The position numbers and the translations under genes were made by a program. Under the pieces are notes generated by a model. The model was given only the letters and a program-made list of their open reading frames with translations. It was not told the DNA's origin and searched no databases. This document shows positions 1 through 64,000 of a DNA stretch of 64,000 nt, one piece after another. Within the stretch, counting starts at the first letter, position 1. The number at the start of each line of letters is the position of its first letter. This stretch comes from Deltaproteobacteria bacterium. Lineage in GTDB: Bacteria; Myxococcota_A; Polyangia; Polyangiales; Houyiibacteriaceae. The stretch lies in contig SHLP01000002.1 in the NCBI GenBank assembly GCA_004283055.1, positions 2,753 through 66,752 of the forward strand, in the 5' to 3' direction.

Positions 1-265
1 TCGGGGCACCGCCACCACCTGGCTTCATGCTGTTCCAGTAGAAGGTGTGGTTCCACACCTGCGCTGCATTATTGAATGTCGCCCCGCCCGCGCGGATGAT
101 GTCGACCAACGACTTACTTGCGAGGTCGGTTCCCTCGATTGCGGCGTTGAGCTTCTTGACGTAGCCCGCGTGATGCTTGCCGTAATGGTACTCGATCGTC
201 TCGGCGCTGATATGGGGCGCGAGGGCATCTTTGGCCCACGGAAGGGCTGGCAGTTCGATCGCCAT
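1..265 (-). CDS. sodB: Fe-type superoxide dismutase, N-terminal part (gene continues past the window start)
   Basis: Absent from the ORF track because it runs off the edge. Reverse-complement translation from ATG 265-263 reads [45 protein letters not shown]...[25 protein letters not shown], which includes the Fe-[13 protein letters not shown] signature. A GGGAGA Shine-Dalgarno lies 7 nt upstream. Confidence 0.9.
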
Positions 266-294
266 GTTCTCATCTCCCTATTTGGTGAAGGCCC

Positions 295-321
295 GAAAAA
301 CAGCCCGAAGGCTCTTCGGCG
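295..321 (-). terminator. Weak intrinsic terminator candidate downstream of phoD
   Basis: On the minus strand there is a CCGAAG-agc-CTTCGG hairpin followed by GCTGTTTTT. The stem is only 6 bp, and an outer GGCCCG/CGGGCC pairing competes with it. Confidence 0.3.
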
Positions 322-395
322 GGCCGAAGAAGCGGTAGCCTAGGTTCCCGCGAAACCTCGATCAAGCCCTAGTGTCAGCCGAAGTGATGTCCAGG

Positions 396-2021
396 CTAGG
401 AAGCCGCCGGCGGGGATTCACCGATAGGGGCCTCGGGGCTATCCATCTCGGTGACGTGCTTCTGCCCATCCAGCACCGCCCAACTGGCATCCAAGGTCTC
501 GGCCCCCTCGTCGATGTCGATGCCGTCGAGTAGGTACCAATCCGCCTGGACCTTATCGGCCTGCACGTCGAGAACGAAGTAGCCGTTGCGCTCCCCCTCC
601 TGGTAGCGGATCTGGGGGCCGACTCTGTCTGCAAGCCCCGCCAGTGCAGGCGAGTTCGGCGCCGTGATCCCCGGCGCTACGAACTCGCCGCAGATGGCGC
701 CGTCGCGCGTCGCGGGATCGTAGCTATCATCGCCGAAGGTCACATCGATGGCCCAAGAAGAGTGAACGTCGCCTGTAACAAAGACCGTATTGGAGATGTC
801 GTTGGTGCGGAAGAACGTCAAGAGTCGTTCACGCCCCTCGGGGTACCCGTGCCATAAATCCGTATTGATGATGGACTTCGTACCGTCGGGGTTGCTCAGC
901 TGAAGGAGGCTCACGATCACCTGGTTGCCGATGACCTTCCACTTGGCTGTGCTGTTCGCCAGCTGAGCTTGGAGCCAAGCTTCCTGCTCCGCGCTGATGA
1001 TGTTGTCCGGAAGCGCGGCGTCCGAAGGAGCCACGATGGCGGAGAACTGCTGTTCGCGTCCCTCGATGCGGGTGTCCAGCATGATGATGTCGGCCAGATC
1101 TCCGTACTTGAGCGTGCGGTAGAGGTGCTGGGCGCTGTTCTCGCGGATGGGAATCCATTCAAAGAACGCTTGGCGCCCAGCGGCGAGGCGATCCGGCCAT
1201 GGGCCCTCGGTCTCCGGGTCGTGGTTGTCCGCGCCACCCATCCAGGAGTTGTTGGCGGTTTCGTGATCGTCCCACACGACGATGAACGGATGTTGCCGGT
1301 GGCATTCCTGGAGGTCCGGATCGCGTCGGTAGAGGCTCAACCGAATGCGGTAGTCCTCGAGCGTCACGGTCTCGTTCTCCGGCTGGACCGGCCGGAGCTG
1401 CTCTTCGAAGGTGGGGTACTGACCGTTCTGGTACTCGTAGGTGTAGTCGCCCAAGTGGACGATTGCGTCGAGCTCTGCACGGGCTGCCATGTGGCGATAC
1501 GCGTGGAAGTAGCCGAAGCCATAGTTGGAGCATGAGCAGATGCCGAAGCGCAGCTGTGTAGCCTCGTTTTGCTTGGGGGCGAGTCTCGTGCGGCCGGTTG
1601 GGCTCCAGCGGCCCTGAACGGCGAAACGGTAGAAGTAGTTTCGTCCCCAGATCAAACCTGGGACGTCGACCTTCACGGTATAGTCGCGCGAGGCGTCGGT
1701 CATGAAGGTGCCCTGGGCCGTACGCTCCATGAAGTCCTCGTCGAGGGCCATTTCCCACCAGACTTCGACCGGCTCTGATGCTTCGGGCGTAACGCGTGTC
1801 CAGAGGATGACTCCCTCGGGCAGGGGATCCCCGCTCGCGACCCCGTGCTCGAAGAGACTCTCTGGGCCGATCGGCCCCTCCCACTCGTACTCGGGAAGCT
1901 CGGGCAGGTCAGGCAACATCGGAGCCGCCTCACCGCCGCTGCTGCTGCATGCGCTGATCAACAGCGGCGTGATGCCGGCTGCCCCCATTCCTTTGAGAAC
2001 CTCTCTGCGACTGAAATGCAT
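396..2021 (-). CDS. phoD: PhoD-family alkaline phosphatase/phosphodiesterase, probable Tat-exported lipoprotein
   Basis: 541-aa ORF. The N-terminus MHFSRREVLKG is twin-arginine-like and is followed by the lipobox LISAC. PhoD-type metallophosphatase blocks are present: HLGDYTYEY, VVWDDHETANN and VTGDVHSSWA. Confidence 0.8.
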   Translation of the reverse strand: MHFSRREVLKGMGAAGITPLLISACSSSGGEAAPMLPDLPELPEYEWEGPIGPESLFEHGVASGDPLPEGVILWTRVTPEASEPVEVWWEMALDEDFMERTAQGTFMTDASRDYTVKVDVPGLIWGRNYFYRFAVQGRWSPTGRTRLAPKQNEATQLRFGICSCSNYGFGYFHAYRHMAARAELDAIVHLGDYTYEYQNGQYPTFEEQLRPVQPENETVTLEDYRIRLSLYRRDPDLQECHRQHPFIVVWDDHETANNSWMGGADNHDPETEGPWPDRLAAGRQAFFEWIPIRENSAQHLYRTLKYGDLADIIMLDTRIEGREQQFSAIVAPSDAALPDNIISAEQEAWLQAQLANSTAKWKVIGNQVIVSLLQLSNPDGTKSIINTDLWHGYPEGRERLLTFFRTNDISNTVFVTGDVHSSWAIDVTFGDDSYDPATRDGAICGEFVAPGITAPNSPALAGLADRVGPQIRYQEGERNGYFVLDVQADKVQADWYLLDGIDIDEGAETLDASWAVLDGQKHVTEMDSPEAPIGESPPAAS

Positions 2022-2177
2022 CTCGACCTCGTTTAGGTTCGTGGAAGCCCGAGTTTGGCGCGAACGGGCCCGCGATTTGTGTGACGCTCGCGCAACACGC
2101 CTAGCCCCACAGGGAGCGGCGAGACTATTCGCTTTGACCGAAAAGTGCTACCTAGGCCTCCGGGCCGAGGAGTATCC

Positions 2178-3398
2178 ATGCCGATCCAGTGCGCCACGCA
2201 AAGTGTCGATTCAACACGCCGTCAATTTCTGCGCCAGGGCTTCGCCGGAGTCGGCTGGGTGATCGCCGGAGGCACGCTTAGTCGGTGCAGCAGCAGCGGG
2301 GGCGGGACGAGCACCCCGCTGATGAGCAACATCGGGAACGTCGGACCGTTGCTGGATCCCGATGAGAACGGCCTGCGTCTGCCCGCCGGTTTCAGCAGCC
2401 GCGTCATCGCACGGTCGAGCACGATGGTCGAAGCGTCCAGCTACATTTGGCACAACGCTCCGGACGGCGGCGGCGTGTTCGCCACCGGCGACGGCGGGTG
2501 GATCTACGTGTCCAACTCCGAGACGCTTGCAGCGGTCGGCGGAGGCGTTGGCGCGGTTCGATTTGACCGCAACGGCGACATCGTGGACGCCTACCGCATC
2601 CTCGAAGGCACCGATCAGAACTGTGCGGGCGGGAACACGCCCTGGGGCACTTGGTTGTCCTGCGAAGAGACGGATACAGGACGCGTCTGGGAATGCGACC
2701 CACTCGGCGAGAGCGCAGCGGTAGTGCGTCCGGCGATGGGTGTCTTCAAGCACGAGGCCGCCACGGTCGACGCCGCTAATCGGCACGCGTACCTCACCGA
2801 AGACGTGGGGGACGGACGGCTCTATCGTTTCGTGTACCAGAACGCCGAAGACCTGAGTACGGGCGAGCTCCAAGTGGCCGAAGTCCAGGGGGGTGGGCCG
2901 GAGGGCGTCGTCGAATGGCGGACGGTCCCCGACCCGAGCGCAGCCAGCGAGGAGACCCGATACCAGGTACCGACCAGCACGGCGTTTGCCGGCGGCGAGG
3001 GCATTTGGCTCCACGAAGGCGTGATCTACTTCGCCACCAAGGGCGACAATCGGGTCTGGACCTACGAGACCGCGACGTCGACGCTGACGATCCTCTACGA
3101 CGCGGCGACGTCGAGCACACCCATTCTCACAGGCGTCGACAACCTCACCGTGACGCCTGCGGGCGACGTGGTGGTCGGGGAGGACGGCGGCGACATGCAG
3201 GTCGTCGCGATCAGCGCAGAAGGCCTGTTGGTCCCTCTGGTCCAAGTCACCGGCCAGGACGGCTCGGAAGTAACAGGGCCTGCATTCGGCCCATCGCTCG
3301 AGCGCCTCTATTTCAGCTCCCAGCGGGGCGCGGACGGCGCCGACCTTCTGGGCAGGAGCGGAATGACCTACGAGGTTACCGGGCCGTTCTTCATCTAA
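2178..3398 (+). CDS. DUF839 / PhoX-like secreted phosphatase (beta-propeller family)
   Basis: I moved the start to ATG 2178, which has a GAGGAG SD. It has the Tat motif STRRQFLRQG and the block NCAGGNTPWGTWLSCEE, which is characteristic of the PhoX/DUF839 family. Confidence 0.7.
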   Translation: MPIQCATQSVDSTRRQFLRQGFAGVGWVIAGGTLSRCSSSGGGTSTPLMSNIGNVGPLLDPDENGLRLPAGFSSRVIARSSTMVEASSYIWHNAPDGGGVFATGDGGWIYVSNSETLAAVGGGVGAVRFDRNGDIVDAYRILEGTDQNCAGGNTPWGTWLSCEETDTGRVWECDPLGESAAVVRPAMGVFKHEAATVDAANRHAYLTEDVGDGRLYRFVYQNAEDLSTGELQVAEVQGGGPEGVVEWRTVPDPSAASEETRYQVPTSTAFAGGEGIWLHEGVIYFATKGDNRVWTYETATSTLTILYDAATSSTPILTGVDNLTVTPAGDVVVGEDGGDMQVVAISAEGLLVPLVQVTGQDGSEVTGPAFGPSLERLYFSSQRGADGADLLGRSGMTYEVTGPFFI

Positions 3399-3413
3399 TG
3401 TCGACCCCGCCCG

Positions 3414-4583
3414 CTAGCCGAAAACGCGGACGATCAGGGCAAAGGTGCCGACCAGGGCTCCAGCGAACGAAGTCGCATCGACGACTGCGCCACCGAGCTC
3501 GCGGCGCCGCAGCCACTGCAGCACCGGCCAGATGCATACGACGACGGCGAGCTGCCCGAGCTCCACGCCGACATTGAAGCCGAACAGGGCCTGAACGAGC
3601 TGTGCGCGCGGAAGCTCCTGCTCGAGGAGCACGCCCGAGAAACCGAGCCCGTGGACGAAGCCAAAGAGGCAAGCAATGAGCCAGCGAAGACGGCCGGCGC
3701 CGCCCAAGGTTCGGAGCAGCGCGAAGTAGCAGGCGGAGAAAACGGCAATCCCCCAGAACGCCGGCAGGCCTCCGAACACCGCGCCTGCAGCAAACAGGAG
3801 CACCGCGCCGAGGATCAGCAGCGCGCCACCTCGCAGCTGCTCCAAGCCAACATTCTCGAGCGCAACCAGCAAAATCGACGCGGCGATGGTGGCTTCCACC
3901 GCGCGCGCGTGGGGAACGACGACCCCAAACGCAGCCGCCGCGAGCGTCACGCTGTGGCCGACCGTGAAACCGGTGACGAGCACCGCGACTTCCCGCAGCC
4001 GCCGCGCAACGACGATGAGCAGAACGAGAAAGGCGAGGTGATCCCAGCCGCTCAGGATGTGCTCGACCCCGAGGCGAAGGTAGCTGCCAAGCCCCCTTGC
4101 GCGCTCGCGTGCTGCTCCGGACGCGATCCGGGCCGTCGGGGCCGTTGGCGAAAGGACGACGTCAATCGGGGCGGGCCCCAGAACGGTCGAAAGGTGAACG
4201 TGATTGGTCAGACCCGCGAACAAGTCGCTGCGGAGCTTTTGAGGGGGATCATCACATCGAACCCGCCATTCGAGCCGAACCCAGCCGCGCTCGGCCGGAA
4301 GCCAGATCGCAGTCGAGGGTATGGCTTTGCAGGCGCCGTCTGCGGATTCGAGCAACAGATGGCTCTGCAGATACGAACGAACCGCCGCGCGATCGAAGGG
4401 ACCCTCCGTCGGCTCGCTCGCGACGGGGAGCGACGTGAGCTCTAGCCAGCGCACCTTCACCTCTGCGATGGCTCCACCCTGCACCGGCGTCCACTTCGAA
4501 TAGGACACGCTTTTTTGGTGGGCGAGCGCGGAGGCAGGAATCAGCAAGCCGGCGAACAGAGCATAGGCTGCGATTCGTATCAA
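3414..4583 (-). CDS. HupE/UreJ-family metal (Ni/Co-type) transporter-like membrane protein with an extra ~190-aa periplasmic N-domain
   Basis: The TTG start overlaps the upstream stop (TTGA). A signal peptide ends in ASALAHQ. The C-terminal half has GVEHILSGWDHLAFLVLL plus several TM helices, as in HupE/UreJ. Confidence 0.7.
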   Translation of the reverse strand: MIRIAAYALFAGLLIPASALAHQKSVSYSKWTPVQGGAIAEVKVRWLELTSLPVASEPTEGPFDRAAVRSYLQSHLLLESADGACKAIPSTAIWLPAERGWVRLEWRVRCDDPPQKLRSDLFAGLTNHVHLSTVLGPAPIDVVLSPTAPTARIASGAARERARGLGSYLRLGVEHILSGWDHLAFLVLLIVVARRLREVAVLVTGFTVGHSVTLAAAAFGVVVPHARAVEATIAASILLVALENVGLEQLRGGALLILGAVLLFAAGAVFGGLPAFWGIAVFSACYFALLRTLGGAGRLRWLIACLFGFVHGLGFSGVLLEQELPRAQLVQALFGFNVGVELGQLAVVVCIWPVLQWLRRRELGGAVVDATSFAGALVGTFALIVRVFG

Positions 4584-5329
4584 GGCTCTGCCTCGATGCG
4601 GATGTCGGTCTGTCGACGTGCGACCTCCAGGTACTCGAGTACTGCAGCTTCACTTCGATGCCGAATGTAGGCCGCCTCGACCGCCTCGCGCGCTTCGTCG
4701 AACGGGGCGACCGCAGCGTCACGCCTCTCGAGCAGAAGGACCTCGTACTGCTCGTCTCCCTCACCTACGAGAAACGATTCCCCGACCTCGAGCTGGGCTA
4801 CACGTCGCGCCGCACTCGGACCAAGGCGCTGCTCGATCTCCTTGGGCAGAAGAAATCCCTTCGGAAGCGGAACCGTCGGACCCTCGACGTCGACCAGGTA
4901 CTGGGCGCTGCGCTGAAAACGAAAGCTCTGCTCGGCGTAAAAGGCGCGTAGGGCAGGCTCCTTTACCGTCCTCGCCTCGTCTTCGGTACGGCGTACCAGG
5001 AAATCGATCATCGCCGTCGCGAGCTGATTTCGGATTTGGGGGTCGCGTTCGTGCAGACCGAGCTCGACGGCGCGGTCGATCAGCAGCTCCTGATCGATCA
5101 GGCGCTGCATCACGCGCTCGCGATCGTCGGGCCGCAGTGTTCCTGTCTTGCGGTCACCGGCGACCGCTTGGAGTGCGGCCTCGTAAGAACCCCGGGAGAT
5201 CGGGCGCTCGCCGACCCAGGCGACCGCGTCAGCGTTGGGCCGGACCGTTTGCGGCAGGCGCACGATGTACACCACGGCGAGGGCGGCGCCGGCAAACATC
5301 CCGGCGGCGAGCAACCACGGCCTGCTCAT
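4580..5329 (-). CDS. Membrane-anchored SurA-N / PpiD-like (Rotamase_2-like) periplasmic chaperone-type protein
   Basis: ATG 5329 overlaps the DUF3604 stop (ATGA). There is one N-terminal TM (WLLAAGMFAGAALAVVYIV) followed by a helical chaperone-like region. The family assignment is from memory only. Confidence 0.45.
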   Translation of the reverse strand: MSRPWLLAAGMFAGAALAVVYIVRLPQTVRPNADAVAWVGERPISRGSYEAALQAVAGDRKTGTLRPDDRERVMQRLIDQELLIDRAVELGLHERDPQIRNQLATAMIDFLVRRTEDEARTVKEPALRAFYAEQSFRFQRSAQYLVDVEGPTVPLPKGFLLPKEIEQRLGPSAARRVAQLEVGESFLVGEGDEQYEVLLLERRDAAVAPFDEAREAVEAAYIRHRSEAAVLEYLEVARRQTDIRIEAEP

Positions 5330-7536
5330 GGCGCCGAACCGGCCTGCAAAAAGATCGGCGAGGACCAGGCGCGCTCCTCGCCCTCGACCAGGCAATCGTC
5401 AGCAGCGGACGTGCGGTAGTTGCCGTAGCAGGGTTCGCACTGGCCGCCCGCGCATCGAAGGCCGCCGCCGTTCACGGTTGGCGTGGGCTCTTGGAGGGCG
5501 CGAACGTAATAAAGGACGTCCCGGCCGAGCTCGGAAAAGGAGGGATCCTCGAACTCGGCGACGCAGAGCTCGGGGCCCTCTGGGCAGGCAATCGTCTTCC
5601 AAGGGTCCTCGATCAGCGTGGAGACGGGCTCGTCTTCGCGCTGCTGGCGCTGAATGCGAATGACCTCGATGCGGCGGATGCGACGGCGCCGGTCGCCCGG
5701 GTTGTAGCACTCGCCGGCACAGATCCGTTCTATCCGCGCCTCGCCGAGCGCCTCGATCACGTCGGGCGCGCATCCGGGCTTTTGTTCGAACGACCCTGCT
5801 GCGCGCACCTCGAACTTGGGGACGCCCGCGAAAGGGAGCTCGCTTCCCATCGGCGCTGCGCCGCTCGGCCCGTTCTTCAGGTCGAACCAGAGCAAAATGC
5901 GGTCACCCGAGGTTCCGTAAACGTTGCGGGTCTGCATCGCCTCCCAAATCGCTTCGCGGTTTCTCTCGGTCGCGTGCACCGCCACCAGCCCGCCGGTGAT
6001 GAAGAACGACGCCTGCCGCTCCATCCACATCAGCTCGAAGGGCGGCCGCTCCATCAAGCCGTCGATCGTGTAGGAGACCGACTCGCGCTCGGGCAGACCA
6101 CGCGAGCCAAACATTTGGGCGCGCCAAGACTCGCTCGGGGCACCGCGCGCCTCGGTCATTCGACGCCGCGCGAACTCCTTGTAGCCGGTCCCCGGCCGCG
6201 CCGTGTGATTATCGCTCGACGCGATGAAGCCCATCGTCGCGTGCCGCGGCGATTCGGGCTCCTCGAAGTCGCCCTTCGCCAGCATGTACTGCACCGAGCC
6301 GCCGGGCCGGTACTGGTAGGCAGGGAGGTAGCAGTCCGGGCACTGGCCGCAGTTCTTCCAATCCGGGACATCCTCGCCGGGCAGCGTGACGTGACCCGCA
6401 AGCGCAACGCGAAGGAAGTCCGCCCTCGCCTTCTCCACTCTCTGCTGACAGACATCCGAGCCCGGATCTTCGCACCGCTCACGGATGATCTCGCCCGCAC
6501 GCCAGCAGCAGGGTTCGTAGCCCTCGCTCGGCTCGGGGCATGCCAACCCGTCTTCGGTCGCGATCGCGGAGCGGAAGGGCCGGTGCTCTTCGGAATTGCC
6601 GTGTCCCGAGAAAACCTCGACGAGGCGCTGAAGGTTCGCGTCGTCGAGGTCCGCGCGAAGCTGCTTGTCCCAGGTGTAGCCGAGCGGCGTGTAAAAGCCC
6701 CAGGTCGTACCGTGCGGAATCACCAGAGTGTCGAGACCCCATTCATTGAGCTTCTCGAACAGCACAGCGGGGTTCGCTGCCCGCTCGCGGCATGTCGCCG
6801 GAAGCTCTTTGCTGTTCACCCCTTCGGGACAGAATGGATACTGAGCGTTTTCGCGAATGTGTCGCGCGAAGTCGAGATACCCCTGCTGGTTCGGAAACGA
6901 GCGCGCCGGAATGGCGAGGAGCGGCCAAAGCGCGCTGAGCTTCGAAAACGCGCGCGTCGTGAGGCCGGGCGCGGCAATCGGGCGCGCGGGGAGCTGCTCG
7001 TCGCTGTCGTACTTGAACAGGACGTTCTTGTGGCCGTAGTGCTCCTCGGGGGTGAGCGCGACCTGCGTCCATTCGAAGCCGGTGAACGCGATGGTGTCGG
7101 GCTGCTCAGTCTCAGCAGTCACCGAATTGCACTGGCGGACCGAATCTCGGGTCATTTCCCAGGTTCGAGGATTGAGAGCCTCGGCGTGGTCGGTCAGCGC
7201 ATAGAAATCGAGCTGTGAGCAGAACCGAGCAAAGTCACAGGCGTCAGCAGGAGGGTGGACGCCCTCGCCACCCATCAGTGGAAGACCCCACATGAAGGCA
7301 TCCACCGAGAGCGTCGTATGAACGTGGAGGTCTCCAAACAGGATTCGATTGGTCTCTCCGGGCGCGGCCCGCTTCTGTCCGGCCGCACGGGCGGCGACGT
7401 GCTCAGCGGCGAGCGGGACGCGCACGATTTCGCCGTCGACCTGCTCCTTCGCGCCTCCATAGACGAGCCAGAAAGCCAACACCAAGACCACGAGGCCGAG
7501 GACGACCGTAAGACAACCCTTTTTCCACCAAGCCAC
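5326..7536 (-). CDS. DUF3604-family protein (PHP-like predicted metal-dependent phosphoesterase), N-terminally membrane anchored
   Basis: I set the start to GTG 7536, just before the anchor WWKKGCLTVVLGLVVLVLAFWLV. The blocks ILFGDLHVHTTLSVDAF and FYALTDHAE fit the DUF3604/PHP pattern. The upstream 91 codons of the track ORF are a run-on. Confidence 0.6.
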   Translation of the reverse strand: MAWWKKGCLTVVLGLVVLVLAFWLVYGGAKEQVDGEIVRVPLAAEHVAARAAGQKRAAPGETNRILFGDLHVHTTLSVDAFMWGLPLMGGEGVHPPADACDFARFCSQLDFYALTDHAEALNPRTWEMTRDSVRQCNSVTAETEQPDTIAFTGFEWTQVALTPEEHYGHKNVLFKYDSDEQLPARPIAAPGLTTRAFSKLSALWPLLAIPARSFPNQQGYLDFARHIRENAQYPFCPEGVNSKELPATCRERAANPAVLFEKLNEWGLDTLVIPHGTTWGFYTPLGYTWDKQLRADLDDANLQRLVEVFSGHGNSEEHRPFRSAIATEDGLACPEPSEGYEPCCWRAGEIIRERCEDPGSDVCQQRVEKARADFLRVALAGHVTLPGEDVPDWKNCGQCPDCYLPAYQYRPGGSVQYMLAKGDFEEPESPRHATMGFIASSDNHTARPGTGYKEFARRRMTEARGAPSESWRAQMFGSRGLPERESVSYTIDGLMERPPFELMWMERQASFFITGGLVAVHATERNREAIWEAMQTRNVYGTSGDRILLWFDLKNGPSGAAPMGSELPFAGVPKFEVRAAGSFEQKPGCAPDVIEALGEARIERICAGECYNPGDRRRRIRRIEVIRIQRQQREDEPVSTLIEDPWKTIACPEGPELCVAEFEDPSFSELGRDVLYYVRALQEPTPTVNGGGLRCAGGQCEPCYGNYRTSAADDCLVEGEERAWSSPIFLQAGSAP

Positions 7537-7579
7537 GCGGGCCGAAGCATAGGTCGGGATGATCGCCTGTCCAAACGAT

Positions 7580-8464
7580 TCAGAGCCCGCGATCGAACCA
7601 GCCCTGGGCGGACAACATCTGCAGGACTTCAGACGCGACGGTCGGCCGTGCGGCGACGAGATTGTACCCGGTCGCGGGCAGCGCTTCGAAAGGCAGGCTC
7701 GAGAAGTAGGCGCTTTCAGACACCACGGGCTGCCCGCCGGCATCGACGCGGATGAACACGAAGCCCTCCTGCAGCAAGAGCTGCTCGACCTCCCGAGGCT
7801 CGTAGCCAAAGCGCCGGCAGTTCCCCGTCGAAAGCTCGCAGTACACGAGCTCGGTATCTTTCAAAATGGTCGCAGCGCCCTGCAGTACCGGGAGCTCGCA
7901 CCCTTCGACATCGATCTTGAGCAGCCGCGTGGGCCGAATCGCGACCAGCTCGTCGAGAGTGCGCATCGGAACCTTGAGCGCGCCCTTCACGGTGACGAAA
8001 TTCTGGTCGTCGGAGCGCCGGCTCGTCATCGCGACTTCACCCCGTTCGGCGCCGAGCGCGTAGTTCAACGTCCTGATGTTCTGGGCGCGGTTGAGCTCCA
8101 CGTTGCCCTCCAGGTAGCGGTGAATTTCGGGGTGCGCTTCGATGGCAATCACCTCGCCCTCGTGGCCGACGCGCCTCGAGGCCGCGAGGGCGAGTTGGCC
8201 GATGTTGGCGCCCGCGTCGATGTAGCGGTCCCCTGGCCGCAGCACGGCCCAAACGAAATCTTCGTCCTCGGTCCGCGAGCTCGGATCGGACCAGAGGGCC
8301 GCCGAGATCGAAGTCGGGTAAAAGCGCACCCGAAAACCCCGGGGCATTTCGCGAACGAACAGGGGAGAGAGACCGCTGCGCCACAGGAGACGGCCCAGAA
8401 TGAAACGGCCGGGCCGTGGATGCTCGCGAAGCTTTCTCAGCCGGTATGCCCAATTGCCCATCAA
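7580..8464 (-). CDS. FkbM-family SAM-dependent methyltransferase
   Basis: YIDAGANIGQLALAA is the SAM loop, and KIDVEGCELPVLQGA is typical of FkbM-family methyltransferases. Confidence 0.75.
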   Translation of the reverse strand: MMGNWAYRLRKLREHPRPGRFILGRLLWRSGLSPLFVREMPRGFRVRFYPTSISAALWSDPSSRTEDEDFVWAVLRPGDRYIDAGANIGQLALAASRRVGHEGEVIAIEAHPEIHRYLEGNVELNRAQNIRTLNYALGAERGEVAMTSRRSDDQNFVTVKGALKVPMRTLDELVAIRPTRLLKIDVEGCELPVLQGAATILKDTELVYCELSTGNCRRFGYEPREVEQLLLQEGFVFIRVDAGGQPVVSESAYFSSLPFEALPATGYNLVAARPTVASEVLQMLSAQGWFDRGL

Positions 8465-8551
8465 CGTTCCGCTCGGGGTGGCGACGATAGCTCGGCCTCG
8501 AGGAGTCCCCGGAGTTTTGTAGCAGCTGCCTTGTGTGGTAACGAATCCCCG

Positions 8552-9448
8552 ATGGGGGGCGAGCCGCTGGTTTCGATCATGATGCCCTGCTTCGACGCGG
8601 AGCGGACACTCCCGATGGCGCTCGCGTCACTCCGTGCTCAGACGTACGAAAACTGGGAAGCGCTGGTCGTCGACGACGGCTCAGAGGATCGAACTTGGGA
8701 GATTCTTGGGGACTTTGGCGACCCTCGGCTCCGACTCGAGCGCTTCGATCGCAATCGAGGCCGCGGGGCCGCGCGCCAGCGGTGCCTGGAGATGGCCGAG
8801 GGGGCGCTCCTCAGCTTCCTCGATGCCGACGATTGGCTCTTTCCCAACAAGCTCGCCCTGCAAGTGTCCCTGATGGAACAGCACCCCGAGGTCGTGGTCC
8901 TGAGCGCTGCGTGCGTCATTACGAACGCCCGCGGCGAACCCGTAGGCCTCACGCGCACGGGACTTCGAGTGGGAGAGGATTTCGCCACCGCTCGGTTCGC
9001 GCACCCAGGTCCGCCCCCACTGAGCTTTCCGCCTTCGATTGTGCGGATGGCCGAGGCGAAGGGCGCGGGCTTCGACCCGGAGTTTCGCCGCTCGCAGGAC
9101 TCTGATTTCTTAATCCGCGTCATGCTGGGGAAACGCTACGCGGTTTCATCGATTCCGGTGTACGCGTATTCCCAAGCCGAAGCGGCGAACCTCGGGAAGA
9201 CCTTGGAAGGATACCGCTACCGGCTTCGCTGCTACAGCCGGTACCGCAAGGAATTCCCGTTGCATTCGCGCAGCGCGATGGCCAAAACGCTCGCTCGCAT
9301 GGGCGTCTACAAGGTCGCCGGATGGCTGCGCTCCGAGCAGCGCCTGATCGAACGACGTTGGGAGCCCATCACGCCGGAGGCGAAAGATGCGTATGCGAGC
9401 GCCTACGCAGGAGTCGCGGGAGTCGCCGATGGGAAGGCTGTCTCCTGA
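8552..9448 (+). CDS. Family-2 glycosyltransferase (GT-A)
   Basis: Only the last 298 codons of track ORF 7559..9448 are credible. It has LVSIMMPCFDAERTL, VVDDGSEDRT and FLDADDW (DxD). Confidence 0.85.
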   Translation: MGGEPLVSIMMPCFDAERTLPMALASLRAQTYENWEALVVDDGSEDRTWEILGDFGDPRLRLERFDRNRGRGAARQRCLEMAEGALLSFLDADDWLFPNKLALQVSLMEQHPEVVVLSAACVITNARGEPVGLTRTGLRVGEDFATARFAHPGPPPLSFPPSIVRMAEAKGAGFDPEFRRSQDSDFLIRVMLGKRYAVSSIPVYAYSQAEAANLGKTLEGYRYRLRCYSRYRKEFPLHSRSAMAKTLARMGVYKVAGWLRSEQRLIERRWEPITPEAKDAYASAYAGVAGVADGKAVS

Positions 9449-10633
9449 ATGGCGCGCACGGCGAACAGCACATTGGCCTCCCTCACCTCTTGGATCGACC
9501 TGCGCGGCGGTTGGCCGGAAGTGGTTTGGGGCTTCGTGATCTTGTCGCTTTCCTTCAACCTGTACGGGCCAGGCCGCCCGCAGCCCGGCGACTTTCTGAT
9601 GGTGGGCGTCCTCTGCCTCCCGATCTTCCTCGTGCACTTTCAGATGCCTACGGCGATCAAGCTCCCCGTGCTGTCCTTGGTTGCCTTTCTCATCTATGTC
9701 TTTGGCTGCAACTTCGTGTGGGCCGCAGCGACCGGCGAGTGGGATTTCTTCAAGTCCAGCACTTTCTACGCATTCAATTTCTGCGTCTTCCTCGGCTACT
9801 TGGTGATGCTCGGCGATCGCGGAGACGATTGGCTCCGCTGGACGCTTTACGGTTTCGCCGCGACGCTCGTGATGTTGGCGCTGCTGTCTGTCCCCTTCGG
9901 GGATCGCGCCGAAAGTGGGCGCTTGGAGCTTTTCTTCGTCAATCCGAATCAGCTCGCCTACCACGTCCTGCTGTGCGCCAGCATCGTGGTCATGCTCGCG
10001 CCGCGTTACAACGTGCCTCGATTCGTCCTGTACGGGCTTCTCGCCTGTGCGGTGTACATCGAGCTTCGCACCTATTCCCGTGCCGGTATTCTCGGAATCG
10101 CCTTGCTCGCAGCCATTCAGTTTGCGCACCGGCCCACCCTGGTCACGCTCGTCGCGCTACCGGTTTTGGTGCTCGCGCTCTACCTCGACCTTCGAGCGCT
10201 CGACACGGACCTCTGGGAACATCGCGTCGAAACGGTCCAGCAGGCCACCACCGAGGACTACGTGACCGATCGAGGCATCGACCGACTCTACGAACACCCC
10301 GAATATCTCTTCGCGGGCGCAGGCGAGGGCTATCACCTCCGTTTTCACCACAACAAGCTCGAGATCCACTCGAGCGCGGCCAACCTCATGTTCTCTTATG
10401 GGGTCGTGGGCACGATCCTGTTTCTTATCTTTCTCCGATTGCTGAGTGTCGCTGCAGGGGCACGGCTCACGCTGCTGATGATTCCCGCGCTTTCGTACAG
10501 CCTCTTCCATCAAGGAATGCGAGCGCGCCCGTTTTGGATCTTGCTGGCCGTCGCGCTGGGGCTCGGCGTGCTCACGGCCGTCGAGGCGCTGCGCGCGCGA
10601 AACACGCCACCTCTCACCCTCGCGGACCGCTAG
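9449..10633 (+). CDS. Wzy-like polymerase / O-antigen-ligase-domain membrane protein
   Basis: Polytopic membrane protein. YIELRTYSRAGILGIALLA resembles the Wzy_C loop. The ATG directly follows the GT2 stop. The G+C content is visibly lower than in neighbouring genes. Confidence 0.65.
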   Translation: MARTANSTLASLTSWIDLRGGWPEVVWGFVILSLSFNLYGPGRPQPGDFLMVGVLCLPIFLVHFQMPTAIKLPVLSLVAFLIYVFGCNFVWAAATGEWDFFKSSTFYAFNFCVFLGYLVMLGDRGDDWLRWTLYGFAATLVMLALLSVPFGDRAESGRLELFFVNPNQLAYHVLLCASIVVMLAPRYNVPRFVLYGLLACAVYIELRTYSRAGILGIALLAAIQFAHRPTLVTLVALPVLVLALYLDLRALDTDLWEHRVETVQQATTEDYVTDRGIDRLYEHPEYLFAGAGEGYHLRFHHNKLEIHSSAANLMFSYGVVGTILFLIFLRLLSVAAGARLTLLMIPALSYSLFHQGMRARPFWILLAVALGLGVLTAVEALRARNTPPLTLADR

Positions 10634-10637
10634 TCGC

Positions 10638-12554
10638 ATGTGTGGAATCGTTGGAGTTTGGCACCTCGATGGCAGGGCAGTGAACTCGGCCGCGATCGAG
10701 GCCATGCGTGATGCGCTGACCCATCGCGGGCCCGACGACGCAGGGCTGTGGCTCGAGGGCTCCGTAGGCCTCGGTCACCGAAGGCTCTCGATCCTCGACC
10801 TCTCGGAAGCCGGGCGAATGCCGATGGCGAGCCCCGACTCCGCGGTGCAGGCGGTCTTCAACGGAGAGATCTACAACTTTCGCGATCTGCGCGCGGAGCT
10901 CGAAGCCGAGGGTCATCGGTTTTTCAGCGAAACCGACAGCGAGGTGGTGCTTCGGGCCTATGAGCAGTGGGGCGTCGACTGCTTCGACCGGTTCAACGGG
11001 ATGTTCGCAGTGGGTATCTGGGACGGCCGCGCGCAGCGAATGGTTCTGGCTCGGGACCCTGCCGGTCAAAAACCGCTCTACTACGCGTACCGCCCTGGCC
11101 GCTGGCTCCTTTTCGCCTCCACCTTGGCGCCGCTCGTCCGCTATGCGGGGAACGAGCTCGAAATCGACGAAGCAGTCGTCAAGGATTACGTCCGCTTTGG
11201 GTTTCCGCCGGACGGGCGTGCGATGCTCGCTGACGTGCGCAGCCTCCCGCCGGGAAGCTTCAGCCTCACCGAGCGGGGCCGCGAGCCTCGCAACCATCGA
11301 TACTTCGACCTGACCGCATTCGCCGAAGTGACCCCGACGCGGCAAGGCAGTGAGAAAGATCATCTCGAGACGTTTCGCGAGACCATGCGAGAGGCCGTGA
11401 GCGCTCGGCTCGTCGCCGACGTGCCGCTTGGGGCATTCCTCTCCGGAGGGCTCGATTCGAGCTTGGTCGTTGCCTTGATGGCCGAAAAGGAAGCCGATGC
11501 CGTTCAGACCTACACCATCGGCTTCGAGCAGGCCGAGTTCGACGAAAGTCAGTATGCGGCCCGAATCGCATCACACCTCGGGGTGCAGAACACCGTCCGC
11601 GTGCTCCGCGGGCCCGATGTGCTCGCTCAGTTGCCCGACCTCGTGCGCTACTTCGACGAGCCCATGGCGGACTACTCGGTCCTCCCGACCCTCGCGGTGA
11701 GCAAGCTGGCGCGCGAGCACGTGACCGTCGCTCTGACCGGCGACGGCGCCGACGAGGAGCTAGGAGGCTACAAGTACTACCTCGCGCAACGCGCTATCGA
11801 GCCGTACATGCAGCTCGTTCCCGAACCCCTGCGCGCGGCTGTGGCCAAGGCCGCCCGGCTCGTTCCGAACGCAGGCGCCCGCCGAATCGTGGCGAGATCA
11901 GGGGCCAGCGACCCTGCGCTCTTTTTCGGGCTTGGCGGGTTCTATCGCGGCGCCACCGTCGACGCGGTGAATCGTCTGCTCTGCGAGCAAAATGAGGCGC
12001 CGAAGCGCGTCGCCGAGTTCCTGCGGGCACACCCTCTCGGGAACAGCGTCGAAGCAGGCATGCTGTACGACGCAACCCATACCCTTCCCCATGCCTGGCT
12101 CCACAAGGTCGATCGGGCAAGCATGGCAGTTGGTCTCGAGGCACGCTCGCCGTTTCTCGATCGACGTGTCATCGAGCTGGCATTCACGCTTCCACTCGAG
12201 ATGCGGATTCGTGGTCGCCACAAGAAGTACCTCGTCCGTCGTTTGCTTCGCGAGTACCTGCCCGCGGAGCTGGTCGAACGTCCCAAGCAGGGCTTCACGG
12301 CGCCCGTCGCACATTGGCTTCGAAACGAGCTTCGCGAAGAGCTCGAAAACCGGCTGAGCACGGAGATGATCGTGAAGAGAGGTTTCTTCGACCCCAAGCG
12401 AGCACAAATGCTCGTCCAGGAGCACCTCCGGGGCACGCACGACCACGCCCAGCTTCTTTGGGCTCTTCTGGTGCTGGAATGGTGGATCGCGCAGCAGCTC
12501 GAAGGCGACGCTGGGCTGATTGATTACTCGCGCGGCCGCTCCGCGCTACGCTAG
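10638..12554 (+). CDS. asnB: Asparagine synthase (glutamine-hydrolysing) family amidotransferase
   Basis: MCGIVG provides the N-terminal Cys nucleophile, and SGGLDSS is the PP-loop. Length is 638 aa. Confidence 0.9.
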   Translation: MCGIVGVWHLDGRAVNSAAIEAMRDALTHRGPDDAGLWLEGSVGLGHRRLSILDLSEAGRMPMASPDSAVQAVFNGEIYNFRDLRAELEAEGHRFFSETDSEVVLRAYEQWGVDCFDRFNGMFAVGIWDGRAQRMVLARDPAGQKPLYYAYRPGRWLLFASTLAPLVRYAGNELEIDEAVVKDYVRFGFPPDGRAMLADVRSLPPGSFSLTERGREPRNHRYFDLTAFAEVTPTRQGSEKDHLETFRETMREAVSARLVADVPLGAFLSGGLDSSLVVALMAEKEADAVQTYTIGFEQAEFDESQYAARIASHLGVQNTVRVLRGPDVLAQLPDLVRYFDEPMADYSVLPTLAVSKLAREHVTVALTGDGADEELGGYKYYLAQRAIEPYMQLVPEPLRAAVAKAARLVPNAGARRIVARSGASDPALFFGLGGFYRGATVDAVNRLLCEQNEAPKRVAEFLRAHPLGNSVEAGMLYDATHTLPHAWLHKVDRASMAVGLEARSPFLDRRVIELAFTLPLEMRIRGRHKKYLVRRLLREYLPAELVERPKQGFTAPVAHWLRNELREELENRLSTEMIVKRGFFDPKRAQMLVQEHLRGTHDHAQLLWALLVLEWWIAQQLEGDAGLIDYSRGRSALR

Positions 12555-12567
12555 AGTCCGCGTACAC

Positions 12568-13791
12568 ATGCGAATCGCACAGCTCTGTTTTCAGCGCTAT
12601 CCCTCCCCCAGGCACGGGGGCGGCGGCGACGTGCGTCTGTGGCAGAGCCTTTGCTCGCTGAGGGCGCTCGGCCACGAAGTGGACGTCATCGTTTGCGATC
12701 CGCTCAACGAGCGGACCGCGGAGCTCGACCGGGTCGCAAGCTCGGTCACCGTGCTGCGCTCGAAGGACGTGCGACTGGGCACCCTTCCTTGGCTGGCTAG
12801 CCGGGTGTTCAACCCGTCGTCCCTGGCGATAGCCTGCCCGGATCTTCGCGGACTGCGCGATTCAGTTTCACTGTGCTTGTCCGAAACGGGAACCGTTCCG
12901 GACCTCGTTTGGGCCGAAGAGGTGTTCTCCGTCCTGCTTGCCGACGAGGACATCGCGGCCCCGATCGTGCACAGCCATCACGACTTCCACTTCAAGCTGA
13001 ATTTCGTGCGCAGTCGGAGTCAGCCGAGCAAGCGCCTCCGAAGGCCGCAAGCGCTCTCGAGCAAGCGCCTTCGAGACGTCGAGCTCGAAGTCTGCCGCCG
13101 CGCTGCGCACACGGTCTGCGCGTCGAGCTCCGAAGCCGAATTCATTCGCGGGCTGGGCTTCTCGGCGAGTTACCTGCCCGTCACCGGACCGACAATCCCG
13201 GAGCCCGACTACGCGAGACTCTCGGAGGGCCGCTTCTTTCTTTTCGGTAACCCGAACACGGCGATGCAGACCGCCCGGCGAGAGCTGGAAACCCGCATTT
13301 GGCCCGAGCTCGAACGCCTCGAGCTCGATCTGGATTGGCATCAGCTCGGCAAGATGCCCTCGAACACCGCCGACCCATCTTGGAGATGGATGGCGGAGCG
13401 TTTCGTCATGCACGGATTCGTCGAAGATCTCGGCGAGCTCTTCTTGCCTGGCGACGCGTCGGTGATGCCCTACCCTTTCGACACCGGCGGCCGAGTGAAA
13501 TTCGCCGTGGGCGCAGGGTACGGAGTCGTGAACATCGCATACGAAAAATCGTTCGAGTGCTCCGAGGAGTTCACGACTGGGGTGGATTGCCTCGCTGCGA
13601 AGGATCCGGCTCATTTCGCGGAGCTTTTGCAGGCGTTCGACTCTGATGAAGCGCTACGTCTGAGGCTCGCCCGAGGGTCACGCGCAGTTTATGAGCGCCA
13701 CTTCACCATGGAAGCCCTTTACTCGAAGTACGAGCAGGTGCTCCGATTTGCAACAAACCCCAGCGCGGAGCCGGTGTCATGCGCGTCCTAG
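12568..13791 (+). CDS. GT-B fold (group-1-like) glycosyltransferase
   Basis: The start is ATG 12568 (MRIAQLCFQRYPSPRHGGGG). The overall organisation is GT-B-like, but the motifs are weak. Confidence 0.5.
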   Translation: MRIAQLCFQRYPSPRHGGGGDVRLWQSLCSLRALGHEVDVIVCDPLNERTAELDRVASSVTVLRSKDVRLGTLPWLASRVFNPSSLAIACPDLRGLRDSVSLCLSETGTVPDLVWAEEVFSVLLADEDIAAPIVHSHHDFHFKLNFVRSRSQPSKRLRRPQALSSKRLRDVELEVCRRAAHTVCASSSEAEFIRGLGFSASYLPVTGPTIPEPDYARLSEGRFFLFGNPNTAMQTARRELETRIWPELERLELDLDWHQLGKMPSNTADPSWRWMAERFVMHGFVEDLGELFLPGDASVMPYPFDTGGRVKFAVGAGYGVVNIAYEKSFECSEEFTTGVDCLAAKDPAHFAELLQAFDSDEALRLRLARGSRAVYERHFTMEALYSKYEQVLRFATNPSAEPVSCAS

Positions 13792-14489
13792 GCCTGATCC
13801 CCGCACGCGGTGGCTCCAAAGGTGTCCCCCGCAAGAACATTCGTCCTCTCGGAGGCAAGCCACTCATCGGATATACGATCGATGCCGCGCGCCTGGCGAG
13901 GCAAATTGATCGCGTCCTGGTGAGCACCGACGACGCGGAGATCGCATCCGTCTCGAGTTCCTTGGGCGCGGAGGTTCCGTTTCTGCGGCCCGCTTCACTC
14001 GCCCACGACGACACCCCGATGTTGCCGGTCGTCGAACACGCGCTCGAAGCGGTCGTGGCGGAAGGATGGACGCCCGACGCACTGTGTCTTCTCCAACCTA
14101 CGTTTCCGTTTCGCCGCCCCGAGGAAATCGATGCCTGCATCGAGTCGCTCGAATCGCAAGCAGCCGACTGCGTGATTTCGGTTCATCGCGTGCCTGCGCA
14201 TTTCAATCCGCACTGGGTCTACTTCGAGCGTCCCGACGGTTCCTTGGGGCTATCGACCGGCGAGTCCGAGCCAATCCCGCGTCGTCAGGCGCTGCCACCG
14301 GCGTTCCACCGGTCCGGAGCCGTCTATGTGTCCCGCGTTGCGACGATTACCGAGCACGGATCGCTCTACGGTAGCCGGGTGGTCGGCCATGAAACACCTT
14401 CGGACAGCAGCTGCAACATCGACACCATCGAGGATTGGGATCGAGCCGAGGCGCTCGTCGCACAGCGGGAACGCCATGTCATCGACTAG
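13779..14489 (+). CDS. neuA: Acylneuraminate cytidylyltransferase (CMP-sialic/nonulosonic acid synthetase)
   Basis: It carries the signature MRVLGLIPARGGSKGVPRKNIRPLGGKPLIGYTI. It overlaps the upstream gene by 13 nt. Confidence 0.85.
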   Translation: MRVLGLIPARGGSKGVPRKNIRPLGGKPLIGYTIDAARLARQIDRVLVSTDDAEIASVSSSLGAEVPFLRPASLAHDDTPMLPVVEHALEAVVAEGWTPDALCLLQPTFPFRRPEEIDACIESLESQAADCVISVHRVPAHFNPHWVYFERPDGSLGLSTGESEPIPRRQALPPAFHRSGAVYVSRVATITEHGSLYGSRVVGHETPSDSSCNIDTIEDWDRAEALVAQRERHVID

Positions 14490-15918
14490 CCGCGTCTATA
14501 CGTTCTTCTCGGTGCACGAGCGCCTTTTTCTTCCGGTTCACCGCCTCCTCCGCGACCGATACGGGATCGATTCTTTTGCCGGGACGGTTTGGGGGCACGA
14601 TCAAGCGTCGTTCCTGGGCGAAAATGACATCGACTACGACCCGCTGGTCGTCTTCACGAGGGACATCTTGGAGCCGAGCCGCGGCGCAGTCCCCAACCTC
14701 GACTTTCTTCGCGAACGCGAAGAGCGCTACGGCGTCAGCATTCATCGGATGATCTGGTCGGAGCGTCATCTCCTCGAAGGTCGTAGCTACGATCAGGTCC
14801 TTTCGATCACCGAGCGGGCTTTTCGCGTGGTCGAAGACGCGTTCGAGCGCTTCGAGCCGGGCTTCCTGTTCAGCGAAGATGTCGGCTGCCTCATGAGCTA
14901 CATTCACTACACGGTTGCCAAAGGCAAAGGCGTCCCGTTTTGGCGCATCGGAAGCGCACGGATGAAGGGGCTGCTCTCGGTCTACAGCGCTGGGCCGCAG
15001 GAATGGAACTTCACCAAAGACAAGCTCGCGGCGATTCGCGAGCGCGGCCTGAGCGAAGAGGAGCGAGACACAGCGGCGTCGTTCATCAGGACTTTCCGGG
15101 AACGCCCCGAACGCCCGACCGGTATGCGGACTCGGGACCGTCTCCCGGTCGCCGACAGGGGCGATATCGAGCGCCTGGCGCAGTTCAGCGAACGCTATCG
15201 GACCGACCGAAAGAATCCCACGCTCACCTCGCCGACGAGCGCCCTCCGCCAACGTGCGCTGCGTCTCGCGCGTAACCGGGCATCGAAAGCGCTCGACTAC
15301 TTCGAGCGTCCGGTCCCGGGCGAAAAGTACGTGCTCTACCCGATCCACCTCCAGCCCGAAGCGTCCACTCTCGTGCAGGCCCCGTACTATCTCGATCAAG
15401 CTGCCCTGGTCGAAGACATCAGCAAGAGCCTCCCGGTCGGCTGCCGGCTCTACGTCAAAGAGCACGTCAGCAACCGCGGTCGAAGGCCACTTGCCTTCTA
15501 CAAGAGGCTCCGCGAAACCTTCGGCGTCCGGCTCCTCGGTCCCGACGAAGACACCTGGACACTGATCAAGGACGCAGCGACCGTTGCGGTCATCACCGGC
15601 ACCGTGGGCTGGGAGGGCTTGCTATTTGGCAAGCCGGTCGTGACCTTCGGGAACGTCTTCTACAACGAATGCTCGCTGACCCACAAGGCCGGTCGGGTGC
15701 CGAAGGATGATTGGCATCAAGTGTTTCGACACGCGATCTTCGAGCACGAGCACGACGAGGAACGCCTGCTCGAGTTCGTCGCGGCAATCCAAGCGACCTC
15801 GCGCCCGGGCTTTCTCAAGAACCCAAATACGTTTCCAGCCGTGATGGAGCCGGAAAACGTCGAACGCATCACAGACGCGCTGGCCTGGGGCGCCGGCCTT
15901 CGACGAATCGATCAATAG
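14476..15918 (+). CDS. Capsule polysaccharide biosynthesis protein, KpsC/KpsS-like (Capsule_synth-type) candidate glycosyltransferase
   Basis: The start is ATG 14476, overlapping neuA by 14 nt. YVLYPIHLQPEASTLVQAPYY and LYVKEHVSNRG resemble the Capsule_synth family. This is recognised from memory. Confidence 0.5.
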   Translation: MSSTSRVYTFFSVHERLFLPVHRLLRDRYGIDSFAGTVWGHDQASFLGENDIDYDPLVVFTRDILEPSRGAVPNLDFLREREERYGVSIHRMIWSERHLLEGRSYDQVLSITERAFRVVEDAFERFEPGFLFSEDVGCLMSYIHYTVAKGKGVPFWRIGSARMKGLLSVYSAGPQEWNFTKDKLAAIRERGLSEEERDTAASFIRTFRERPERPTGMRTRDRLPVADRGDIERLAQFSERYRTDRKNPTLTSPTSALRQRALRLARNRASKALDYFERPVPGEKYVLYPIHLQPEASTLVQAPYYLDQAALVEDISKSLPVGCRLYVKEHVSNRGRRPLAFYKRLRETFGVRLLGPDEDTWTLIKDAATVAVITGTVGWEGLLFGKPVVTFGNVFYNECSLTHKAGRVPKDDWHQVFRHAIFEHEHDEERLLEFVAAIQATSRPGFLKNPNTFPAVMEPENVERITDALAWGAGLRRIDQ

Positions 15919-17063
15919 CTGAGGCGCTTTTCGACGCGCGGGGCGATGCGGGCCAGCGCCTCTGCAATCCGCGGGCCGGCCTTACCGTCGCCGTAAAGCA
16001 AATCACTCGAAAGGCGACCCTTGGCAGCTTGGCGGCGAATCGCGCCGGCAATGCTCGTCCGGTCGTGGTCGACGTCTACCACGTTGGTGCCGCGGTCGCG
16101 TCCTGCCTGCCTGCTTCCGATGTTGACCACGGGCACGCCGAGAAACGAACACTCGCGGATGCCCGCGCTGGAGTTCCCGACGAGACAGCGCGAGTGATAC
16201 ACGACCCGGAGGAAGTCCGTCGGCGACATGTTCTTGAAAAAGTGAAGGTTGCCCCCGCGATGGGCCTCGCGAAATGCTCGAATGCCGCGCGAAGTGCCGT
16301 CCGACCCGGCGTCTGGGTTCGGCCAGAACCAGAGCGTAGGCATCTCGGATTCGGCGACGGCGTGCAGGGTTTCTTGAACTTGTCTGCGTGCCAATTCGTG
16401 CTCGGTCGTCACCGAATGTTGAAGCACGACGAGATAGCCGCTGGACAGGTCCAGCTCCGCACCGACGCCACCGTATTTTTGCATGGGATCGAAATCGAGC
16501 GCCGGCTGCGCGAGCACACCCGCTGCGATGTCGATTGAGGGACAGCCGGTGACGATGACCGTACCGGGCTCTTCTCCCATCCTGAGGACCCGCTCGGCCG
16601 CCTGTTCGGTCGACACGAGGTGATAGTCCGCGAGCTTGGTAATGGCGTGACGGACCTTTTCGTCGATCGAGCCCGTGATTTCTCCGCCCTGAATGTGCAC
16701 GAGCGGGATGTTCATATACGCAGACGCAACCGCGGTGGCGAGCGTCTCGTGCCGGTCCGCAATCGTGACGACGAAGTCCGGCTGCAGGTTGTCCAAAGCG
16801 GTGGCCAGCTCGATCATGCCGAGGCCCGTGGTCTTGGCCATGGTCAAGGGCTGCTCGCCTTCGAGCACCATATACACCTTGCGCGTGACGTCGAAACCAT
16901 CGCGCTCGATCTCGTCGACCACCGAGCCATAGCGGTCGAGCAAAGCCGATGCCGCCGCGAGAATTTGAAGCTCGATGTCGTTGCGTTTTCGCAGCGCTTC
17001 GAGAGCTGTGCGAATTCGGCTGTAACTAGGTCGAGCGGTGATGACGACGCAGACTTTTCTCAC
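15912..17063 (-). CDS. neuC: UDP-N-acetylglucosamine 2-epimerase (hydrolysing)
   Basis: MRKVCVVITARPSYSRI, VHIQGGEITGSIDE and GNSSAGIRE are typical of the NeuC-type hydrolysing epimerase. Confidence 0.85.
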   Translation of the reverse strand: MRKVCVVITARPSYSRIRTALEALRKRNDIELQILAAASALLDRYGSVVDEIERDGFDVTRKVYMVLEGEQPLTMAKTTGLGMIELATALDNLQPDFVVTIADRHETLATAVASAYMNIPLVHIQGGEITGSIDEKVRHAITKLADYHLVSTEQAAERVLRMGEEPGTVIVTGCPSIDIAAGVLAQPALDFDPMQKYGGVGAELDLSSGYLVVLQHSVTTEHELARRQVQETLHAVAESEMPTLWFWPNPDAGSDGTSRGIRAFREAHRGGNLHFFKNMSPTDFLRVVYHSRCLVGNSSAGIRECSFLGVPVVNIGSRQAGRDRGTNVVDVDHDRTSIAGAIRRQAAKGRLSSDLLYGDGKAGPRIAEALARIAPRVEKRLSY

Positions 17064-17066
17064 GTG

Positions 17067-18149
17067 CTAGTCCTCGATGTCTTCTTCTTGGAGATAGTCA
17101 CCTGCACCAACTGCGCGGCTCAATTTGCGACCGACGACTTCGTCCATGCGCTGCGCCGAGACTCCACGAGCAGGCTTCTTGGTCGTGAGATCCTCGACGC
17201 GAAGAACTGTGCCGGCCGCGAGGTCTGTACGGGGCACGATGCTCTTCATGAAGAGGCTGCGCATCTCGGCCATGTCCCGTGCGACCGCATCCTTATCGAC
17301 GGGATTGGCAAGCATGGTCTCCGTCGCGCGCACACCCTCGACGAGCATCTTCAGCTCTTCGAAGGTGACCGAGGCCGGAACATCCGGCCCAAACGATCGT
17401 CGACTGAAGGTAACGTGCACCTCGAGGAGCTGCGCTCCAAGGGCCGCCGCAGCAAGCGAGGGGTAGATCGTCCCGCTGTGGTCCGAAAGACCAACGGGAA
17501 CACCCAGTCGTTCTTGGAGCTCGCGCATGACGTTCAAGCCGACAGCGTCCAGGCTGCTCGGATAGGCGGAGGTGCACTGCATGACCGCGACGCTGAGCCC
17601 TTTTGCTTTGGCCCAGCCGACGGCCGCGTCGATCTCCGGCAAGGGGCTCATGCCCGTCGAGAACAGCACCGGCCAGCCCGTCTTGGCGAGGCGCTCGAGC
17701 ATCCACAGATCGGTGATCTGCCCAGACGCGATCTTCCACGCGGCGACTCCAACATCGGTCAGCAGGTCGACAGCCTCTTCGGAAAACGGCGAGCTCAAGA
17801 AGAAAAGGCCCCGTTCGTCGGCGTGCGCCTTGAGGCCCCGCCACTGCTCGGCGGTAAACTCCATTCGCTTCCAGTACTCGAAACGCGAGGCGTCTTGCGG
17901 GCTGAATTTGACCCGCCATGGTTCGTCCGGCCGGCTTTCGGCGTCGGCGATGTGCGTTTGGAACTTCACGGCGTCCGCCCCGGCGTCCGCGATGGCATCC
18001 AAGAACGCATGCGCGGTGCCCAAGCTGCCATCGTGCGACTGCCCCACTTCGGCAATCACGCGGCAACGACCTGAGACTAAAAAGGGCTTCGTCACGCGCT
18101 CATCTTTCCCAACCCCATGCTTGCACATGGGTGTTAGCAGCTGGACCAT
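17067..18149 (-). CDS. neuB: N-acetylneuraminate (nonulosonate) synthase with C-terminal SAF domain
   Basis: RVIAEVGQSHDGSLGTAHAFLDAIADAGADAVKFQTH is the NeuB signature. The C-terminal SAF-like segment is VLRVEDLTTKKPARG. The start is uncertain (18149 or ATG 18128). Confidence 0.9.
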   Translation of the reverse strand: MVQLLTPMCKHGVGKDERVTKPFLVSGRCRVIAEVGQSHDGSLGTAHAFLDAIADAGADAVKFQTHIADAESRPDEPWRVKFSPQDASRFEYWKRMEFTAEQWRGLKAHADERGLFFLSSPFSEEAVDLLTDVGVAAWKIASGQITDLWMLERLAKTGWPVLFSTGMSPLPEIDAAVGWAKAKGLSVAVMQCTSAYPSSLDAVGLNVMRELQERLGVPVGLSDHSGTIYPSLAAAALGAQLLEVHVTFSRRSFGPDVPASVTFEELKMLVEGVRATETMLANPVDKDAVARDMAEMRSLFMKSIVPRTDLAAGTVLRVEDLTTKKPARGVSAQRMDEVVGRKLSRAVGAGDYLQEEDIED

Positions 18150-18310
18150 ATCCTAGACAACCGTTGACGATTTTCCCGATAAATGGCAATCCGCGTCGAG
18201 TGGGGTCGGGGTCGGAACGCGCGAGATGGACGCCTGAACGCAGAGGCACGGGTCGTAGTGGGGCTGGGCCGAGCAATCCGGGGTCCGCGATTCAATTCGC
18301 GCTCGCAGCG

Positions 18311-20776
18311 ATGATGGTGGCTCTGATCATCCCACCGCAGCTGCTCGGCGGTGTGTTTCCGTGGGCGGTGGCGATCATCTGCATCTTGGCTGGGTCGGCG
18401 GGTGTTCTCGCAAGCCGTCATATCGAGATCAGCAGCGCTCGCCGTCGCTCTGCCACCTTGCTCGACTCGATGATGGTGTTCGTGCTGGCTTGGACGGGCC
18501 TGCAGCTCATTCCCATGCCGAGCGCGCTGGTCGGCCTTCTGGTACCGGAGTCGGTCGACGCATGGCGTGCCAACGCGGCGCTCTTCGGCACACCCTCCCG
18601 CGCCTTCATCCCGATGTCGCTCGACCCCGGGTCGACGCGGCTCGAGCTCGCGAAGGGGGCGTCCATCGTAGCCACTTTTCTGGCCGCACGCGTGTTTACA
18701 GCTTCTCACCAGCGTCGGCGCGTGCTCGGGGGGGTCGCCCTGAGCGGCATTGCAATGGCTTCGGTGGCTTTCGCGCACAAGCTCGCAGGCGCGACCGAGG
18801 TGTTCGGGGTCTACACCCCGGTCTACGCGAGCAGCCGCCTACTCGCCCCGCTCATGAACGAAAACCATCTGGGCGGCATGATGGCCATGGCCTCGCCGAT
18901 CGGTATCGGGCTGGCCATGGACGCCAAAACGACGAAGGAACGCGTCGGCTGGACGGCTGGCGGCGGCCTATGCGCGCTTGCCTGCATCTTTTCGTTTTCG
19001 CGCGGGGGCATGCTCGCGCTCGCGATCGGCATGTCCGTGTTCATTGCCGTGTACGCCGCGCGCCTGAGCCGACACCAGCGATCGATTCTTCGAAGCCGCA
19101 CCGTGCCGATCCTCGCCATTGGCGCACTGTCGATCACCCTCTTCGCCATCGGCCTTCAAGGTAGCGACCTCGGACGTGAGTTGAGCCACCGGCACAACAT
19201 TGGGCCGAAGTTCGCGGGCGCCGTGGCTGCGCTGCCCGTCATCGCGAGCCATCCAATCGCGGGAGTCGGGCGTGGCGCATTCTCGGCGGCGTTCGTCGAT
19301 GAGCACGGCACCGACAAGCGGTTTTTCTACCCCGAGAACCTACCGGTGCAGTGGGCGTCGGAGTGGGGGCTTCCCATTGCGCTCACGCTGCTGATGATCG
19401 TCGTCTGGTCCGTTGCCCGCGGCTTTCGACTGAGACGAAGCCACGCGCACCTCGGCGGCCTCGCCGGGCTGGTCGCGATCGGCGTCCATCAGCTCGCCGA
19501 CTTCTCCCTGGAGCTCGCCGGCGTGGCGGTCGTGGCTGCGGCCACGCTGGGCGCAGTCGCGGATTCGGTTTCCATTCGGCGCACCCTGTCGCTTCCCAAG
19601 CTTTGTGCAGCCGTTTCGATCGTTAGCCTCGGAGCCGCTGGTTTGGCGCTGTCGCTCATCGGTGGCGACGTCTTCACGCTGGAGGTGCAGAGTCGGGCTG
19701 CGCTCGACCAGGGAGACGTCGCGAAGGCGCGCGAGCTGGCAGCGAGAGGGCTCTCGCTACACCCCTCGGAGCCGATCTTCGCGCTAACCGGTGCCGAGCT
19801 GGCCGTGCGCGAACGCGACGCCTCCGCGGGCCGATGGATCAACCGCGCCCAGGAGCTGGCCCCCCTCTGGAGCGCACCGCATTTGTTGGCGGCGCGATGG
19901 CTGTTTTCTTTGGGAGAGCTGGATCAGGCGCTCGTCGAGATCCGCGAAGCCGAAGCGCTTCGCCCGGGCAGCGCGCGCACGACCATTTGTTCACTGCTTC
20001 GCGCGGACCAAAATCCCGCCACCGCGCTGCGCGCGGCGCCTGATGGGCCCGAAGGAGCCAAGTTCCTGGATCGGGCGGCACTCTGCCTCCCGCTCCGATC
20101 CCCTGCATCGCAGCGAATCGACGAGGCCGCGCGCAAGCTGGACCCGAACCTCCCGGGCCCGAGGAGCCGTCAAGCCGAGCGGCTGCTTGCCGAGCAGCGG
20201 CCGCTCGAAGCGGTGGATCTTCTGCAGAGCTCGAAAGATTTGGATCCAAAAGGGCGGCGAATTCTCGCCGAGGCCTACTTGCAGGCGAACGATTTCGAGA
20301 GAGCCGCGCAGGCGGTCGCCCCACTCCTGAGCGCGCGAGAGGTTCGATCCGGCGCGCTACGCACCGCCGCGTCGATCTACATGCGAAGCGGCGACGAGGC
20401 CGAGCTTCAGCGCGTTCTCTCACGACTGCGCGGCCAAACCGGCGGAAAGGCGAAGCCCCTCGCCGACGTCGAGCTGTTCGTCGGCAAGCTCTACGAATCT
20501 CAGCGCAGGTACGCGCTTGCGCTCAGGGCGTACGAGGACTCGAATCAAGCCCAGGAATCTCGCGAGGCTCTGCTCGCGGTGGCGCGGGTCGCCGATTCGA
20601 TGGGCAACCGAGAACGTGCGCTCCTCACCTACAGGCGGCTCTGCCGCTCCGACGGCGGAAAAGGCCCCGCCTGCGCGTCTGCTCAGCGGGCCGCAGGGAC
20701 TCGAAATCCTGCCTCAGGACCCGCCGCGCTTGACGCCGGCAAGCCGATGGGAAACGCTGATGAAGCGGGGCCGTGA
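18311..20776 (+). CDS. O-antigen-ligase/Wzy_C-domain membrane protein fused to C-terminal TPR repeats
   Basis: The N-terminal part is polytopic and contains CIFSFSRGGMLALAIG (Wzy_C-like). The C-terminal ~330 aa is an Ala/Leu-rich TPR-like helical repeat region. The start is uncertain (ATG 18311 or GTG 18200). The upstream track residues are antisense to neuB. Confidence 0.65.
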   Translation: MMVALIIPPQLLGGVFPWAVAIICILAGSAGVLASRHIEISSARRRSATLLDSMMVFVLAWTGLQLIPMPSALVGLLVPESVDAWRANAALFGTPSRAFIPMSLDPGSTRLELAKGASIVATFLAARVFTASHQRRRVLGGVALSGIAMASVAFAHKLAGATEVFGVYTPVYASSRLLAPLMNENHLGGMMAMASPIGIGLAMDAKTTKERVGWTAGGGLCALACIFSFSRGGMLALAIGMSVFIAVYAARLSRHQRSILRSRTVPILAIGALSITLFAIGLQGSDLGRELSHRHNIGPKFAGAVAALPVIASHPIAGVGRGAFSAAFVDEHGTDKRFFYPENLPVQWASEWGLPIALTLLMIVVWSVARGFRLRRSHAHLGGLAGLVAIGVHQLADFSLELAGVAVVAAATLGAVADSVSIRRTLSLPKLCAAVSIVSLGAAGLALSLIGGDVFTLEVQSRAALDQGDVAKARELAARGLSLHPSEPIFALTGAELAVRERDASAGRWINRAQELAPLWSAPHLLAARWLFSLGELDQALVEIREAEALRPGSARTTICSLLRADQNPATALRAAPDGPEGAKFLDRAALCLPLRSPASQRIDEAARKLDPNLPGPRSRQAERLLAEQRPLEAVDLLQSSKDLDPKGRRILAEAYLQANDFERAAQAVAPLLSAREVRSGALRTAASIYMRSGDEAELQRVLSRLRGQTGGKAKPLADVELFVGKLYESQRRYALALRAYEDSNQAQESREALLAVARVADSMGNRERALLTYRRLCRSDGGKGPACASAQRAAGTRNPASGPAALDAGKPMGNADEAGP

Positions 20777-23010
20777 GACATCTAACAAACCAGATTGAGC
20801 CAGGGGGCGCTCCAGCCCCCCGCCCATCCCTTTTTCCCAAGGGGTTGCCCGAGGCAGTCCTGCGATATCGTTGGTGGATCATCTGCACGTCGCTGGCCGT
20901 GACGACTTTGGTGACCCTGTGGACGTTTCGGCTTCCCAAGGTTTATCAGGCCACAGTCACCCTGGAGTACGACCCGAATCCCATCTCACCGCTCGGCACC
21001 TCGGTGGAAGACGTGAGTGGGCAGGTCTCGCACTTCCTGATGTCGCGCGAGTTCTTCGAGACCCAGAACCGGATCATCCAGAGCCGGGCCGTTGCGGAGC
21101 GCGTAGTCGAGCACCTGGGCCTGGCCGACGATCCGACGTTCTTCGGCCAGGAGCCCGGCGCAGACTGGACACCGGTGAGCAAAGAGGTCGCCGCACAGCG
21201 CCTACAAAGTAAGCTCTCGCTCGACCCGATCAAAGACACGCGGCTGGTGCTGCTCAAGGTCCGGGACAACGACCCCGAGCGCGCAGCGACGCTCGCCAAC
21301 ATGGTGGCCAGCTCCTACATCGAGAAGACGATGGAGGATCGGCTCGGGTCTACAGCGGCGGCCGCCGAGTGGCTTGCGAAGCAGCTCGATTCGACCAGGA
21401 CCCAGCTCAACGATTCCGAACACGCGCTTCACGAGTTCAAGAAGCAGCACAACGTGCTTTCGGTTTCGGTCGAGAATCGCCAAAATCTGCTCGCAGAGGA
21501 AATCCGCGAGTACAACGAGCGACTCACCGACATCAGAGCGCGTCGCATCGAGCTCGAGGCGAGGCTTGGGCGTTTGAAGGCCGCGAGGTCTCAGCCCGAG
21601 GCGGTTCAAGACACCGACGGAGGCGAGGACAGCGAGCTCGACGCCTTGCGGACCGAGCTCCGAGTGAAGATGACAGAGCGCGCGTCGCTAGCGGTTCGAT
21701 ACGGTGATTCGCACCCGAAGATCCTCGAGCTCAAAGGAGAGATCGCTGCGATCCGTACATCGATCGACGACGAAATCAAGACGCTGATCAAAATCGCAGC
21801 CGACGATCTCAAAGAAGCGCAGGCCGTCGAGAACGGGCTCAGCAAGGTTCAAAACAAGGCGCAGAAGGCCGGCATGGACCTCAATCTTCGCGAAATCGAG
21901 TACTCGCGCCTGAATCGCCAGCGCGAGAGCAACGCGAAGCTTTACGACTTACTCCTGAAGCGCACCGCAGAAACCGACCTCACGCGCTTGCTCCGCACGA
22001 CGCACGTCCGCGTGGTCGACGCAGCCCTGGTGCCCAAGGGAGCGATCTCACCGATGGTGAGCCTGAACGTGATCGGGGGCGCGTTTGGCGGCCTTCTGCT
22101 CGGGTTCGGGCTTGCGTTTCTGCTCCATCAAATGGACAGGCGCATTCAAGACGTGCCCGACGTCGAGAGGCTGGGGCTCACAATCCTCGGCGTGTTCCCG
22201 CGCGTTTCTGCGTCCGGTGCCGATTCGTCGGGCGGCTACTCCTCGCGCCGCAAGCGCGAGCGGGTCGTCGAAGTGGAGAACCCCGATCAAGTCGTCCATA
22301 CCCATCCGATGTCGATGGCCGCGGAATCCTGCCGGACCGTACGCACCAACCTGATGTTCATGGCGGCCGAGTCGCCCAACAAGACGATGGTCGTGACCAG
22401 CGCAAACCCGAAGGACGGAAAGACGACGGTCGCCACCAACATCTCGATCGCGTTGGCGCAGAGCGGCCAGCGCGTTCTGCTCATCGACGCGGATCTTCGA
22501 CGTCCTCGCATCCACAAGGCGTTCGGGCTCGAGAATCATGCCGGGCTCACAAACACCTTGGTCGGCGAACGGACGCTCACTCAGGTGACGCGGGACGTCG
22601 GAATTGACAAGCTGTCGGTGGTGACCTGCGGACCCTTACCGCCCAATCCAGCCGAGCTGCTCCATACCCAGCAGTTCTCTCGGCTCCTCGAAGAAGCCGC
22701 CTCCCAGTACGATCGCGTGATTTTCGATAGCCCGCCGCTACGGGCCGTCACCGATGCCGCCATTCTCGCGCCCCAGTGCGGAGGAGTCCTGCTCGTGGTG
22801 AGGGCTCGAGCCACGACCCGTGACGCCGTTCTCGCAGCGATTCGGAGCCTCACCGACGTTCGCGCCCACATCCTGGGCGGCGTGCTCAATGACGTGGAGG
22901 TCAGCCGAGGGGGTCAGGCGGGCGTCGGCGGCGCGTACTATCACTACTATCGCGGCGAAGAGTACCGGACCGAGAGCACTCCGCCCGGCCCTAGCCAGTC
23001 GGCGGCCTGA
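20773..23010 (+). CDS. Polysaccharide co-polymerase / BY-type tyrosine autokinase (Wzc/GumC-like)
   Basis: It has an N-terminal Wzz-type domain with a TM, a long coiled coil, Walker A SANPKDGKTTVATN, LLIDADLRRP, Walker B VIFDSPP, and the C-terminal Tyr cluster YYHYYRGEEY. The GTG start overlaps the upstream stop (GTGA). Confidence 0.85.
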   Translation: MRHLTNQIEPGGAPAPRPSLFPKGLPEAVLRYRWWIICTSLAVTTLVTLWTFRLPKVYQATVTLEYDPNPISPLGTSVEDVSGQVSHFLMSREFFETQNRIIQSRAVAERVVEHLGLADDPTFFGQEPGADWTPVSKEVAAQRLQSKLSLDPIKDTRLVLLKVRDNDPERAATLANMVASSYIEKTMEDRLGSTAAAAEWLAKQLDSTRTQLNDSEHALHEFKKQHNVLSVSVENRQNLLAEEIREYNERLTDIRARRIELEARLGRLKAARSQPEAVQDTDGGEDSELDALRTELRVKMTERASLAVRYGDSHPKILELKGEIAAIRTSIDDEIKTLIKIAADDLKEAQAVENGLSKVQNKAQKAGMDLNLREIEYSRLNRQRESNAKLYDLLLKRTAETDLTRLLRTTHVRVVDAALVPKGAISPMVSLNVIGGAFGGLLLGFGLAFLLHQMDRRIQDVPDVERLGLTILGVFPRVSASGADSSGGYSSRRKRERVVEVENPDQVVHTHPMSMAAESCRTVRTNLMFMAAESPNKTMVVTSANPKDGKTTVATNISIALAQSGQRVLLIDADLRRPRIHKAFGLENHAGLTNTLVGERTLTQVTRDVGIDKLSVVTCGPLPPNPAELLHTQQFSRLLEEAASQYDRVIFDSPPLRAVTDAAILAPQCGGVLLVVRARATTRDAVLAAIRSLTDVRAHILGGVLNDVEVSRGGQAGVGGAYYHYYRGEEYRTESTPPGPSQSAA

Positions 23011-23027
23011 GGCCGTTCGCTCTCGCG

Positions 23028-23056
23028 TTGACGAGCGCCGAAAAGACCGGGATAAC
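23028..23056 (+). promoter_or_regulatory. Candidate sigma-70-type promoter for the rubrerythrin operon
   Basis: TTGACG (23028-23033), a 17-nt spacer, then GATAAC (23051-23056). This is pattern-only evidence. Confidence 0.25.
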
Positions 23057-23129
23057 TTTCATTCTCGGCCGGCGCCACGTGCGCCCCACCGAGTCTGAAG
23101 CAAGCATCACATCGGAGGAAATGGAAGCC

Positions 23130-23549
23130 ATGTCAGAGCTCAAAGGCAGCAAGACCCACGAAAACCTCGCAGCCGCATTCGCCGGTGAGTCCCAGGCCAA
23201 TCGGCGCTACCTCTACTTCGCAAAGGTCGCCGACGTCGAAGGGTACCCCGAGGTAGCGGGCAACTTCCGCGAGACCGCCGAAGGCGAGACCGGCCACGCG
23301 CACGGTCACCTGGACTATCTCAAAAAGGTCGGCGACCCGGCCACCGGCCTGCCGATCGGCGACACCGCGCTCAACCTCGCAGCCGCAGTCGCAGGCGAGA
23401 CGCACGAGTACACCGACATGTACCCGGGCTTCGCCAAGACAGCGCGCGAAGAGGGATTCGGCGAGATCGCCGACTGGTTCGAAACCTTGGCCAAGGCCGA
23501 GAAGTCGCACGCCGGTCGGTTCCAGTCGCTTCTGGACGAGATCTCCTGA
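23130..23549 (+). CDS. Rubrerythrin-family di-iron protein (four-helix-bundle domain only, no rubredoxin domain)
   Basis: The start is ATG 23130, with a [45 protein letters not shown] and AEKSHAGRF provide the E...ExxH di-iron half-sites. Confidence 0.85.
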
Positions 23550-23567
23550 GCAAGGCAACCGACGCGC

Positions 23568-24956
23568 GTGAGCGATGATGTCAAAAGGCAGATCTCGTAC
23601 CAGCCCAGCGATGGGTTGAGCTACGACCCGAGCGAGGCGAAGTACTGGGACGAAGACGCGCTCGGCAAAGAAATCGAGCGCGTCTTCGAGGTCTGCCATG
23701 GCTGCCGCATGTGCTTCAAGTACTGCGACTCGTTTCCGACTTTGTTCTCGGCGATTGACGAGCAGCACGACGGCGATGTTCGAAAGCTCACGCCACTCGA
23801 CACCCAGCGCGTCATGGACGCGTGCTTTCAATGCAAGCTCTGTGAGGTGCAGTGTCCGTATACGCCCCGTGACGGGCACGAGTTCCAACTAGACTTCCCG
23901 AAGCTGGTGCATCGCTACGATGCAATCCGACACCGAAAACACCAGCAACCCCACAAGCTGAGGCTCAAGTTGCTGCAGGACCCCGATCGCGCCAGCGCGA
24001 TGGCGCGCGCGAGCCTGGGCGTTGCCAACGTCATGAATCGGGTCGGCATCCACCGCTGGTTCATGGAGAAGCTGGTCGGCATCGATCGACGCAAGCTCCT
24101 TCCCGACTTCGCACAGACGACGTTCGAGTCGTGGGCGAAAGGCGCGGGCCTGATGGACAAAGGCGTCGGGGGCGAGGCGGTGCTCTTTCAGACCTGTTAC
24201 GTCCAGGGCAACGAGCCACAGATCGGGATGGACACCGTCGAGGTGCTCGAAAAGAACAGCGTCGACGTTCGCTGTGCAAAGGGCCTCGAATGCTGCGGGA
24301 TGCCTGCTTGGGAAGGCGGCAACCTCGACCTCTTGCGAAAGAAGGCGCACCGCAATCTGAACGTGCTGATGCCCTACGTGGAGGCGGGCGCAAAGGTGAT
24401 CGCGCTCAACCCGACCTGCTCGATGATGCTTCGGCGGGAGTACCCGGAGCTCCTCGAAGGCGACGACCGCGAACGCGCCGCCAAGCTAGCCGAGGCGGTG
24501 GCGGACCCAAGCGAGTACCTGTGGTCCTTGCGCAAGGAAGAACGGTTCAATACGGACTTCAAGAGCTCGCCAGGGCAGCGCGTCGCGTACCACGCGCCCT
24601 GCCACCTGCGCACGCAAGGGGTCGGTTTCAAAGGCCGCGACCTGCTTCGCAAGATTCCAGGCGTCACGCCGGCTACGGTCATGGAATGCTGCGGGCACGA
24701 CGGGACGCACGCGATGACCGTCGAAGGCTTCGAGTATTCGATTCGGGTCGGGCAAAAGGCGTTCGACGAAATGAAGGAAGCCGACGCCGAAATCTGGGCA
24801 ACCGACTGTCCGTTGGCGGCGATTCAGTTCCGACAGCATGCCGGGGTCAAGCCGCTGCACCCCATGTCGGTGTTGGCGCGCGCCTATCGCGACGATGGCT
24901 TCGAAACCCCGAAGGCGTTACCCTCCGGAGAAGAGCCGGAAGGAGCATCGCAGTGA
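23568..24956 (+). CDS. HdrD/GlpC-like (Fe-S)-binding protein with two CCG domains
   Basis: There are two ferredoxin-type motifs ([11 protein letters not shown] and [12 protein letters not shown]) and two CCG motifs (LECCGMP and MECCGHDG). The start is GTG. Confidence 0.8.
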
Positions 24957-25510
24957 ACCCAATCGAGCGATCGGAGCTACTCGACTACGTCACCTATGGC
25001 GAGAATCGCGATGAGATCCGCGCCTCGGCGCTGCACGCCAAATCGGTGCGTCGAATCCTCGTCGGCGAGCATTTCACGTTTCTCTTCGAGAACCGCGAAA
25101 CCGTGCGCTACCAGATTCAAGAAATGATGCGCATCGAGCGCATCGTGAAGGAAGACGACATCCAGCACGAGCTCGACACGTACAACGAGCTGATTCACCC
25201 GAGGGGAACCGTCGGCTGCACGCTCCTGGTAGGCATCGACGACGAGGCTGAGCGGTCCGCGAAGCTCCGGGCCTGGCTGGGCCTCAACGAGCACATTTAC
25301 GCCAAGGTTCCCGATGGGTCCCTGCGGAAGCCGACCTGGGACCCGCGCCAGGTGGGCGACGATCGCCTTTCCTCGGTCCAGTACCTCTCGTTCGGCATCG
25401 GCGGCGAAGCGCCCTCGGCAATCGGTATCGCGATGCCGGGAATCGAGGCAGAAACCGAGCTCTCCGGACCCCAGCGGGAGGCGCTTCGCGAAGATCTCAA
25501 CGCGGAATAG
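24953..25510 (+). CDS. DUF3501-family protein
   Basis: GTG 24953 overlaps the upstream stop (GTGA). The sequence begins [58 protein letters not shown] recognise it as DUF3501, which typically follows rubrerythrin plus a CCG protein. Only the last 185 codons of track ORF 24131..25510 are used. Confidence 0.65.
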   Translation: MNPIERSELLDYVTYGENRDEIRASALHAKSVRRILVGEHFTFLFENRETVRYQIQEMMRIERIVKEDDIQHELDTYNELIHPRGTVGCTLLVGIDDEAERSAKLRAWLGLNEHIYAKVPDGSLRKPTWDPRQVGDDRLSSVQYLSFGIGGEAPSAIGIAMPGIEAETELSGPQREALREDLNAE

Positions 25511-25597
25511 CCAAATCGAACGGAATAAGAAAACCGCCCCGGCGGTAGTTGTGGGACCGGCCAAGAAGTCTTAAGTACTGGCCTTAGGAGTACGTGC

Positions 25598-26431
25598 ATG
25601 CTGAGAATCCTCTTGTTTCTAGGGACAAACCTCGCCGTTCTAGTCATGGCGGGCATCGCGATGTCGGTGCTCACCGCCCTTGGGGTCATCCCGCCGGATG
25701 CGCCCTACGTCGCGATGTTGATTTGGTGCGCCCTCTTTGGTTTCGGCGGCTCGATCTTCTCCCTGGCGATTTCCAAATGGGTGGCCAAGAAGTCCACGGG
25801 CGCCCACGTCATCGAAAAACCTTCGAATGACATCGAGCAATGGCTCTTCAGCACGGTCCAGCGCCAGGCGGAGCAGGCGGGGATCGGAATGCCGGAGGTC
25901 GCGATCTTCGATTCGCCTGATCCAAACGCCTTTGCAACGGGCATGTTTCGAAACAACGCCCTCGTCGCGGTGAGCACAGGGCTCTTGCGCCTGATGAACA
26001 AGCAGGAGGTCGAAGCAGTTCTAGGCCACGAGATCTCCCACGTCGCCAACGGCGACATGGTCACGCTGACGCTGATCCAAGGTGTGCTCAACACCTTTGT
26101 CCTCTTCGTTGCGCGGATCATCGCGAGCCAGTTCGACCGCGGCCGGTTCCTGATTTACATGGGGCTTCAGATGGCGTTCGGGGTCCTGGCCAGCATCATC
26201 GTCGCCTGGTTTTCTCGCCGTCGCGAATTCCGCGCAGATGCCGGAGGGGCGAATCTCGAAAGCTCAGCCGCAATGGCCTCGGCGCTCAACCGGCTCAAAG
26301 CCATGCGTGACGCGCCATCCCAGCTTCCCGATAGTCTGACGGCGTTCGGCATTCGCGGTGAAGGCATGCTCAAGCTCATGGCAACGCATCCCCCTCTGGA
26401 AGAGCGAATCGCGCGGCTCCAGGCCCGCTGA
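25598..26431 (+). CDS. htpX: Membrane zinc metalloprotease HtpX
   Basis: It starts MLRILLFLGTNLAVLVMAG, has the HEISHVANGDM (HExxH) motif and four hydrophobic segments. An AGGAG SD is present. Confidence 0.9.
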   Translation: MLRILLFLGTNLAVLVMAGIAMSVLTALGVIPPDAPYVAMLIWCALFGFGGSIFSLAISKWVAKKSTGAHVIEKPSNDIEQWLFSTVQRQAEQAGIGMPEVAIFDSPDPNAFATGMFRNNALVAVSTGLLRLMNKQEVEAVLGHEISHVANGDMVTLTLIQGVLNTFVLFVARIIASQFDRGRFLIYMGLQMAFGVLASIIVAWFSRRREFRADAGGANLESSAAMASALNRLKAMRDAPSQLPDSLTAFGIRGEGMLKLMATHPPLEERIARLQAR

Positions 26432-26491
26432 TTGGGAAGTACCTAGGCACCGTTCTTGCCAGGAGGCGCGACCTTCGGTAGGACCGGTCTC

Positions 26492-27394
26492 ATGGGGGAG
26501 CTTAAGGTACTCTTGTGGGCTGCGTTGGCCTGCACCTTGCTCGCAGGCTGCGAAGAAACGAAACCCAGCCTCGAGCGCATCGAGATCGCCTCAGCGCATC
26601 GAGCGTGCGAAGAAGACGAGGCTTGCGGGGTGGTGGAAACCAGCTGTACTTCTCAGGGCTGCCGATGCGGCGTGGCGGTCAACGAGAAGTACCTGCTGGA
26701 CTACCAGAAGCAACTCGCTGAATGCCGCGGCCAAGAGGACCTCGCGACCTGCGACTTCGTCTGCGAGACACCCTTTGGCAAATGCTTCAAAGGCGCATGC
26801 GTCTTGACGAACGAGCCGCCGGAGCTGTTTCGCGACGGTCGCAGCGTTCAGGTGCTCTGCGAAGGCTCGCGTGGAACGTACGTCGGCTGCCCGCAGTGTC
26901 CTCCCAACGAACGCTGCAGATCTTGCAAGCCCTGCGAATGCCCTTCGAGTCATCGCTGGACGAAGAAGGGATGCCGGGCTGTGGTAAAGACCGAAGCGCG
27001 GGACATCCTGGTCGAGACCCGGCCCTCGGTCGTGAATCGCTCCGACGACGTAAAGGCTCGCGTCCACAACAACTCCAGGCGTACGATCTGGCTGAAAACC
27101 GTTTGCGGCACTCCGTTTCATCGTCTTCGCAAGAAGGAAGACGCCTGGGAGAAGGGCTACGAGCCGTTCCACGACGTCAAGTGTCGCCTAGGCTCCGTGG
27201 AAATTGCCCCTGGCAAGAATCGGCCCTTCGTCGTCGGCAATCTTGCAAAGTTCAAGGAGCCCTCTGGCGAATCCGCGACGCCGGGAACGTTCAGATTCGA
27301 GCTGACCTACACCGACGGCAACGATAGCTTTAAATACAGCGCAGTCGTGTATTCCGCCCAGTTCGACCTCGCCGAGAAGCTGTCGCGTCGCTAG
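26492..27394 (+). CDS. Cys-rich lipoprotein of unknown function with a C-terminal beta-sandwich-like half
   Basis: The start is ATG 26492. A signal peptide with lipobox LLAGC is present. I counted about 19 Cys by hand in the first ~170 mature residues. No family was recognised. Confidence 0.5.
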   Translation: MGELKVLLWAALACTLLAGCEETKPSLERIEIASAHRACEEDEACGVVETSCTSQGCRCGVAVNEKYLLDYQKQLAECRGQEDLATCDFVCETPFGKCFKGACVLTNEPPELFRDGRSVQVLCEGSRGTYVGCPQCPPNERCRSCKPCECPSSHRWTKKGCRAVVKTEARDILVETRPSVVNRSDDVKARVHNNSRRTIWLKTVCGTPFHRLRKKEDAWEKGYEPFHDVKCRLGSVEIAPGKNRPFVVGNLAKFKEPSGESATPGTFRFELTYTDGNDSFKYSAVVYSAQFDLAEKLSRR

Positions 27395-27397
27395 ACG

Positions 27398-28381
27398 CTA
27401 GTCGACTTCGAGCAGACACACGCTGAACCAGTCGCGTTCGTCGCTCCATTGCTTCGTCAAGCGAAAGCCGGCCGCACGTGCCATCTCCTCGAATTGGCCG
27501 AGGTCATACTTGTGCGAATGCTCGGTGACGATGTGCTCGCCTTCTGATAGAGCAATTTCGGCATCGCCGATACAAACCCTCTGTTCGCGTTCGCTGATGA
27601 GTCGCATTTCGATTCTGCCCTCGCGCTCGAGGTATGGAGCATGGTGACGAAAATGCGTCAGGTCGAAGTTGGCGCCGATCTGGTTGAGCCTGCTCAGGAT
27701 GTTCAGGTTGAAAGCGGCGGTGACTCCGAGCGAGTCGTTGTACGCGTCCTCGATGACCTTCGTGTCCTTTTTTCGATCGATGCCGACCAGCAGGCCTCCG
27801 CCCTGCCCGACGAGCTCGGCGACACGTCCGAGGAATCGGACCGCCTCTTCATCGGTGAAATTGCCGATCGTGCTGCCTGGAAAGAAGGCGACGGTTCGTG
27901 CGCTGGGGCGGCGGGGACGTGGAAGGCGCAAGGCCTGGGTGTAGTCGGCGCAGACGCCGATCACCTCCAAGTCGGTGTAGCGGTCGGCCAGCTGCCGGGC
28001 CGATGCCTCGAGGGCGGCCCGGCTAATTTCGATGAGCACACAGCCGCTCGGCTCGATCAAGGCATCGAGCAGCTTCTGGGTCTTGAGGCCGACACCTGAG
28101 CCGAATTCGACCAGAGTGGCGTGGGCGCCGATGGCATCTGCCATCTCGTGAACAGCCTGGCTCATGATCCCCAGCTCGGTTCGCGTCGGGTAGTACTCCG
28201 GCAGCTCGGTGATGGCCTCGAAGAGCCGCGCCCCCAATGCGTCGTAGAAGTACTTGCAAGGAAGCGCCTTCTGCGAGCTCCGCAGCCCCGCAATCGCCTC
28301 TTGCTGCAGGTCACCGAGCTTCGGGTGGAGGTCCACGAGGCGAACACGCTCATCGGTGCTCAAAGGATCAAATGCAATCAT
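27398..28381 (-). CDS. egtD: L-histidine N-alpha-methyltransferase (ergothioneine biosynthesis)
   Basis: The start is ATG 28381 (MIAFDPL...). KYFYDALGARLFEAITELPEYYPTRTE and a SAM-MT core are present. The longer 452-aa track ORF is a run-on into egtB. Confidence 0.85.
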   Translation of the reverse strand: MIAFDPLSTDERVRLVDLHPKLGDLQQEAIAGLRSSQKALPCKYFYDALGARLFEAITELPEYYPTRTELGIMSQAVHEMADAIGAHATLVEFGSGVGLKTQKLLDALIEPSGCVLIEISRAALEASARQLADRYTDLEVIGVCADYTQALRLPRPRRPSARTVAFFPGSTIGNFTDEEAVRFLGRVAELVGQGGGLLVGIDRKKDTKVIEDAYNDSLGVTAAFNLNILSRLNQIGANFDLTHFRHHAPYLEREGRIEMRLISEREQRVCIGDAEIALSEGEHIVTEHSHKYDLGQFEEMARAAGFRLTKQWSDERDWFSVCLLEVD

Positions 28382-28385
28382 CGAA

Positions 28386-29636
28386 TTAGCCCTGGTCCCG
28401 TGCCAAGCGGATGCCGCTGAACTGCCAGCGAGCCTCCGGTGGAAAGAAATTACGATAGCTTCGGCGCGCATGACCCGTGGGCGTTGCGCAGCTGCTACCT
28501 CGGAGCACGTACTGGTTGCACATGAACTTGCCGTTGTATTCGCCGAGCGCTCCTTCGGCTGGGCGATAGCCGGGATACGCAGAATAGCTCGAGCGCGTCC
28601 ACTGCCATGCGGCTCCGTATGGGCTGGGGCTGCTTGGATGGACCGCGGCCGCGCGACCTCCGAGGGGCGCGGGCTCGGGCTCGCTCGTTGCGACCTCCCA
28701 CTCCTGCTCAGTGGGCAGGCGGGCGCCGGACCAGCGTGCATACGCGTCCGCTTCATAGAAGCTCACATGGACGACCGGCTCCGCATCGCGGACGCGCCGC
28801 CGCCCATGCAGCGTGAGCTGGCTCCAGCCGTCGTGCTCCTTGCGCCAATACTGGGGCGCTCCCCAGGCTCGACTCTTCACCGTGTCATAGCCAACGCTGA
28901 GCCAGAGCTCGGGGCGCTCGTAGCCTCCGTCTTCGATGAACTCGAGATACTCCCCGTTGGTCACCAGGCGCTGGGCGATCTCGAACGGCTGAAGCAAAAC
29001 CTCGTGCACCGGACCCTCGTTGTCGAAGTGGAAGGATGGCAGCCCACAGCCGATGCGAGCAATTCCCCCTTCGTGGCCGGACCAGCGCATCGCGGGGACC
29101 GAAGCGTCATCCCCTTTCAGCGATGCGTCCCGCGAGTAGACGGGGTCGAGCGGATTGCACGAAAGGAGATGCTTGATGTCGGTGAGCAACAGCTCCTGAT
29201 GCTGCTGCTCGTGATGGAGGCCAACCTCGATACGGCCGGCAAGCCGATCGTCGACCTCGGCCCGAAGAAGCTCGAGGACCGATTCATCTACTCTCTGCCG
29301 GTAGGCCGTCACTTCGTCGTGGCTCGGCCTGGTGAGAAGGCCACGCGAAGGGCGGTCATACTGCTCGCCAACGGCATTGTAGTAGCTGTTGAACAAGATG
29401 GCGTACGGCTCTGGGGACAGGCCTTCCACACCCGCGGGCCGCAGCACGAAGGTCTCGAAGAACCAAGTCGTGTGTGCACGATGCCATTTGCTCGGACTCG
29501 CATCGGGCATGCTTTGAACGCATTGGTCCTCGGCGGAGAGCGGAGCCACGAGCGCTTCGGTTTGCGCACGCACCCGTTCAAAATCGTTCGCAAGCCGTTC
29601 CCGCAACACTTGGCCATTCATAGCTACCACCCTCAA
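28386..29636 (-). CDS. egtB: Ergothioneine biosynthesis sulfoxide synthase EgtB (DinB_2 + FGE-sulfatase-like domains)
   Basis: SKWHRAHTTWFFETF marks the DinB-like domain. WQWTRSSYSAYPGYRPAEGALGEYNGKFMCNQYVLRGSSCATP marks the FGE-like domain. Confidence 0.85.
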   Translation of the reverse strand: MRVVAMNGQVLRERLANDFERVRAQTEALVAPLSAEDQCVQSMPDASPSKWHRAHTTWFFETFVLRPAGVEGLSPEPYAILFNSYYNAVGEQYDRPSRGLLTRPSHDEVTAYRQRVDESVLELLRAEVDDRLAGRIEVGLHHEQQHQELLLTDIKHLLSCNPLDPVYSRDASLKGDDASVPAMRWSGHEGGIARIGCGLPSFHFDNEGPVHEVLLQPFEIAQRLVTNGEYLEFIEDGGYERPELWLSVGYDTVKSRAWGAPQYWRKEHDGWSQLTLHGRRRVRDAEPVVHVSFYEADAYARWSGARLPTEQEWEVATSEPEPAPLGGRAAAVHPSSPSPYGAAWQWTRSSYSAYPGYRPAEGALGEYNGKFMCNQYVLRGSSCATPTGHARRSYRNFFPPEARWQFSGIRLARDQG

Positions 29637-29687
29637 CGGGTCAAGAGCGCCGTTGTTACCAAGAATTCTCGTTCTTGTCAGCGTCGG

Positions 29688-30707
29688 CTATGCCCGAAAC
29701 ACAGGCTCCACGCGCTGGGTCCCCGAACCGCTTCGTTTCCAAACGCTGCGAATCGCCGGAAGGCTGACGGACAAGCCGATCATCGTCCAGGGTACCGTGG
29801 CCATGAAATGCCCCGCAATCGCTACGGAGGCCGCCGTGCTCGGATCGATCCCGAGGAGCTCTAGGGCATAGGCGACGGCGACGTGAAAGGTGCCAATGAA
29901 ACCGGGTGAGGAGGGAACCATCGTGCCTACGGAAAGGAAGACCATCACGATGAGTGGGGCGTAGATCGGCAAGTCGAGGCCGAAAGCCCAGAGCCAACAC
30001 TGAATGGTCAGCATCCCGACGAAACGTATGGCGAACGTGAGGGCCAGCGCTTCGGCGACCGCTCTGCTCGACCGCAGCGCGCTCAATCCATCGACGAACC
30101 GCTGCGCCTTCTGGACGAGCCAGGCTTGAATCCTGGGGCTGAACGGACGCGAGACGAAGACGACGACCCCGGGAAACCTGTGCGGATTGGCTGCGAACCA
30201 CGCGACCGCGAGGAGCGCGGCGAGGATGAGACCAATCAGCCATGCAAGACGACGGTCGCCCGAGAGATCGACGGCCAGAAGCGGCACGACCAGAGCAAAC
30301 AAGACCAGGAACGAGATGAGGTCGAGCAAACGTTCGAGGCCGACGACCGCGACGGTGGACCCTCTAGAGATTTTGCCGGCCCGCGCAAGAAGGTCGATTC
30401 GAACGAGCTCTCCGAGCCGAAACGGGAAGACATTGTTGGTGACGTACCCGCCCAAAATCGCAGTGAAGCACTCGATGAATCGATAGCGTCGGAGCGGCCG
30501 TAGAAATACCTTGCTCCGCAGCGCGCCCAGCGAGAGGACAGCACCTTTGGTCAGCAAGCAAGCCGACAGGATCCAGAGGTTGACGGAAGCTAGGGTCGGA
30601 CCGATCTCACTGAGATCGACGCGGCGTAAGAAGTAAACGGCGAGAATCGCGGATAGAACGAAGCCCGCGGTCATCAGGACGCGTTCCTTGGTCAGGCTTG
30701 GCCGCAT
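29688..30707 (-). CDS. UPF0104 / lysylphosphatidylglycerol-synthase-TM-region-like ('flippase-like') membrane protein
   Basis: Polytopic, 339 aa. AILGGYVTNNVFPFRLGELVRIDLLA is a pattern typical of this family, which is often paired with GT2 enzymes. Confidence 0.6.
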   Translation of the reverse strand: MRPSLTKERVLMTAGFVLSAILAVYFLRRVDLSEIGPTLASVNLWILSACLLTKGAVLSLGALRSKVFLRPLRRYRFIECFTAILGGYVTNNVFPFRLGELVRIDLLARAGKISRGSTVAVVGLERLLDLISFLVLFALVVPLLAVDLSGDRRLAWLIGLILAALLAVAWFAANPHRFPGVVVFVSRPFSPRIQAWLVQKAQRFVDGLSALRSSRAVAEALALTFAIRFVGMLTIQCWLWAFGLDLPIYAPLIVMVFLSVGTMVPSSPGFIGTFHVAVAYALELLGIDPSTAASVAIAGHFMATVPWTMIGLSVSLPAIRSVWKRSGSGTQRVEPVFRA

Positions 30708-30709
30708 CG

Positions 30710-32263
30710 CTACTCTCCGGCGAGCTCCAGACGCTGCTCGAAGAACTCGTAGAGGTCGGGGAGCGGCGCGCCCTCGTTGCCGAGTATTCCTGCGGAGATC
30801 GAGGCCAAGGAGCTTCCCAAGTACATTCCTACGGGAAGGGGCTCGCCCGCGATCTGGGCGAGGCTGGCGCCGGTCAAAAAGACGTCTCCAGAGCCCACGG
30901 CGTCGACCTCGTGGATCTCGAGCGCCGGAAGATAGTCGGTCCTCAAACGGTCACCGTCGCCCCGAGGAGGCCGGAAACAAAGCGACCCTCGCCGACCCAT
31001 GGTCACGATGAGACCCTTGGCGCCGCTGGCAGCGTAATACCGGCTCGCCAGGTTGGAGATGCCGCTCTCCGCATCCGCCAGGGCAAACCTCAGCTCCTCC
31101 TCGGTCGGCGTCGCGAGCTGCGGCTTTTGGAACTTGAGGATGTTGGCCTGCCCATTCGTGCTCACGTCGGCGAAGTACGGTTTGCCACATCGTTCCGCGA
31201 GCACCGGAATCGCGTTGGCAAGCGTCGGGCCGAACAACCCGTACCCGAAATCGGTCACGATCAGCCCGTCGTGATCGTCGAGCTGCGCCTCGAGCAGAGA
31301 GGTGAGCTCAGCGCTGGTTTCGATGGGGATCGGCGCTGGGTTCCCTCGGTCTACTTTGAAGACCTTCTTGTCCCCGACCAGGTAGCGGGTCTTGGTGTAC
31401 GCTCTGCGCCCCGGCGCCGGCAGGTTGCGCACTTCGACCCCCGAGCGCTCGAGGCTGCCTCGGATTCGACGGAACGACTCGTCCTCTTCACAGCAGGTGA
31501 TGAAGGTGGGCTTTGCGCCGAGGACGGCCGCTTGCCGCGCGATCAGCCCTGCACCGCCGATGAACCACTCTTCGCTGATGGGTTTTACCGAGACGATCGG
31601 GCTCTCGGACGCGACGCGCGCGCCCTCGCAGTGCGAATACTGATCGAGGATGGCATCCCCGAGCACCAAGACCCGGAGATCGGAAAAGGCAGCGATCGTG
31701 TTCTTCAACCGGGCGGAACTGATGGCATTGACCTGGCAGAAACGCTGGATCTTCTGCTGTTCCATGTCGAGGCTGTTGCCCTTGCGTCGGCCGATCTCGG
31801 TCGACGAAAAGATGACGTCTCCGGAACCGAGGACCACGCGTCCGCCGAAGGCCTCGACGATTTTCTTCTCTTTGGCAAAGCGTGGATCGTTTTTGGACTC
31901 GTACTCCCGACCTTTGACGTAGATGTCGGGTTGGATCGCCTCGAGGACAGGGCCTGCCCATTCATCTTCGCTGAGCGCCACGTAGTCTACGCAAGCAAGC
32001 TCGGCCAGGTTGTCGAGTCGGAGGTCTTCCGGGATGTAGGGTCGCTCGTACCCCTTCATCACGACGTCGTCTGCGCTCACGGTCACGACCAAGACGTCGC
32101 CGAGGCTACGTGCCATGCGCAGATAGCGAATGTGGCCCGGATGAACGATGTCAAAGCAGCCATGACACTGAACCACCGTTTTACCCGCCTTGCGAAGCTG
32201 CGCCCTCTCGGCCTGCAGACTCTCGACGGAATGGATCTTCTTGTCAGCTTCCGCGCTACGCAT
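30710..32263 (-). CDS. Bifunctional nucleotidyltransferase + PfkB sugar(-phosphate) kinase, HldE/RfaE-like but with inverted domain order
   Basis: The N-terminus has VVQCHGCFDIVHPGHIRYL (HxGH cytidylyltransferase fold). The C-terminal ~350 aa are ribokinase-like, with VLVLGDAILDQY and DAVGSGDVF. Confidence 0.75.
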   Translation of the reverse strand: MRSAEADKKIHSVESLQAERAQLRKAGKTVVQCHGCFDIVHPGHIRYLRMARSLGDVLVVTVSADDVVMKGYERPYIPEDLRLDNLAELACVDYVALSEDEWAGPVLEAIQPDIYVKGREYESKNDPRFAKEKKIVEAFGGRVVLGSGDVIFSSTEIGRRKGNSLDMEQQKIQRFCQVNAISSARLKNTIAAFSDLRVLVLGDAILDQYSHCEGARVASESPIVSVKPISEEWFIGGAGLIARQAAVLGAKPTFITCCEEDESFRRIRGSLERSGVEVRNLPAPGRRAYTKTRYLVGDKKVFKVDRGNPAPIPIETSAELTSLLEAQLDDHDGLIVTDFGYGLFGPTLANAIPVLAERCGKPYFADVSTNGQANILKFQKPQLATPTEEELRFALADAESGISNLASRYYAASGAKGLIVTMGRRGSLCFRPPRGDGDRLRTDYLPALEIHEVDAVGSGDVFLTGASLAQIAGEPLPVGMYLGSSLASISAGILGNEGAPLPDLYEFFEQRLELAGE

Positions 32264-33356
32264 GGCTGCGACTCCATTGAATCAAGGCGTCGATCAGCGC
32301 ATCCCGGTCGGAGGCTTCCAACTCGGGTGTCACCGGCAGGCTTACGATACGCCTAACCAGCGCCTCGGTATGTGGCAGTGCTGGAGCAGTCATCCCTGCG
32401 AACGCACGCTGCTGGTGAATCGCAATCGGATAGTGCACTTTGGCATCGAAACCCTTCGAGGCCAGATGTGCGATCAATGCATCGCGTTTGTCGTGACGAA
32501 TGACGAAGGCGCTGTAGGCAGGCTCTGAGCCTTCAGTGATGCGCGTCAGCTCGAAAAACGGTCGCAGTGCCGCTTGATATGCCGCCGCATGATCGCGGCG
32601 CCTCGCGATCCATTCGTCGAGATGTGGAAGCTTCACGAGAAGAATCGCCGCTTGGAGCGTGTCGAGCCGCGCGTTCTCACTCGGTACGTCAACGCGATCA
32701 CGATCGCGGTGGCCGAGGGACCTGAGCCGCCTGAGAAGAGCAGCCTGCTCTCGGTCGCCGGTCGTGATGAATCCCGCATCGCCGCACGCCGCCAAGGCCT
32801 TCAGCGGGTGGAGCGAAAAGCAGCCCAAGCCAAACGACCCGACGCTACGCCCATGCAGCGTCGAACCGATCGCCTGTGCGCAATCCTCGATGAGATGAAG
32901 CCCGTGTGCCCTGCAGAGCGCCTCAATGGGGGCCATGTTGCAGGGAACGCCGCCGAGGTGAACGGGAATCACGGCCTTGGTTCGTGGCGAAATTGCCGCG
33001 GCGAGCAGCTCCGGGTCCATCAGACCCGTCGCCGGATCGACGTCGATGAAAACCGGCGTCGCCCCAAGCAAGCAAACCGAGCTTGCGGTAGCCACGTACG
33101 AATGAGAGACGGTGATGACTTCGTCCCCCGGGCCGATCTCGAGCGCCCGCATGACCAACGTGAGCGCAGACGTGCCAGAGCCGACGCCGACCACTTCCTG
33201 TACGGCGAGGCGTTGCGCCAATCTCTCCTCGAGCTCGTGCACTTCCGGGCCGTTGATGAACTGGCCGTGCCCCAGCACACGATCGACGGCCTCGAGAATG
33301 TGAGGCCGCAGGGCCTGGTTCTGTTTGACCAGGTTCACGTAGGGGACGGAAGTCAT
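32256..33356 (-). CDS. DegT/DnrJ/EryC1/StrS-family PLP-dependent sugar aminotransferase
   Basis: The start is ATG 33356 (ATGA overlap with the SDR gene). It has MTSVPYVNLVKQNQALRPHILEAV, GVGSGTSALTL, and the SLHPLK Lys region. Confidence 0.85.
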   Translation of the reverse strand: MTSVPYVNLVKQNQALRPHILEAVDRVLGHGQFINGPEVHELEERLAQRLAVQEVVGVGSGTSALTLVMRALEIGPGDEVITVSHSYVATASSVCLLGATPVFIDVDPATGLMDPELLAAAISPRTKAVIPVHLGGVPCNMAPIEALCRAHGLHLIEDCAQAIGSTLHGRSVGSFGLGCFSLHPLKALAACGDAGFITTGDREQAALLRRLRSLGHRDRDRVDVPSENARLDTLQAAILLVKLPHLDEWIARRRDHAAAYQAALRPFFELTRITEGSEPAYSAFVIRHDKRDALIAHLASKGFDAKVHYPIAIHQQRAFAGMTAPALPHTEALVRRIVSLPVTPELEASDRDALIDALIQWSRSHA

Positions 33357-34378
33357 GAAACGAGCTTCGCAGCCGACCTCCAAAGCTTCGGCCGGGCCTT
33401 CATCCATGCAACGTTGCGATAGACGTCCGAGCCGCTGTCGGAGACTCGACCCGAACCATAGGCTTCGCGCAGCTCACGGACGGCCGTGACCAAATCGTGC
33501 CGAGTCTCGAAGCCGAGGTCTCTGCGCGCCCGGTCGGCTGAGAGGTGATACGAACGCGGATCATTGGTTGGGACTGTGTCGATCGGTAGCGACGCGTCGA
33601 GCTCATCTCGGATCATTTCCGCCAAGGACATGACCGACGCGTTCTCCCGGCTCACGTTGAAGGCCCGGGCGCTGATCTTTTCGGCAGGCGCCGTGAGCAG
33701 CATGCGGTAGAACGCCGTCAGGTCCAGGATGTGAACGTTGGGGCGCATTTGGGAGCCCCCAAAAACCCGAATCCGCCGGTCCGTCAGGGCCTGGTCCGTC
33801 AGCAAGTTGATGGTCAGGTCGAGCCGCAGGCGGGGTGAGAAGCCACACACGGTGGCAGACCGCACCGAGACCCCGACAAACGAGTCGTCGACCAGGCTCT
33901 CGAGGATACGCTCTCCCTCCGCCTTGCACTTGGCGTAGATGGTGATTGGGTCGAGGGAAAGCTCCTCGGTTACGTTTTCGTCGTCTTTGATTCCGTACAC
34001 GCTTGCGGAAGAGGCGTAGAGGAAGCGTTTTACGCCGTGCCTCTTCGACGCTCGCATCAGATGTTCGACCGCGTGAAGATTGACCGATTCAGTGACGCCG
34101 TGATCGAGCTCCGAGCTCGGGTCGTTCGAAATGGCAGCAAGGTGAATCACGGCATCGAAGCCGCCCTCGGCGAGCGCGGCATCGACCGCATCGAAATCCC
34201 GGATGTCGCCTTGAATCTTTGCGCAGCGCTCGTGGACGATGGGGTCCGAGCTAGGGTTCGTTCCATAGAAAAAGGCGTCAAAAACGGTGACCTGGTGTCC
34301 CTCATCCAAGAGCTCCGGGACGAGGACCGCGCCGATGTACCCGGCTCCCCCGGTCACGAGTAATTTCTGGTTCGTCAT
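33353..34378 (-). CDS. NAD-dependent sugar epimerase/dehydratase (extended SDR)
   Basis: The start is ATG 34378. It has LLVTGGAGYIGAVL (GxxGxxG) and YAKCK (YxxxK). The upstream 75 track codons are a run-on. Confidence 0.8.
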   Translation of the reverse strand: MTNQKLLVTGGAGYIGAVLVPELLDEGHQVTVFDAFFYGTNPSSDPIVHERCAKIQGDIRDFDAVDAALAEGGFDAVIHLAAISNDPSSELDHGVTESVNLHAVEHLMRASKRHGVKRFLYASSASVYGIKDDENVTEELSLDPITIYAKCKAEGERILESLVDDSFVGVSVRSATVCGFSPRLRLDLTINLLTDQALTDRRIRVFGGSQMRPNVHILDLTAFYRMLLTAPAEKISARAFNVSRENASVMSLAEMIRDELDASLPIDTVPTNDPRSYHLSADRARRDLGFETRHDLVTAVRELREAYGSGRVSDSGSDVYRNVAWMKARPKLWRSAAKLVS

Positions 34379-34428
34379 TTCCGCCTCTCGTCGTCGATAC
34401 GATATCCTAATCCCCGGATGAATGAAAA

Positions 34429-35091
34429 ATGACGACATCCGCTGTGCTCTTCGACATGGACGGTGTGCTGGTGGACTCGGCGTCCCTACATGTGCGCGCT
34501 TACGAACGCATATTCCACGACGCAGGAATCGAATTTCCCGCGGCGGCCCGGGACGCGGTTCGCGAGGGAAAGCGCCGAGCCGAGGTGATCGAAATCGCCG
34601 CACCCGACGCGAGCTCAGCCGTCGGGCAAGCGCTCTTCGACGCGAAACCAGCCGCGGTCGCCCAACTGCTTCGCGACGATGCCAATGTGAGCATGCCGGG
34701 CGCGACTCGGCTCGTGCGTGCTCTTGCGGATCGGGGAATCCCGATGGGGGTCGTCACAAACAGCGTCGATCCCGATCTCTGGTTGGCCGCTGCGGAAATC
34801 TTGGATGTGATGGACGTCGTGATCACGGGCAACGAGGTTTCGTCGACGAAGCCGGCCCCGGAGGGCTACCTACTGGCTGCGGAACGATTGAGAGTCCATC
34901 CAACGGCTTGCATCGTTTTCGAGGACTCGCGCGACGGTTGGTTGGCTGCAAGCCGCGCTGGCATGCGCGTGCTGGTCCTCGCATCGGCGCGTCCTGCTTG
35001 GGCCGATGAGAGCGTCGAGCTCGTGCCCGGCATGGATAGCTCGGGGGTGCTAGCCCTCTGTCTCCCGGGCACGACAGGGGAGGCCTCGTGA
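34429..35091 (+). CDS. HAD-superfamily hydrolase (subfamily IA, beta-phosphoglucomutase-like phosphatase)
   Basis: AVLFDMDGVLVDS is motif I. VVTNS and FEDSRDG are motifs II-IV. Confidence 0.8.
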   Translation: MTTSAVLFDMDGVLVDSASLHVRAYERIFHDAGIEFPAAARDAVREGKRRAEVIEIAAPDASSAVGQALFDAKPAAVAQLLRDDANVSMPGATRLVRALADRGIPMGVVTNSVDPDLWLAAAEILDVMDVVITGNEVSSTKPAPEGYLLAAERLRVHPTACIVFEDSRDGWLAASRAGMRVLVLASARPAWADESVELVPGMDSSGVLALCLPGTTGEAS

Positions 35092-36071
35092 GAGTCCATC
35101 GTTTTTTCGAGGCGGTGTATCGAGACAACCAGCTGCGCCGCGCGCCGAATCGACGCCGCCTTGCTCGTGACTTCGCCCTCTACGTGAGGAACCGCGCCCT
35201 CGAACCGATCGATGCGATGCTTCGAGCGAAGCACGGTCGAACAGACCTGCCTGTCGTCTTCATCGTCGGCGCCCCTCGATCCGGAACGACGGTGCTGTAC
35301 CAGCTCATTGCGGAGTACGTGGATGTGGGGTTCGTCAACAATCGAATGGCTCGCTACTTCGCTGCGCCGGTCCTGGGCGCCATGCTTCACGGTCGCACTG
35401 GAGGTGGACACCAGCTTGCTCTCTCCTCGGAGCACGGCCGAACGGCGGGAGACCACTCGCCCCATGAGTTCTCGTGGTTCTGGCACTACCACGGCGACTT
35501 CCGCCTCTACGACGACCTGAGCGACGAGGAGCTTGCGAGCATGGATGGGCAGCCAATCAAACGAGCGCTGGAGGGCTTGGCCGGCTACTTCGAGCGCCCG
35601 CTGGTGGTCAAGAACATCAACTTCGTCTCGTATCAAATAACTTGGCTCAAACGATTGATCCCCAGGGCGAAGTTCATTTGGATTCAGCGTGACGATCGGT
35701 ACACCGCGCAGTCGATCATGCGCGTTCGTGAAGAGGAATACGGCGACAGGAAGGTTTGGTGGTCGATACGGCCGAGAGACGCGGCCTCGTGGCACGACCG
35801 GTCGCCCGTCGAGCAGGTCAGCCATCAAATTCGTGATCTGAGTCGCGCGATCGAGACCGCGTTTGAGGCGCTTCCCGGAGAGGATCGTTTGACGCTCGAA
35901 TACGAGAGCTTGATGAGAGAGCCCTCGAGGACCCTGCGGCGGGTTGCCCGATTCATGGGCGCTGATCTTGCCGACGAGGCAGGGCTCGAGGCCCTCACGC
36001 TAGAGACTCGGAACCATAGAACGGTTGACGACGAGACTTGGACCCAGATCCAGACGGCGCTTGCACCCTAA
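35088..36071 (+). CDS. Sulfotransferase-family protein (PAPS-dependent type)
   Basis: The GTG start overlaps the HAD stop (GTGA). VVFIVGAPRSGTTVLYQLI matches the 5'-phosphosulfate-binding loop. Confidence 0.65.
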   Translation: MRVHRFFEAVYRDNQLRRAPNRRRLARDFALYVRNRALEPIDAMLRAKHGRTDLPVVFIVGAPRSGTTVLYQLIAEYVDVGFVNNRMARYFAAPVLGAMLHGRTGGGHQLALSSEHGRTAGDHSPHEFSWFWHYHGDFRLYDDLSDEELASMDGQPIKRALEGLAGYFERPLVVKNINFVSYQITWLKRLIPRAKFIWIQRDDRYTAQSIMRVREEEYGDRKVWWSIRPRDAASWHDRSPVEQVSHQIRDLSRAIETAFEALPGEDRLTLEYESLMREPSRTLRRVARFMGADLADEAGLEALTLETRNHRTVDDETWTQIQTALAP

Positions 36072-37094
36072 ATGACCTCTTTCGAAACCACAGAAGACGC
36101 GAAAACCTGGTCGGCCTGGCTAGCAGAGGCAGGCATCGACGACGTCTACTACTCCTTTCAGTACCTAGAGACCTGGGCGCACGAGGAGCTCGGCCGCTCG
36201 ATTGGGATCCGATACGAATCGCCGAGAGGACGAATTCTTTATCCACTCGTCTTGGTTCCGCTCGATTCCCTGCCCGGAGGGTCGGGCCTCGTTGAAGCGC
36301 GCACTCCCTATGATTTCGGCGGACCCTGGGCTGATGGCCCCGATCTCCGAGCGCTGCACGGCGAGCTCCGGGATGTTCTGGTTGATTGGCTGCAAGGCCG
36401 CGGCGTGGTCTCGGAGTTTGCGCGGATCCACCCGCTGCGCGAGGGCGGGCAGCCCGCCGACGCAGCAGTCCACGCGGAAAACCTCATCGTTGACGTGACC
36501 GGTCCGTACGACGAGCTGTTCTCCTCTCAGCATCGAAGACACCGCCGCGCGGTGCGCGCCTTCCATCGGCACAATCACGAATTGCATTGGATCAGCGACA
36601 TCTCGGACCGCGACGCTACTGCGTTCACAGAGCTCTACGCCAGGACGATGGCCCGAGTCGCGGCAGGCACGGACTATCGATTTTCGGACACGACGCTGTC
36701 CGCTCTGATGGCGCTCGACGAAATGAGCCTGGTGCAAGCGACGAGCGAGACCAAACCCTTGGGCGCGGCGCTCTTTCTGCGTTCTGGCGACGACCTCTTT
36801 TATTACCTGGGCGCGTCGGCGGACGATCGCCCCGCAGGTACAAACAACGCAATTTTCGACGCCGCGATCCGTAACGCGCAGTCGCGGGGCATGCGAACGC
36901 TTCATCTCGGCGGCGGCAGCGAGTCCCTCCGGGCCTTCAAGTCTCAGATTGCAACTGGGACGGTTCCATACAGCGTACTGCGCCGAATCATCGACGAACC
37001 CCGGTATACGGCGCTTTGCCGGGCGTGCGGAGCCTCTGGCTCGACCTATTTCCCGGCGTTCCGCCCGGAGCTCATCGAGAGACGCCAGAGGTGA
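36072..37094 (+). CDS. FemAB / BioF2-like GNAT-fold acyl(aminoacyl)transferase
   Basis: The ATG directly abuts the upstream stop. LFYYLGASADD and MRTLHLGGGSESLRAFKSQ resemble the FemAB/Acetyltransf_6 families. This is recognised from memory. Confidence 0.55.
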   Translation: MTSFETTEDAKTWSAWLAEAGIDDVYYSFQYLETWAHEELGRSIGIRYESPRGRILYPLVLVPLDSLPGGSGLVEARTPYDFGGPWADGPDLRALHGELRDVLVDWLQGRGVVSEFARIHPLREGGQPADAAVHAENLIVDVTGPYDELFSSQHRRHRRAVRAFHRHNHELHWISDISDRDATAFTELYARTMARVAAGTDYRFSDTTLSALMALDEMSLVQATSETKPLGAALFLRSGDDLFYYLGASADDRPAGTNNAIFDAAIRNAQSRGMRTLHLGGGSESLRAFKSQIATGTVPYSVLRRIIDEPRYTALCRACGASGSTYFPAFRPELIERRQR

Positions 37095-38623
37095 CCGTAT
37101 CCGTGCTTCGCATCGTGCCGCTGGTCTTAGCGGCCGTCGTCGGGCTCCTCGTCGTCGACGCAGGCTTCGTCTACGATGACCCCTCCGCACTGGTCGAGAA
37201 TCCCGTCGTCAACGGCTCGACTCCAATCTGGGAAGCGTTCGTACGTGATTTCTGGGGACGCCCTGCGACGCACGGCTTCACTTCGTGGCGCCCGCTGATG
37301 CCGATCGTCTGGGCTCTGATCTGGCGGATCTGGCCCTCCGATCCCCTGCCGTTTCACCTCCTGAGCGCATCCCTCCACGTCTTCGCCGTGTGGATGAGCA
37401 TGCGCTTCGTCTATCGGCTCCGCCCTTCGTACGCCTATTCGTCTGCGGTCGGCGCGTTATTTGCGCTGCATCCGCTCAACACCGAAGCCGTCAGCGCGAT
37501 CGTTTCCCAGGCCGATTTGCTGTCGTTCGCGCTAGCGATCGGCGCCTGCACGGTCGCCCTCGGGCCAGCAAGCCTCCGCGGCGGGTCTTATTGTGCCCTG
37601 CTGCTCGTACTGGCCACACTTGTGAAGGAATCCGCGATCGTTTTCGCGCCACTGGCGGCGCTTCTGTTTTTGCTCGAGAGCGGTGACAAGAAGCTTCCGT
37701 TACTCGCCACAGTTCCCGTGCTCGTCGTGACCGTTGTAGTGATCGGTGTTCAGCTGAGCCTGCCGAGGGCCCCCGGGGTCACCATGATCACAAGCAACTT
37801 GGCACACCATGCGGACGGCGGACTGCGTCTACTACTCGGACTTCACAACATCGGGCGGTCCCTGTGGATGTCCGTCTGGCCATGGCCGATCGCACCCAAT
37901 CATGGGTACGCCGTCACTGAGCTACAGTTGGGCGTCCTCGGTCCCCATGCGGCGCTCGGGGCTGTCCTGCTGGTCGTCGGAACCATCGGCGGAGTTTGGG
38001 CCGTAAGTCACCGTCGCAGAGCATGGGTTGCCGCCCTCTCGCTTCTCTACGCGCCAGCTCTTCTGCAGTCCCATTGGTTCGTTCCGCTGATTACCGACCT
38101 TGCCGAACGACTGCTCTATCCGGCGACGCTCGGAATCGCCATGATCGCAGGCATCTGTATCTTCGATCGGCTGCAGCGGCCCGTGGCGCGTACCCTGCTG
38201 GTCTCTTCGCTCGGACTCGCGGCTCTGATCGGCAGCTTGTCGGCAAGACGCGCATGGGTCGATGAGGACTCGCTCTGGTTATACTCCGTCCGCGTAGAGC
38301 CGAAAGCCACGCTCCATCAACACAACGCGTCCAACACGTTCTTTCGTGCTGACGACCTGGATCGCGGCGCTTACCACCGCTTGATCGATGTTTACTTGCT
38401 GAATCGATTTCCCGCCCCGGTGCAATGGGAACAGATCGAGTCGACACGCTCGCTTTCCCCGCTCGAGCGCTTCGTCGAGCTCCCCGCGATTCTGGAGCCA
38501 GACGACCCCTGCGCGCTCGTTCGGCTCTTCACGAAGGAGGCGAGGCAGTATAAGCCGCTCTACGAATACGTCGTGGAGCATTGGGGCCGGCGATACCCTG
38601 CCTGCGGACGCTGGGCGCCCTGA
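37091..38623 (+). CDS. GT-C-fold membrane glycosyltransferase candidate (PMT_2/TMTC-like)
   Basis: The GTG start overlaps the upstream stop (GTGA). The first loop, DAGFVYDDPSALVENPVV, and the WRPL motif resemble polyprenyl-P-sugar-dependent GT-C enzymes. It has many TM segments. Confidence 0.5.
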   Translation: MTVSVLRIVPLVLAAVVGLLVVDAGFVYDDPSALVENPVVNGSTPIWEAFVRDFWGRPATHGFTSWRPLMPIVWALIWRIWPSDPLPFHLLSASLHVFAVWMSMRFVYRLRPSYAYSSAVGALFALHPLNTEAVSAIVSQADLLSFALAIGACTVALGPASLRGGSYCALLLVLATLVKESAIVFAPLAALLFLLESGDKKLPLLATVPVLVVTVVVIGVQLSLPRAPGVTMITSNLAHHADGGLRLLLGLHNIGRSLWMSVWPWPIAPNHGYAVTELQLGVLGPHAALGAVLLVVGTIGGVWAVSHRRRAWVAALSLLYAPALLQSHWFVPLITDLAERLLYPATLGIAMIAGICIFDRLQRPVARTLLVSSLGLAALIGSLSARRAWVDEDSLWLYSVRVEPKATLHQHNASNTFFRADDLDRGAYHRLIDVYLLNRFPAPVQWEQIESTRSLSPLERFVELPAILEPDDPCALVRLFTKEARQYKPLYEYVVEHWGRRYPACGRWAP

Positions 38624-38634
38624 TTCTTCGAGCG

Positions 38635-39459
38635 TCAGTCTCGGGTTGGAGGCGGGAAAAAGCTTTCGGGCTGTTCGCCGCGTTCCTGCTCTTCGTGGTA
38701 CCGCCGCACCATCTTTTCTCTGTACTGGCCGACATCTTTGGCGCCCTTGTACGTTTCGCGAACCGCGCGAAGCACGGCCATCGGCTTGATTGCGTGGGAG
38801 TCGCCAATCGCTCGGCCGCGTGAGATGTAGGGCGCTTCGGCAATTCGGAGGTCGGGCCGACGCAGCTGCGCCTTCGCCAGGAGCTCCGCTACGTAGGCGT
38901 GCCCACCAGATTCGACGTGAATGCCCTTGAATGCACTTGCTCGATAGAGCTTCATCCCATTGAGCGAGCGCCAGCGAAAACCGTAAAGCGTTTTGGTCAA
39001 CTTCAGGAAACCCGTGGACGCGATTCGGCGGGACAGCTTTCTCACGACAGGATTGTACAAGTACCCCAAGACGACGTCGTGACCGCGGCGAGCCGCCAAG
39101 AGATTGTCAATCGACTCTGCGAACACGAATTCGCTGTCACCTGGGAATACCGTAACCCAGGTGTCCTCCTCGATGGTCTCGTACGCCTCGGTCACGCAGC
39201 GGCCGAGGCCGCGATTGACGTCGTGCGCGAGGAGCCTGCAGCGACTGTCTTCGGTGCAGAGCTCTTGCATCACCGCCCGCGTGCCATCGGTCGAGCCGTC
39301 GTCGATCATCACGACTTCGACTCCGACCGCGATCCTGTCGGCGTGTTGGAGCACCTCCTTGACGGTGCGCCGCACCAGGTCTTCTTCGTTCAAGCATGGA
39401 ACGAGAACGCAGAGCTTTTCTCCTCGCTCGCTCGTTTTTGCGGTGCGGGTTTCGGACAT
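38635..39459 (-). CDS. Family-2 glycosyltransferase, DPM1/ArnC-like (polyprenyl-phosphate sugar synthase type)
   Basis: The start is ATG 39459, with a GAGAGGAG SD. It has LCVLVPCLNEEDLV and VVMIDDGSTDGT. Confidence 0.8.
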   Translation of the reverse strand: MSETRTAKTSERGEKLCVLVPCLNEEDLVRRTVKEVLQHADRIAVGVEVVMIDDGSTDGTRAVMQELCTEDSRCRLLAHDVNRGLGRCVTEAYETIEEDTWVTVFPGDSEFVFAESIDNLLAARRGHDVVLGYLYNPVVRKLSRRIASTGFLKLTKTLYGFRWRSLNGMKLYRASAFKGIHVESGGHAYVAELLAKAQLRRPDLRIAEAPYISRGRAIGDSHAIKPMAVLRAVRETYKGAKDVGQYREKMVRRYHEEQERGEQPESFFPPPTRD

Positions 39460-39537
39460 CGCTCCTCTCAAGTTGCCCTGTTGGATCCAAAACGTCAATC
39501 TGTTGACCAGCCGTCTCAGCGCGTAGGAAAATGAGAA

Positions 39538-41403
39538 ATGCGTTCACGTAAACGCGTACGGCGTCTTCAGATCACGGGCCTACTCTTGGCGGGCATCGTC
39601 TCTCTTTGGATGTTTCGCGAGGTCGGGAATCACCATTTGTCGTCCTTTAATCTCGGGCTTGGGACGACGGTGTTCATCAGTCGGGGGTATGCGTTTTTTC
39701 TCCTCTTCTGGACCGTCTTTGGATCGCTTGCGGCGATCTTCTTCGGCGGCGCGTTCGCCTTAGCCAGCGATTCAGACTGGGCCTCGCGTCTCGTCGACCG
39801 GCTGCGAGGGACATCAGACCGCAGCGTCATCATTGCGATGAGCCTTCTTGGCCTCTGCATTCCACTGCTCATCCACTGGCGCCTCCTTTTGGATGCGGAC
39901 ATTGCCGACGACGAGTCGGCATATCGGTTCATGGCGCAGCTGCTGGCGAGCGGGCGACTCTACGCCGACTCACCGCCAATGAAGCTCTTCTTCGACCGTG
40001 CGTTCATGATCAACGACGGCAAGTTCTACGCGCAGTATTTCGTGGGATGGCCGGCCCTCCTCGCACCCGGCGTTGCGCTCGGGGTACCCTGGTTGATGAA
40101 CCCGATCTACTCGGCGCTCACAGTCCCACCCATCTTTCTCACGCTTCGGCAACTAGGTGGACGACGCTGTGCGGCCACGGGCGCCATGATCTTCCTATCG
40201 GCGCCTCTCGTGCAGTTCGGCGCCGCGACGCAGCTCTCGCACACGTCCTGCATCTTTGCGCTTGCCTGGGCGACGTTCTTCGCGGTCCGCATCTACACCG
40301 GGGACGAGAGGCTTTGGTTGCACGCTGCACTTGCAACATGCTTCTCGATGGCCTTTTTCATCCGCCCGAGCTCGGCCCTGGGGATCGGGCTCCCGCTCCT
40401 GGCGATCTGGTTGATCTCAGCTGCGTCGATGGAAGGAAAGGCACGGTGGAAGGCGATGGCTGTGTTTGCTGCTCCAGCGCTGGCGTTCGCCGTAGCGTTC
40501 CTTCTGGTCAACCTGGCGCAGAACGGAAGCTTCACCGCCGTGTCCTATCAACGGGCGATCAGCTACGCCAGGGAGAACGGCTTCCGCTTCGCGGCGTGGA
40601 ACTGGTTTCCGAAAGACAGGACGTTCGCGATGGAGCTAGGGCCGATCGGCCTAGCCGCCGCGCAGACGGGTGTCTCGCTGACGCGTTTAAACTACGCCCT
40701 CTTCGGCTGGCCTCTGGCCTTCGTCTTCCTGCCATTCGCCGGTTGGCGCAGCTACCGAAGTTGGGTCCCATGGACGATGTTGATCTGCTTCGGGGTGACC
40801 CACTTCCACATGCGCAACGGCGGTATCGATACATTTGGGCCTGTACACTACCTCGAAACCGCTCTCCCCTTGGTTCTCCTGACCGCTCTTGGGGTCACGC
40901 GGCTCACGTCATCGTTGAGCTCGGTTCCCTCGAAGGGCCTGGTCGGAGGGCTGTCGTCGAGAGCACCTCTCGCGCTCTGTCTCGGCCTGATCACCGCTTC
41001 AGCTCTCGGCTACGTACCGGTGCGCGCCATGGCTCTGCACGAAGTCGGCTCGATCACGGGCCTGGCGGCGCGCACGGCCGAGGCGGAGCTCCAGGGGCCG
41101 TCGGTCATCTTCGTGCAGCGGCCCCTCGTTCCTAGGCACTGCAATGGCACCCACCACTTCAACTTCTGGCGGCCCAACAACGACCCGGATCTGCAGAATC
41201 GGATTCTTTGGGTGAATCACATCACGCTCGATCACGATAGCAAGCTGATGGAGCTCTACCCCGATCGGGAAGCGTTCGTCATGGTCTGGTCGCAGCAGTG
41301 CACGCCGCGTTTCCTTCCGCTCTCTGGGCTCGACGAGGCAAGAGTCCCCCCGGGAGCCATCGGCGGCTCTGGCGAGCTCCCTTCGGTGGAGGAGATGCGG
41401 TGA
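39538..41403 (+). CDS. GT-C-fold membrane glycosyltransferase candidate (ArnT/PMT family-39/83-like)
   Basis: 621 aa and polytopic. The early loop DADIADDESAYRFMAQLL resembles the DE/DD catalytic loop of the ArnT/PMT_2 families. Confidence 0.55.
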   Translation: MRSRKRVRRLQITGLLLAGIVSLWMFREVGNHHLSSFNLGLGTTVFISRGYAFFLLFWTVFGSLAAIFFGGAFALASDSDWASRLVDRLRGTSDRSVIIAMSLLGLCIPLLIHWRLLLDADIADDESAYRFMAQLLASGRLYADSPPMKLFFDRAFMINDGKFYAQYFVGWPALLAPGVALGVPWLMNPIYSALTVPPIFLTLRQLGGRRCAATGAMIFLSAPLVQFGAATQLSHTSCIFALAWATFFAVRIYTGDERLWLHAALATCFSMAFFIRPSSALGIGLPLLAIWLISAASMEGKARWKAMAVFAAPALAFAVAFLLVNLAQNGSFTAVSYQRAISYARENGFRFAAWNWFPKDRTFAMELGPIGLAAAQTGVSLTRLNYALFGWPLAFVFLPFAGWRSYRSWVPWTMLICFGVTHFHMRNGGIDTFGPVHYLETALPLVLLTALGVTRLTSSLSSVPSKGLVGGLSSRAPLALCLGLITASALGYVPVRAMALHEVGSITGLAARTAEAELQGPSVIFVQRPLVPRHCNGTHHFNFWRPNNDPDLQNRILWVNHITLDHDSKLMELYPDREAFVMVWSQQCTPRFLPLSGLDEARVPPGAIGGSGELPSVEEMR

Positions 41404-41419
41404 GTCCCGGGGCTGAACT

Positions 41420-42505
41420 ATGCTTGTTGGAATGGGAACGGGCGAGATGAGCACCAGCGGATTGCTGATCGAGCGACCGATCGTACTCCTGGCTTCGGAG
41501 CGAAGTGGAGGGAACCTACTCCGTGCCATCGTCGGAAGCCATTCCCAGATCGTTGCGCCAAGTCCGGTGCACTTCTTGATCAACGTCGATCCACTTCTTC
41601 CGCTCTATGGAGACCTCTCGGACGATGCTAACTTCCGCCAGGCCTGCGAAGACGTGTCCCGCCTGCTTCGGTACCAAATTGCTGGTCACGGCGAACCGCC
41701 GAAACCCGACGCGCTCTTCGAAAACGCTCGGGAGCGAAGCCTGGTTGGATTGATGGACGTCGCGTTTCACCTGCTCATGGAAAAAAGCGGCGCCACGCGC
41801 CTGCTCTTGAAAGAGAACGAGGCGTTCCGATACGCCCATCGCCTGGCCAACGCGTATCCGAAGATGCGTTTTCTGTACTTGGTGCGCGACGGACGCGACG
41901 CGGCCTTGTCGTGGCTCAAGTCTCCGAACCACTTTGGCGGCGTTTCGCACATTGCACGAACCTGGCGCGACGAGCAGAGAGCGTGTCTCTCCCTTTTGTG
42001 TGACCCCAGCCTCTCCGATCGAATCCTAGTGGTTCACTACGAAGACCTCGTCTCGACGCCTGACGAAATCGTCGAATCGCTGTGCCAATTCATTGATGTG
42101 GACTTCGAAGATTCCATGCTCGAGTTTCACGGCCGCGCCGAAATTCGTGAGCAGTCTGCAGGGGTTCGAAACTGGGAAAACCTGTCGAGACCGATCATGG
42201 AGCAGAACTTCAACAAGCACCAAGCGGAGCTCGGTTGGTGGCGTACCCAGACGTTCAATCAGATTGCGCGGCGAGAGCTCACGTCGCTCGGCTATGACGT
42301 CCCGGACACAAGCGGAATCCATCGCCTCGGAGGCCAGGTGATGAGTGCCTCCAAAGAGGGCCTCGCCTTGGCCTCGAAAGCTGCCCGCGGGCGTCTTCCA
42401 AAACCGGTCGAGGTCCTAGCGCGCGGAAAACGTCGTCGCAATTTCGGAAAAATTACCTCAGAGCTCGAAGCTCGCCAGCGTCCACGCTGGCCCCGCAAAC
42501 ACTGA
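41420..42505 (+). CDS. Second sulfotransferase-family protein
   Basis: IVLLASERSGGNLLRAIVGSH is a PAPS-loop-like segment, and LYLVRDGRDAALS is a 3'-phosphate-binding-like segment. The G+C content is visibly lower. Confidence 0.5.
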   Translation: MLVGMGTGEMSTSGLLIERPIVLLASERSGGNLLRAIVGSHSQIVAPSPVHFLINVDPLLPLYGDLSDDANFRQACEDVSRLLRYQIAGHGEPPKPDALFENARERSLVGLMDVAFHLLMEKSGATRLLLKENEAFRYAHRLANAYPKMRFLYLVRDGRDAALSWLKSPNHFGGVSHIARTWRDEQRACLSLLCDPSLSDRILVVHYEDLVSTPDEIVESLCQFIDVDFEDSMLEFHGRAEIREQSAGVRNWENLSRPIMEQNFNKHQAELGWWRTQTFNQIARRELTSLGYDVPDTSGIHRLGGQVMSASKEGLALASKAARGRLPKPVEVLARGKRRRNFGKITSELEARQRPRWPRKH

Positions 42506-42551
42506 CGACTCGCTCTCCGGGGCGTCGACGAGCTTGCCGGCTGGATACGGG

Positions 42552-43433
42552 TCAGCGAGGCGGCGGCAAGGTATCGCGGCCTTTCGGAACGCCGAGCACG
42601 GCCCTGAGAACGCGCTGCTCGACCTGCCGTTCGAGACGGCTGGGAGTGGGGATCCTGAGGAGGATATTCACCGTGTTCTTGTCGACGAGCTGGTAGGTCA
42701 CCCGCGGGTCGACGATCGGCGGCACCAAACCGTGGCGGCGATAGCGTGCGGCCATAGGCCGACGGACGTCGTCGATGAACTCTGCGCAGGCCTCGCGCGC
42801 TGCTGCAAGCGCCTTCTGCTCCATCGCCGCGAGATCTGCGCTTCGGTCGACCGGAATGCTCATCAAGTGCAGCATGTACTCGCCGGCGAGGCTCTCGTTC
42901 AGAACCGCCTCCGTCATGAGCAAGCTATTGGGGATGCTGATCGTGCGGCCCGTGCGCTGATGCCCCTGCCCCACTTCGAGCACCAAGGTACTCAGGAGGC
43001 CGGTATCGATCACATCGCCGCGGATCGATGAAATCGCGATTCGATCGCCGACCTCGAATGCGTTCGCGCTCACCCGGTATATGGCGCCTTGAATGCAAGC
43101 AATCGTTTCCTTGGTGGCCCAGACGATGGCCATCGCGAGAACGACGAAGGAAACGGCGAGCGTTTGAAGCTCCGCCGCCCAAATGGTGAGCAGACCAAAC
43201 GCCAAGATCGCGTAGGAGAGCCCGCGAATCTGCGACGACCAGCGAAGGCGAAGCTTGTCCCTGCTAGGCAAGGCCCGGCGCACGAAACGAAGCGCGACGT
43301 ACCGAACGACGAGCACGGACACCAGCAAGACGAGCGTTGCGATCAGGTGACTCAGAAGCTGAGGGTTCTGAAAAAAATTCGCGACGCGCGACTGTGCCGT
43401 CGGGTCTGTGATCGACTCGATGATCGGGTTCAT
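42552..43433 (-). CDS. MscS-family mechanosensitive channel
   Basis: It has three N-terminal TM helices, then FEVGDRIAISSIRGDVIDTGLLSTLVLEV, which is the MscS beta-domain signature. Confidence 0.75.
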   Translation of the reverse strand: MNPIIESITDPTAQSRVANFFQNPQLLSHLIATLVLLVSVLVVRYVALRFVRRALPSRDKLRLRWSSQIRGLSYAILAFGLLTIWAAELQTLAVSFVVLAMAIVWATKETIACIQGAIYRVSANAFEVGDRIAISSIRGDVIDTGLLSTLVLEVGQGHQRTGRTISIPNSLLMTEAVLNESLAGEYMLHLMSIPVDRSADLAAMEQKALAAAREACAEFIDDVRRPMAARYRRHGLVPPIVDPRVTYQLVDKNTVNILLRIPTPSRLERQVEQRVLRAVLGVPKGRDTLPPPR

Positions 43434-43440
43434 CCCGCGC

Positions 43441-44649
43441 CTACCTCGCCTCGACTGAAACGCCGTCCCTAACGCTGTCGCTTGGATAGGCGATCACCGG
43501 CTCGCCCTCCTCTAGTCCGGATAGCACCTCGGTTTCGATTCCGTTGCTCTCTCCGAGCTCCACGGCGCGAAGAACGGCCTCGCCGTCTTCGACGACAAAG
43601 GCCGCCCAGGATTCCTCAGAACGGAAGACGGCGCTGGCCGGCACACGAAGGACATCCTCTCCCTCCCAGACCGAAATGCGTGCTTCGACTCTGTAGCCAT
43701 CGCCCAAGCTCTGCCAGGACTCGCGATCCTCGTCCATGTCGATGATGACGTTCACCCGCTGCTCTTCGACGCCAAGCGCCGAGAGCTTGGTAAACGCGGA
43801 GGGCTCGACCACCCGCACGTGACCGCGCAAGGGGTTCTTTCCTCCCCATCGCTCGATCAAGACCGAATCACCCGGTGATATCCGAGTGGCATCCTGGCTA
43901 AGGACGTCGACGACGATCTCGAGCGCGGCAGGATCACCCAGCTCCAAGATGGGCGTGCCACTTTGAACGACGCCTTCGCTTTCTTGAAACACCTTGAGGA
44001 CCTGACCGGCGACCGGCGAGAGGATCTCCATCTGCTCACCGTCTTGGCCCTGTCCGCTGAGCTGCATCAGGGTCGTTTGCGCCAGCTTGAGCTGGTGCTC
44101 CGCGACGCGTCCGCCAAACTCGGCAGATCGGAGCTCTTCCTGACTGCTCCGGTACGTGGATACCGCCCGATCGGCATCGCTACGCGCGAGGCCTCCTTGC
44201 TGCACCACTGCGAGGGCTCTTTCGGATTCTTGCTTGGCGAAGTCGCGCTGGAATCTCGCGCGGTTGACGGCAGCTTGCGCCTGCCTCCTTGCAGCGATCG
44301 CCGCGTCGACCCGTGCTTTGGCCTCCGCGCGCGTCCGCGAATCGAGGAGCGGCGGAGGCAGCGGAACCAGCCGAGCGATCACTTGTTCCTGTTCGATCGA
44401 ATCTCCGGCATCGAGCTCGGGCCGCGCCAAGTTGCCGATCACTGGAGCGGATACCGTGTACCGGTCTTTGACGCGAGTGCGCCCGTCCTCATTGACCGTG
44501 ACGACGAGCGCCCCTCGGCTCACCTCGGAAACCTCGACTTCGACCGGATTCGGAACCCAAGCGACGACGATCAAGCCAACGACAGCAAGCACCGCCAGTG
44601 CGATTAGAATCCGTCGAATCCATTTCCTCAAACCGGACGCCTGTTCCAT
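43441..44649 (-). CDS. HlyD/MacA-type periplasmic adaptor (membrane fusion protein)
   Basis: The start is ATG 44649. It has an N-terminal anchor, a coiled-coil hairpin region and a beta-barrel C-terminus. Confidence 0.75.
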   Translation of the reverse strand: MEQASGLRKWIRRILIALAVLAVVGLIVVAWVPNPVEVEVSEVSRGALVVTVNEDGRTRVKDRYTVSAPVIGNLARPELDAGDSIEQEQVIARLVPLPPPLLDSRTRAEAKARVDAAIAARRQAQAAVNRARFQRDFAKQESERALAVVQQGGLARSDADRAVSTYRSSQEELRSAEFGGRVAEHQLKLAQTTLMQLSGQGQDGEQMEILSPVAGQVLKVFQESEGVVQSGTPILELGDPAALEIVVDVLSQDATRISPGDSVLIERWGGKNPLRGHVRVVEPSAFTKLSALGVEEQRVNVIIDMDEDRESWQSLGDGYRVEARISVWEGEDVLRVPASAVFRSEESWAAFVVEDGEAVLRAVELGESNGIETEVLSGLEEGEPVIAYPSDSVRDGVSVEAR

Positions 44650-44662
44650 GCGCCATCCTTCC

Positions 44663-47032
44663 TTACTCCCTCGTCTTGAGGACGCCAATTAAGTCCAAGG
44701 TATCGAGCCGCCGCCGGACGAGGAGCGCGCTCAGGACGGCCGCGGCCAAGACTACCACCACCGAAAAGGCATAGGTCTGGGACGAGATCAGCATAGGCAG
44801 GCGGAACTGCTCCGGGTCGGCCTGCAGCTCGACGAGCGCCTTGACCCCCCAGGTCCCCAGCGCCATCCCCACCGGGATTCCCAAGCAGACCTGGATGGCC
44901 TGCTCGCCGAGCAAGATAGCCGAGATCTCGGCTCGGGTGAACCCGAGAACGCGCAGCGTAGCCAGATCGCGGCTTCGAACGGACAGGCTCACCCGCGCGT
45001 TGTTGTAGACCACTGCCACCGCGATCGCGGTTGCAAACAAGGTCAGAATCAGCGTGATCGCCTGCATCGTCTTTCTCGTTTGACCCTCGAACTTCTCCAA
45101 GATCGTCCGCTTCCGGTGAATGCTCTGGACGGTGGGAATGTCGGTGAGGTATGCGTGGAGCTCAGTTTCACGCCCCGGGTTCACGCGAAGCAAGGCCGTG
45201 TTGATCGTCGGTTTCTCGCGGAGGAGCTCGTGCAGGCTACTCTTCTGCATGTAGCCCTGTATTCCGAACGCCTCGTCAATCGTCCCGCTGACACGGAGTT
45301 GCCGCGTCCCCCGGTCGCCTTCCTTGAGCTCGACGTCGATCAGGTCGCCGGGCTCCGCGCCGAGGATGTCGGCTAGGACATCGGTGAGCAACACGCCACT
45401 GTGTGGAATTCGTGCCGGCTGGAACTGGCGGGTGAACAGCCTTCTCAGATGGCTGTCGGGCGGCAAGCCGATGAGGACGGTGTCACGCCATCGCGGACCC
45501 AAACGAAAGCGCACCGGTGTCATGCGATAGCCGTCGACCTGATCGACACCGGGGAGATGTGCGAGGTATCCGAGGCTGCGGTCCTCGACTTCGTTCTTGA
45601 AGATCACGCTGATGTCTTCTCGCTGCTGCCTCCCAAACTGCAGGTCGAGAATCGGCCCGTGCGCGTCTTTCCCGAATCGGCCGAGGATGATGATGGCCAG
45701 GGCGAAGGCGATTCCTGCAGAGGAGAGCAGCGTTCGAAGGGGACGTCGCCAGATCTCACGGAAGACCATCATGGTGGTTTGGTGGAGCCGGCGAAGTCCT
45801 GGAACCTGCTCGATCGGCGAAGCCCGATAGCGCGCAGGAGATGGAGGCCGCATGGCCTCCGCAGGTGGCAAAGTGACGGCGCTCCGGATCGCGAACGCAA
45901 TCCCCGCGACCGCGGCGAGCAGGCTTGCAATCACCGCGTTGATCGCGACGGGAAGATCGAGCCGCCCACGGGTCATTGGGAGCCGAAAGAAACCCGCGTA
46001 AAGATCGAGCATCGCGTCCGCCAGCCACGCGCCAAGCGCCACGCCGATCGCCGAGCCAAATAGAACGATGACGCAAACCATCTTGAAGTAGTGCATGGCG
46101 ATCGTGGAGCTCTCGTAGCCCACGGCCTTGATCACGGCGATCTGACCGCGCTGCATCGTCACCATTCTGGAGAAGACGACGTTCAATAGAAACGCCGCTA
46201 CCGCTAGAAAAGCCCCTGGCAGAAAGACCACCTCGGCCTCGATTTGAGCGAGCTCTCCCTCGAGGATGGAGTTGGAAATTTGCAGGCTTCGTCCGTAGGC
46301 GCCTAAGCCCCCGTAGGGCTCGAGAATCCGATCGATGGCGATGAGCACGGCGCTCTCGTCGGCGCCCGGCTCCAAGCGAATCGCGACATCGTTGAACGCT
46401 CCCTCCATTTGAAACGCCGCCGCAACCGAGGTGCCCGACATCCACATCGGGGCGAAACGCTCGTCATTCGACGTGATGCCGCCAGGTTCGATCGCGAACA
46501 CGTACTCGGGCGAGAGCGCCAGGCCGACGACGATGAGCTCGTGCAGCTTCCCGTTTAGAATCGCCGGCACGGTCGAGCCTGGCCGGAGCTCGTGCTCGCG
46601 GGCAAAAGGCTCGTAGATGAGCACTTCGTTTCCGCGGCCGGGCTCCGGGAAGCGGCCCGATTTCACGTAGACGTCGTTCATCGGGGGCCTGCCGTGGCTG
46701 GGTAGCGAGACGATCTGGCCTTGGGCCGGTGTAAGTATCCCGCCGATTGGCAAAAGCACCTCTTCGACGATTCGCGGGTACACGGACGCCACTCCGGGAA
46801 CCTCTCCGAGTTGCTCGGCTACTGAATCCGGCGCTCGCTTCAACCGCGCAAACGCATCGGCGAAGCGATACTCTTCGTAGTAGGCCGCCTTGGAGTCACC
46901 AAGCGCGCGCCACGCGCTCCTGAGCGTGATGTAGTTGGCGACGCCCACCGCAACCACCAGGGCGATAGTCAGAGCCTGCCCCTTGAGGCGCATCAGATCG
47001 CGAAGCAGCTTCCGATCGAGAACGCTCACCAT
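44663..47032 (-). CDS. ABC transporter permease with two FtsX-type domains (MacB/DevC-like)
   Basis: 789 aa. It contains two repeats, each of a TM plus a large periplasmic loop plus a three-TM FtsX module. Confidence 0.8.
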
Positions 47033-47769
47033 GTCAATTCGGCCGGCGATACCTTTGCGTCATTGCGCTGATCGCTGGCGACCCTGCCATCCGACAATGA
47101 AACGACACGGTCCGCCATCGAAGCGATCGGCGCATGGTGCGTGATCACCGCCGTGGTCGTTCCGAGCGTTCGGTTCACCTCGTCGATGACTTCGAGCACG
47201 CGGATCCCCGTCTTGAAATCGAGCGCACCGGTCGGCTCGTCGCAAAGCAGGATTTCCGGCTGCTTGGCGACGGCACGGGCGATCGCGACTCGCTGCTGCT
47301 CGCCACCGGAGAGCTGAGCCGGAAAGTGATCCATTCGCTCGGTCAAGCCGACCAGCTCGAGGGCCTCTCTCGGATCCAGCGGGGTCTCGGCGATTTCAGT
47401 GACCAGGGCGATGTTTTCGCGCGCGGTGAGGCTGGGGACGAGATTATAGAACTGGAACACGAATCCGACGTGGTCGCGACGGAAACGGGTGAGCTCCCGC
47501 TCGCCGTGGCCCGCAATGTCGTCGCCTCGGTAGAGAACGCGGCCGGCCGTTGGCACATCGAGCGCTCCGAGAATGTTGAGCAAGGTGGACTTCCCGCTAC
47601 CCGAGGGACCGAGAAGAACCATGAGCTCCCCTTCGTAGAGAGGCACGTCCACACCCCTCAACGCGTGAACCTCCACGTCGCCCATCTGGTAGACCTTGCT
47701 CACGCCCTCGGCGGTGAGAATCGATTTGCGTTCGCTGCTTGGGCTGGGCTCTGGCATCACGGCGTCCAA
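47026..47769 (-). CDS. ABC transporter ATP-binding protein (MacB/LolD-type)
   Basis: It has Walker [10 protein letters not shown], the signature LSGGEQQR and Walker [13 protein letters not shown]. Confidence 0.9.
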
Positions 47770-47881
47770 CTAGCGTGCTCGTTCGTACGCTCTGTGCCGA
47801 TCGAGGTCAACTCATCCTTGAAGGGATCGGGTGCAAGAGGGTATGAGCCTATTACCGACACGAGTCGGCCGTTTGTATCTC

Positions 47882-48769
47882 ATGCTCTCCGAATCCGATT
47901 TCAGAAACGTCACTCGGGGCGGGCAAACCTGGCGCTACGCCGACAGCGGCCAAGGGCCGGTCGTCGTGCTGATTCATGGCTTTCCGGACACACCAGAGTC
48001 CTATGCCGGAATCGCGCGCGCCCTGAATGACGCAGGATACCGAACCATCGTGCCCTACCTTCGCGGCTACCATCCCGATACCTTGGTGTCCGGGCGCCCG
48101 TACGACGCGCTGCACCTCGCCGAAGATGCGATTGGGCTGCTCGATGCCTTGGAGGTGCAGTCGGCGGTCTTGGTCGGACACGACTGGGGTGCGATGCTGG
48201 TCTGGGGCGCCGCCGCATTGGCGCCCGACCGGGTCGATGGAATCGTTCCGATCGCGATCGCCCATCCGAGGACCTTGAAGCCCAGCAACGCGCTTCAAGC
48301 GCTCGGCCTTCTCATCATCGCGCGGCACTTCATTTACTTTCGCCTGCCGTGGGCCGAAGCGGGAACGCGGCGTGGCGATTTCCGATACATCGATTCGCTC
48401 TACCGTCGCTGGGCGCCGCACTGGACCGGCCGCGAACGCGACGCCTCGTTGGCTCGTGTAAAAGAAGCCTTTTCGAGACCCGAGGTGCTCGAGGCCTCCC
48501 TCGACTACTACCGAGCGCTCGGCACGAAGATCGACCGGCGCTTGCTCGGGCCAATTGCGTGCAGGGGCTTGCTCGTTGCAGGAGGCCGAGACTTTGGCGG
48601 TCATCTGGGGCCATACAAGAAATCGCAAGGCCTCCTCGGAGGCGGCGGTGAGCTCCTCGTCATGCCGGAGGCCGGCCACTGGCCGCACCGCGAAGGGGAG
48701 GTCCAATTCACGGAGGCGCTCGTGGAATTCCTGGGTCGGCTCTACGAAAAAGAGCGCGCGCAGACTTGA
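47882..48769 (+). CDS. Alpha/beta hydrolase (epoxide-hydrolase/haloalkane-dehalogenase-like)
   Basis: It has VVVLIHGFPDTPESY and GHDWGAMLVW (nucleophile elbow with Asp). The start is probably ATG 47882. Confidence 0.75.
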   Translation: MLSESDFRNVTRGGQTWRYADSGQGPVVVLIHGFPDTPESYAGIARALNDAGYRTIVPYLRGYHPDTLVSGRPYDALHLAEDAIGLLDALEVQSAVLVGHDWGAMLVWGAAALAPDRVDGIVPIAIAHPRTLKPSNALQALGLLIIARHFIYFRLPWAEAGTRRGDFRYIDSLYRRWAPHWTGRERDASLARVKEAFSRPEVLEASLDYYRALGTKIDRRLLGPIACRGLLVAGGRDFGGHLGPYKKSQGLLGGGGELLVMPEAGHWPHREGEVQFTEALVEFLGRLYEKERAQT

Positions 48770-48778
48770 CGAATTTGG

Positions 48779-48815
48779 TTGACAGCCTCAATCATTTAGT
48801 TGCATCATTCAACTA
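48779..48815 (+). promoter_or_regulatory. AT-rich promoter/operator candidate upstream of arsM
   Basis: TTGACA sits at 48779-48784, followed by an AT-rich stretch with the direct repeat ATCATT (48791-96 and 48804-09) and a possible -10 CATCAT. A GGAGG SD at 48818-22 precedes ATG 48828. Confidence 0.3.
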
Positions 48816-48827
48816 TTGGAGGCTTTG

Positions 48828-49640
48828 ATGGAAGAAGATCGAGTACATGACGTGGTTAAGTCGGGCTACGCAGAGGTGGCCCGCCAGGGAGGCGGTTGCT
48901 GCGGCGCCGACGCTTCGAGCGCGCACGAGGAGACCGCAGCCCTCATCGGCTACGCAGAACGAGACATCACGGGCGCGGCGGCCGAAGCGAATCTGGGCCT
49001 GGGCTGTGGGAATCCGACGGCCCTTGCCAGCCTGAAGCCAGGCGAAACCGTGGTGGACTTGGGCTCCGGCGCCGGTTTTGACGCCCTGCTCTCGGCCGAA
49101 AAGCTAGGGCCGGAAGGCCGGTTCATCGGCGTCGACATGACTCCTGAGATGCTCGAGCGGGCCCGCACCAATGCGGTGAACGCCGGCTATGCGCGAACGG
49201 TCGAGTTTCGCGAGGGGCTCATCGAAAACCTCCCGGTTGCTTCCAGCAGCGTAGACGTCGTGATTTCCAACTGTGTCATCAACCTAAGCCCCGATAAGGG
49301 GCAGGTGTTTCGAGAGGCGTATCGCGTGCTCAAGCCCGGCGGGCGCCTCGCCGTGAGTGACATCGTGCTGAGCGCGCCTCTGCCGTCCGATATTGCCAAA
49401 ATTGCAGAGAGCTGGATTGCCTGCGTGGGCGGCGCGTTGGTCGAAGACGAGTACTTTGGCCACATTCGTGCGGCGGGGTTCGAGAACATCGATCACACTC
49501 GAACGCCGGCCGGCCCAATGTTCACATCGAGCTTGCAAGATCCGATATGGAAGGCCGCGGTCGAGCTCGTCGGCGAAGAACGGATCGTAGAGCTTTCACA
49601 GACCGTGTTCAGCTACTCGGTGACTGCCGAAAAGCGATGA
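48828..49640 (+). CDS. arsM: Arsenite S-adenosylmethionine methyltransferase
   Basis: It has VKSGYAEVARQGGGCCG, LGLGCGNP, VVDLGSGAGFD and VISNCVINLSPDK. Confidence 0.8.
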   Translation: MEEDRVHDVVKSGYAEVARQGGGCCGADASSAHEETAALIGYAERDITGAAAEANLGLGCGNPTALASLKPGETVVDLGSGAGFDALLSAEKLGPEGRFIGVDMTPEMLERARTNAVNAGYARTVEFREGLIENLPVASSSVDVVISNCVINLSPDKGQVFREAYRVLKPGGRLAVSDIVLSAPLPSDIAKIAESWIACVGGALVEDEYFGHIRAAGFENIDHTRTPAGPMFTSSLQDPIWKAAVELVGEERIVELSQTVFSYSVTAEKR

Positions 49641-50071
49641 GCTCGGTCGTAGAAGATGTAATTGCGTTCTGCCGCTTGTTCTCCTCGTTCGAGCGCGAGG
49701 AGATCTGCTGCGGCACCGTGAGCCCCGCGCAGTGCGTGCTCCTCCAGACACTGATGGACGGCGAATGGGATCTAAGCGGGCTAGCCGCACAGGCGAGGGT
49801 CACCAAGGGTGCGATGACTCGGCTGGTCGACGGCCTCGAGGCCCGCGCTTTGGTCACCCGCGAGAGAGCCGAAGACGATGGCCGCCGCGTGCTCGTCTCG
49901 CTCACCGGCGAAGGAAGAAAGGAAGCCAAGCGCCTCCGCCGTCTCACCGAGGACAGCATCACCACCGTCCTCGACCGCATCCCCCCCGCGGACCGAGCCC
50001 AAGCGATCCGAACCATCCACCTCTTACGCGAAGCCGCCGAACAGACCCGCTCGCAGCTAGACTGCTGCTAG
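49637..50071 (+). CDS. MarR-family transcriptional regulator with vicinal-Cys pairs
   Basis: ATG 49637 overlaps the arsM stop (ATGA). The winged helix is LAAQARVTKGAMTRLVDGLEARALVTRERAEDDGRRVLVSLT. It has the Cys motifs EICCG near the N-terminus and a C-terminal DCC. Confidence 0.75.
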   Translation: MSSVVEDVIAFCRLFSSFEREEICCGTVSPAQCVLLQTLMDGEWDLSGLAAQARVTKGAMTRLVDGLEARALVTRERAEDDGRRVLVSLTGEGRKEAKRLRRLTEDSITTVLDRIPPADRAQAIRTIHLLREAAEQTRSQLDCC

Positions 50072-50254
50072 GGACACGCTCGCACCCAAAAAGCTTCATA
50101 AATTCAGATGTTTAAGGCCTAGACCGCGAAAACCGCCGGGCGCTGTTTACGGCTGTGCTCTAGCCCCGGCGCCAAAGTGACTCGGCGACGGGTTTTCGCG
50201 GTGTGCATCGCAAGTGCTTGAAAGAGCAATGTTTTTTAGGGGGGAGCGTGTCCC
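50072..50254. mobile_element. MITE-like non-autonomous element candidate with imperfect terminal inverted repeats, flanked by a CTAG duplication
   Basis: GGGACACGCTC (50071-81) pairs with GAGCGTGTCCC (50244-54). The repeats extend imperfectly to about 24 bp (A5 on the left, T6 on the right). CTAG sits at 50068-71 and again at 50255-58. An internal 12-bp perfect inverted repeat is ACCGCGAAAACC (50123-34) / GGTTTTCGCGGT (50191-202). Confidence 0.4.
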
Positions 50255-51853
50255 CTAGAGCTGGCCGGCGGCGTGCTGTTTTCTTAGGGCTTTCTTGTCG
50301 AATTTGCCGACGCTGGTTTTTGGGATTTCGTCGATGAACGCCCAGCGCTCGGGAAGCCACCACTTGGCGACTTTGTCAGCGAGGTAGGCCCGGATCTCTT
50401 CGGGGGTGATCGTGCTCCCCTCTTTTCGGACGACGCAGGCGAGCGGGCGCTCATCCCATTTTTCATCCGGGATGCCGACGACGGCGGCCTCGGCGACATC
50501 GGGGTGCGCGATGATCGCGTTCTCGAGCTCCACCGAAGAGATCCATTCACCGCCCGACTTGATGACGTCCTTCGCGCGGTCGGTAATCTGCGCATAGCCT
50601 CGTTCATCGACGAAGCCGACGTCGCCCGTACGCAGCCAGCCCTGGTGAAATTTGTCCACGTCGTCGACCCCGTAGTAGCTGCCCGTCACCCAGGGGCCGC
50701 GAACTTGAATTTCGCCTACCGACTTGCCGTCCCAGGGCAGCACGTGACCTGATTCATCGACGATGCGCAGCTCGATCCCAGCAACGGGACGACCGGTCCG
50801 ACTCCGATATCGCCAAGCCTCTTCGCCTTCAACGCTGCGCGGCACCGATGCGATGGTCCCGACCGGGCTCGTTTCTGTCATGCCCCAAAGCTGCAGAAGC
50901 GTGACCCCATACCGTTCGTCGAAGGCGCGCATCAAAGATTCGGGCACTGCAGAGCCACCGCAAATGACCAATCGGAACGACGACAAATCGATGTCCTTGC
51001 GTTCCCCGTAGTGAAGAACGCCCGTCCAAATGCTCGGAACTGCGCCCGCAAGCGTTGGGCGATGACGTTCGATCATCCCCACCAAAGGCTCCGGTTGAAG
51101 ATACTGCGCGGGATGCAGGAAGTCGGTGCCGACCCACCAGCCGGCGTAAGGCAGGCCCCAGCAGTTCGCATGAAACATCGGCACGATGGTGAGGATCATG
51201 TCGCGTTCGCTCAGACCAGCCACTGCTCCTGATGTGAGCGCATAGGAATGAAGCACCGTCGAACGGTGGCTGTACACCACGCCTTTGGGATCACCGGTGG
51301 TGCCGCTCGTGTATCCCATCGATGCTGGCGCCCGCTCGTCGAGCACCGGCCACGCGATGCCGGGCGTTTGGGATGCCAGGAGCTCGTCGTACCGGTGAAT
51401 CGTGGCCCGCGGCGCCTCGCGCAAGGGGGCATCGTCTCCGCCGCCGACCACGATGATGTGCTCGACGGTGTTTAGCTCTTTGGCGACCCTCCCCAGCAAA
51501 GGAACGAGCGAATCATCGACGATGATGACTTTGTCGGCTGCGTGGTTGATCACGAAGGCCAACTGCTCGGGGAACAGCCGGATGTTGAGCGTATGCATGA
51601 CCGCGCCCATCGAGGAGATCGCGAAATAGGCCTCGAGGTGCTCTTGGCTGTTCCAGCAAAAGGTGCCGACTCTTTCCTCGCGCTCCACGCCGAGCTCCAT
51701 CAGAGCTTTGGCGAGTTGCTCCGTGCGATTGCCGACTTCTGCATAACTGGCAACACGGTCACCTTCCCCATCGACCGTAATGACGCGGCTACTTGGATAA
51801 TAGCGCCGCCCATGCTCGAACAAATCCGAGATAAGGAGCGGCCGGTCCATCAT
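50255..51853 (-). CDS. AMP-dependent acyl-CoA synthetase (long/medium-chain fatty-acid--CoA ligase type)
   Basis: The start is probably ATG 51853/51850 ([15 protein letters not shown]). It has the [22 protein letters not shown]-binding motif and a C-terminal GKFDKKALR. Confidence 0.85.
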
Positions 51854-51897
51854 CGTCGAAAAGCTCACCTCGACTTCCTCCGCGTCAGCAAGGGCGC

Positions 51898-52551
51898 TCA
51901 GTCCGCCTGGAAGCCCGCCGCCTTGTGCGCTCCGTCGCAAAACGGTTTGTTTTTCGATTGGCCGCAGCGGCACAGCGCCGCCTTCTTTCCAGTCCATGAT
52001 TTTCGGCCGCTCGCTGCGACGATGGTGAAGTTGCCGCTGAGCAGAAGCGGACCGTTGGGCGCGCGGCCGACCTTGAGGGTCCCTCCCTGCGCCTCGAGCG
52101 CTTCGCCGCTTTCCCCAACGGCGCCGTAGTCTTTGAATCCAGCCTCCTCGTGACTGTTGTCACAGAAGGGTTTGTTCTTCGACTGGCCGCAGCGGCAAAG
52201 CGCCGCACGGAAACGCACTCCCGGCATGTCTTCGGCCGCGCCGTCCACGTCCAAGTCTCCGCGAACGTAGAGCGGACCGTTGTAGATCACAAAGACCGTA
52301 TTCTCAGCTTCCGCCACCTCGGCTTCGCCGCCATCTTTGCGATCGTAGCTCAGAGCGCCAGAGGGACAGCGTTTGACGACATCCACGACCTCGTTCGAGC
52401 TCACCAAGTCCGGCTGGCACCAAGGCTGCCGCCCGCCGACGAAGAGCTCGTTGTCGGCTCGCCCGCACTCGCCGACGTGAATGCACAGACGACCATCCCA
52501 ACGGACATCAGATTTGGCGCCTGGGTATGTAACGACCTTCTTTTCGCTCAT
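51898..52551 (-). CDS. Iron-sulfur protein: divergent 4Fe-4S mono-cluster domain plus two CDGSH-type 2Fe-2S domains
   Basis: It has CIHVGECGRA...CPSGAL, then CRCGQSKNKPFCDNSH and CRCGQSKNKPFCDGAH. Confidence 0.8.
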   Translation of the reverse strand: MSEKKVVTYPGAKSDVRWDGRLCIHVGECGRADNELFVGGRQPWCQPDLVSSNEVVDVVKRCPSGALSYDRKDGGEAEVAEAENTVFVIYNGPLYVRGDLDVDGAAEDMPGVRFRAALCRCGQSKNKPFCDNSHEEAGFKDYGAVGESGEALEAQGGTLKVGRAPNGPLLLSGNFTIVAASGRKSWTGKKAALCRCGQSKNKPFCDGAHKAAGFQAD

Positions 52552-52686
52552 GGAGTCTCTCCTGTTCGTGCTGCGATGATGGGCACCACCCGGGACTGGT
52601 TTTTTACTACACCAAGCGCGATGCGACTACCGGGAAGTGACACGAGATCGCGCGAGACTCGAGAGCGTGGTAGGCAAGCGGTCCAA

Positions 52687-53610
52687 ATGGGGCATCACCA
52701 CCACCATCACGCCACCGACGCCGAAGCCCAAGGCAACCGTCGACGATTGTCCATGGCGCTTGCGCTGACGGCTACGTACATGGTTGCGGAGGTCGTCGGC
52801 GGCCTCGCGGCCAATTCCTTGGCGCTCCTCGCCGATGCGGGGCACATGTTTTCGGACGCCGCCGCGCTCGGCCTCTCCCTAGTGGCGGTCACGCTGGCTC
52901 AGCGCCCGGCCACTACTCAGCGAACGTATGGTTTTCACCGGGCCGAGATTCTCGCCGCACTCGCGAACGGCGCCGCCCTGCTCGCCCTTTCCGTGTTGAT
53001 CGCGCGCGAGGCCTGCGAGCGCCTGGCGCAACCGCCCGAGGTACGAGGCGCCTTGATGCTGGCGGTCGCAGCGGGTGGCCTCGCGATCAACTTGGCAAAC
53101 CTCATGATCCTCAGCGGCGGCCGCCGGAGCAATCTCAACGTACGCGGCGCTTGGCTGCACGTCATGGCCGATACACTGGGAAGCATCGGCGCTATGTCCG
53201 CTGGCGTCGTGATTTACTTCTTTGGATGGCGCTGGGCCGACCCCGTTGCGTCCTTCATCATCGCGTCTCTCGTCTTGTACTCTGCTTGGGGACTGGTACG
53301 GGAAACCCTCGACGTCCTCATGGAAGGCGTGCCGAAGGGCATCTCCGTCGAAGACATCACGTCGGCGCTCAGGGAGCTTCCGGGCGTCTTGGACACCCAT
53401 GATCTGCACGTATGGTCGTTGACGAGCGGACGCAACGTGGCAACCGTCCACCTGATCATCGCACCAGAGGCGGACCACCAGGGCGTCATCGATGTCGCGA
53501 ATCGCACATTGGCCACCCAATTCGCCATCGAGCACGTCACCATCCAAGTGGAGCACGACGCGCTGGCAAGCCAATGCAATCCGTGCGGACCTGCGCCCTC
53601 CAGTGGCTAG
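52687..53610 (+). CDS. Cation diffusion facilitator (CzcD/ZitB-type) transporter with N-terminal His6
   Basis: The start is ATG 52687 (MGHHHHHHATDAE). It has ADAGHMFSDAAALG and HVMADTLGSIG (HxxxD pairs), plus a C-terminal cytoplasmic domain. Confidence 0.85.
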   Translation: MGHHHHHHATDAEAQGNRRRLSMALALTATYMVAEVVGGLAANSLALLADAGHMFSDAAALGLSLVAVTLAQRPATTQRTYGFHRAEILAALANGAALLALSVLIAREACERLAQPPEVRGALMLAVAAGGLAINLANLMILSGGRRSNLNVRGAWLHVMADTLGSIGAMSAGVVIYFFGWRWADPVASFIIASLVLYSAWGLVRETLDVLMEGVPKGISVEDITSALRELPGVLDTHDLHVWSLTSGRNVATVHLIIAPEADHQGVIDVANRTLATQFAIEHVTIQVEHDALASQCNPCGPAPSSG

Positions 53611-53617
53611 GAGGGCC

Positions 53618-53830
53618 TCATCCGTTTTCGGGACTGGCGCTCGCGCACTGCGCACAGATGCAGACTTTGCCCTGTGCCTCCTGGGGAATCGACGTGAGCG
53701 CGCTCGGGTCCATCGTCGCCGTCATGCACCAGCACGAATCCGGATCCCGGCCGGCAGCGACCGCGCATTGATTGTCTCGTCCGCAAAGCGGGCACTTGGT
53801 CTGGTCGTCGTAGTTCGGACGTTCGTTCAT
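53618..53830 (-). CDS. Cysteine-rich CWC-family small protein
   Basis: 70 aa. It has CPLCGRDNQCAVAAGRDPDSCWCM and CICAQC. The ATG overlaps the upstream stop (ATGA). Confidence 0.7.
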   Translation of the reverse strand: MNERPNYDDQTKCPLCGRDNQCAVAAGRDPDSCWCMTATMDPSALTSIPQEAQGKVCICAQCASASPENG

Positions 53831-54468
53831 TCCATTTCCGTAATGGCTTCAATTTCGGTGAACCGCTGTTGGTAAAGCTCTTCGATGTAAGAGTGCATTT
53901 CATTGAGCCTCACCACTTGTTTCTCGGGGGTGGCCTCTCTTTCGTTTGCATCGCAGAGCTTCGATAGTTGCTGGACCGCCTCGAGCGAGTTGCTGGCGCG
54001 CGTTGCAGAAATCGCCACGAGCGCAGTCATCGCAAGGGCCGGCAAGGCAACCATCAAGAGACGCGACCACACCCCTGGAGGCGTGCGTTGGACCATCCAG
54101 GGCGTCATCAACACCAGAATGGCCGCTCCCAAGCTCGCCAGAATCCACGGGCCGTGCCTATGCCAAACGTGGCGCCATGCGCCCGCGGTTCGCTCCATTC
54201 GCGCTTCGTTGCACGGATCGGAGTCTTTGAGGAACCGAAGCTCATCCTCTACGGCATCGGCGAGCTCGTCGGCGAGCCGTTCGTTGAGACTGACGCGCGA
54301 AAGGTCGACGGCACGCGCTTCGGAACGCTTTTCTGGGGGCACCATCGAAAAGCGGTTCACGTAGACCGTCCGGCCGGAGCCGGAGGTGTACGAGTAGAAC
54401 ACCGGCGCCGACTGCGCCTGCGCAATGGCTGCAAGCGCGAGGACCGAGGCTAGGATGAGAATGCGCAT
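53827..54468 (-). CDS. Secreted/membrane protein of unknown function (DUF4124-like N-terminus, two TM helices, C-terminal coiled coil)
   Basis: The start is MRILILASVLALAAIAQAQS (signal peptide). FYSYTSGSGRTVYVNRF resembles DUF4124. The start shares 1 nt with the nhaA stop. Confidence 0.45.
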   Translation of the reverse strand: MRILILASVLALAAIAQAQSAPVFYSYTSGSGRTVYVNRFSMVPPEKRSEARAVDLSRVSLNERLADELADAVEDELRFLKDSDPCNEARMERTAGAWRHVWHRHGPWILASLGAAILVLMTPWMVQRTPPGVWSRLLMVALPALAMTALVAISATRASNSLEAVQQLSKLCDANEREATPEKQVVRLNEMHSYIEELYQQRFTEIEAITEME

Positions 54469-55802
54469 CAGGTCTTCTTGGTGACAACGGATAGTATCAG
54501 CATGCCGAGGACGGCGCTCACGAACGAGCCGAGTATGATGCCGATTTTCGCCGACACCAGGAGCTCTCCGGAGAGGCCCAGAGACGCGATGAACAGAGCC
54601 ATGGTGAAACCGATGCCGCCGAGGAACGCCGCACCGAGAAGAATCGGCCAGGTGACGCCCTCGGGCCGCGCCGCCCAACCGAGCTTCACCGTCAGCCAAG
54701 AAGCGCCGAAAATTCCGATCGACTTGCCGAGAACGAGTCCTGAAGCCACGGCCAGGGAAACCGGTTCACCCATTCGATCGACCTCGATGGCCACGCCCGC
54801 GTTAGCGAGCGCGAACAGCGGCATGATGACGAACGCCACCCATGGGTGCAGCGCAGTTTCGAGCCGAAACAAGGGTGAAACCGCCTCTCGGGAGGCAAAC
54901 GAAAGGTCAGCAACGAGCTCTCGCGCGCGTTCGATGCTGGTCTCCGGCTTGCGTAGGGTGTCGTTGACGTGCCGCAGGAAGCCGAGAAAGCGCTGCCCAC
55001 CAAGCCACGGATGGGCGGGCGTCAGCAAGCCGACCAAGACACCTGCGACAGTCGAGTGCACACCCGATTCCAGAGTGCAGAGCCACACCCAGCCACCAAC
55101 GATGACATAGATTCCTATCGAGCGAACACCCAGACGACTCATCATGACAATCGCGGCAAGTCCGACGAGGGCCCCCGCGAGCCAGACTCCGCTGATCGAC
55201 TCGGTGTAAAAGACGGCAATGACCAACACCGCCATGAGGTCATCGACGATCGCTAGGGAAAGCATCAAGATGCCCAGGCCACGGGGGACGCGCTTGCCCA
55301 AAATCGACATGCAGCCTACGACGAACGCGATGTCCGTCGCCATCGGGACTGCCCAGCCTCGCTCTCCTGCCTCGCCGTATTGCAACGCCAGATAAATCAA
55401 CACGGGCGCAACGACACCCCCAATTGCCGCCGCGACAGGCAGCGCGACCTTTCGGCGATCACTGAGCTCACCAATGACCATTTCGCGCTTGATTTCCAAG
55501 CCGATGACGAAGAAGAAAATCGCCATGAGCCCGTCGTTGATCCAGTGCGCGAGGGAGTGCGAAAGCGCGAAGTCGCCGACGGCGAAGCGAAGTTTCTGGT
55601 GCCAAAAAGCGTCGTAGATTTCCGCGTAGGGCGAGTTCGCGGCGAGCAGCGCAACGGCCGTGCAAATCAAGAGGACGACACCGCTTGCCGACTCGATGTG
55701 CGTAAACGCTTGTAGGGGCCGCTGGAGGCGCTGAATCGGACGATTCGGCAGGTGGGTGATCCTCGAATACGAGAGCTCGTCGTTGCCCATCGGCACCGCC
55801 AT
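54468..55802 (-). CDS. nhaA: Na+/H+ antiporter NhaA
   Basis: It has ESASGVVLLICTAVALLAANSPY, the VPMATDIAF (DD-type) region and IVDDLMAVLVIAVFY. The start is uncertain (55853, 55802 or 55790). Confidence 0.8.
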   Translation of the reverse strand: MAVPMGNDELSYSRITHLPNRPIQRLQRPLQAFTHIESASGVVLLICTAVALLAANSPYAEIYDAFWHQKLRFAVGDFALSHSLAHWINDGLMAIFFFVIGLEIKREMVIGELSDRRKVALPVAAAIGGVVAPVLIYLALQYGEAGERGWAVPMATDIAFVVGCMSILGKRVPRGLGILMLSLAIVDDLMAVLVIAVFYTESISGVWLAGALVGLAAIVMMSRLGVRSIGIYVIVGGWVWLCTLESGVHSTVAGVLVGLLTPAHPWLGGQRFLGFLRHVNDTLRKPETSIERARELVADLSFASREAVSPLFRLETALHPWVAFVIMPLFALANAGVAIEVDRMGEPVSLAVASGLVLGKSIGIFGASWLTVKLGWAARPEGVTWPILLGAAFLGGIGFTMALFIASLGLSGELLVSAKIGIILGSFVSAVLGMLILSVVTKKT

Positions 55803-55832
55803 ATCCCGGAACGTGCTAGAAGGCCAGGGCCT

Positions 55833-57128
55833 ATGTGGTTCAGCGAAACTCACGTCGCCTGGTTGTTCCTCGCGGTGAGCCTGCTCGGGGCCGTGTTCAC
55901 GCTCAACGCCTTCGTGCCGGTGCGACGCATTCCGGTGCTCTTCGTGCCGAGCTTTTTCGGGTCTTGGCTCACGGCCGAGCTAGCCCTCCACCATATCGTC
56001 TGGCAAGCCATCGCCACCGTCTTGTTCCTCGAGCTCGGCGCCCTTTCGCACTGGCCCGGGATGGTCGGCATGGGCATCACAATCGCCTCGTGGCTCGGCC
56101 TGCTCATCCTTTTTCGAGACGGCCACAATACCCGCCACACCTTTGACGACGCGCTCGTCGACCTGTCGCAGCCGGAGAACTCAGCACGCCTTCCGCTCAC
56201 TCAGCTGGTGGTGCCGTTTCTGTTCCGCCGCGCCGGAGTCGAAGTCCTGCGGGACGTCACGTACCGAGAAGTCGCGGGCAAAACACTCCGGCTAGACGTT
56301 GCGATGCCCAAGGAGCCGGGCGCCCGTCGTCCCGCGATCATGCAGATCCACGGGGGCGCCTGGATCATCGGCGACAAGCGCGAGCAGGGTTGGCCGCTCA
56401 TCGGGCATCTTGCGGCGAATGGCTGGGTCTGCTTCAACGTCAACTACCGATTGAGCCCGGCGGCAACCTGGCCCGATCATCTGGTCGACCTCAAGTACGC
56501 TCTCAAATGGATTCGAGAGCACGCCGATGAATACGGCATCGATCCCAGCTTCATCGCAGTCACGGGCGGCTCCGCGGGCGGGCATCTCACCGCGATGATG
56601 GCCTTGACCGCGAACGACCCGGAGTACCAGCCCGGCTTTGAAGATGCAGATACGAGCTTACAGGCGGCCATTCCTGTCTACGGCGTCTACGACTTCACCA
56701 ACCGGCTCGACACGATGCTGCCGCGATTTCGTTCTCGAATGCTCGAGCCAATGATCATGAAGGCGTTCTTCGAGAGAGAACCGAAGAAATTCCATCGAGC
56801 GTCCCCGCTCGATCGCGTCCACCCGGGCGCCCCCCCCTTTCTCATCGTACACGGCGACCGTGATACCTTGGCTCCCGTCGAGGACGCGCGTCTCTTTGCG
56901 GAAACACTGCGAAACAGCTCGCGGGCTCCCGTGATGTACACGGAGCTGCGCGGGGCCCAGCATGCATTCGACATCTTCGCGTCGCCGCGTACGGCCCGAA
57001 TGCTCGACGGCACGCTGCGTTTTTTGACTGCCATGCACGAGCGCGCAAAAAGCGCCGATGCGCCCTTGCCGGCTGAACGCTTCTCGCCTTCAGATCCTGC
57101 TCCCGCCGTCGCATCCGGTAACAACTGA
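55833..57128 (+). CDS. Membrane-anchored alpha/beta-fold carboxylesterase (fold-3 / prenylcysteine-methylesterase-like)
   Basis: The start is ATG 55833. About three N-terminal TM helices are followed by IMQIHGGAWIIGDK (HGGxW oxyanion motif) and VTGGSAGGHL (GxSxG). Confidence 0.75.
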   Translation: MWFSETHVAWLFLAVSLLGAVFTLNAFVPVRRIPVLFVPSFFGSWLTAELALHHIVWQAIATVLFLELGALSHWPGMVGMGITIASWLGLLILFRDGHNTRHTFDDALVDLSQPENSARLPLTQLVVPFLFRRAGVEVLRDVTYREVAGKTLRLDVAMPKEPGARRPAIMQIHGGAWIIGDKREQGWPLIGHLAANGWVCFNVNYRLSPAATWPDHLVDLKYALKWIREHADEYGIDPSFIAVTGGSAGGHLTAMMALTANDPEYQPGFEDADTSLQAAIPVYGVYDFTNRLDTMLPRFRSRMLEPMIMKAFFEREPKKFHRASPLDRVHPGAPPFLIVHGDRDTLAPVEDARLFAETLRNSSRAPVMYTELRGAQHAFDIFASPRTARMLDGTLRFLTAMHERAKSADAPLPAERFSPSDPAPAVASGNN

Positions 57129-57427
57129 TGTCACTGGAGGCCTTGGAATTCGACGCGCAAGGCTACCTCGCAAACCGGGGCGACTGGTCTGAGGAGCTCG
57201 CGAAGGAGCTCGCCGCAAAGATGGGCATCGAACTCGGAGATGCCCACTGGAAGGTGCTCGAGACGGCGCGCGCGATCGAAGCCGAGTCTGGCTCGAGCCC
57301 TGGGCTCCGAAAGATCAGCAGGCGGGCGGAGACGCCGATCAAGTCCATCTACAAGCTCTTCCCCGACGGTCCCGCGAAGCTGATCGCCAAGATCGCCGGC
57401 ATCCCCAAACCCAAGTCGTGCGTGTAG
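57128..57427 (+). CDS. TusE/DsrC-family sulfur-relay protein (single C-terminal Cys type)
   Basis: 99 aa ending in IAGIPKPKSCV. The ATG shares 1 nt with the esterase stop (TGATG). Confidence 0.75.
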   Translation: MSLEALEFDAQGYLANRGDWSEELAKELAAKMGIELGDAHWKVLETARAIEAESGSSPGLRKISRRAETPIKSIYKLFPDGPAKLIAKIAGIPKPKSCV

Positions 57428-57449
57428 TCAGAGCTTCGAGGAGAACCCC

Positions 57450-57929
57450 ATGACCGACACAGGAACCGAAAAGAAACGAAGCTTGAGCGTGATTTGCTCG
57501 AAAGGCAGCTTCGACATGGCCTACCCCGGTCTGATTCTAGCCAATGCAGCCCGAATGGCGGGCGTCGACGCCCGACTGTTCTTCACGTTCTGGGGGCTCG
57601 ACATCGTCAACGAGAACAAGATTGACCACCTTCATCTGAATCTCGTAGGCAATCCCGCCGCGCCGATTCCCGCGATGATCGCGGGCCTGCCCGGGGTCGA
57701 AGCTTTGGCTACCGCTCAGATGCGCAAGGAAATGGAGCGGCTCGACATCCCGCCGGTTCGCGAGTTCGTCGAGATGCTCGATGACGCCGGCGCCGCCCTG
57801 TACGGCTGCCAAATGGCCCTCGACATGTTCAAGCTCACGAAAGACGACTTGGTGCCGCAGGTCAAAGAGATAGTGACCGCAATGGACTTTTTGGACATGA
57901 GCGAGGGAGCTCAGATCATCTTCATTTAG
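57450..57929 (+). CDS. DsrE/DsrF/DrsH-like family protein
   Basis: 159 aa. It has LSVICSKGSFDMAYPGLILANAA and ALYGCQMALDMF. This is recognised as DrsE_2-like from memory. Confidence 0.65.
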   Translation: MTDTGTEKKRSLSVICSKGSFDMAYPGLILANAARMAGVDARLFFTFWGLDIVNENKIDHLHLNLVGNPAAPIPAMIAGLPGVEALATAQMRKEMERLDIPPVREFVEMLDDAGAALYGCQMALDMFKLTKDDLVPQVKEIVTAMDFLDMSEGAQIIFI

Positions 57930-58411
57930 TCGTCGTAAACGAGCTCGATCGAAATTGTCACGGCCCCGCCCTCATAGGTGAACTTCGCGTCCTTGTAGAG
58001 CGGTGGGCCGAACCTCCTCGCCTTCGCGTTCTGCGAGACGCCCCAGGGCTCCTTCGGGCTTCCGATCGCGTTGGTGTCGAGCTTCCCGTTGCCGTTGATG
58101 TCGACGAAAACCGATGCAGCGTAGTCGCCTAGGCCGGTGCGCTTGAAGACGCAGGTGACGGTCTCTCCCTCGACGTCGACCCAGGTTCGCCGGAGCGCCC
58201 GACGGTGCTTACGCGGGAAGCCTTTGTTCTGCCAAAACAGAGCGCATGCCATCCGGCCCGCAGGCTCTCGAACGCCGGTGATTTCGAGCGTGAGGATGTT
58301 CTTCGCCGCCGGGTCCGTGTCGACTTGCGCGTTTGAAGAAGGATTCCAGAGCAGCGAGCCAATCAGTGCGATCGCGACACAAGTCGCACCTGCCATTTTG
58401 GTGCCAGCCAT
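57926..58411 (-). CDS. DUF2141-family secreted protein
   Basis: The start is probably ATG 58411. It has a signal peptide, LTLEITGVREPAGRMACALF and VFVDINGNGKLDTNAIGSPKEPWGVS. Confidence 0.65.
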   Translation of the reverse strand: MAGTKMAGATCVAIALIGSLLWNPSSNAQVDTDPAAKNILTLEITGVREPAGRMACALFWQNKGFPRKHRRALRRTWVDVEGETVTCVFKRTGLGDYAASVFVDINGNGKLDTNAIGSPKEPWGVSQNAKARRFGPPLYKDAKFTYEGGAVTISIELVYDD

Positions 58412-58591
58412 CGAATTCTCTCCGGATCCCCCTCTATGCGTCCGACCTGTCACCATACCGATTCGACGCAGCGATGCTGCAAATGTTTAGACGAGGCAGA
58501 GAATTTTGCCAAGTGTCTGGACACGGCAAGCGTCGCGCCGGTGTGTAAAGGAATTCGCACCCTCGACATCAGAGCTTCGAATTGCCCGCGC

Positions 58592-58969
58592 TCAGCGGGC
58601 CGGGCCCAGGCAGACCAATACGTTGGAGGTCTGGTTGGTCCCGGCTTCCGTCACCGACTCACACAGGTAGTCGGTTCGGCAATCCGTCGTACCCCTGCAG
58701 TTGACGAGGCAAACCCAGCCCGTGTCGAGCTCTGCGCACGATGAGCCCTGCGGGCAGTTGCTCGAGCTCCCACACGAGACGGTGCAGATGCCGCCCGGAA
58801 AACGGAATCCATCCTGGCAGAGGCCCTGATCGCACTCCGAGTTGTTCATGCAGGGCCCTCCGACCAAGGAGCTGTCATTCCCGACACTCCCGGGCGGCCG
58901 ATCGTCGCCGCATCCGATGCAGAGAACCGTAGTGAGGAGCCCCAGGGCTCCGAGGGTGGACTTCATCAC
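58592..58969 (-). CDS. Small Cys-rich lipoprotein of unknown function
   Basis: It has a signal peptide plus lipobox LCIGC. I counted 12 further Cys by hand in about 100 residues (CMNNSECDQGLC, CTVSCGSSSNCPQGSSC). Confidence 0.5.
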   Translation of the reverse strand: MMKSTLGALGLLTTVLCIGCGDDRPPGSVGNDSSLVGGPCMNNSECDQGLCQDGFRFPGGICTVSCGSSSNCPQGSSCAELDTGWVCLVNCRGTTDCRTDYLCESVTEAGTNQTSNVLVCLGPAR

Positions 58970-59111
58970 GCGCGACGATAGATCAAGCGCGCTGCCCGAG
59001 CCAGCGGCGGAAGCGAAGGACGTGTAACATTCCTGTCACCTTTGCGATCGCCGAGCCGCGCCGATGGCCAGCTCCGACGAATGACCTTCCCTCGCCCCGA
59101 CCCGCCGGCCT

Positions 59112-59537
59112 TCAGCCGTCGGCAGGACCATCCTCGAACGCTGCGACGGCGTTGCGAAGGGAGCCGGGCACGGTGACCTTCTCCCGGCTGTTCGGATCGA
59201 CGCATACGCTGGTGACGCTCGCCTTCGCAAGCGTCTCATCTCGGTCGTTGCGAATCACGAAAGAGCTGGTGAAGCTCGAGGCCCCGAACCTCGAGATTCG
59301 GGTCTCGATGTGAACATCCTCCTCGAACCTGGCGCTTCCGAGGTAGTCGCAGCTCGCATTCACGTAGAACATATCGGTGCCGGCCCTGACCATGTCCTGC
59401 CATGGCACCCCTACGGCCCGCATGTATGCGCCCAGGGCCTCGTCACAAAAGACGAAGTAGTTCCCGAAGTAGACGTGGCCCTGCAGGTCCGTATCGCGAA
59501 ATCGGACCCGCATCTTGTAAACGAAGGGCCTCTTCAC
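59112..59537 (-). CDS. Acyl-CoA thioesterase, 4HBT/YbgC family
   Basis: It has VRFRDTDLQGHVYFGNYFVFCDEA. The GTG start overlaps the upstream stop (GTGA). Confidence 0.8.
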   Translation of the reverse strand: MKRPFVYKMRVRFRDTDLQGHVYFGNYFVFCDEALGAYMRAVGVPWQDMVRAGTDMFYVNASCDYLGSARFEEDVHIETRISRFGASSFTSSFVIRNDRDETLAKASVTSVCVDPNSREKVTVPGSLRNAVAAFEDGPADG

Positions 59538-61027
59538 GCACCGGCTCCGGCGCGAAGACCCACTTCGGCCAAGGGGCTCTGTGTTTCAGCACAGATGGAG
59601 CGCATCGGCGTCTCTTCGGCGGCCTTCCATTCGCAGAGCTCCCCGACCCGGTCCGACCCTCCGTTCGAAGGGCGAATCCAAACGAAGGTCTGCTCCCCGA
59701 GACGGGCTGTGCATTCGGGGTCGGCAAACGCCTGGGACCAAAATCCGCCGTTGTAGAGCGTGACCGGACCAACCTGCTCGCACTTCGGGTCGTGAGTGTG
59801 CCCGAACACGACGCGACGGGCGCCCGTGATCTTGTAAATCAACTCTGCGAGTGTGGGCGTGAGAAGCGGAGTCTCGAAAACCGTCGCCCGTACCGAGGAT
59901 GCATAGGCCGCGTAGGGAAGCATGAAGATGAGCGCCGGCACGAACACCCAAAGCGGGCTGATTGGCAGCGCGATGTTGATGTGGAGGACCACTTGCCAGG
60001 CCAAAAAGAGGGCGACCAAGAGGAAGAACGCCCGGTCGAGCCACAGCTCGCGCGCGATTCGAAAGGGGTTGTTGGTCGCAGACGGAACATGAAGCACATT
60101 GAGCTTGCGAACCATCGAAGGCGTGGCCTGGGCGCGCGCGGCAATCGATCGAACCTTGTCGTCGACCAGCATCGGATCGCGCATCGCGGGGAGCCAGTGC
60201 GTGCGAAGCGAGATCCACAGGGTCACATAAGCACCCCAGAGCCAGGTCCAAATCAACAGCGGCTGGGTGCGCAGCATGTATCGGAAAAAGAAGCGCACGT
60301 ACGCCGTCGCGCTCATGATGTAGTTTTCGGACTGGTGGGGATTGAAGTATCCCATTCCGTTGAGCATGTACCGCGCGGCTAGGTCGCCAAACGGAATGCG
60401 AACCCGGGGCTGCCCGTTGACTTCAACCAAGGGGTCGATTGGGTCACGGACGACGCAGTTGGGATCGTACTGGTGTCCGTGGCTCACGTAGGTATCTTCG
60501 CCGCTCAGGTAGAACCAATTGCAAAATACGATTGGTTCGTCATCATCTTCTTCGCCGATGCTCGACGGGACCGCAGCTCCCAGCGCATCGCAGATCATCC
60601 GCTGTACCGACGGCCAATAGACTTCGACATCGTGGTTGCCGACGACGAAGACGGCCCTGTGTCCCCGAGCGATGAACGCCCCCAAGGCCTCGAACCAGCG
60701 TGGGTGGTCGTCGATGATCACTTTCATCTTGAACTGGCTTTTCCACTCCTCGCTTCCAAGCCCGCGAGCCTGTTCCAACCACTCGACGTGCCGGTCCTCA
60801 CTAGGCACGGTGGTGACGCTGTCGAAATCGAAGATGTCTCCATTGAGGATCAGCTCGATCGGCCCGTCTGCCTTCTCCTCGATGTGGTCGAGGAACCTCG
60901 CGAAATCTTCGTCGATGAAGAATTCGCGACGCTTGTACGCCATCCATAGCGGGCGCGCCGGGTCCGGCTCTTCCGCTTCGGTGAGGTGCAGGTCGGAGAC
61001 GACAAACGTGTGAGGCTTGGCTTCCAT
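59534..61027 (-). CDS. Calcineurin-like metallophosphoesterase with hydrophobic membrane segments inserted before the last catalytic motif
   Basis: The motifs are SDLHL, NGDIFDFD, VGNHDVE and SHGHQYD. About 3 hydrophobic segments follow, and then VVFGHTHDP. Confidence 0.7.
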   Translation of the reverse strand: MEAKPHTFVVSDLHLTEAEEPDPARPLWMAYKRREFFIDEDFARFLDHIEEKADGPIELILNGDIFDFDSVTTVPSEDRHVEWLEQARGLGSEEWKSQFKMKVIIDDHPRWFEALGAFIARGHRAVFVVGNHDVEVYWPSVQRMICDALGAAVPSSIGEEDDDEPIVFCNWFYLSGEDTYVSHGHQYDPNCVVRDPIDPLVEVNGQPRVRIPFGDLAARYMLNGMGYFNPHQSENYIMSATAYVRFFFRYMLRTQPLLIWTWLWGAYVTLWISLRTHWLPAMRDPMLVDDKVRSIAARAQATPSMVRKLNVLHVPSATNNPFRIARELWLDRAFFLLVALFLAWQVVLHINIALPISPLWVFVPALIFMLPYAAYASSVRATVFETPLLTPTLAELIYKITGARRVVFGHTHDPKCEQVGPVTLYNGGFWSQAFADPECTARLGEQTFVWIRPSNGGSDRVGELCEWKAAEETPMRSICAETQSPLAEVGLRAGAGA

Positions 61028-61102
61028 GGAGGCCTCGTAGTGTGTCAGGCCTCGGGGCAGGACTCCAGCCAGCGGCTGCCCAGGGTCAGAGGTTGCGCCT
61101 AC

Positions 61103-61747
61103 TCAGCCCCCGGCGGAGCTTACATGGCGCTTTCGGCCGACGATCAAATGAATCACGAGAAGGAGGGTCAGCCCGGTCGCGAATATCGCGACATACCAGG
61201 TGCCGAGACCAGGTCCCGCCTCGGTCAAAAAGTTCGCGATTTGCTTTTTGCCCAGCATCACCGGCATGAATGGCTCGATGGTGACGGGCGCCCGCGGGTC
61301 CAGATTGTGCCCGAAGGTATAGAGCTTGTAATACAGGCGTCCGAATCCAAACACGCCCGCGTAGGTCGTCATCACCAGAAGGTCCAGCATGGAGCCGACC
61401 TTCCCTATCAAGGCCGTGCGCAACGCCAAAATGATCATCCCGGCGAAAAGAAACGGAATCCAGTCGAGGTCACTGAGCGCAGCTCGGTCGAGTGGCGCCA
61501 TACCGATGTAGTGATTGAGAACGTTGATCTCTTGGACGTCGTTGCCATCGTTTCCGCCGTCGACTTTGTACGAGTAGATGTACAGGTCGAGTCCCTGTGG
61601 ATATTGCGGCGCCTTCATGTTGATGTGCCACATCGGTGCGGTGAAGCTCAGTCCCACGAAGACAGTGAGCAGAGCGAGCACGAGTCGCGCCCATGGAAAG
61701 ATGGGCTCGTCCAAGAACCTATAGAATGCGTCCATTGCGTTTGACAT
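61103..61747 (-). CDS. Integral membrane protein of unknown function, last gene of the NosFLY-like string
   Basis: The start is ATG 61747, with a GGAGGAGG SD. It has about 4 TM segments and a periplasmic loop PMWHINMKAPQYPQGLDLYIYSYKVDGGNDGND. Confidence 0.45.
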   Translation of the reverse strand: MSNAMDAFYRFLDEPIFPWARLVLALLTVFVGLSFTAPMWHINMKAPQYPQGLDLYIYSYKVDGGNDGNDVQEINVLNHYIGMAPLDRAALSDLDWIPFLFAGMIILALRTALIGKVGSMLDLLVMTTYAGVFGFGRLYYKLYTFGHNLDPRAPVTIEPFMPVMLGKKQIANFLTEAGPGLGTWYVAIFATGLTLLLVIHLIVGRKRHVSSAGG

Positions 61748-61772
61748 TTTGCCTCCTCCAGGCCTTCCGTTC

Positions 61773-62615
61773 CTAAACGACATCTCCCCGGCGCAACTTC
61801 CACAGTCCGCCCATCCAAGCAAGCGATCCGAGCAACATGGGCCATGCGACACCGAGCGCGTAAAGCCCCGTGCCGCCAATCCGGTTCGCTAGATAGAAGC
61901 CTACCGGGCCCAGCACGCTGAGCTCAGGATCGGCGGACGACAGCAGCGCCATTCGAATGCTTTGGACGGGGTTGAGCGCTGCGAGCACAAAAACAACCCT
62001 CGGCTCCATTCGCCATTGAAGCATCATGCCAGCGAGCGCGAAGTCCATGAGTGCGATTCCCGCAACCCAGATCAGCAGCAGGTACATCGTCGCGCGCGCC
62101 GAGTTCTGAACCGTCGTCGAGACCCAGAGACCGATCCCGCAAAACGACCAGACGAGCACGGCGCTGAGCACCAGACAGTGCCCGATGAAGCTCCATGCGA
62201 TTTGCTGTCCGAATGCGAAACGGCCGAACACCCCGACGCCGGCCATGAGCACGGCGAGCGGCAGCAGGAGCACTAGGAAGCGGACGCTCGAGATGGCGCT
62301 GAAAAAGGCGCCCCTCGAAATGGGTTGACTGAAAAGGAGCTCTAGCGTGCCGTCGTCACGCGCCTTGTTGACGACCAACCCGGTCGCGATCAGCGCCATC
62401 AAAGGCAAAAGGACCAAGAGCGCGTGCACATAGGAAACCAACACTCTGCCCGTGCCGGTGAATCCGAACACGGTCGACTCACGCATCCCCACCAGCAGAA
62501 ATACGACGGCTAGGGCCGCATAAACGACGATGCAGAACAGCAGCCAGCGAGACCGAAGGACCTCGGCGAGATCGAGCTGAGCAACCGCGAAGTACGACCG
62601 CAGATGTCGGTTCAT
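61773..62615 (-). CDS. ABC-2-type permease, NosY-like
   Basis: It has six hydrophobic segments. The ATG overlaps the NosL-like stop (ATGA). Confidence 0.65.
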   Translation of the reverse strand: MNRHLRSYFAVAQLDLAEVLRSRWLLFCIVVYAALAVVFLLVGMRESTVFGFTGTGRVLVSYVHALLVLLPLMALIATGLVVNKARDDGTLELLFSQPISRGAFFSAISSVRFLVLLLPLAVLMAGVGVFGRFAFGQQIAWSFIGHCLVLSAVLVWSFCGIGLWVSTTVQNSARATMYLLLIWVAGIALMDFALAGMMLQWRMEPRVVFVLAALNPVQSIRMALLSSADPELSVLGPVGFYLANRIGGTGLYALGVAWPMLLGSLAWMGGLWKLRRGDVV

Positions 62616-63067
62616 GGGTCCCCGTGCTGCTGGTGGGCGCGGTCCTTCACGCGGGATTTCGCCCAGTCGATGCCTTGCGCCTCGGGTGTGCCCTTTGGGA
62701 CCGCGCGGATTCCGTAACCCATGGGGGAGTCGTCGGCGGGGAGGAAGCCCACCTCAGCCTCCGACAGCCAGCCGTCTTCCAGATGATTACGAAAATGGAG
62801 CGCGTGGACCGTGGCTTCGTTCGATTGAAGGAAGTCGAACAGGCAGCCGGGATCGTCGAAATTCAGCACGTCTCCCTCCGTCGTTTGGAGCTGAGCTGCA
62901 AAACGCGGATCGCCCACGTGCATCTTGCAATGGGCGCACACCTCTGTATCCCAAACGACGGGAACGGCACCCTCGGCGAGCGTCACCTGGTTGAAGCGTC
63001 CGAAGGCAACGACCGCAGCGACGATGGCGACCACCAACAAGAGTGCCTTAATGATCTTGGTGGACAT
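62612..63067 (-). CDS. NosL-family copper-chaperone-like protein (TM-anchored rather than lipoprotein)
   Basis: The start is ATG 63067, with a GAAGGAGGAGGG SD. CAHCKMHVGDPRFAAQL...NFDDPGCLFDF matches the NosL pattern. It overlaps the ATPase gene by 20 nt. Confidence 0.65.
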   Translation of the reverse strand: MSTKIIKALLLVVAIVAAVVAFGRFNQVTLAEGAVPVVWDTEVCAHCKMHVGDPRFAAQLQTTEGDVLNFDDPGCLFDFLQSNEATVHALHFRNHLEDGWLSEAEVGFLPADDSPMGYGIRAVPKGTPEAQGIDWAKSRVKDRAHQQHGDP

Positions 63068-63944
63068 CGTCTGTCCCTCCTCCTTCGTCGAGCTGCACGG
63101 CATCGGCGTCGCGAACCAGCACGTTGACGATCTGGCCCTGTAGGCGTTGAGAAAGACGCGCGACCAGATCGAGCTTCTCGGCGCGGGTAGCGGTGCGGCT
63201 CCACCAGCCGGCAACCCCTGCCTCGAAGCCCATCGCGGCGAGCGTTTCGTGATCGACTCCGTTGCGCAGCTGAACGTCGATGGTGCTCAAGGTCATTCGG
63301 TCCAGATACTCCTCGGTCGGCCCGAAGTACGCGAGCCGACCCTCGTCGAGCACCATCACCCGGTCGACCAAGGTACGGATCTCTTCGAGACGGTGCGAAC
63401 AAAGGATCAGCGTGGCGTCCTCGGTTCGCTCGGACAGCAAATGAAAGAGGTCTCTGCGAGACTGCGTGTCCAGACTGGCGGTCGGCTCGTCGAGGACGTA
63501 CAGCGACGCTTGGCTGGCGAGTGCGAGCGAAATGAGGGTCTTTTGCTTCGCGCCGCCAGACAGGTTGCAGAACGCTTGCCGGTCCGCCGCTCGCAGGTCG
63601 ATTCCGAGCTCTGTGCCGGCGCCGAGCACGGCCTCCGGGGAGATCTCCCGAACACGGGTGATCGCCTTGATCACCTCACCCACCGACGCATTGAACTTCG
63701 GCGCGATTTGCGGGACGTATGCGATCCGGTCCGCGGCCTCGATGTGTCGCTTCTTTTCGCCATCGAGCAAGAGCTCACCGTCGCAGCGCAGCAGGCCCAA
63801 AATGATGCGAATCAGCGTCGACTTCCCCGAGGCGTTGGGGCCGATCAGGCCTACTTTCCCGCCGCTCGGAATGCTGAAATCGAGCCCTCGAAGCGCCTCG
63901 ACTCGGCCGAACTGCTTTCGTATCGCCCTGCCCTCAACGCGCAT
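63048..63944 (-). CDS. ABC transporter ATP-binding protein, NosF-like
   Basis: It has Walker A GPNASGKST, the signature LSGGAKQK and Walker B LYVLDEPTASLD. Confidence 0.85.
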   Translation of the reverse strand: MRVEGRAIRKQFGRVEALRGLDFSIPSGGKVGLIGPNASGKSTLIRIILGLLRCDGELLLDGEKKRHIEAADRIAYVPQIAPKFNASVGEVIKAITRVREISPEAVLGAGTELGIDLRAADRQAFCNLSGGAKQKTLISLALASQASLYVLDEPTASLDTQSRRDLFHLLSERTEDATLILCSHRLEEIRTLVDRVMVLDEGRLAYFGPTEEYLDRMTLSTIDVQLRNGVDHETLAAMGFEAGVAGWWSRTATRAEKLDLVARLSQRLQGQIVNVLVRDADAVQLDEGGGTDDVHQDH

Positions 63945-64000
63945 CGAAACGACTCCAGTCGACCGCGCCCATCTTGGGTCGTGCGTCGATCATGGTGGTT
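63934..64000 (-). CDS. 3' end of an upstream gene (partial; possibly the NosD-like component)
   Basis: The minus-strand frame reads ...TTMIDARPKMGAVDWSRFDAR-stop. The stop at 63936-63934 overlaps the ATPase start by 11 nt. Identity cannot be determined from 22 codons. Confidence 0.3.
   Translation of the reverse strand, partial: TTMIDARPKMGAVDWSRFDAR

Follow-up and report, generated by a model that had tools for sequence, protein, structure and literature searches.

What does a FemAB-like gene do between the genes of a sulfotransferase and a membrane glycosyltransferase in an uncultured marine Myxococcota genus? A preliminary description of the window, the whole 64,000-nucleotide stretch analysed here, had joined these three and an upstream HAD phosphatase gene into one translationally coupled module and had found the Fem homologue unusual in such a setting. 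All four gene identities held, the HAD protein and the sulfotransferase (ST1) by Pfam profiles, the Fem-like protein by profile and fold, and the GT-C protein (GTC1) by its predicted structure (Table 1).

The junctions lie as first described. The TGA stop of the HAD gene falls within GTGA at 35088–35091, where the sulfotransferase gene starts; the latter ends with TAA (36069–36071) directly before the Fem-like ATG at 36072, a 0-nt junction; and GTGA at 37091–37094 holds both the Fem-like stop and the GTC1 start. In other assemblies orthologues are likewise called at 510 aa, which backs this GTG start, and orthologous loci show the same junction types again. Junctions of this kind point to an operon, but on their own they do not establish the stoichiometric co-expression that had been read from them: by a rough ORF call of the window, 10 of 28 co-directional pairs have a possible start –4 to +2 nt from the upstream stop, and seven of these ten lie outside the four-gene stretch.

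The four genes belong to a locus of about 13 kb, flanked by ergothioneine genes and an MscS/HlyD block.

Table 1. Genes of the locus (29688–42505), with positions in the window.
Gene product	Position	Strand	Basis
PF03706 (MprF flippase-type, UPF0104) membrane protein, candidate flippase for the lipid-linked product	29688..30707	-	PF03706 2.8e-41
HldE/RfaE-like bifunctional enzyme (sugar activation)	30710..32263	-	PF01467 residues 34-124, PF00294 198-491
DegT/DnrJ/EryC1 sugar aminotransferase (ArnB/PseC/DesI-like)	32256..33407	-	PF01041 1e-102
SDR sugar-nucleotide epimerase/dehydratase	33353..34378	-	PF01370 2e-40; ATG at 34378
HAD-IA hydrolase, beta-phosphoglucomutase-like, 220 aa	34429..35091	+	PF00702 4e-26, PF13419 2e-22
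PAPS-type sulfotransferase ST1, 327 aa	35088..36071	+	PF13469 (Sulfotransfer_3) 3.9e-20
FemX-type double-GNAT transferase, 340 aa	36072..37094	+	PF13480 4.5e-9, FemX fold
GT-C fold membrane glycosyltransferase GTC1, 510 aa	37091..38623	+	GT-C fold, predicted structure
Soluble GT2 glycosyltransferase, candidate polyprenyl-phosphate sugar synthase	38635..39498	-	PF00535 1.2e-16
GTC2, 621-aa membrane protein, probably PMT_2/ArnT-like GT-C	39538..41403	+	look-alike clusters
Second sulfotransferase ST2, 361 aa	41420..42505	+	PF13469 5.5e-22

In the HldE/RfaE-like enzyme the nucleotidyltransferase domain precedes the PfkB kinase domain, and its matches to TIGR02198 and TIGR02199 fall below cut-off. 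ArnB is the top-scoring model for the DegT protein, whose ArnB-, PseC- and DesI-type NCBIfam matches all stay under the equivalog cut-offs. The SDR gene is divergent from the HAD gene across a 50-bp gap. The HAD protein scored 139.8 bits against TIGR02009 (cut-off 153); among solved proteins, beta-phosphoglucomutases and sugar phosphatases come closest to it, and it carries the motifs DMDGVLVDS, VVTNS, STKP and EDSRDG. ST1 (PF13469 73.5 bits, cut-off 27) has intact PAPS motifs, with the PRSGTT loop, PHEF, R201 and S209 among its invariant residues, and an APS kinase in the genome means that PAPS can be made. The similarity of ST2 to ST1 is confined to a short, weak stretch, and judged by sequence the two are unrelated in detail. 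Neither tRNA nor aminoacyl-tRNA synthetase genes were found in the window.

The GT2 protein, for which TTG 39498 and ATG 39459 are both possible starts, has no visible transmembrane segment; its ArnC-, PpgS- and DPM-type NCBIfam matches are weak, and it has no clear similarity to any proven polyprenyl-phosphate glycosyltransferase. GTC1 has no Pfam match. By sequence it is remotely related to TPR/TMTC_DUF1736/PMT_2 proteins (E down to 9e-17); it resembles TMTC/PMT proteins but lacks TPR repeats, and it has a helical C-terminal domain of about 100 aa. When its AF2 model (pLDDT 91.7) was compared with known structures (VIA), the best 20 matches were all GT-C enzymes (AglB Z 19.4, PglB 18.3, Pmt1/2 18.2, ArnT 16.9), after which Z falls to 7; D29 and D30, which follow TM1, are invariant. 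GTC2 has neither a Pfam match nor detectable similarity to GTC1, and in its Atlas look-alike clusters 16–59% of members have PF13231 PMT_2, which serves as a lead only.

The AF2 model of the Fem-like protein (pLDDT 94.6) consists of two GNAT domains. Its top Foldseek match was FemX of Weissella viridescens (TM 0.70, E 2.5e-14), followed by Sba18/Sbb17, with MprF and acyl-CoA tandem GNATs ranking lower; Fem-type and aminoacyl-tRNA-dependent enzymes reached TM 0.65–0.71, against 0.4–0.5 for the acyl-CoA enzymes. Searched against PDB sequences, the family profile found only Fem-type and aminoacyl-tRNA-dependent chains above noise. Its alignment pairs F289-K290 with F304-K305 of FemX and Y244 with Y254; in FemX, Lys305 serves as the catalytic residue (PMC12945691), and K290, F289 and Y244 are invariant in the Fem-like family. 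A strongly basic, conserved helix (residues 155–166; H157, R158, R159, R162) starts the second domain at the position of the proposed tRNA acceptor-stem site in FemX. The motif RPAGTN (253–258) occupies the stretch of the GNAT pyrophosphate loop (R/Q-x-x-G-x-G/A), a form that is not conserved family-wide.

Among Pfam families only the generic PF13480 passes threshold; PF04339 (23.5 bits, cut-off 27), PF09924 and LPG_synthase_C (5e-4) match weakly, PF02388 (FemAB) does not match, and neither does any NCBIfam model including TIGR03019. An ATP-grasp-Fem fusion protein also exists (P0180). The preliminary description had set a tRNA-binding coiled coil against a plain GNAT. The coiled coil is absent, but FemX of Weissella also lacks one and still uses Ala-tRNA, so its absence does not decide the matter. 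With its FemX fold, matching catalytic lysine and conserved gene linkage, the ORF is a FemX-type double-GNAT protein and not a plain or unrelated GNAT. We predict an aminoacyl-tRNA-dependent N-aminoacyl transferase with an amino sugar as its substrate; both donor and acceptor are inferred.

The exact four-gene order was found in one shallow Myxococcota clade only (Fem at least 66% identical). Of 41 genomes examined in the genus, 6 yielded Fem and 15 the GT-C family. ST1 adjoins Fem in every orthologous locus in which both were found, down to 36% identity, and lies directly upstream at 40% identity or more; direct adjacency is broken by a 1-kb gap in L063, the order is reversed in L007, and no ST1 match was found in L029. 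The ST1-Fem junctions checked, those of L001–L006, are 0-nt or overlapping. GT2 adjoins or nears Fem in seven loci (L004, L005, L007, L028, L029, L060 and L065), in all of which the GT-C gene is missing beside Fem, and PF03706 co-occurs in L005, L028, L029 and L065. Orthologous Fem loci carry a DegT aminotransferase gene. Distant Fem paralogues have one within 3–7 kb in 8 of 12 loci, and on both sides in L066, an association inflated because glycan loci are generally rich in DegT genes; the window's genome has just three full DegT genes in 4.3 Mb. Thus the linkage of Fem to sulfotransferase, GT2, DegT and PF03706 genes is conserved, while the exact order is not, and the conserved unit is sulfotransferase then Fem, usually beside GT2.

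In the Fem-less sister locus of G408 the HAD gene directly abuts GTC1 and the ST1-Fem pair is absent; elsewhere in the locus an ST1-like gene is followed by genes for a PLP decarboxylase-like protein and a PylC-like ATP-grasp ligase. A WbqC gene lies between GT2 and an ST1-like gene in G417, and beside GT2, one gene from an ST1-like gene, in G130. Fem-less sister loci therefore hold a PylC-like ligase or WbqC in the same variable segment, although WbqC is uncharacterised and its occurrence only suggestive. The HAD gene stays divergent from the SDR gene even in Fem-less genomes of the genus, and GTC2 is also kept there. The genus-wide core comprises the HldE-like enzyme, HAD, SDR, DegT, GT2, the PF03706 protein and the PMT_2-like GT-C; HAD is part of this sugar-activation core and not of the Fem cassette. 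Between HAD and the TMTC-like GT-C, the ST1-Fem pair is inserted as an accessory cassette for tailoring. Since the exact order is clade-confined, the GT-C gene is missing beside Fem in the seven loci named and G408 is arranged as described, the four genes are not one co-evolving module.

Read as a whole, the locus would perform tRNA-dependent N-aminoacylation and sulfation of a 4-amino sugar within an Arn-like polyprenyl-phosphate pathway, a reading we hold to be somewhat more probable than its negation. Judging from their families, the core enzymes would make an NDP-4-amino sugar, with DegT supplying the amine that Fem acylates. This sugar would be loaded onto polyprenyl phosphate, flipped and transferred in the periplasm, following Arn/PpgS-like logic. 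Most likely the Fem-like enzyme joins an amino acid from aminoacyl-tRNA to the sugar amino group as an amide; it could do so at the cytoplasmic face, on either a nucleotide-linked or a lipid-linked sugar. ST1 would then sulfate the same intermediate from PAPS, on a sugar hydroxyl or the new aminoacyl group. Family membership is the basis for assigning the Arn-like route as well as what HAD and ST1 do, and the sequence of the steps and the eventual acceptor are likewise presumed. The earlier proposal of cytoplasmic amino-sugar decoration before periplasmic transfer fits this gene content.

The Fem resemblance could instead reflect shared fold only, the protein being an acyl-CoA-dependent tandem-GNAT N-acyltransferase that modifies the amino sugar with acetyl or some other acyl group. 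N-acetylation of 4-amino sugars is common, the locus shows no other evident N-acyltransferase, the top Pfam match is the generic GNAT family, and VipF, the clavulanate tandem GNAT and MAB_4324 are among the structural matches (E 1e-9 to 1e-7). However, Fem-type and aminoacyl-tRNA-dependent enzymes match clearly better in structure and are the only ones found by the profile; the FemX lysine and FK motif are invariant, the pyrophosphate-loop form is not kept, and the variable segment of sister loci has an amino-acid-type ATP-grasp ligase and no acetyltransferase. We therefore regard acyl-CoA dependence as doubtful, if a serious possibility.

A split MprF-like system, in which the Fem-like protein uses aminoacyl-tRNA to modify the head group of a membrane lipid or glycolipid with an amino acid, PF03706 flips the product and the sugar genes build the glycolipid, seems improbable to us. 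The PF03706 domain is of MprF flippase type and recurs alongside Fem in the four loci named above, LPG_synthase_C matches weakly, and MprF synthase domains match structurally (E about 1e-9). But FemX and Sba18 outmatch MprF, the recurrent linkage to DegT suggests that the acceptor is the amine of an amino sugar, and PF03706, as part of the core, is present in the Fem-less loci examined and so does not depend on Fem. With a polyprenyl-linked amino sugar as acceptor, this scheme would overlap the N-aminoacylation pathway. Most improbable of all is a true peptidoglycan-branching FemX/MurM enzyme that lies in a glycan locus by chance. Its nearest solved structures are indeed peptidoglycan Fem enzymes, but its rarity in the genus marks the gene as accessory, it sits beside a sulfotransferase gene wherever both were found and close to a DegT gene, and PF02388 is unmatched. 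In addition, the peptidoglycan of Gram-negative Myxococcota has direct cross-links.

N-aminoacylation of a sugar amine has precedents. Glycan loci with Fem-like genes have been described before, as shown by VimA and the named family TIGR03019, and the setting alone is therefore not unusual. VimA acts in the Wbp/Vim linking-sugar pathway of Porphyromonas gingivalis and Tannerella forsythia, and swapping its gene changes Ser to Gly, which is genetic evidence that VimA places an amino acid on a diamino-sugar amine (PMC7468200). Like the protein studied here, it is FemAB-related, serves a surface-glycan pathway with sugar aminotransferase genes as partners, and has a putative aminoacyl donor; VimA matches TIGR03019, whereas our protein does not, and the two are likened by description. 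In the Vim pathway the deacetylase VimE exposes the amine on a 2,3-diamino uronic acid of A-LPS, whereas here it would come directly from DegT, and the cassette has a sulfotransferase partner and apparent polyprenyl-phosphate and GT-C delivery.

Biochemical precedent comes from Orf11, Sba18 and Sbb17 (PDB 9wqy, 9wqw, 9wqx), aminoacyl-tRNA-dependent peptide synthases of streptothricin-type antibiotics; in vitro, Orf11 takes Gly from Gly-tRNA and attaches it to an amino-sugar intermediate at the amino group (PMC12945691). The structures of Sba18/Sbb17 were solved with the amino-sugar compound streptothrisamine. These enzymes share the FemX-like double-GNAT fold and are among the top structural and profile matches, but belong to Streptomyces secondary metabolism, measure about 285–312 aa, are ~16% identical and lack a sulfotransferase or lipid-carrier context. 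FemX of Weissella (PDB 1ne9, 4ii9; 335 versus 340 aa, 16–18% identity) likewise has no coiled-coil arm, shares the F-K catalytic motif and the Tyr254 equivalent, and uses a nucleotide-linked sugar substrate; however, it works in peptidoglycan synthesis, with the Lys side chain of UDP-MurNAc-pentapeptide as acceptor, and PF02388 is unmatched in our protein.

The delivery route recalls Arn (ArnB/ArnC/ArnT), mycobacterial PpgS/Rv3779 and comparable pathways that modify with amino sugars on polyprenyl phosphate, with the shared logic of aminotransferase, GT2, flipping and periplasmic GT-C. ArnB is the model that DegT fits best, and GTC1 strongly resembles ArnT in fold, but all equivalog cut-offs are missed and GTC1 is nearer in sequence to TMTC/PMT protein O-mannosyltransferases. 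The locus differs in that it has no formyltransferase or deformylase, activates its sugar by an HldE-like enzyme and HAD, and holds two different GT-Cs, two sulfotransferases and one Fem-type enzyme. The four-gene stretch is a patchwork, a swappable sulfotransferase and Fem pair slotted into a variable lipid-carrier sugar-modification locus, whose role would be to modify a surface glycan or glycolipid.

The four-gene run on the + strand encodes a HAD hydrolase, a sulfotransferase (ST1), a Fem-like protein and a membrane glycosyltransferase (GTC1), and it lies within an eleven-gene locus. Its four ORFs and three junctions are as the preliminary description had given them: a GTGA overlap, a TAA abutting an ATG and a second GTGA overlap. 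The GTG start of GTC1 is consistent with many orthologues annotated at 510 aa in other assemblies. From these junctions stoichiometric co-expression had been proposed, for which we found no specific support. A rough call of ORFs throughout the window gave 28 co-directional pairs, of which 10 had a possible start -4 to +2 nt from the upstream stop; seven of these ten lie outside the run. Tight junctions are therefore the local norm, and we rejected the idea that three successive ones are exceptional. As read from the sequence, they point to an operon but not to stoichiometric co-expression in particular. Promoter and terminator scans of positions 34200-39700 returned no more sites than shuffled sequence, so that operon boundaries are not readable from them. 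The SDR-HAD and GT2-GTC2 divergent gaps are too short to give the opposing operons separate promoters, which must overlap or sit within coding sequence.

Coordinates of the locus genes, their junctions and the related features discussed in the text
Feature	Sequence	Position	Strand	Remark
PF03706 flippase-like gene	window	29688-30707	-	
HldE-like gene	window	30710-32263	-	nucleotidyltransferase residues 34-124, then PfkB kinase 198-491
DegT aminotransferase gene	window	32256-33407	-	
SDR gene	window	33353-34378	-	
SDR-HAD divergent gap	window	34379-34428		50 bp
HAD gene	window	34429-35091	+	
HAD/ST1 junction	window	35088-35091	+	GTGA; HAD stop overlaps ST1 start
ST1 gene	window	35088-36071	+	
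ST1/Fem-like junction	window	36069-36072	+	stop TAA 36069-36071 abuts ATG at 36072
Fem-like gene	window	36072-37094	+	340 aa
Fem-like/GTC1 junction	window	37091-37094	+	GTGA; Fem-like stop overlaps GTC1 start
GTC1 gene	window	37091-38623	+	510 aa
GT2 gene	window	38635-39498	-	
GT2-GTC2 divergent gap	window	39499-39537		about 39 bp
GTC2 gene	window	39538-41403	+	
ST2 gene (second sulfotransferase)	window	41420-42505	+	
ST2-MscS stretch	window	42506-42551		46 bp
Second PF13480 gene	contig C161, same genome	18319-18717	-	422-aa open frame, outside the window
Extra stretch between ST2 and MscS	L001	16433-17511		about 1 kb; equivalents in L002, L003
GTC1 in pieces	L002 (G155)	11020-12239		
Fem gene in two overlapping frames	L006	9973-10922		
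ST1-like, decarboxylase-like and ATP-grasp genes	L042 (G408)	14850-18819		no Fem
ORFs flanking GTC2	L042 (G408)	11418-12125; 14018-14725		
GTC1 remnants	L045 (G417)	6802-7291		N- and C-terminal
WbqC-family and ST1-like genes	L045 (G417)	10681-13280		no Fem
ORFs flanking GTC2	L045 (G417)	7312-8019; 9909-10616		
WbqC-family and ST1-like genes	L046 (G130)	4523-8180		no Fem
ORFs flanking GTC2	L046 (G130)	8300-8998; 10880-11587		

The AF2 model of the Fem-like protein (pLDDT 94.6, pTM 0.91) is a tandem GNAT with a cleft between the two domains, as in FemABX enzymes. Foldseek ranked FemX of Weissella viridescens (FemX Wv) first (TM 0.70, E 2.5e-14), followed by Sba18/Sbb17, peptide synthases of streptothricin-type antibiotics solved with the amino-sugar compound streptothrisamine, and by FemX and FemA of S. 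aureus (E up to 7e-11); MprF synthase domains and acyl-CoA tandem GNATs (TM 0.4-0.5) came after these. When a 20-sequence family profile was searched against all PDB sequences, only Fem-type/aminoacyl-tRNA-dependent enzymes rose above noise, with matches to FemX of Weissella (5e-5), FemX of S. aureus and Sba18/Sbb17. In HMMER profile alignments F289-K290 of the query falls on F304-K305 of FemX Wv, whose Lys305 is the catalytic residue (PMC12945691), and Y244 aligns with FemX Y254. Neither F289 nor K290 varies among 20 family members, the most distant of which is 31% identical. A predicted, strongly basic helix at residues 155-166, in which H157, R158, R159 and R162 are invariant or nearly so, aligns with a Lys/Arg-rich stretch of FemX Wv and S. 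aureus FemX; such a helix is a FemABX feature, and in FemX, where it lies on the second domain, it has been proposed to bind the acceptor stem of the tRNA (PMC12945691). The family is a tight set of 340-aa proteins from Myxococcota metagenomes, enclosed in a superfamily of about 3,000 representatives at E below 1e-3. Four distant relatives (P0157, P0163, P0169, P0220) are tandem Fem-Fem fusions of 626-1060 aa, which would fit stepwise addition of two residues, and one protein (P0180) fuses an ATP-grasp and a Fem domain. The genome of the window holds a second PF13480 (Acetyltransf_6) gene, which on that model scores slightly above the gene studied here.

The donor of the Fem-like protein could instead be an acyl-CoA. 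The only Pfam model over threshold is the generic PF13480 (37 bits, cut-off 22), with PF04339 (FemAB_like) below its own at 23.5 bits (cut-off 27), a Pfam scan gave no match to PF02388 (Pfam FemAB), which does match relatives at about 30% identity, and the 64-kb window contains no tRNA or aminoacyl-tRNA synthetase gene. Set against the Foldseek ranking, the profile search and the lysine match, an acyl-CoA-dependent GNAT appears unlikely, if a serious contender. A coiled-coil arm had been proposed as the means of telling a tRNA user from a plain GNAT. The arm of S. aureus FemA, FemB and FemX is absent, the AF2 model having no long helical insertion, but this cannot separate the two, as FemX Wv (335 aa) also lacks the arm, yet uses Ala-tRNA; we therefore rejected the coiled coil as arbiter of tRNA use. 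Lipid aminoacylation in the manner of MprF would be in keeping with the MprF domains among the structural matches and with a sub-threshold score for PF09924 (LPG_synthase_C, 19.6 bits, cut-off 27.5); the Fem enzymes rank ahead of those domains, and we consider this reading distinctly improbable. A role in peptidoglycan, to which the FemX and FemA matches might point, is scarcely credible for a gene that was found in only 6 of 41 genomes of the genus and sits beside a sulfotransferase gene and near a DegT gene.

The preliminary description had called the fourth gene a GT-C enzyme, and rightly so. Foldseek alone was weak on the GTC1 model (pLDDT 91.7), the best E of 2.4e-3 being not significant, and the multi-pass GT-C membrane fold was settled by a wide VIA search of 48,161 chains. 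The best 20 matches were all GT-C (Z 19.4 to 9.3 over residues 1-403; next Z 7.0), with AglB at 19.4, PglB at 18.3, Pmt1/2 at 18.2 and ArnT at 16.9. Just after the transmembrane helix 3-19, D29 and D30 are invariant in 27 homologues and form the acidic motif of the first extracytoplasmic loop. No Pfam model matched GTC1, PF08409, PF13231 and TPR included, which places it outside the TMTC/PMT_2 family as defined by these models, and its C-terminal helical domain of roughly 100 aa is without TPR matches. These models occur only on remote homologues (E 9e-17 to 1e-7), which are TPR/TMTC_DUF1736/PMT_2 proteins. Since the nearest sequence relatives of GTC1 are protein O-mannosyltransferases, a protein acceptor is possible. 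We infer a lipid-phosphate-linked sugar as its donor solely from the GT2 and PF03706 flippase-like genes of the locus. Profile comparison of GTC2 with the GTC1 family gave nothing (probability 1.6%); GTC2 may be PMT_2-like, the sole source for this being an Atlas lead. Relatives show signs of decay. GTC1 lies in pieces in L002 and is reduced in G417 to what is left of its N- and C-terminal ends, and the L006 Fem gene is split between two overlapping frames, through either a frameshift or an assembly error.

ST1 matches PF13469 (Sulfotransfer_3) with 73.5 bits (cut-off 27) and has the 5'-phosphosulfate loop and 3'-phosphate Arg/Ser of PAPS sulfotransferases; the PRSGTT loop (P63-R64-G66-T68), H126, R201 and S209 are invariant in 13 orthologues/paralogues. 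An APS kinase is encoded in the genome, and PAPS is therefore available. Against PDB sequences ST1 matched only the PAPS loop of tyrosylprotein sulfotransferase, over about 29 residues, which carries no information on the acceptor. No ST-Fem fusion was found among longer ST1-related proteins, a finding of little weight. The HAD protein is a HAD-IA hydrolase with motifs I-IV all present and PF00702 well above cut-off. Tested with the TIGR02009 and TIGR01990 cut-offs, it scored 139.8 for TIGR02009, just short of the value for that beta-phosphoglucomutase subfamily (153.35), and 93.5 for the bPGM equivalog (189.4). Among proteins of known structure, beta-phosphoglucomutases and sugar phosphatases are closest to it. 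The HldE-like enzyme has the domain order of canonical HldE reversed, and in those locus variants that were examined its gene stays together with DegT and SDR; the neighbouring HAD could be its GmhB-like phosphatase or a beta-specific mutase. GT2 had no match among PDB sequences at 1e-5. The genome (4.3 Mb) has only three full DegT genes.

Linkage was analysed by genome and metagenome scans together with tblastn using eleven locus proteins. The order HAD-ST1-Fem-GTC1, described as a module to be sought in other genomes, is kept only where Fem is at least 66% identical, that is, in one shallow Myxococcota clade, whose members share synteny over all 11 genes of the locus and the same types of junction. 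Further out among the orthologues this order breaks up, yet a core is retained. HAD-ST1-Fem adjoins GT2 without a GT-C gene in L004, L044 and L060; L005 has PF03706, ST1-Fem, GT2, GTC2, SDR, DegT and HldE-like genes; GT2-ST1-Fem lies beside SDR-DegT-HldE-PF03706 in L028; and L065 carries HAD-GT2-ST1-Fem-DegT-PF03706-SDR on one strand. ST1 is directly upstream of Fem in most distant orthologous loci; L063 has 1 kb between the two, L029 gives no match to ST1, and L007 (36% identity) has the order GT2-Fem-ST1. The ST1-Fem junctions are 0 nt or a short overlap where checked (L001-L006). Among distant Fem paralogues (24-33% identity) a DegT gene lies within 3-7 kb in 8 of 12 loci, and in L066 the Fem gene sits between two DegT genes.

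Throughout the genus the locus is flanked in every case by egtD/egtB on one side and MscS/HlyD on the other. The variant loci that were examined contain PF03706, HldE-like, DegT, SDR, HAD, GT2 and GTC2 genes; ST1, Fem, GTC1 and ST2 are variable. Among 41 genus genomes, Fem was found in 6 and GTC1-family genes in 15. Each of the six with Fem also has GTC1 (one broken, one on another contig), and nine GTC1-positive genomes are without Fem. In G408, GTC1 directly follows HAD, so that ST1 and Fem together act like a cassette that can be inserted. At another place in this Fem-less locus an ST1-like gene (46% identity) precedes genes for an Orn/DAP-decarboxylase-like protein and a PylC-like ATP-grasp ligase. 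WbqC-family genes occupy two further Fem-less loci, directly upstream of the ST1-like gene in G417, and beside GT2 and one gene from the ST1-like gene in G130. PylC-type ATP-grasp ligases form an amide bond between an amino-acid carboxylate and an amine. The uncharacterised WbqC is found in operons with a dedicated ProRS paralogue and tRNA (PMC10404621). Of the contextual evidence, this pattern of non-orthologous substitution argues most strongly for amide formation between an amino acid and the sugar amine by the Fem-like enzyme.

Other parts of the locus also vary. In the three Fem-less variants GTC2 is flanked by ORFs of 232-235 aa, absent around GTC2 of the window; a scan of the two in L042 identified both as SAM methyltransferases (Methyltransf_11), which adds a further layer of tailoring that varies between strains. 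In L001, L002 and L003 the extra stretch of about 1 kb between ST2 and MscS holds a short SDR-like fragment, about 29% identical to residues 1-150 of the SDR encoded in the locus; the window has just 46 bp here.

On these grounds we lean, by a little, towards a locus that builds an amino sugar, aminoacylates it in a tRNA-dependent manner through the Fem-like enzyme, sulfates it and delivers it on a lipid carrier. Judged by protein families, the HldE-like kinase/nucleotidyltransferase and the HAD protein would yield an NDP-sugar, which SDR and DegT would convert to an NDP-4-amino sugar. The Fem-like enzyme would then aminoacylate the sugar amine from aminoacyl-tRNA, ST1 (and ST2) would sulfate the intermediate with PAPS, and GT2 would load the sugar onto polyprenyl phosphate, the order of these three steps being tentative. 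The PF03706 protein, of MprF-flippase type, would flip the lipid-linked sugar, and GTC1 and/or GTC2 would transfer it to a periplasmic acceptor. The earlier interpretation, in which a lipid- or nucleotide-linked amino sugar is decorated in the cytoplasm before transfer, is partly supported. A more specific proposal, which we advance as speculative and rather doubtful, is that the ST-Fem pair makes a chemically undescribed substituent: a sulfated amino acid in amide linkage to a 4-amino sugar (O-sulfo Ser/Thr/Tyr or N-sulfo aminoacyl), built on a nucleotide or polyprenyl carrier and delivered to an envelope protein or lipid by a TMTC-like GT-C enzyme, with Fem, ATP-grasp and WbqC routes interchangeable. 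If so, these routes, the Fem one being tRNA-dependent, would create diversity at a single position among strains within the genus.

Bacterial surface glycans often contain amino sugars that bear an amide-linked amino acid; to our knowledge, the enzymes attaching them are mostly unproven. In P. gingivalis, swapping the VimA gene replaced the Ser that is N-linked to the linking sugar by Gly (PMC7468200), and Orf11, another streptothricin-type peptide synthase, glycylates an amino sugar from Gly-tRNA in vitro (PMC12945691); VimA is backed by genetics only, and Orf11-type enzymes stem from antibiotic pathways. Fem-like genes in polysaccharide loci are already recognised, and TIGR03019 has been annotated in EPS loci (PMC3684757). 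No NCBIfam family matched our protein at E up to 0.01, and it is therefore not a TIGR03019 member. The locus works like the Arn pathway without being a member of it: ArnB and ArnC models scored 222.7 (cut-off 631) and 24.4 (cut-off 529), below equivalog level, and no formyltransferase or deformylase is among the annotated genes. No paper describing a Fem-like enzyme with a sulfotransferase as its partner turned up in a literature search. What appears to be new is this constant partner, the Arn-like lipid-carrier and GT-C setting, and the within-genus alternation with ATP-grasp and WbqC genes. The locus offers a compact, testable case, with a FemX-type enzyme that has the catalytic lysine, a defined amine source in DegT, and natural controls within one genus, namely cassette-free loci and loci with ATP-grasp or WbqC genes in the same variable segment. 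The constant sulfotransferase pairing suggests that marine bacteria make a decoration in which an aminoacyl group and sulfate are combined. Should aminoacyl-tRNA prove to be the donor, tRNA-dependent non-ribosomal chemistry would extend to strain-variable envelope glycans delivered by a lipid carrier.
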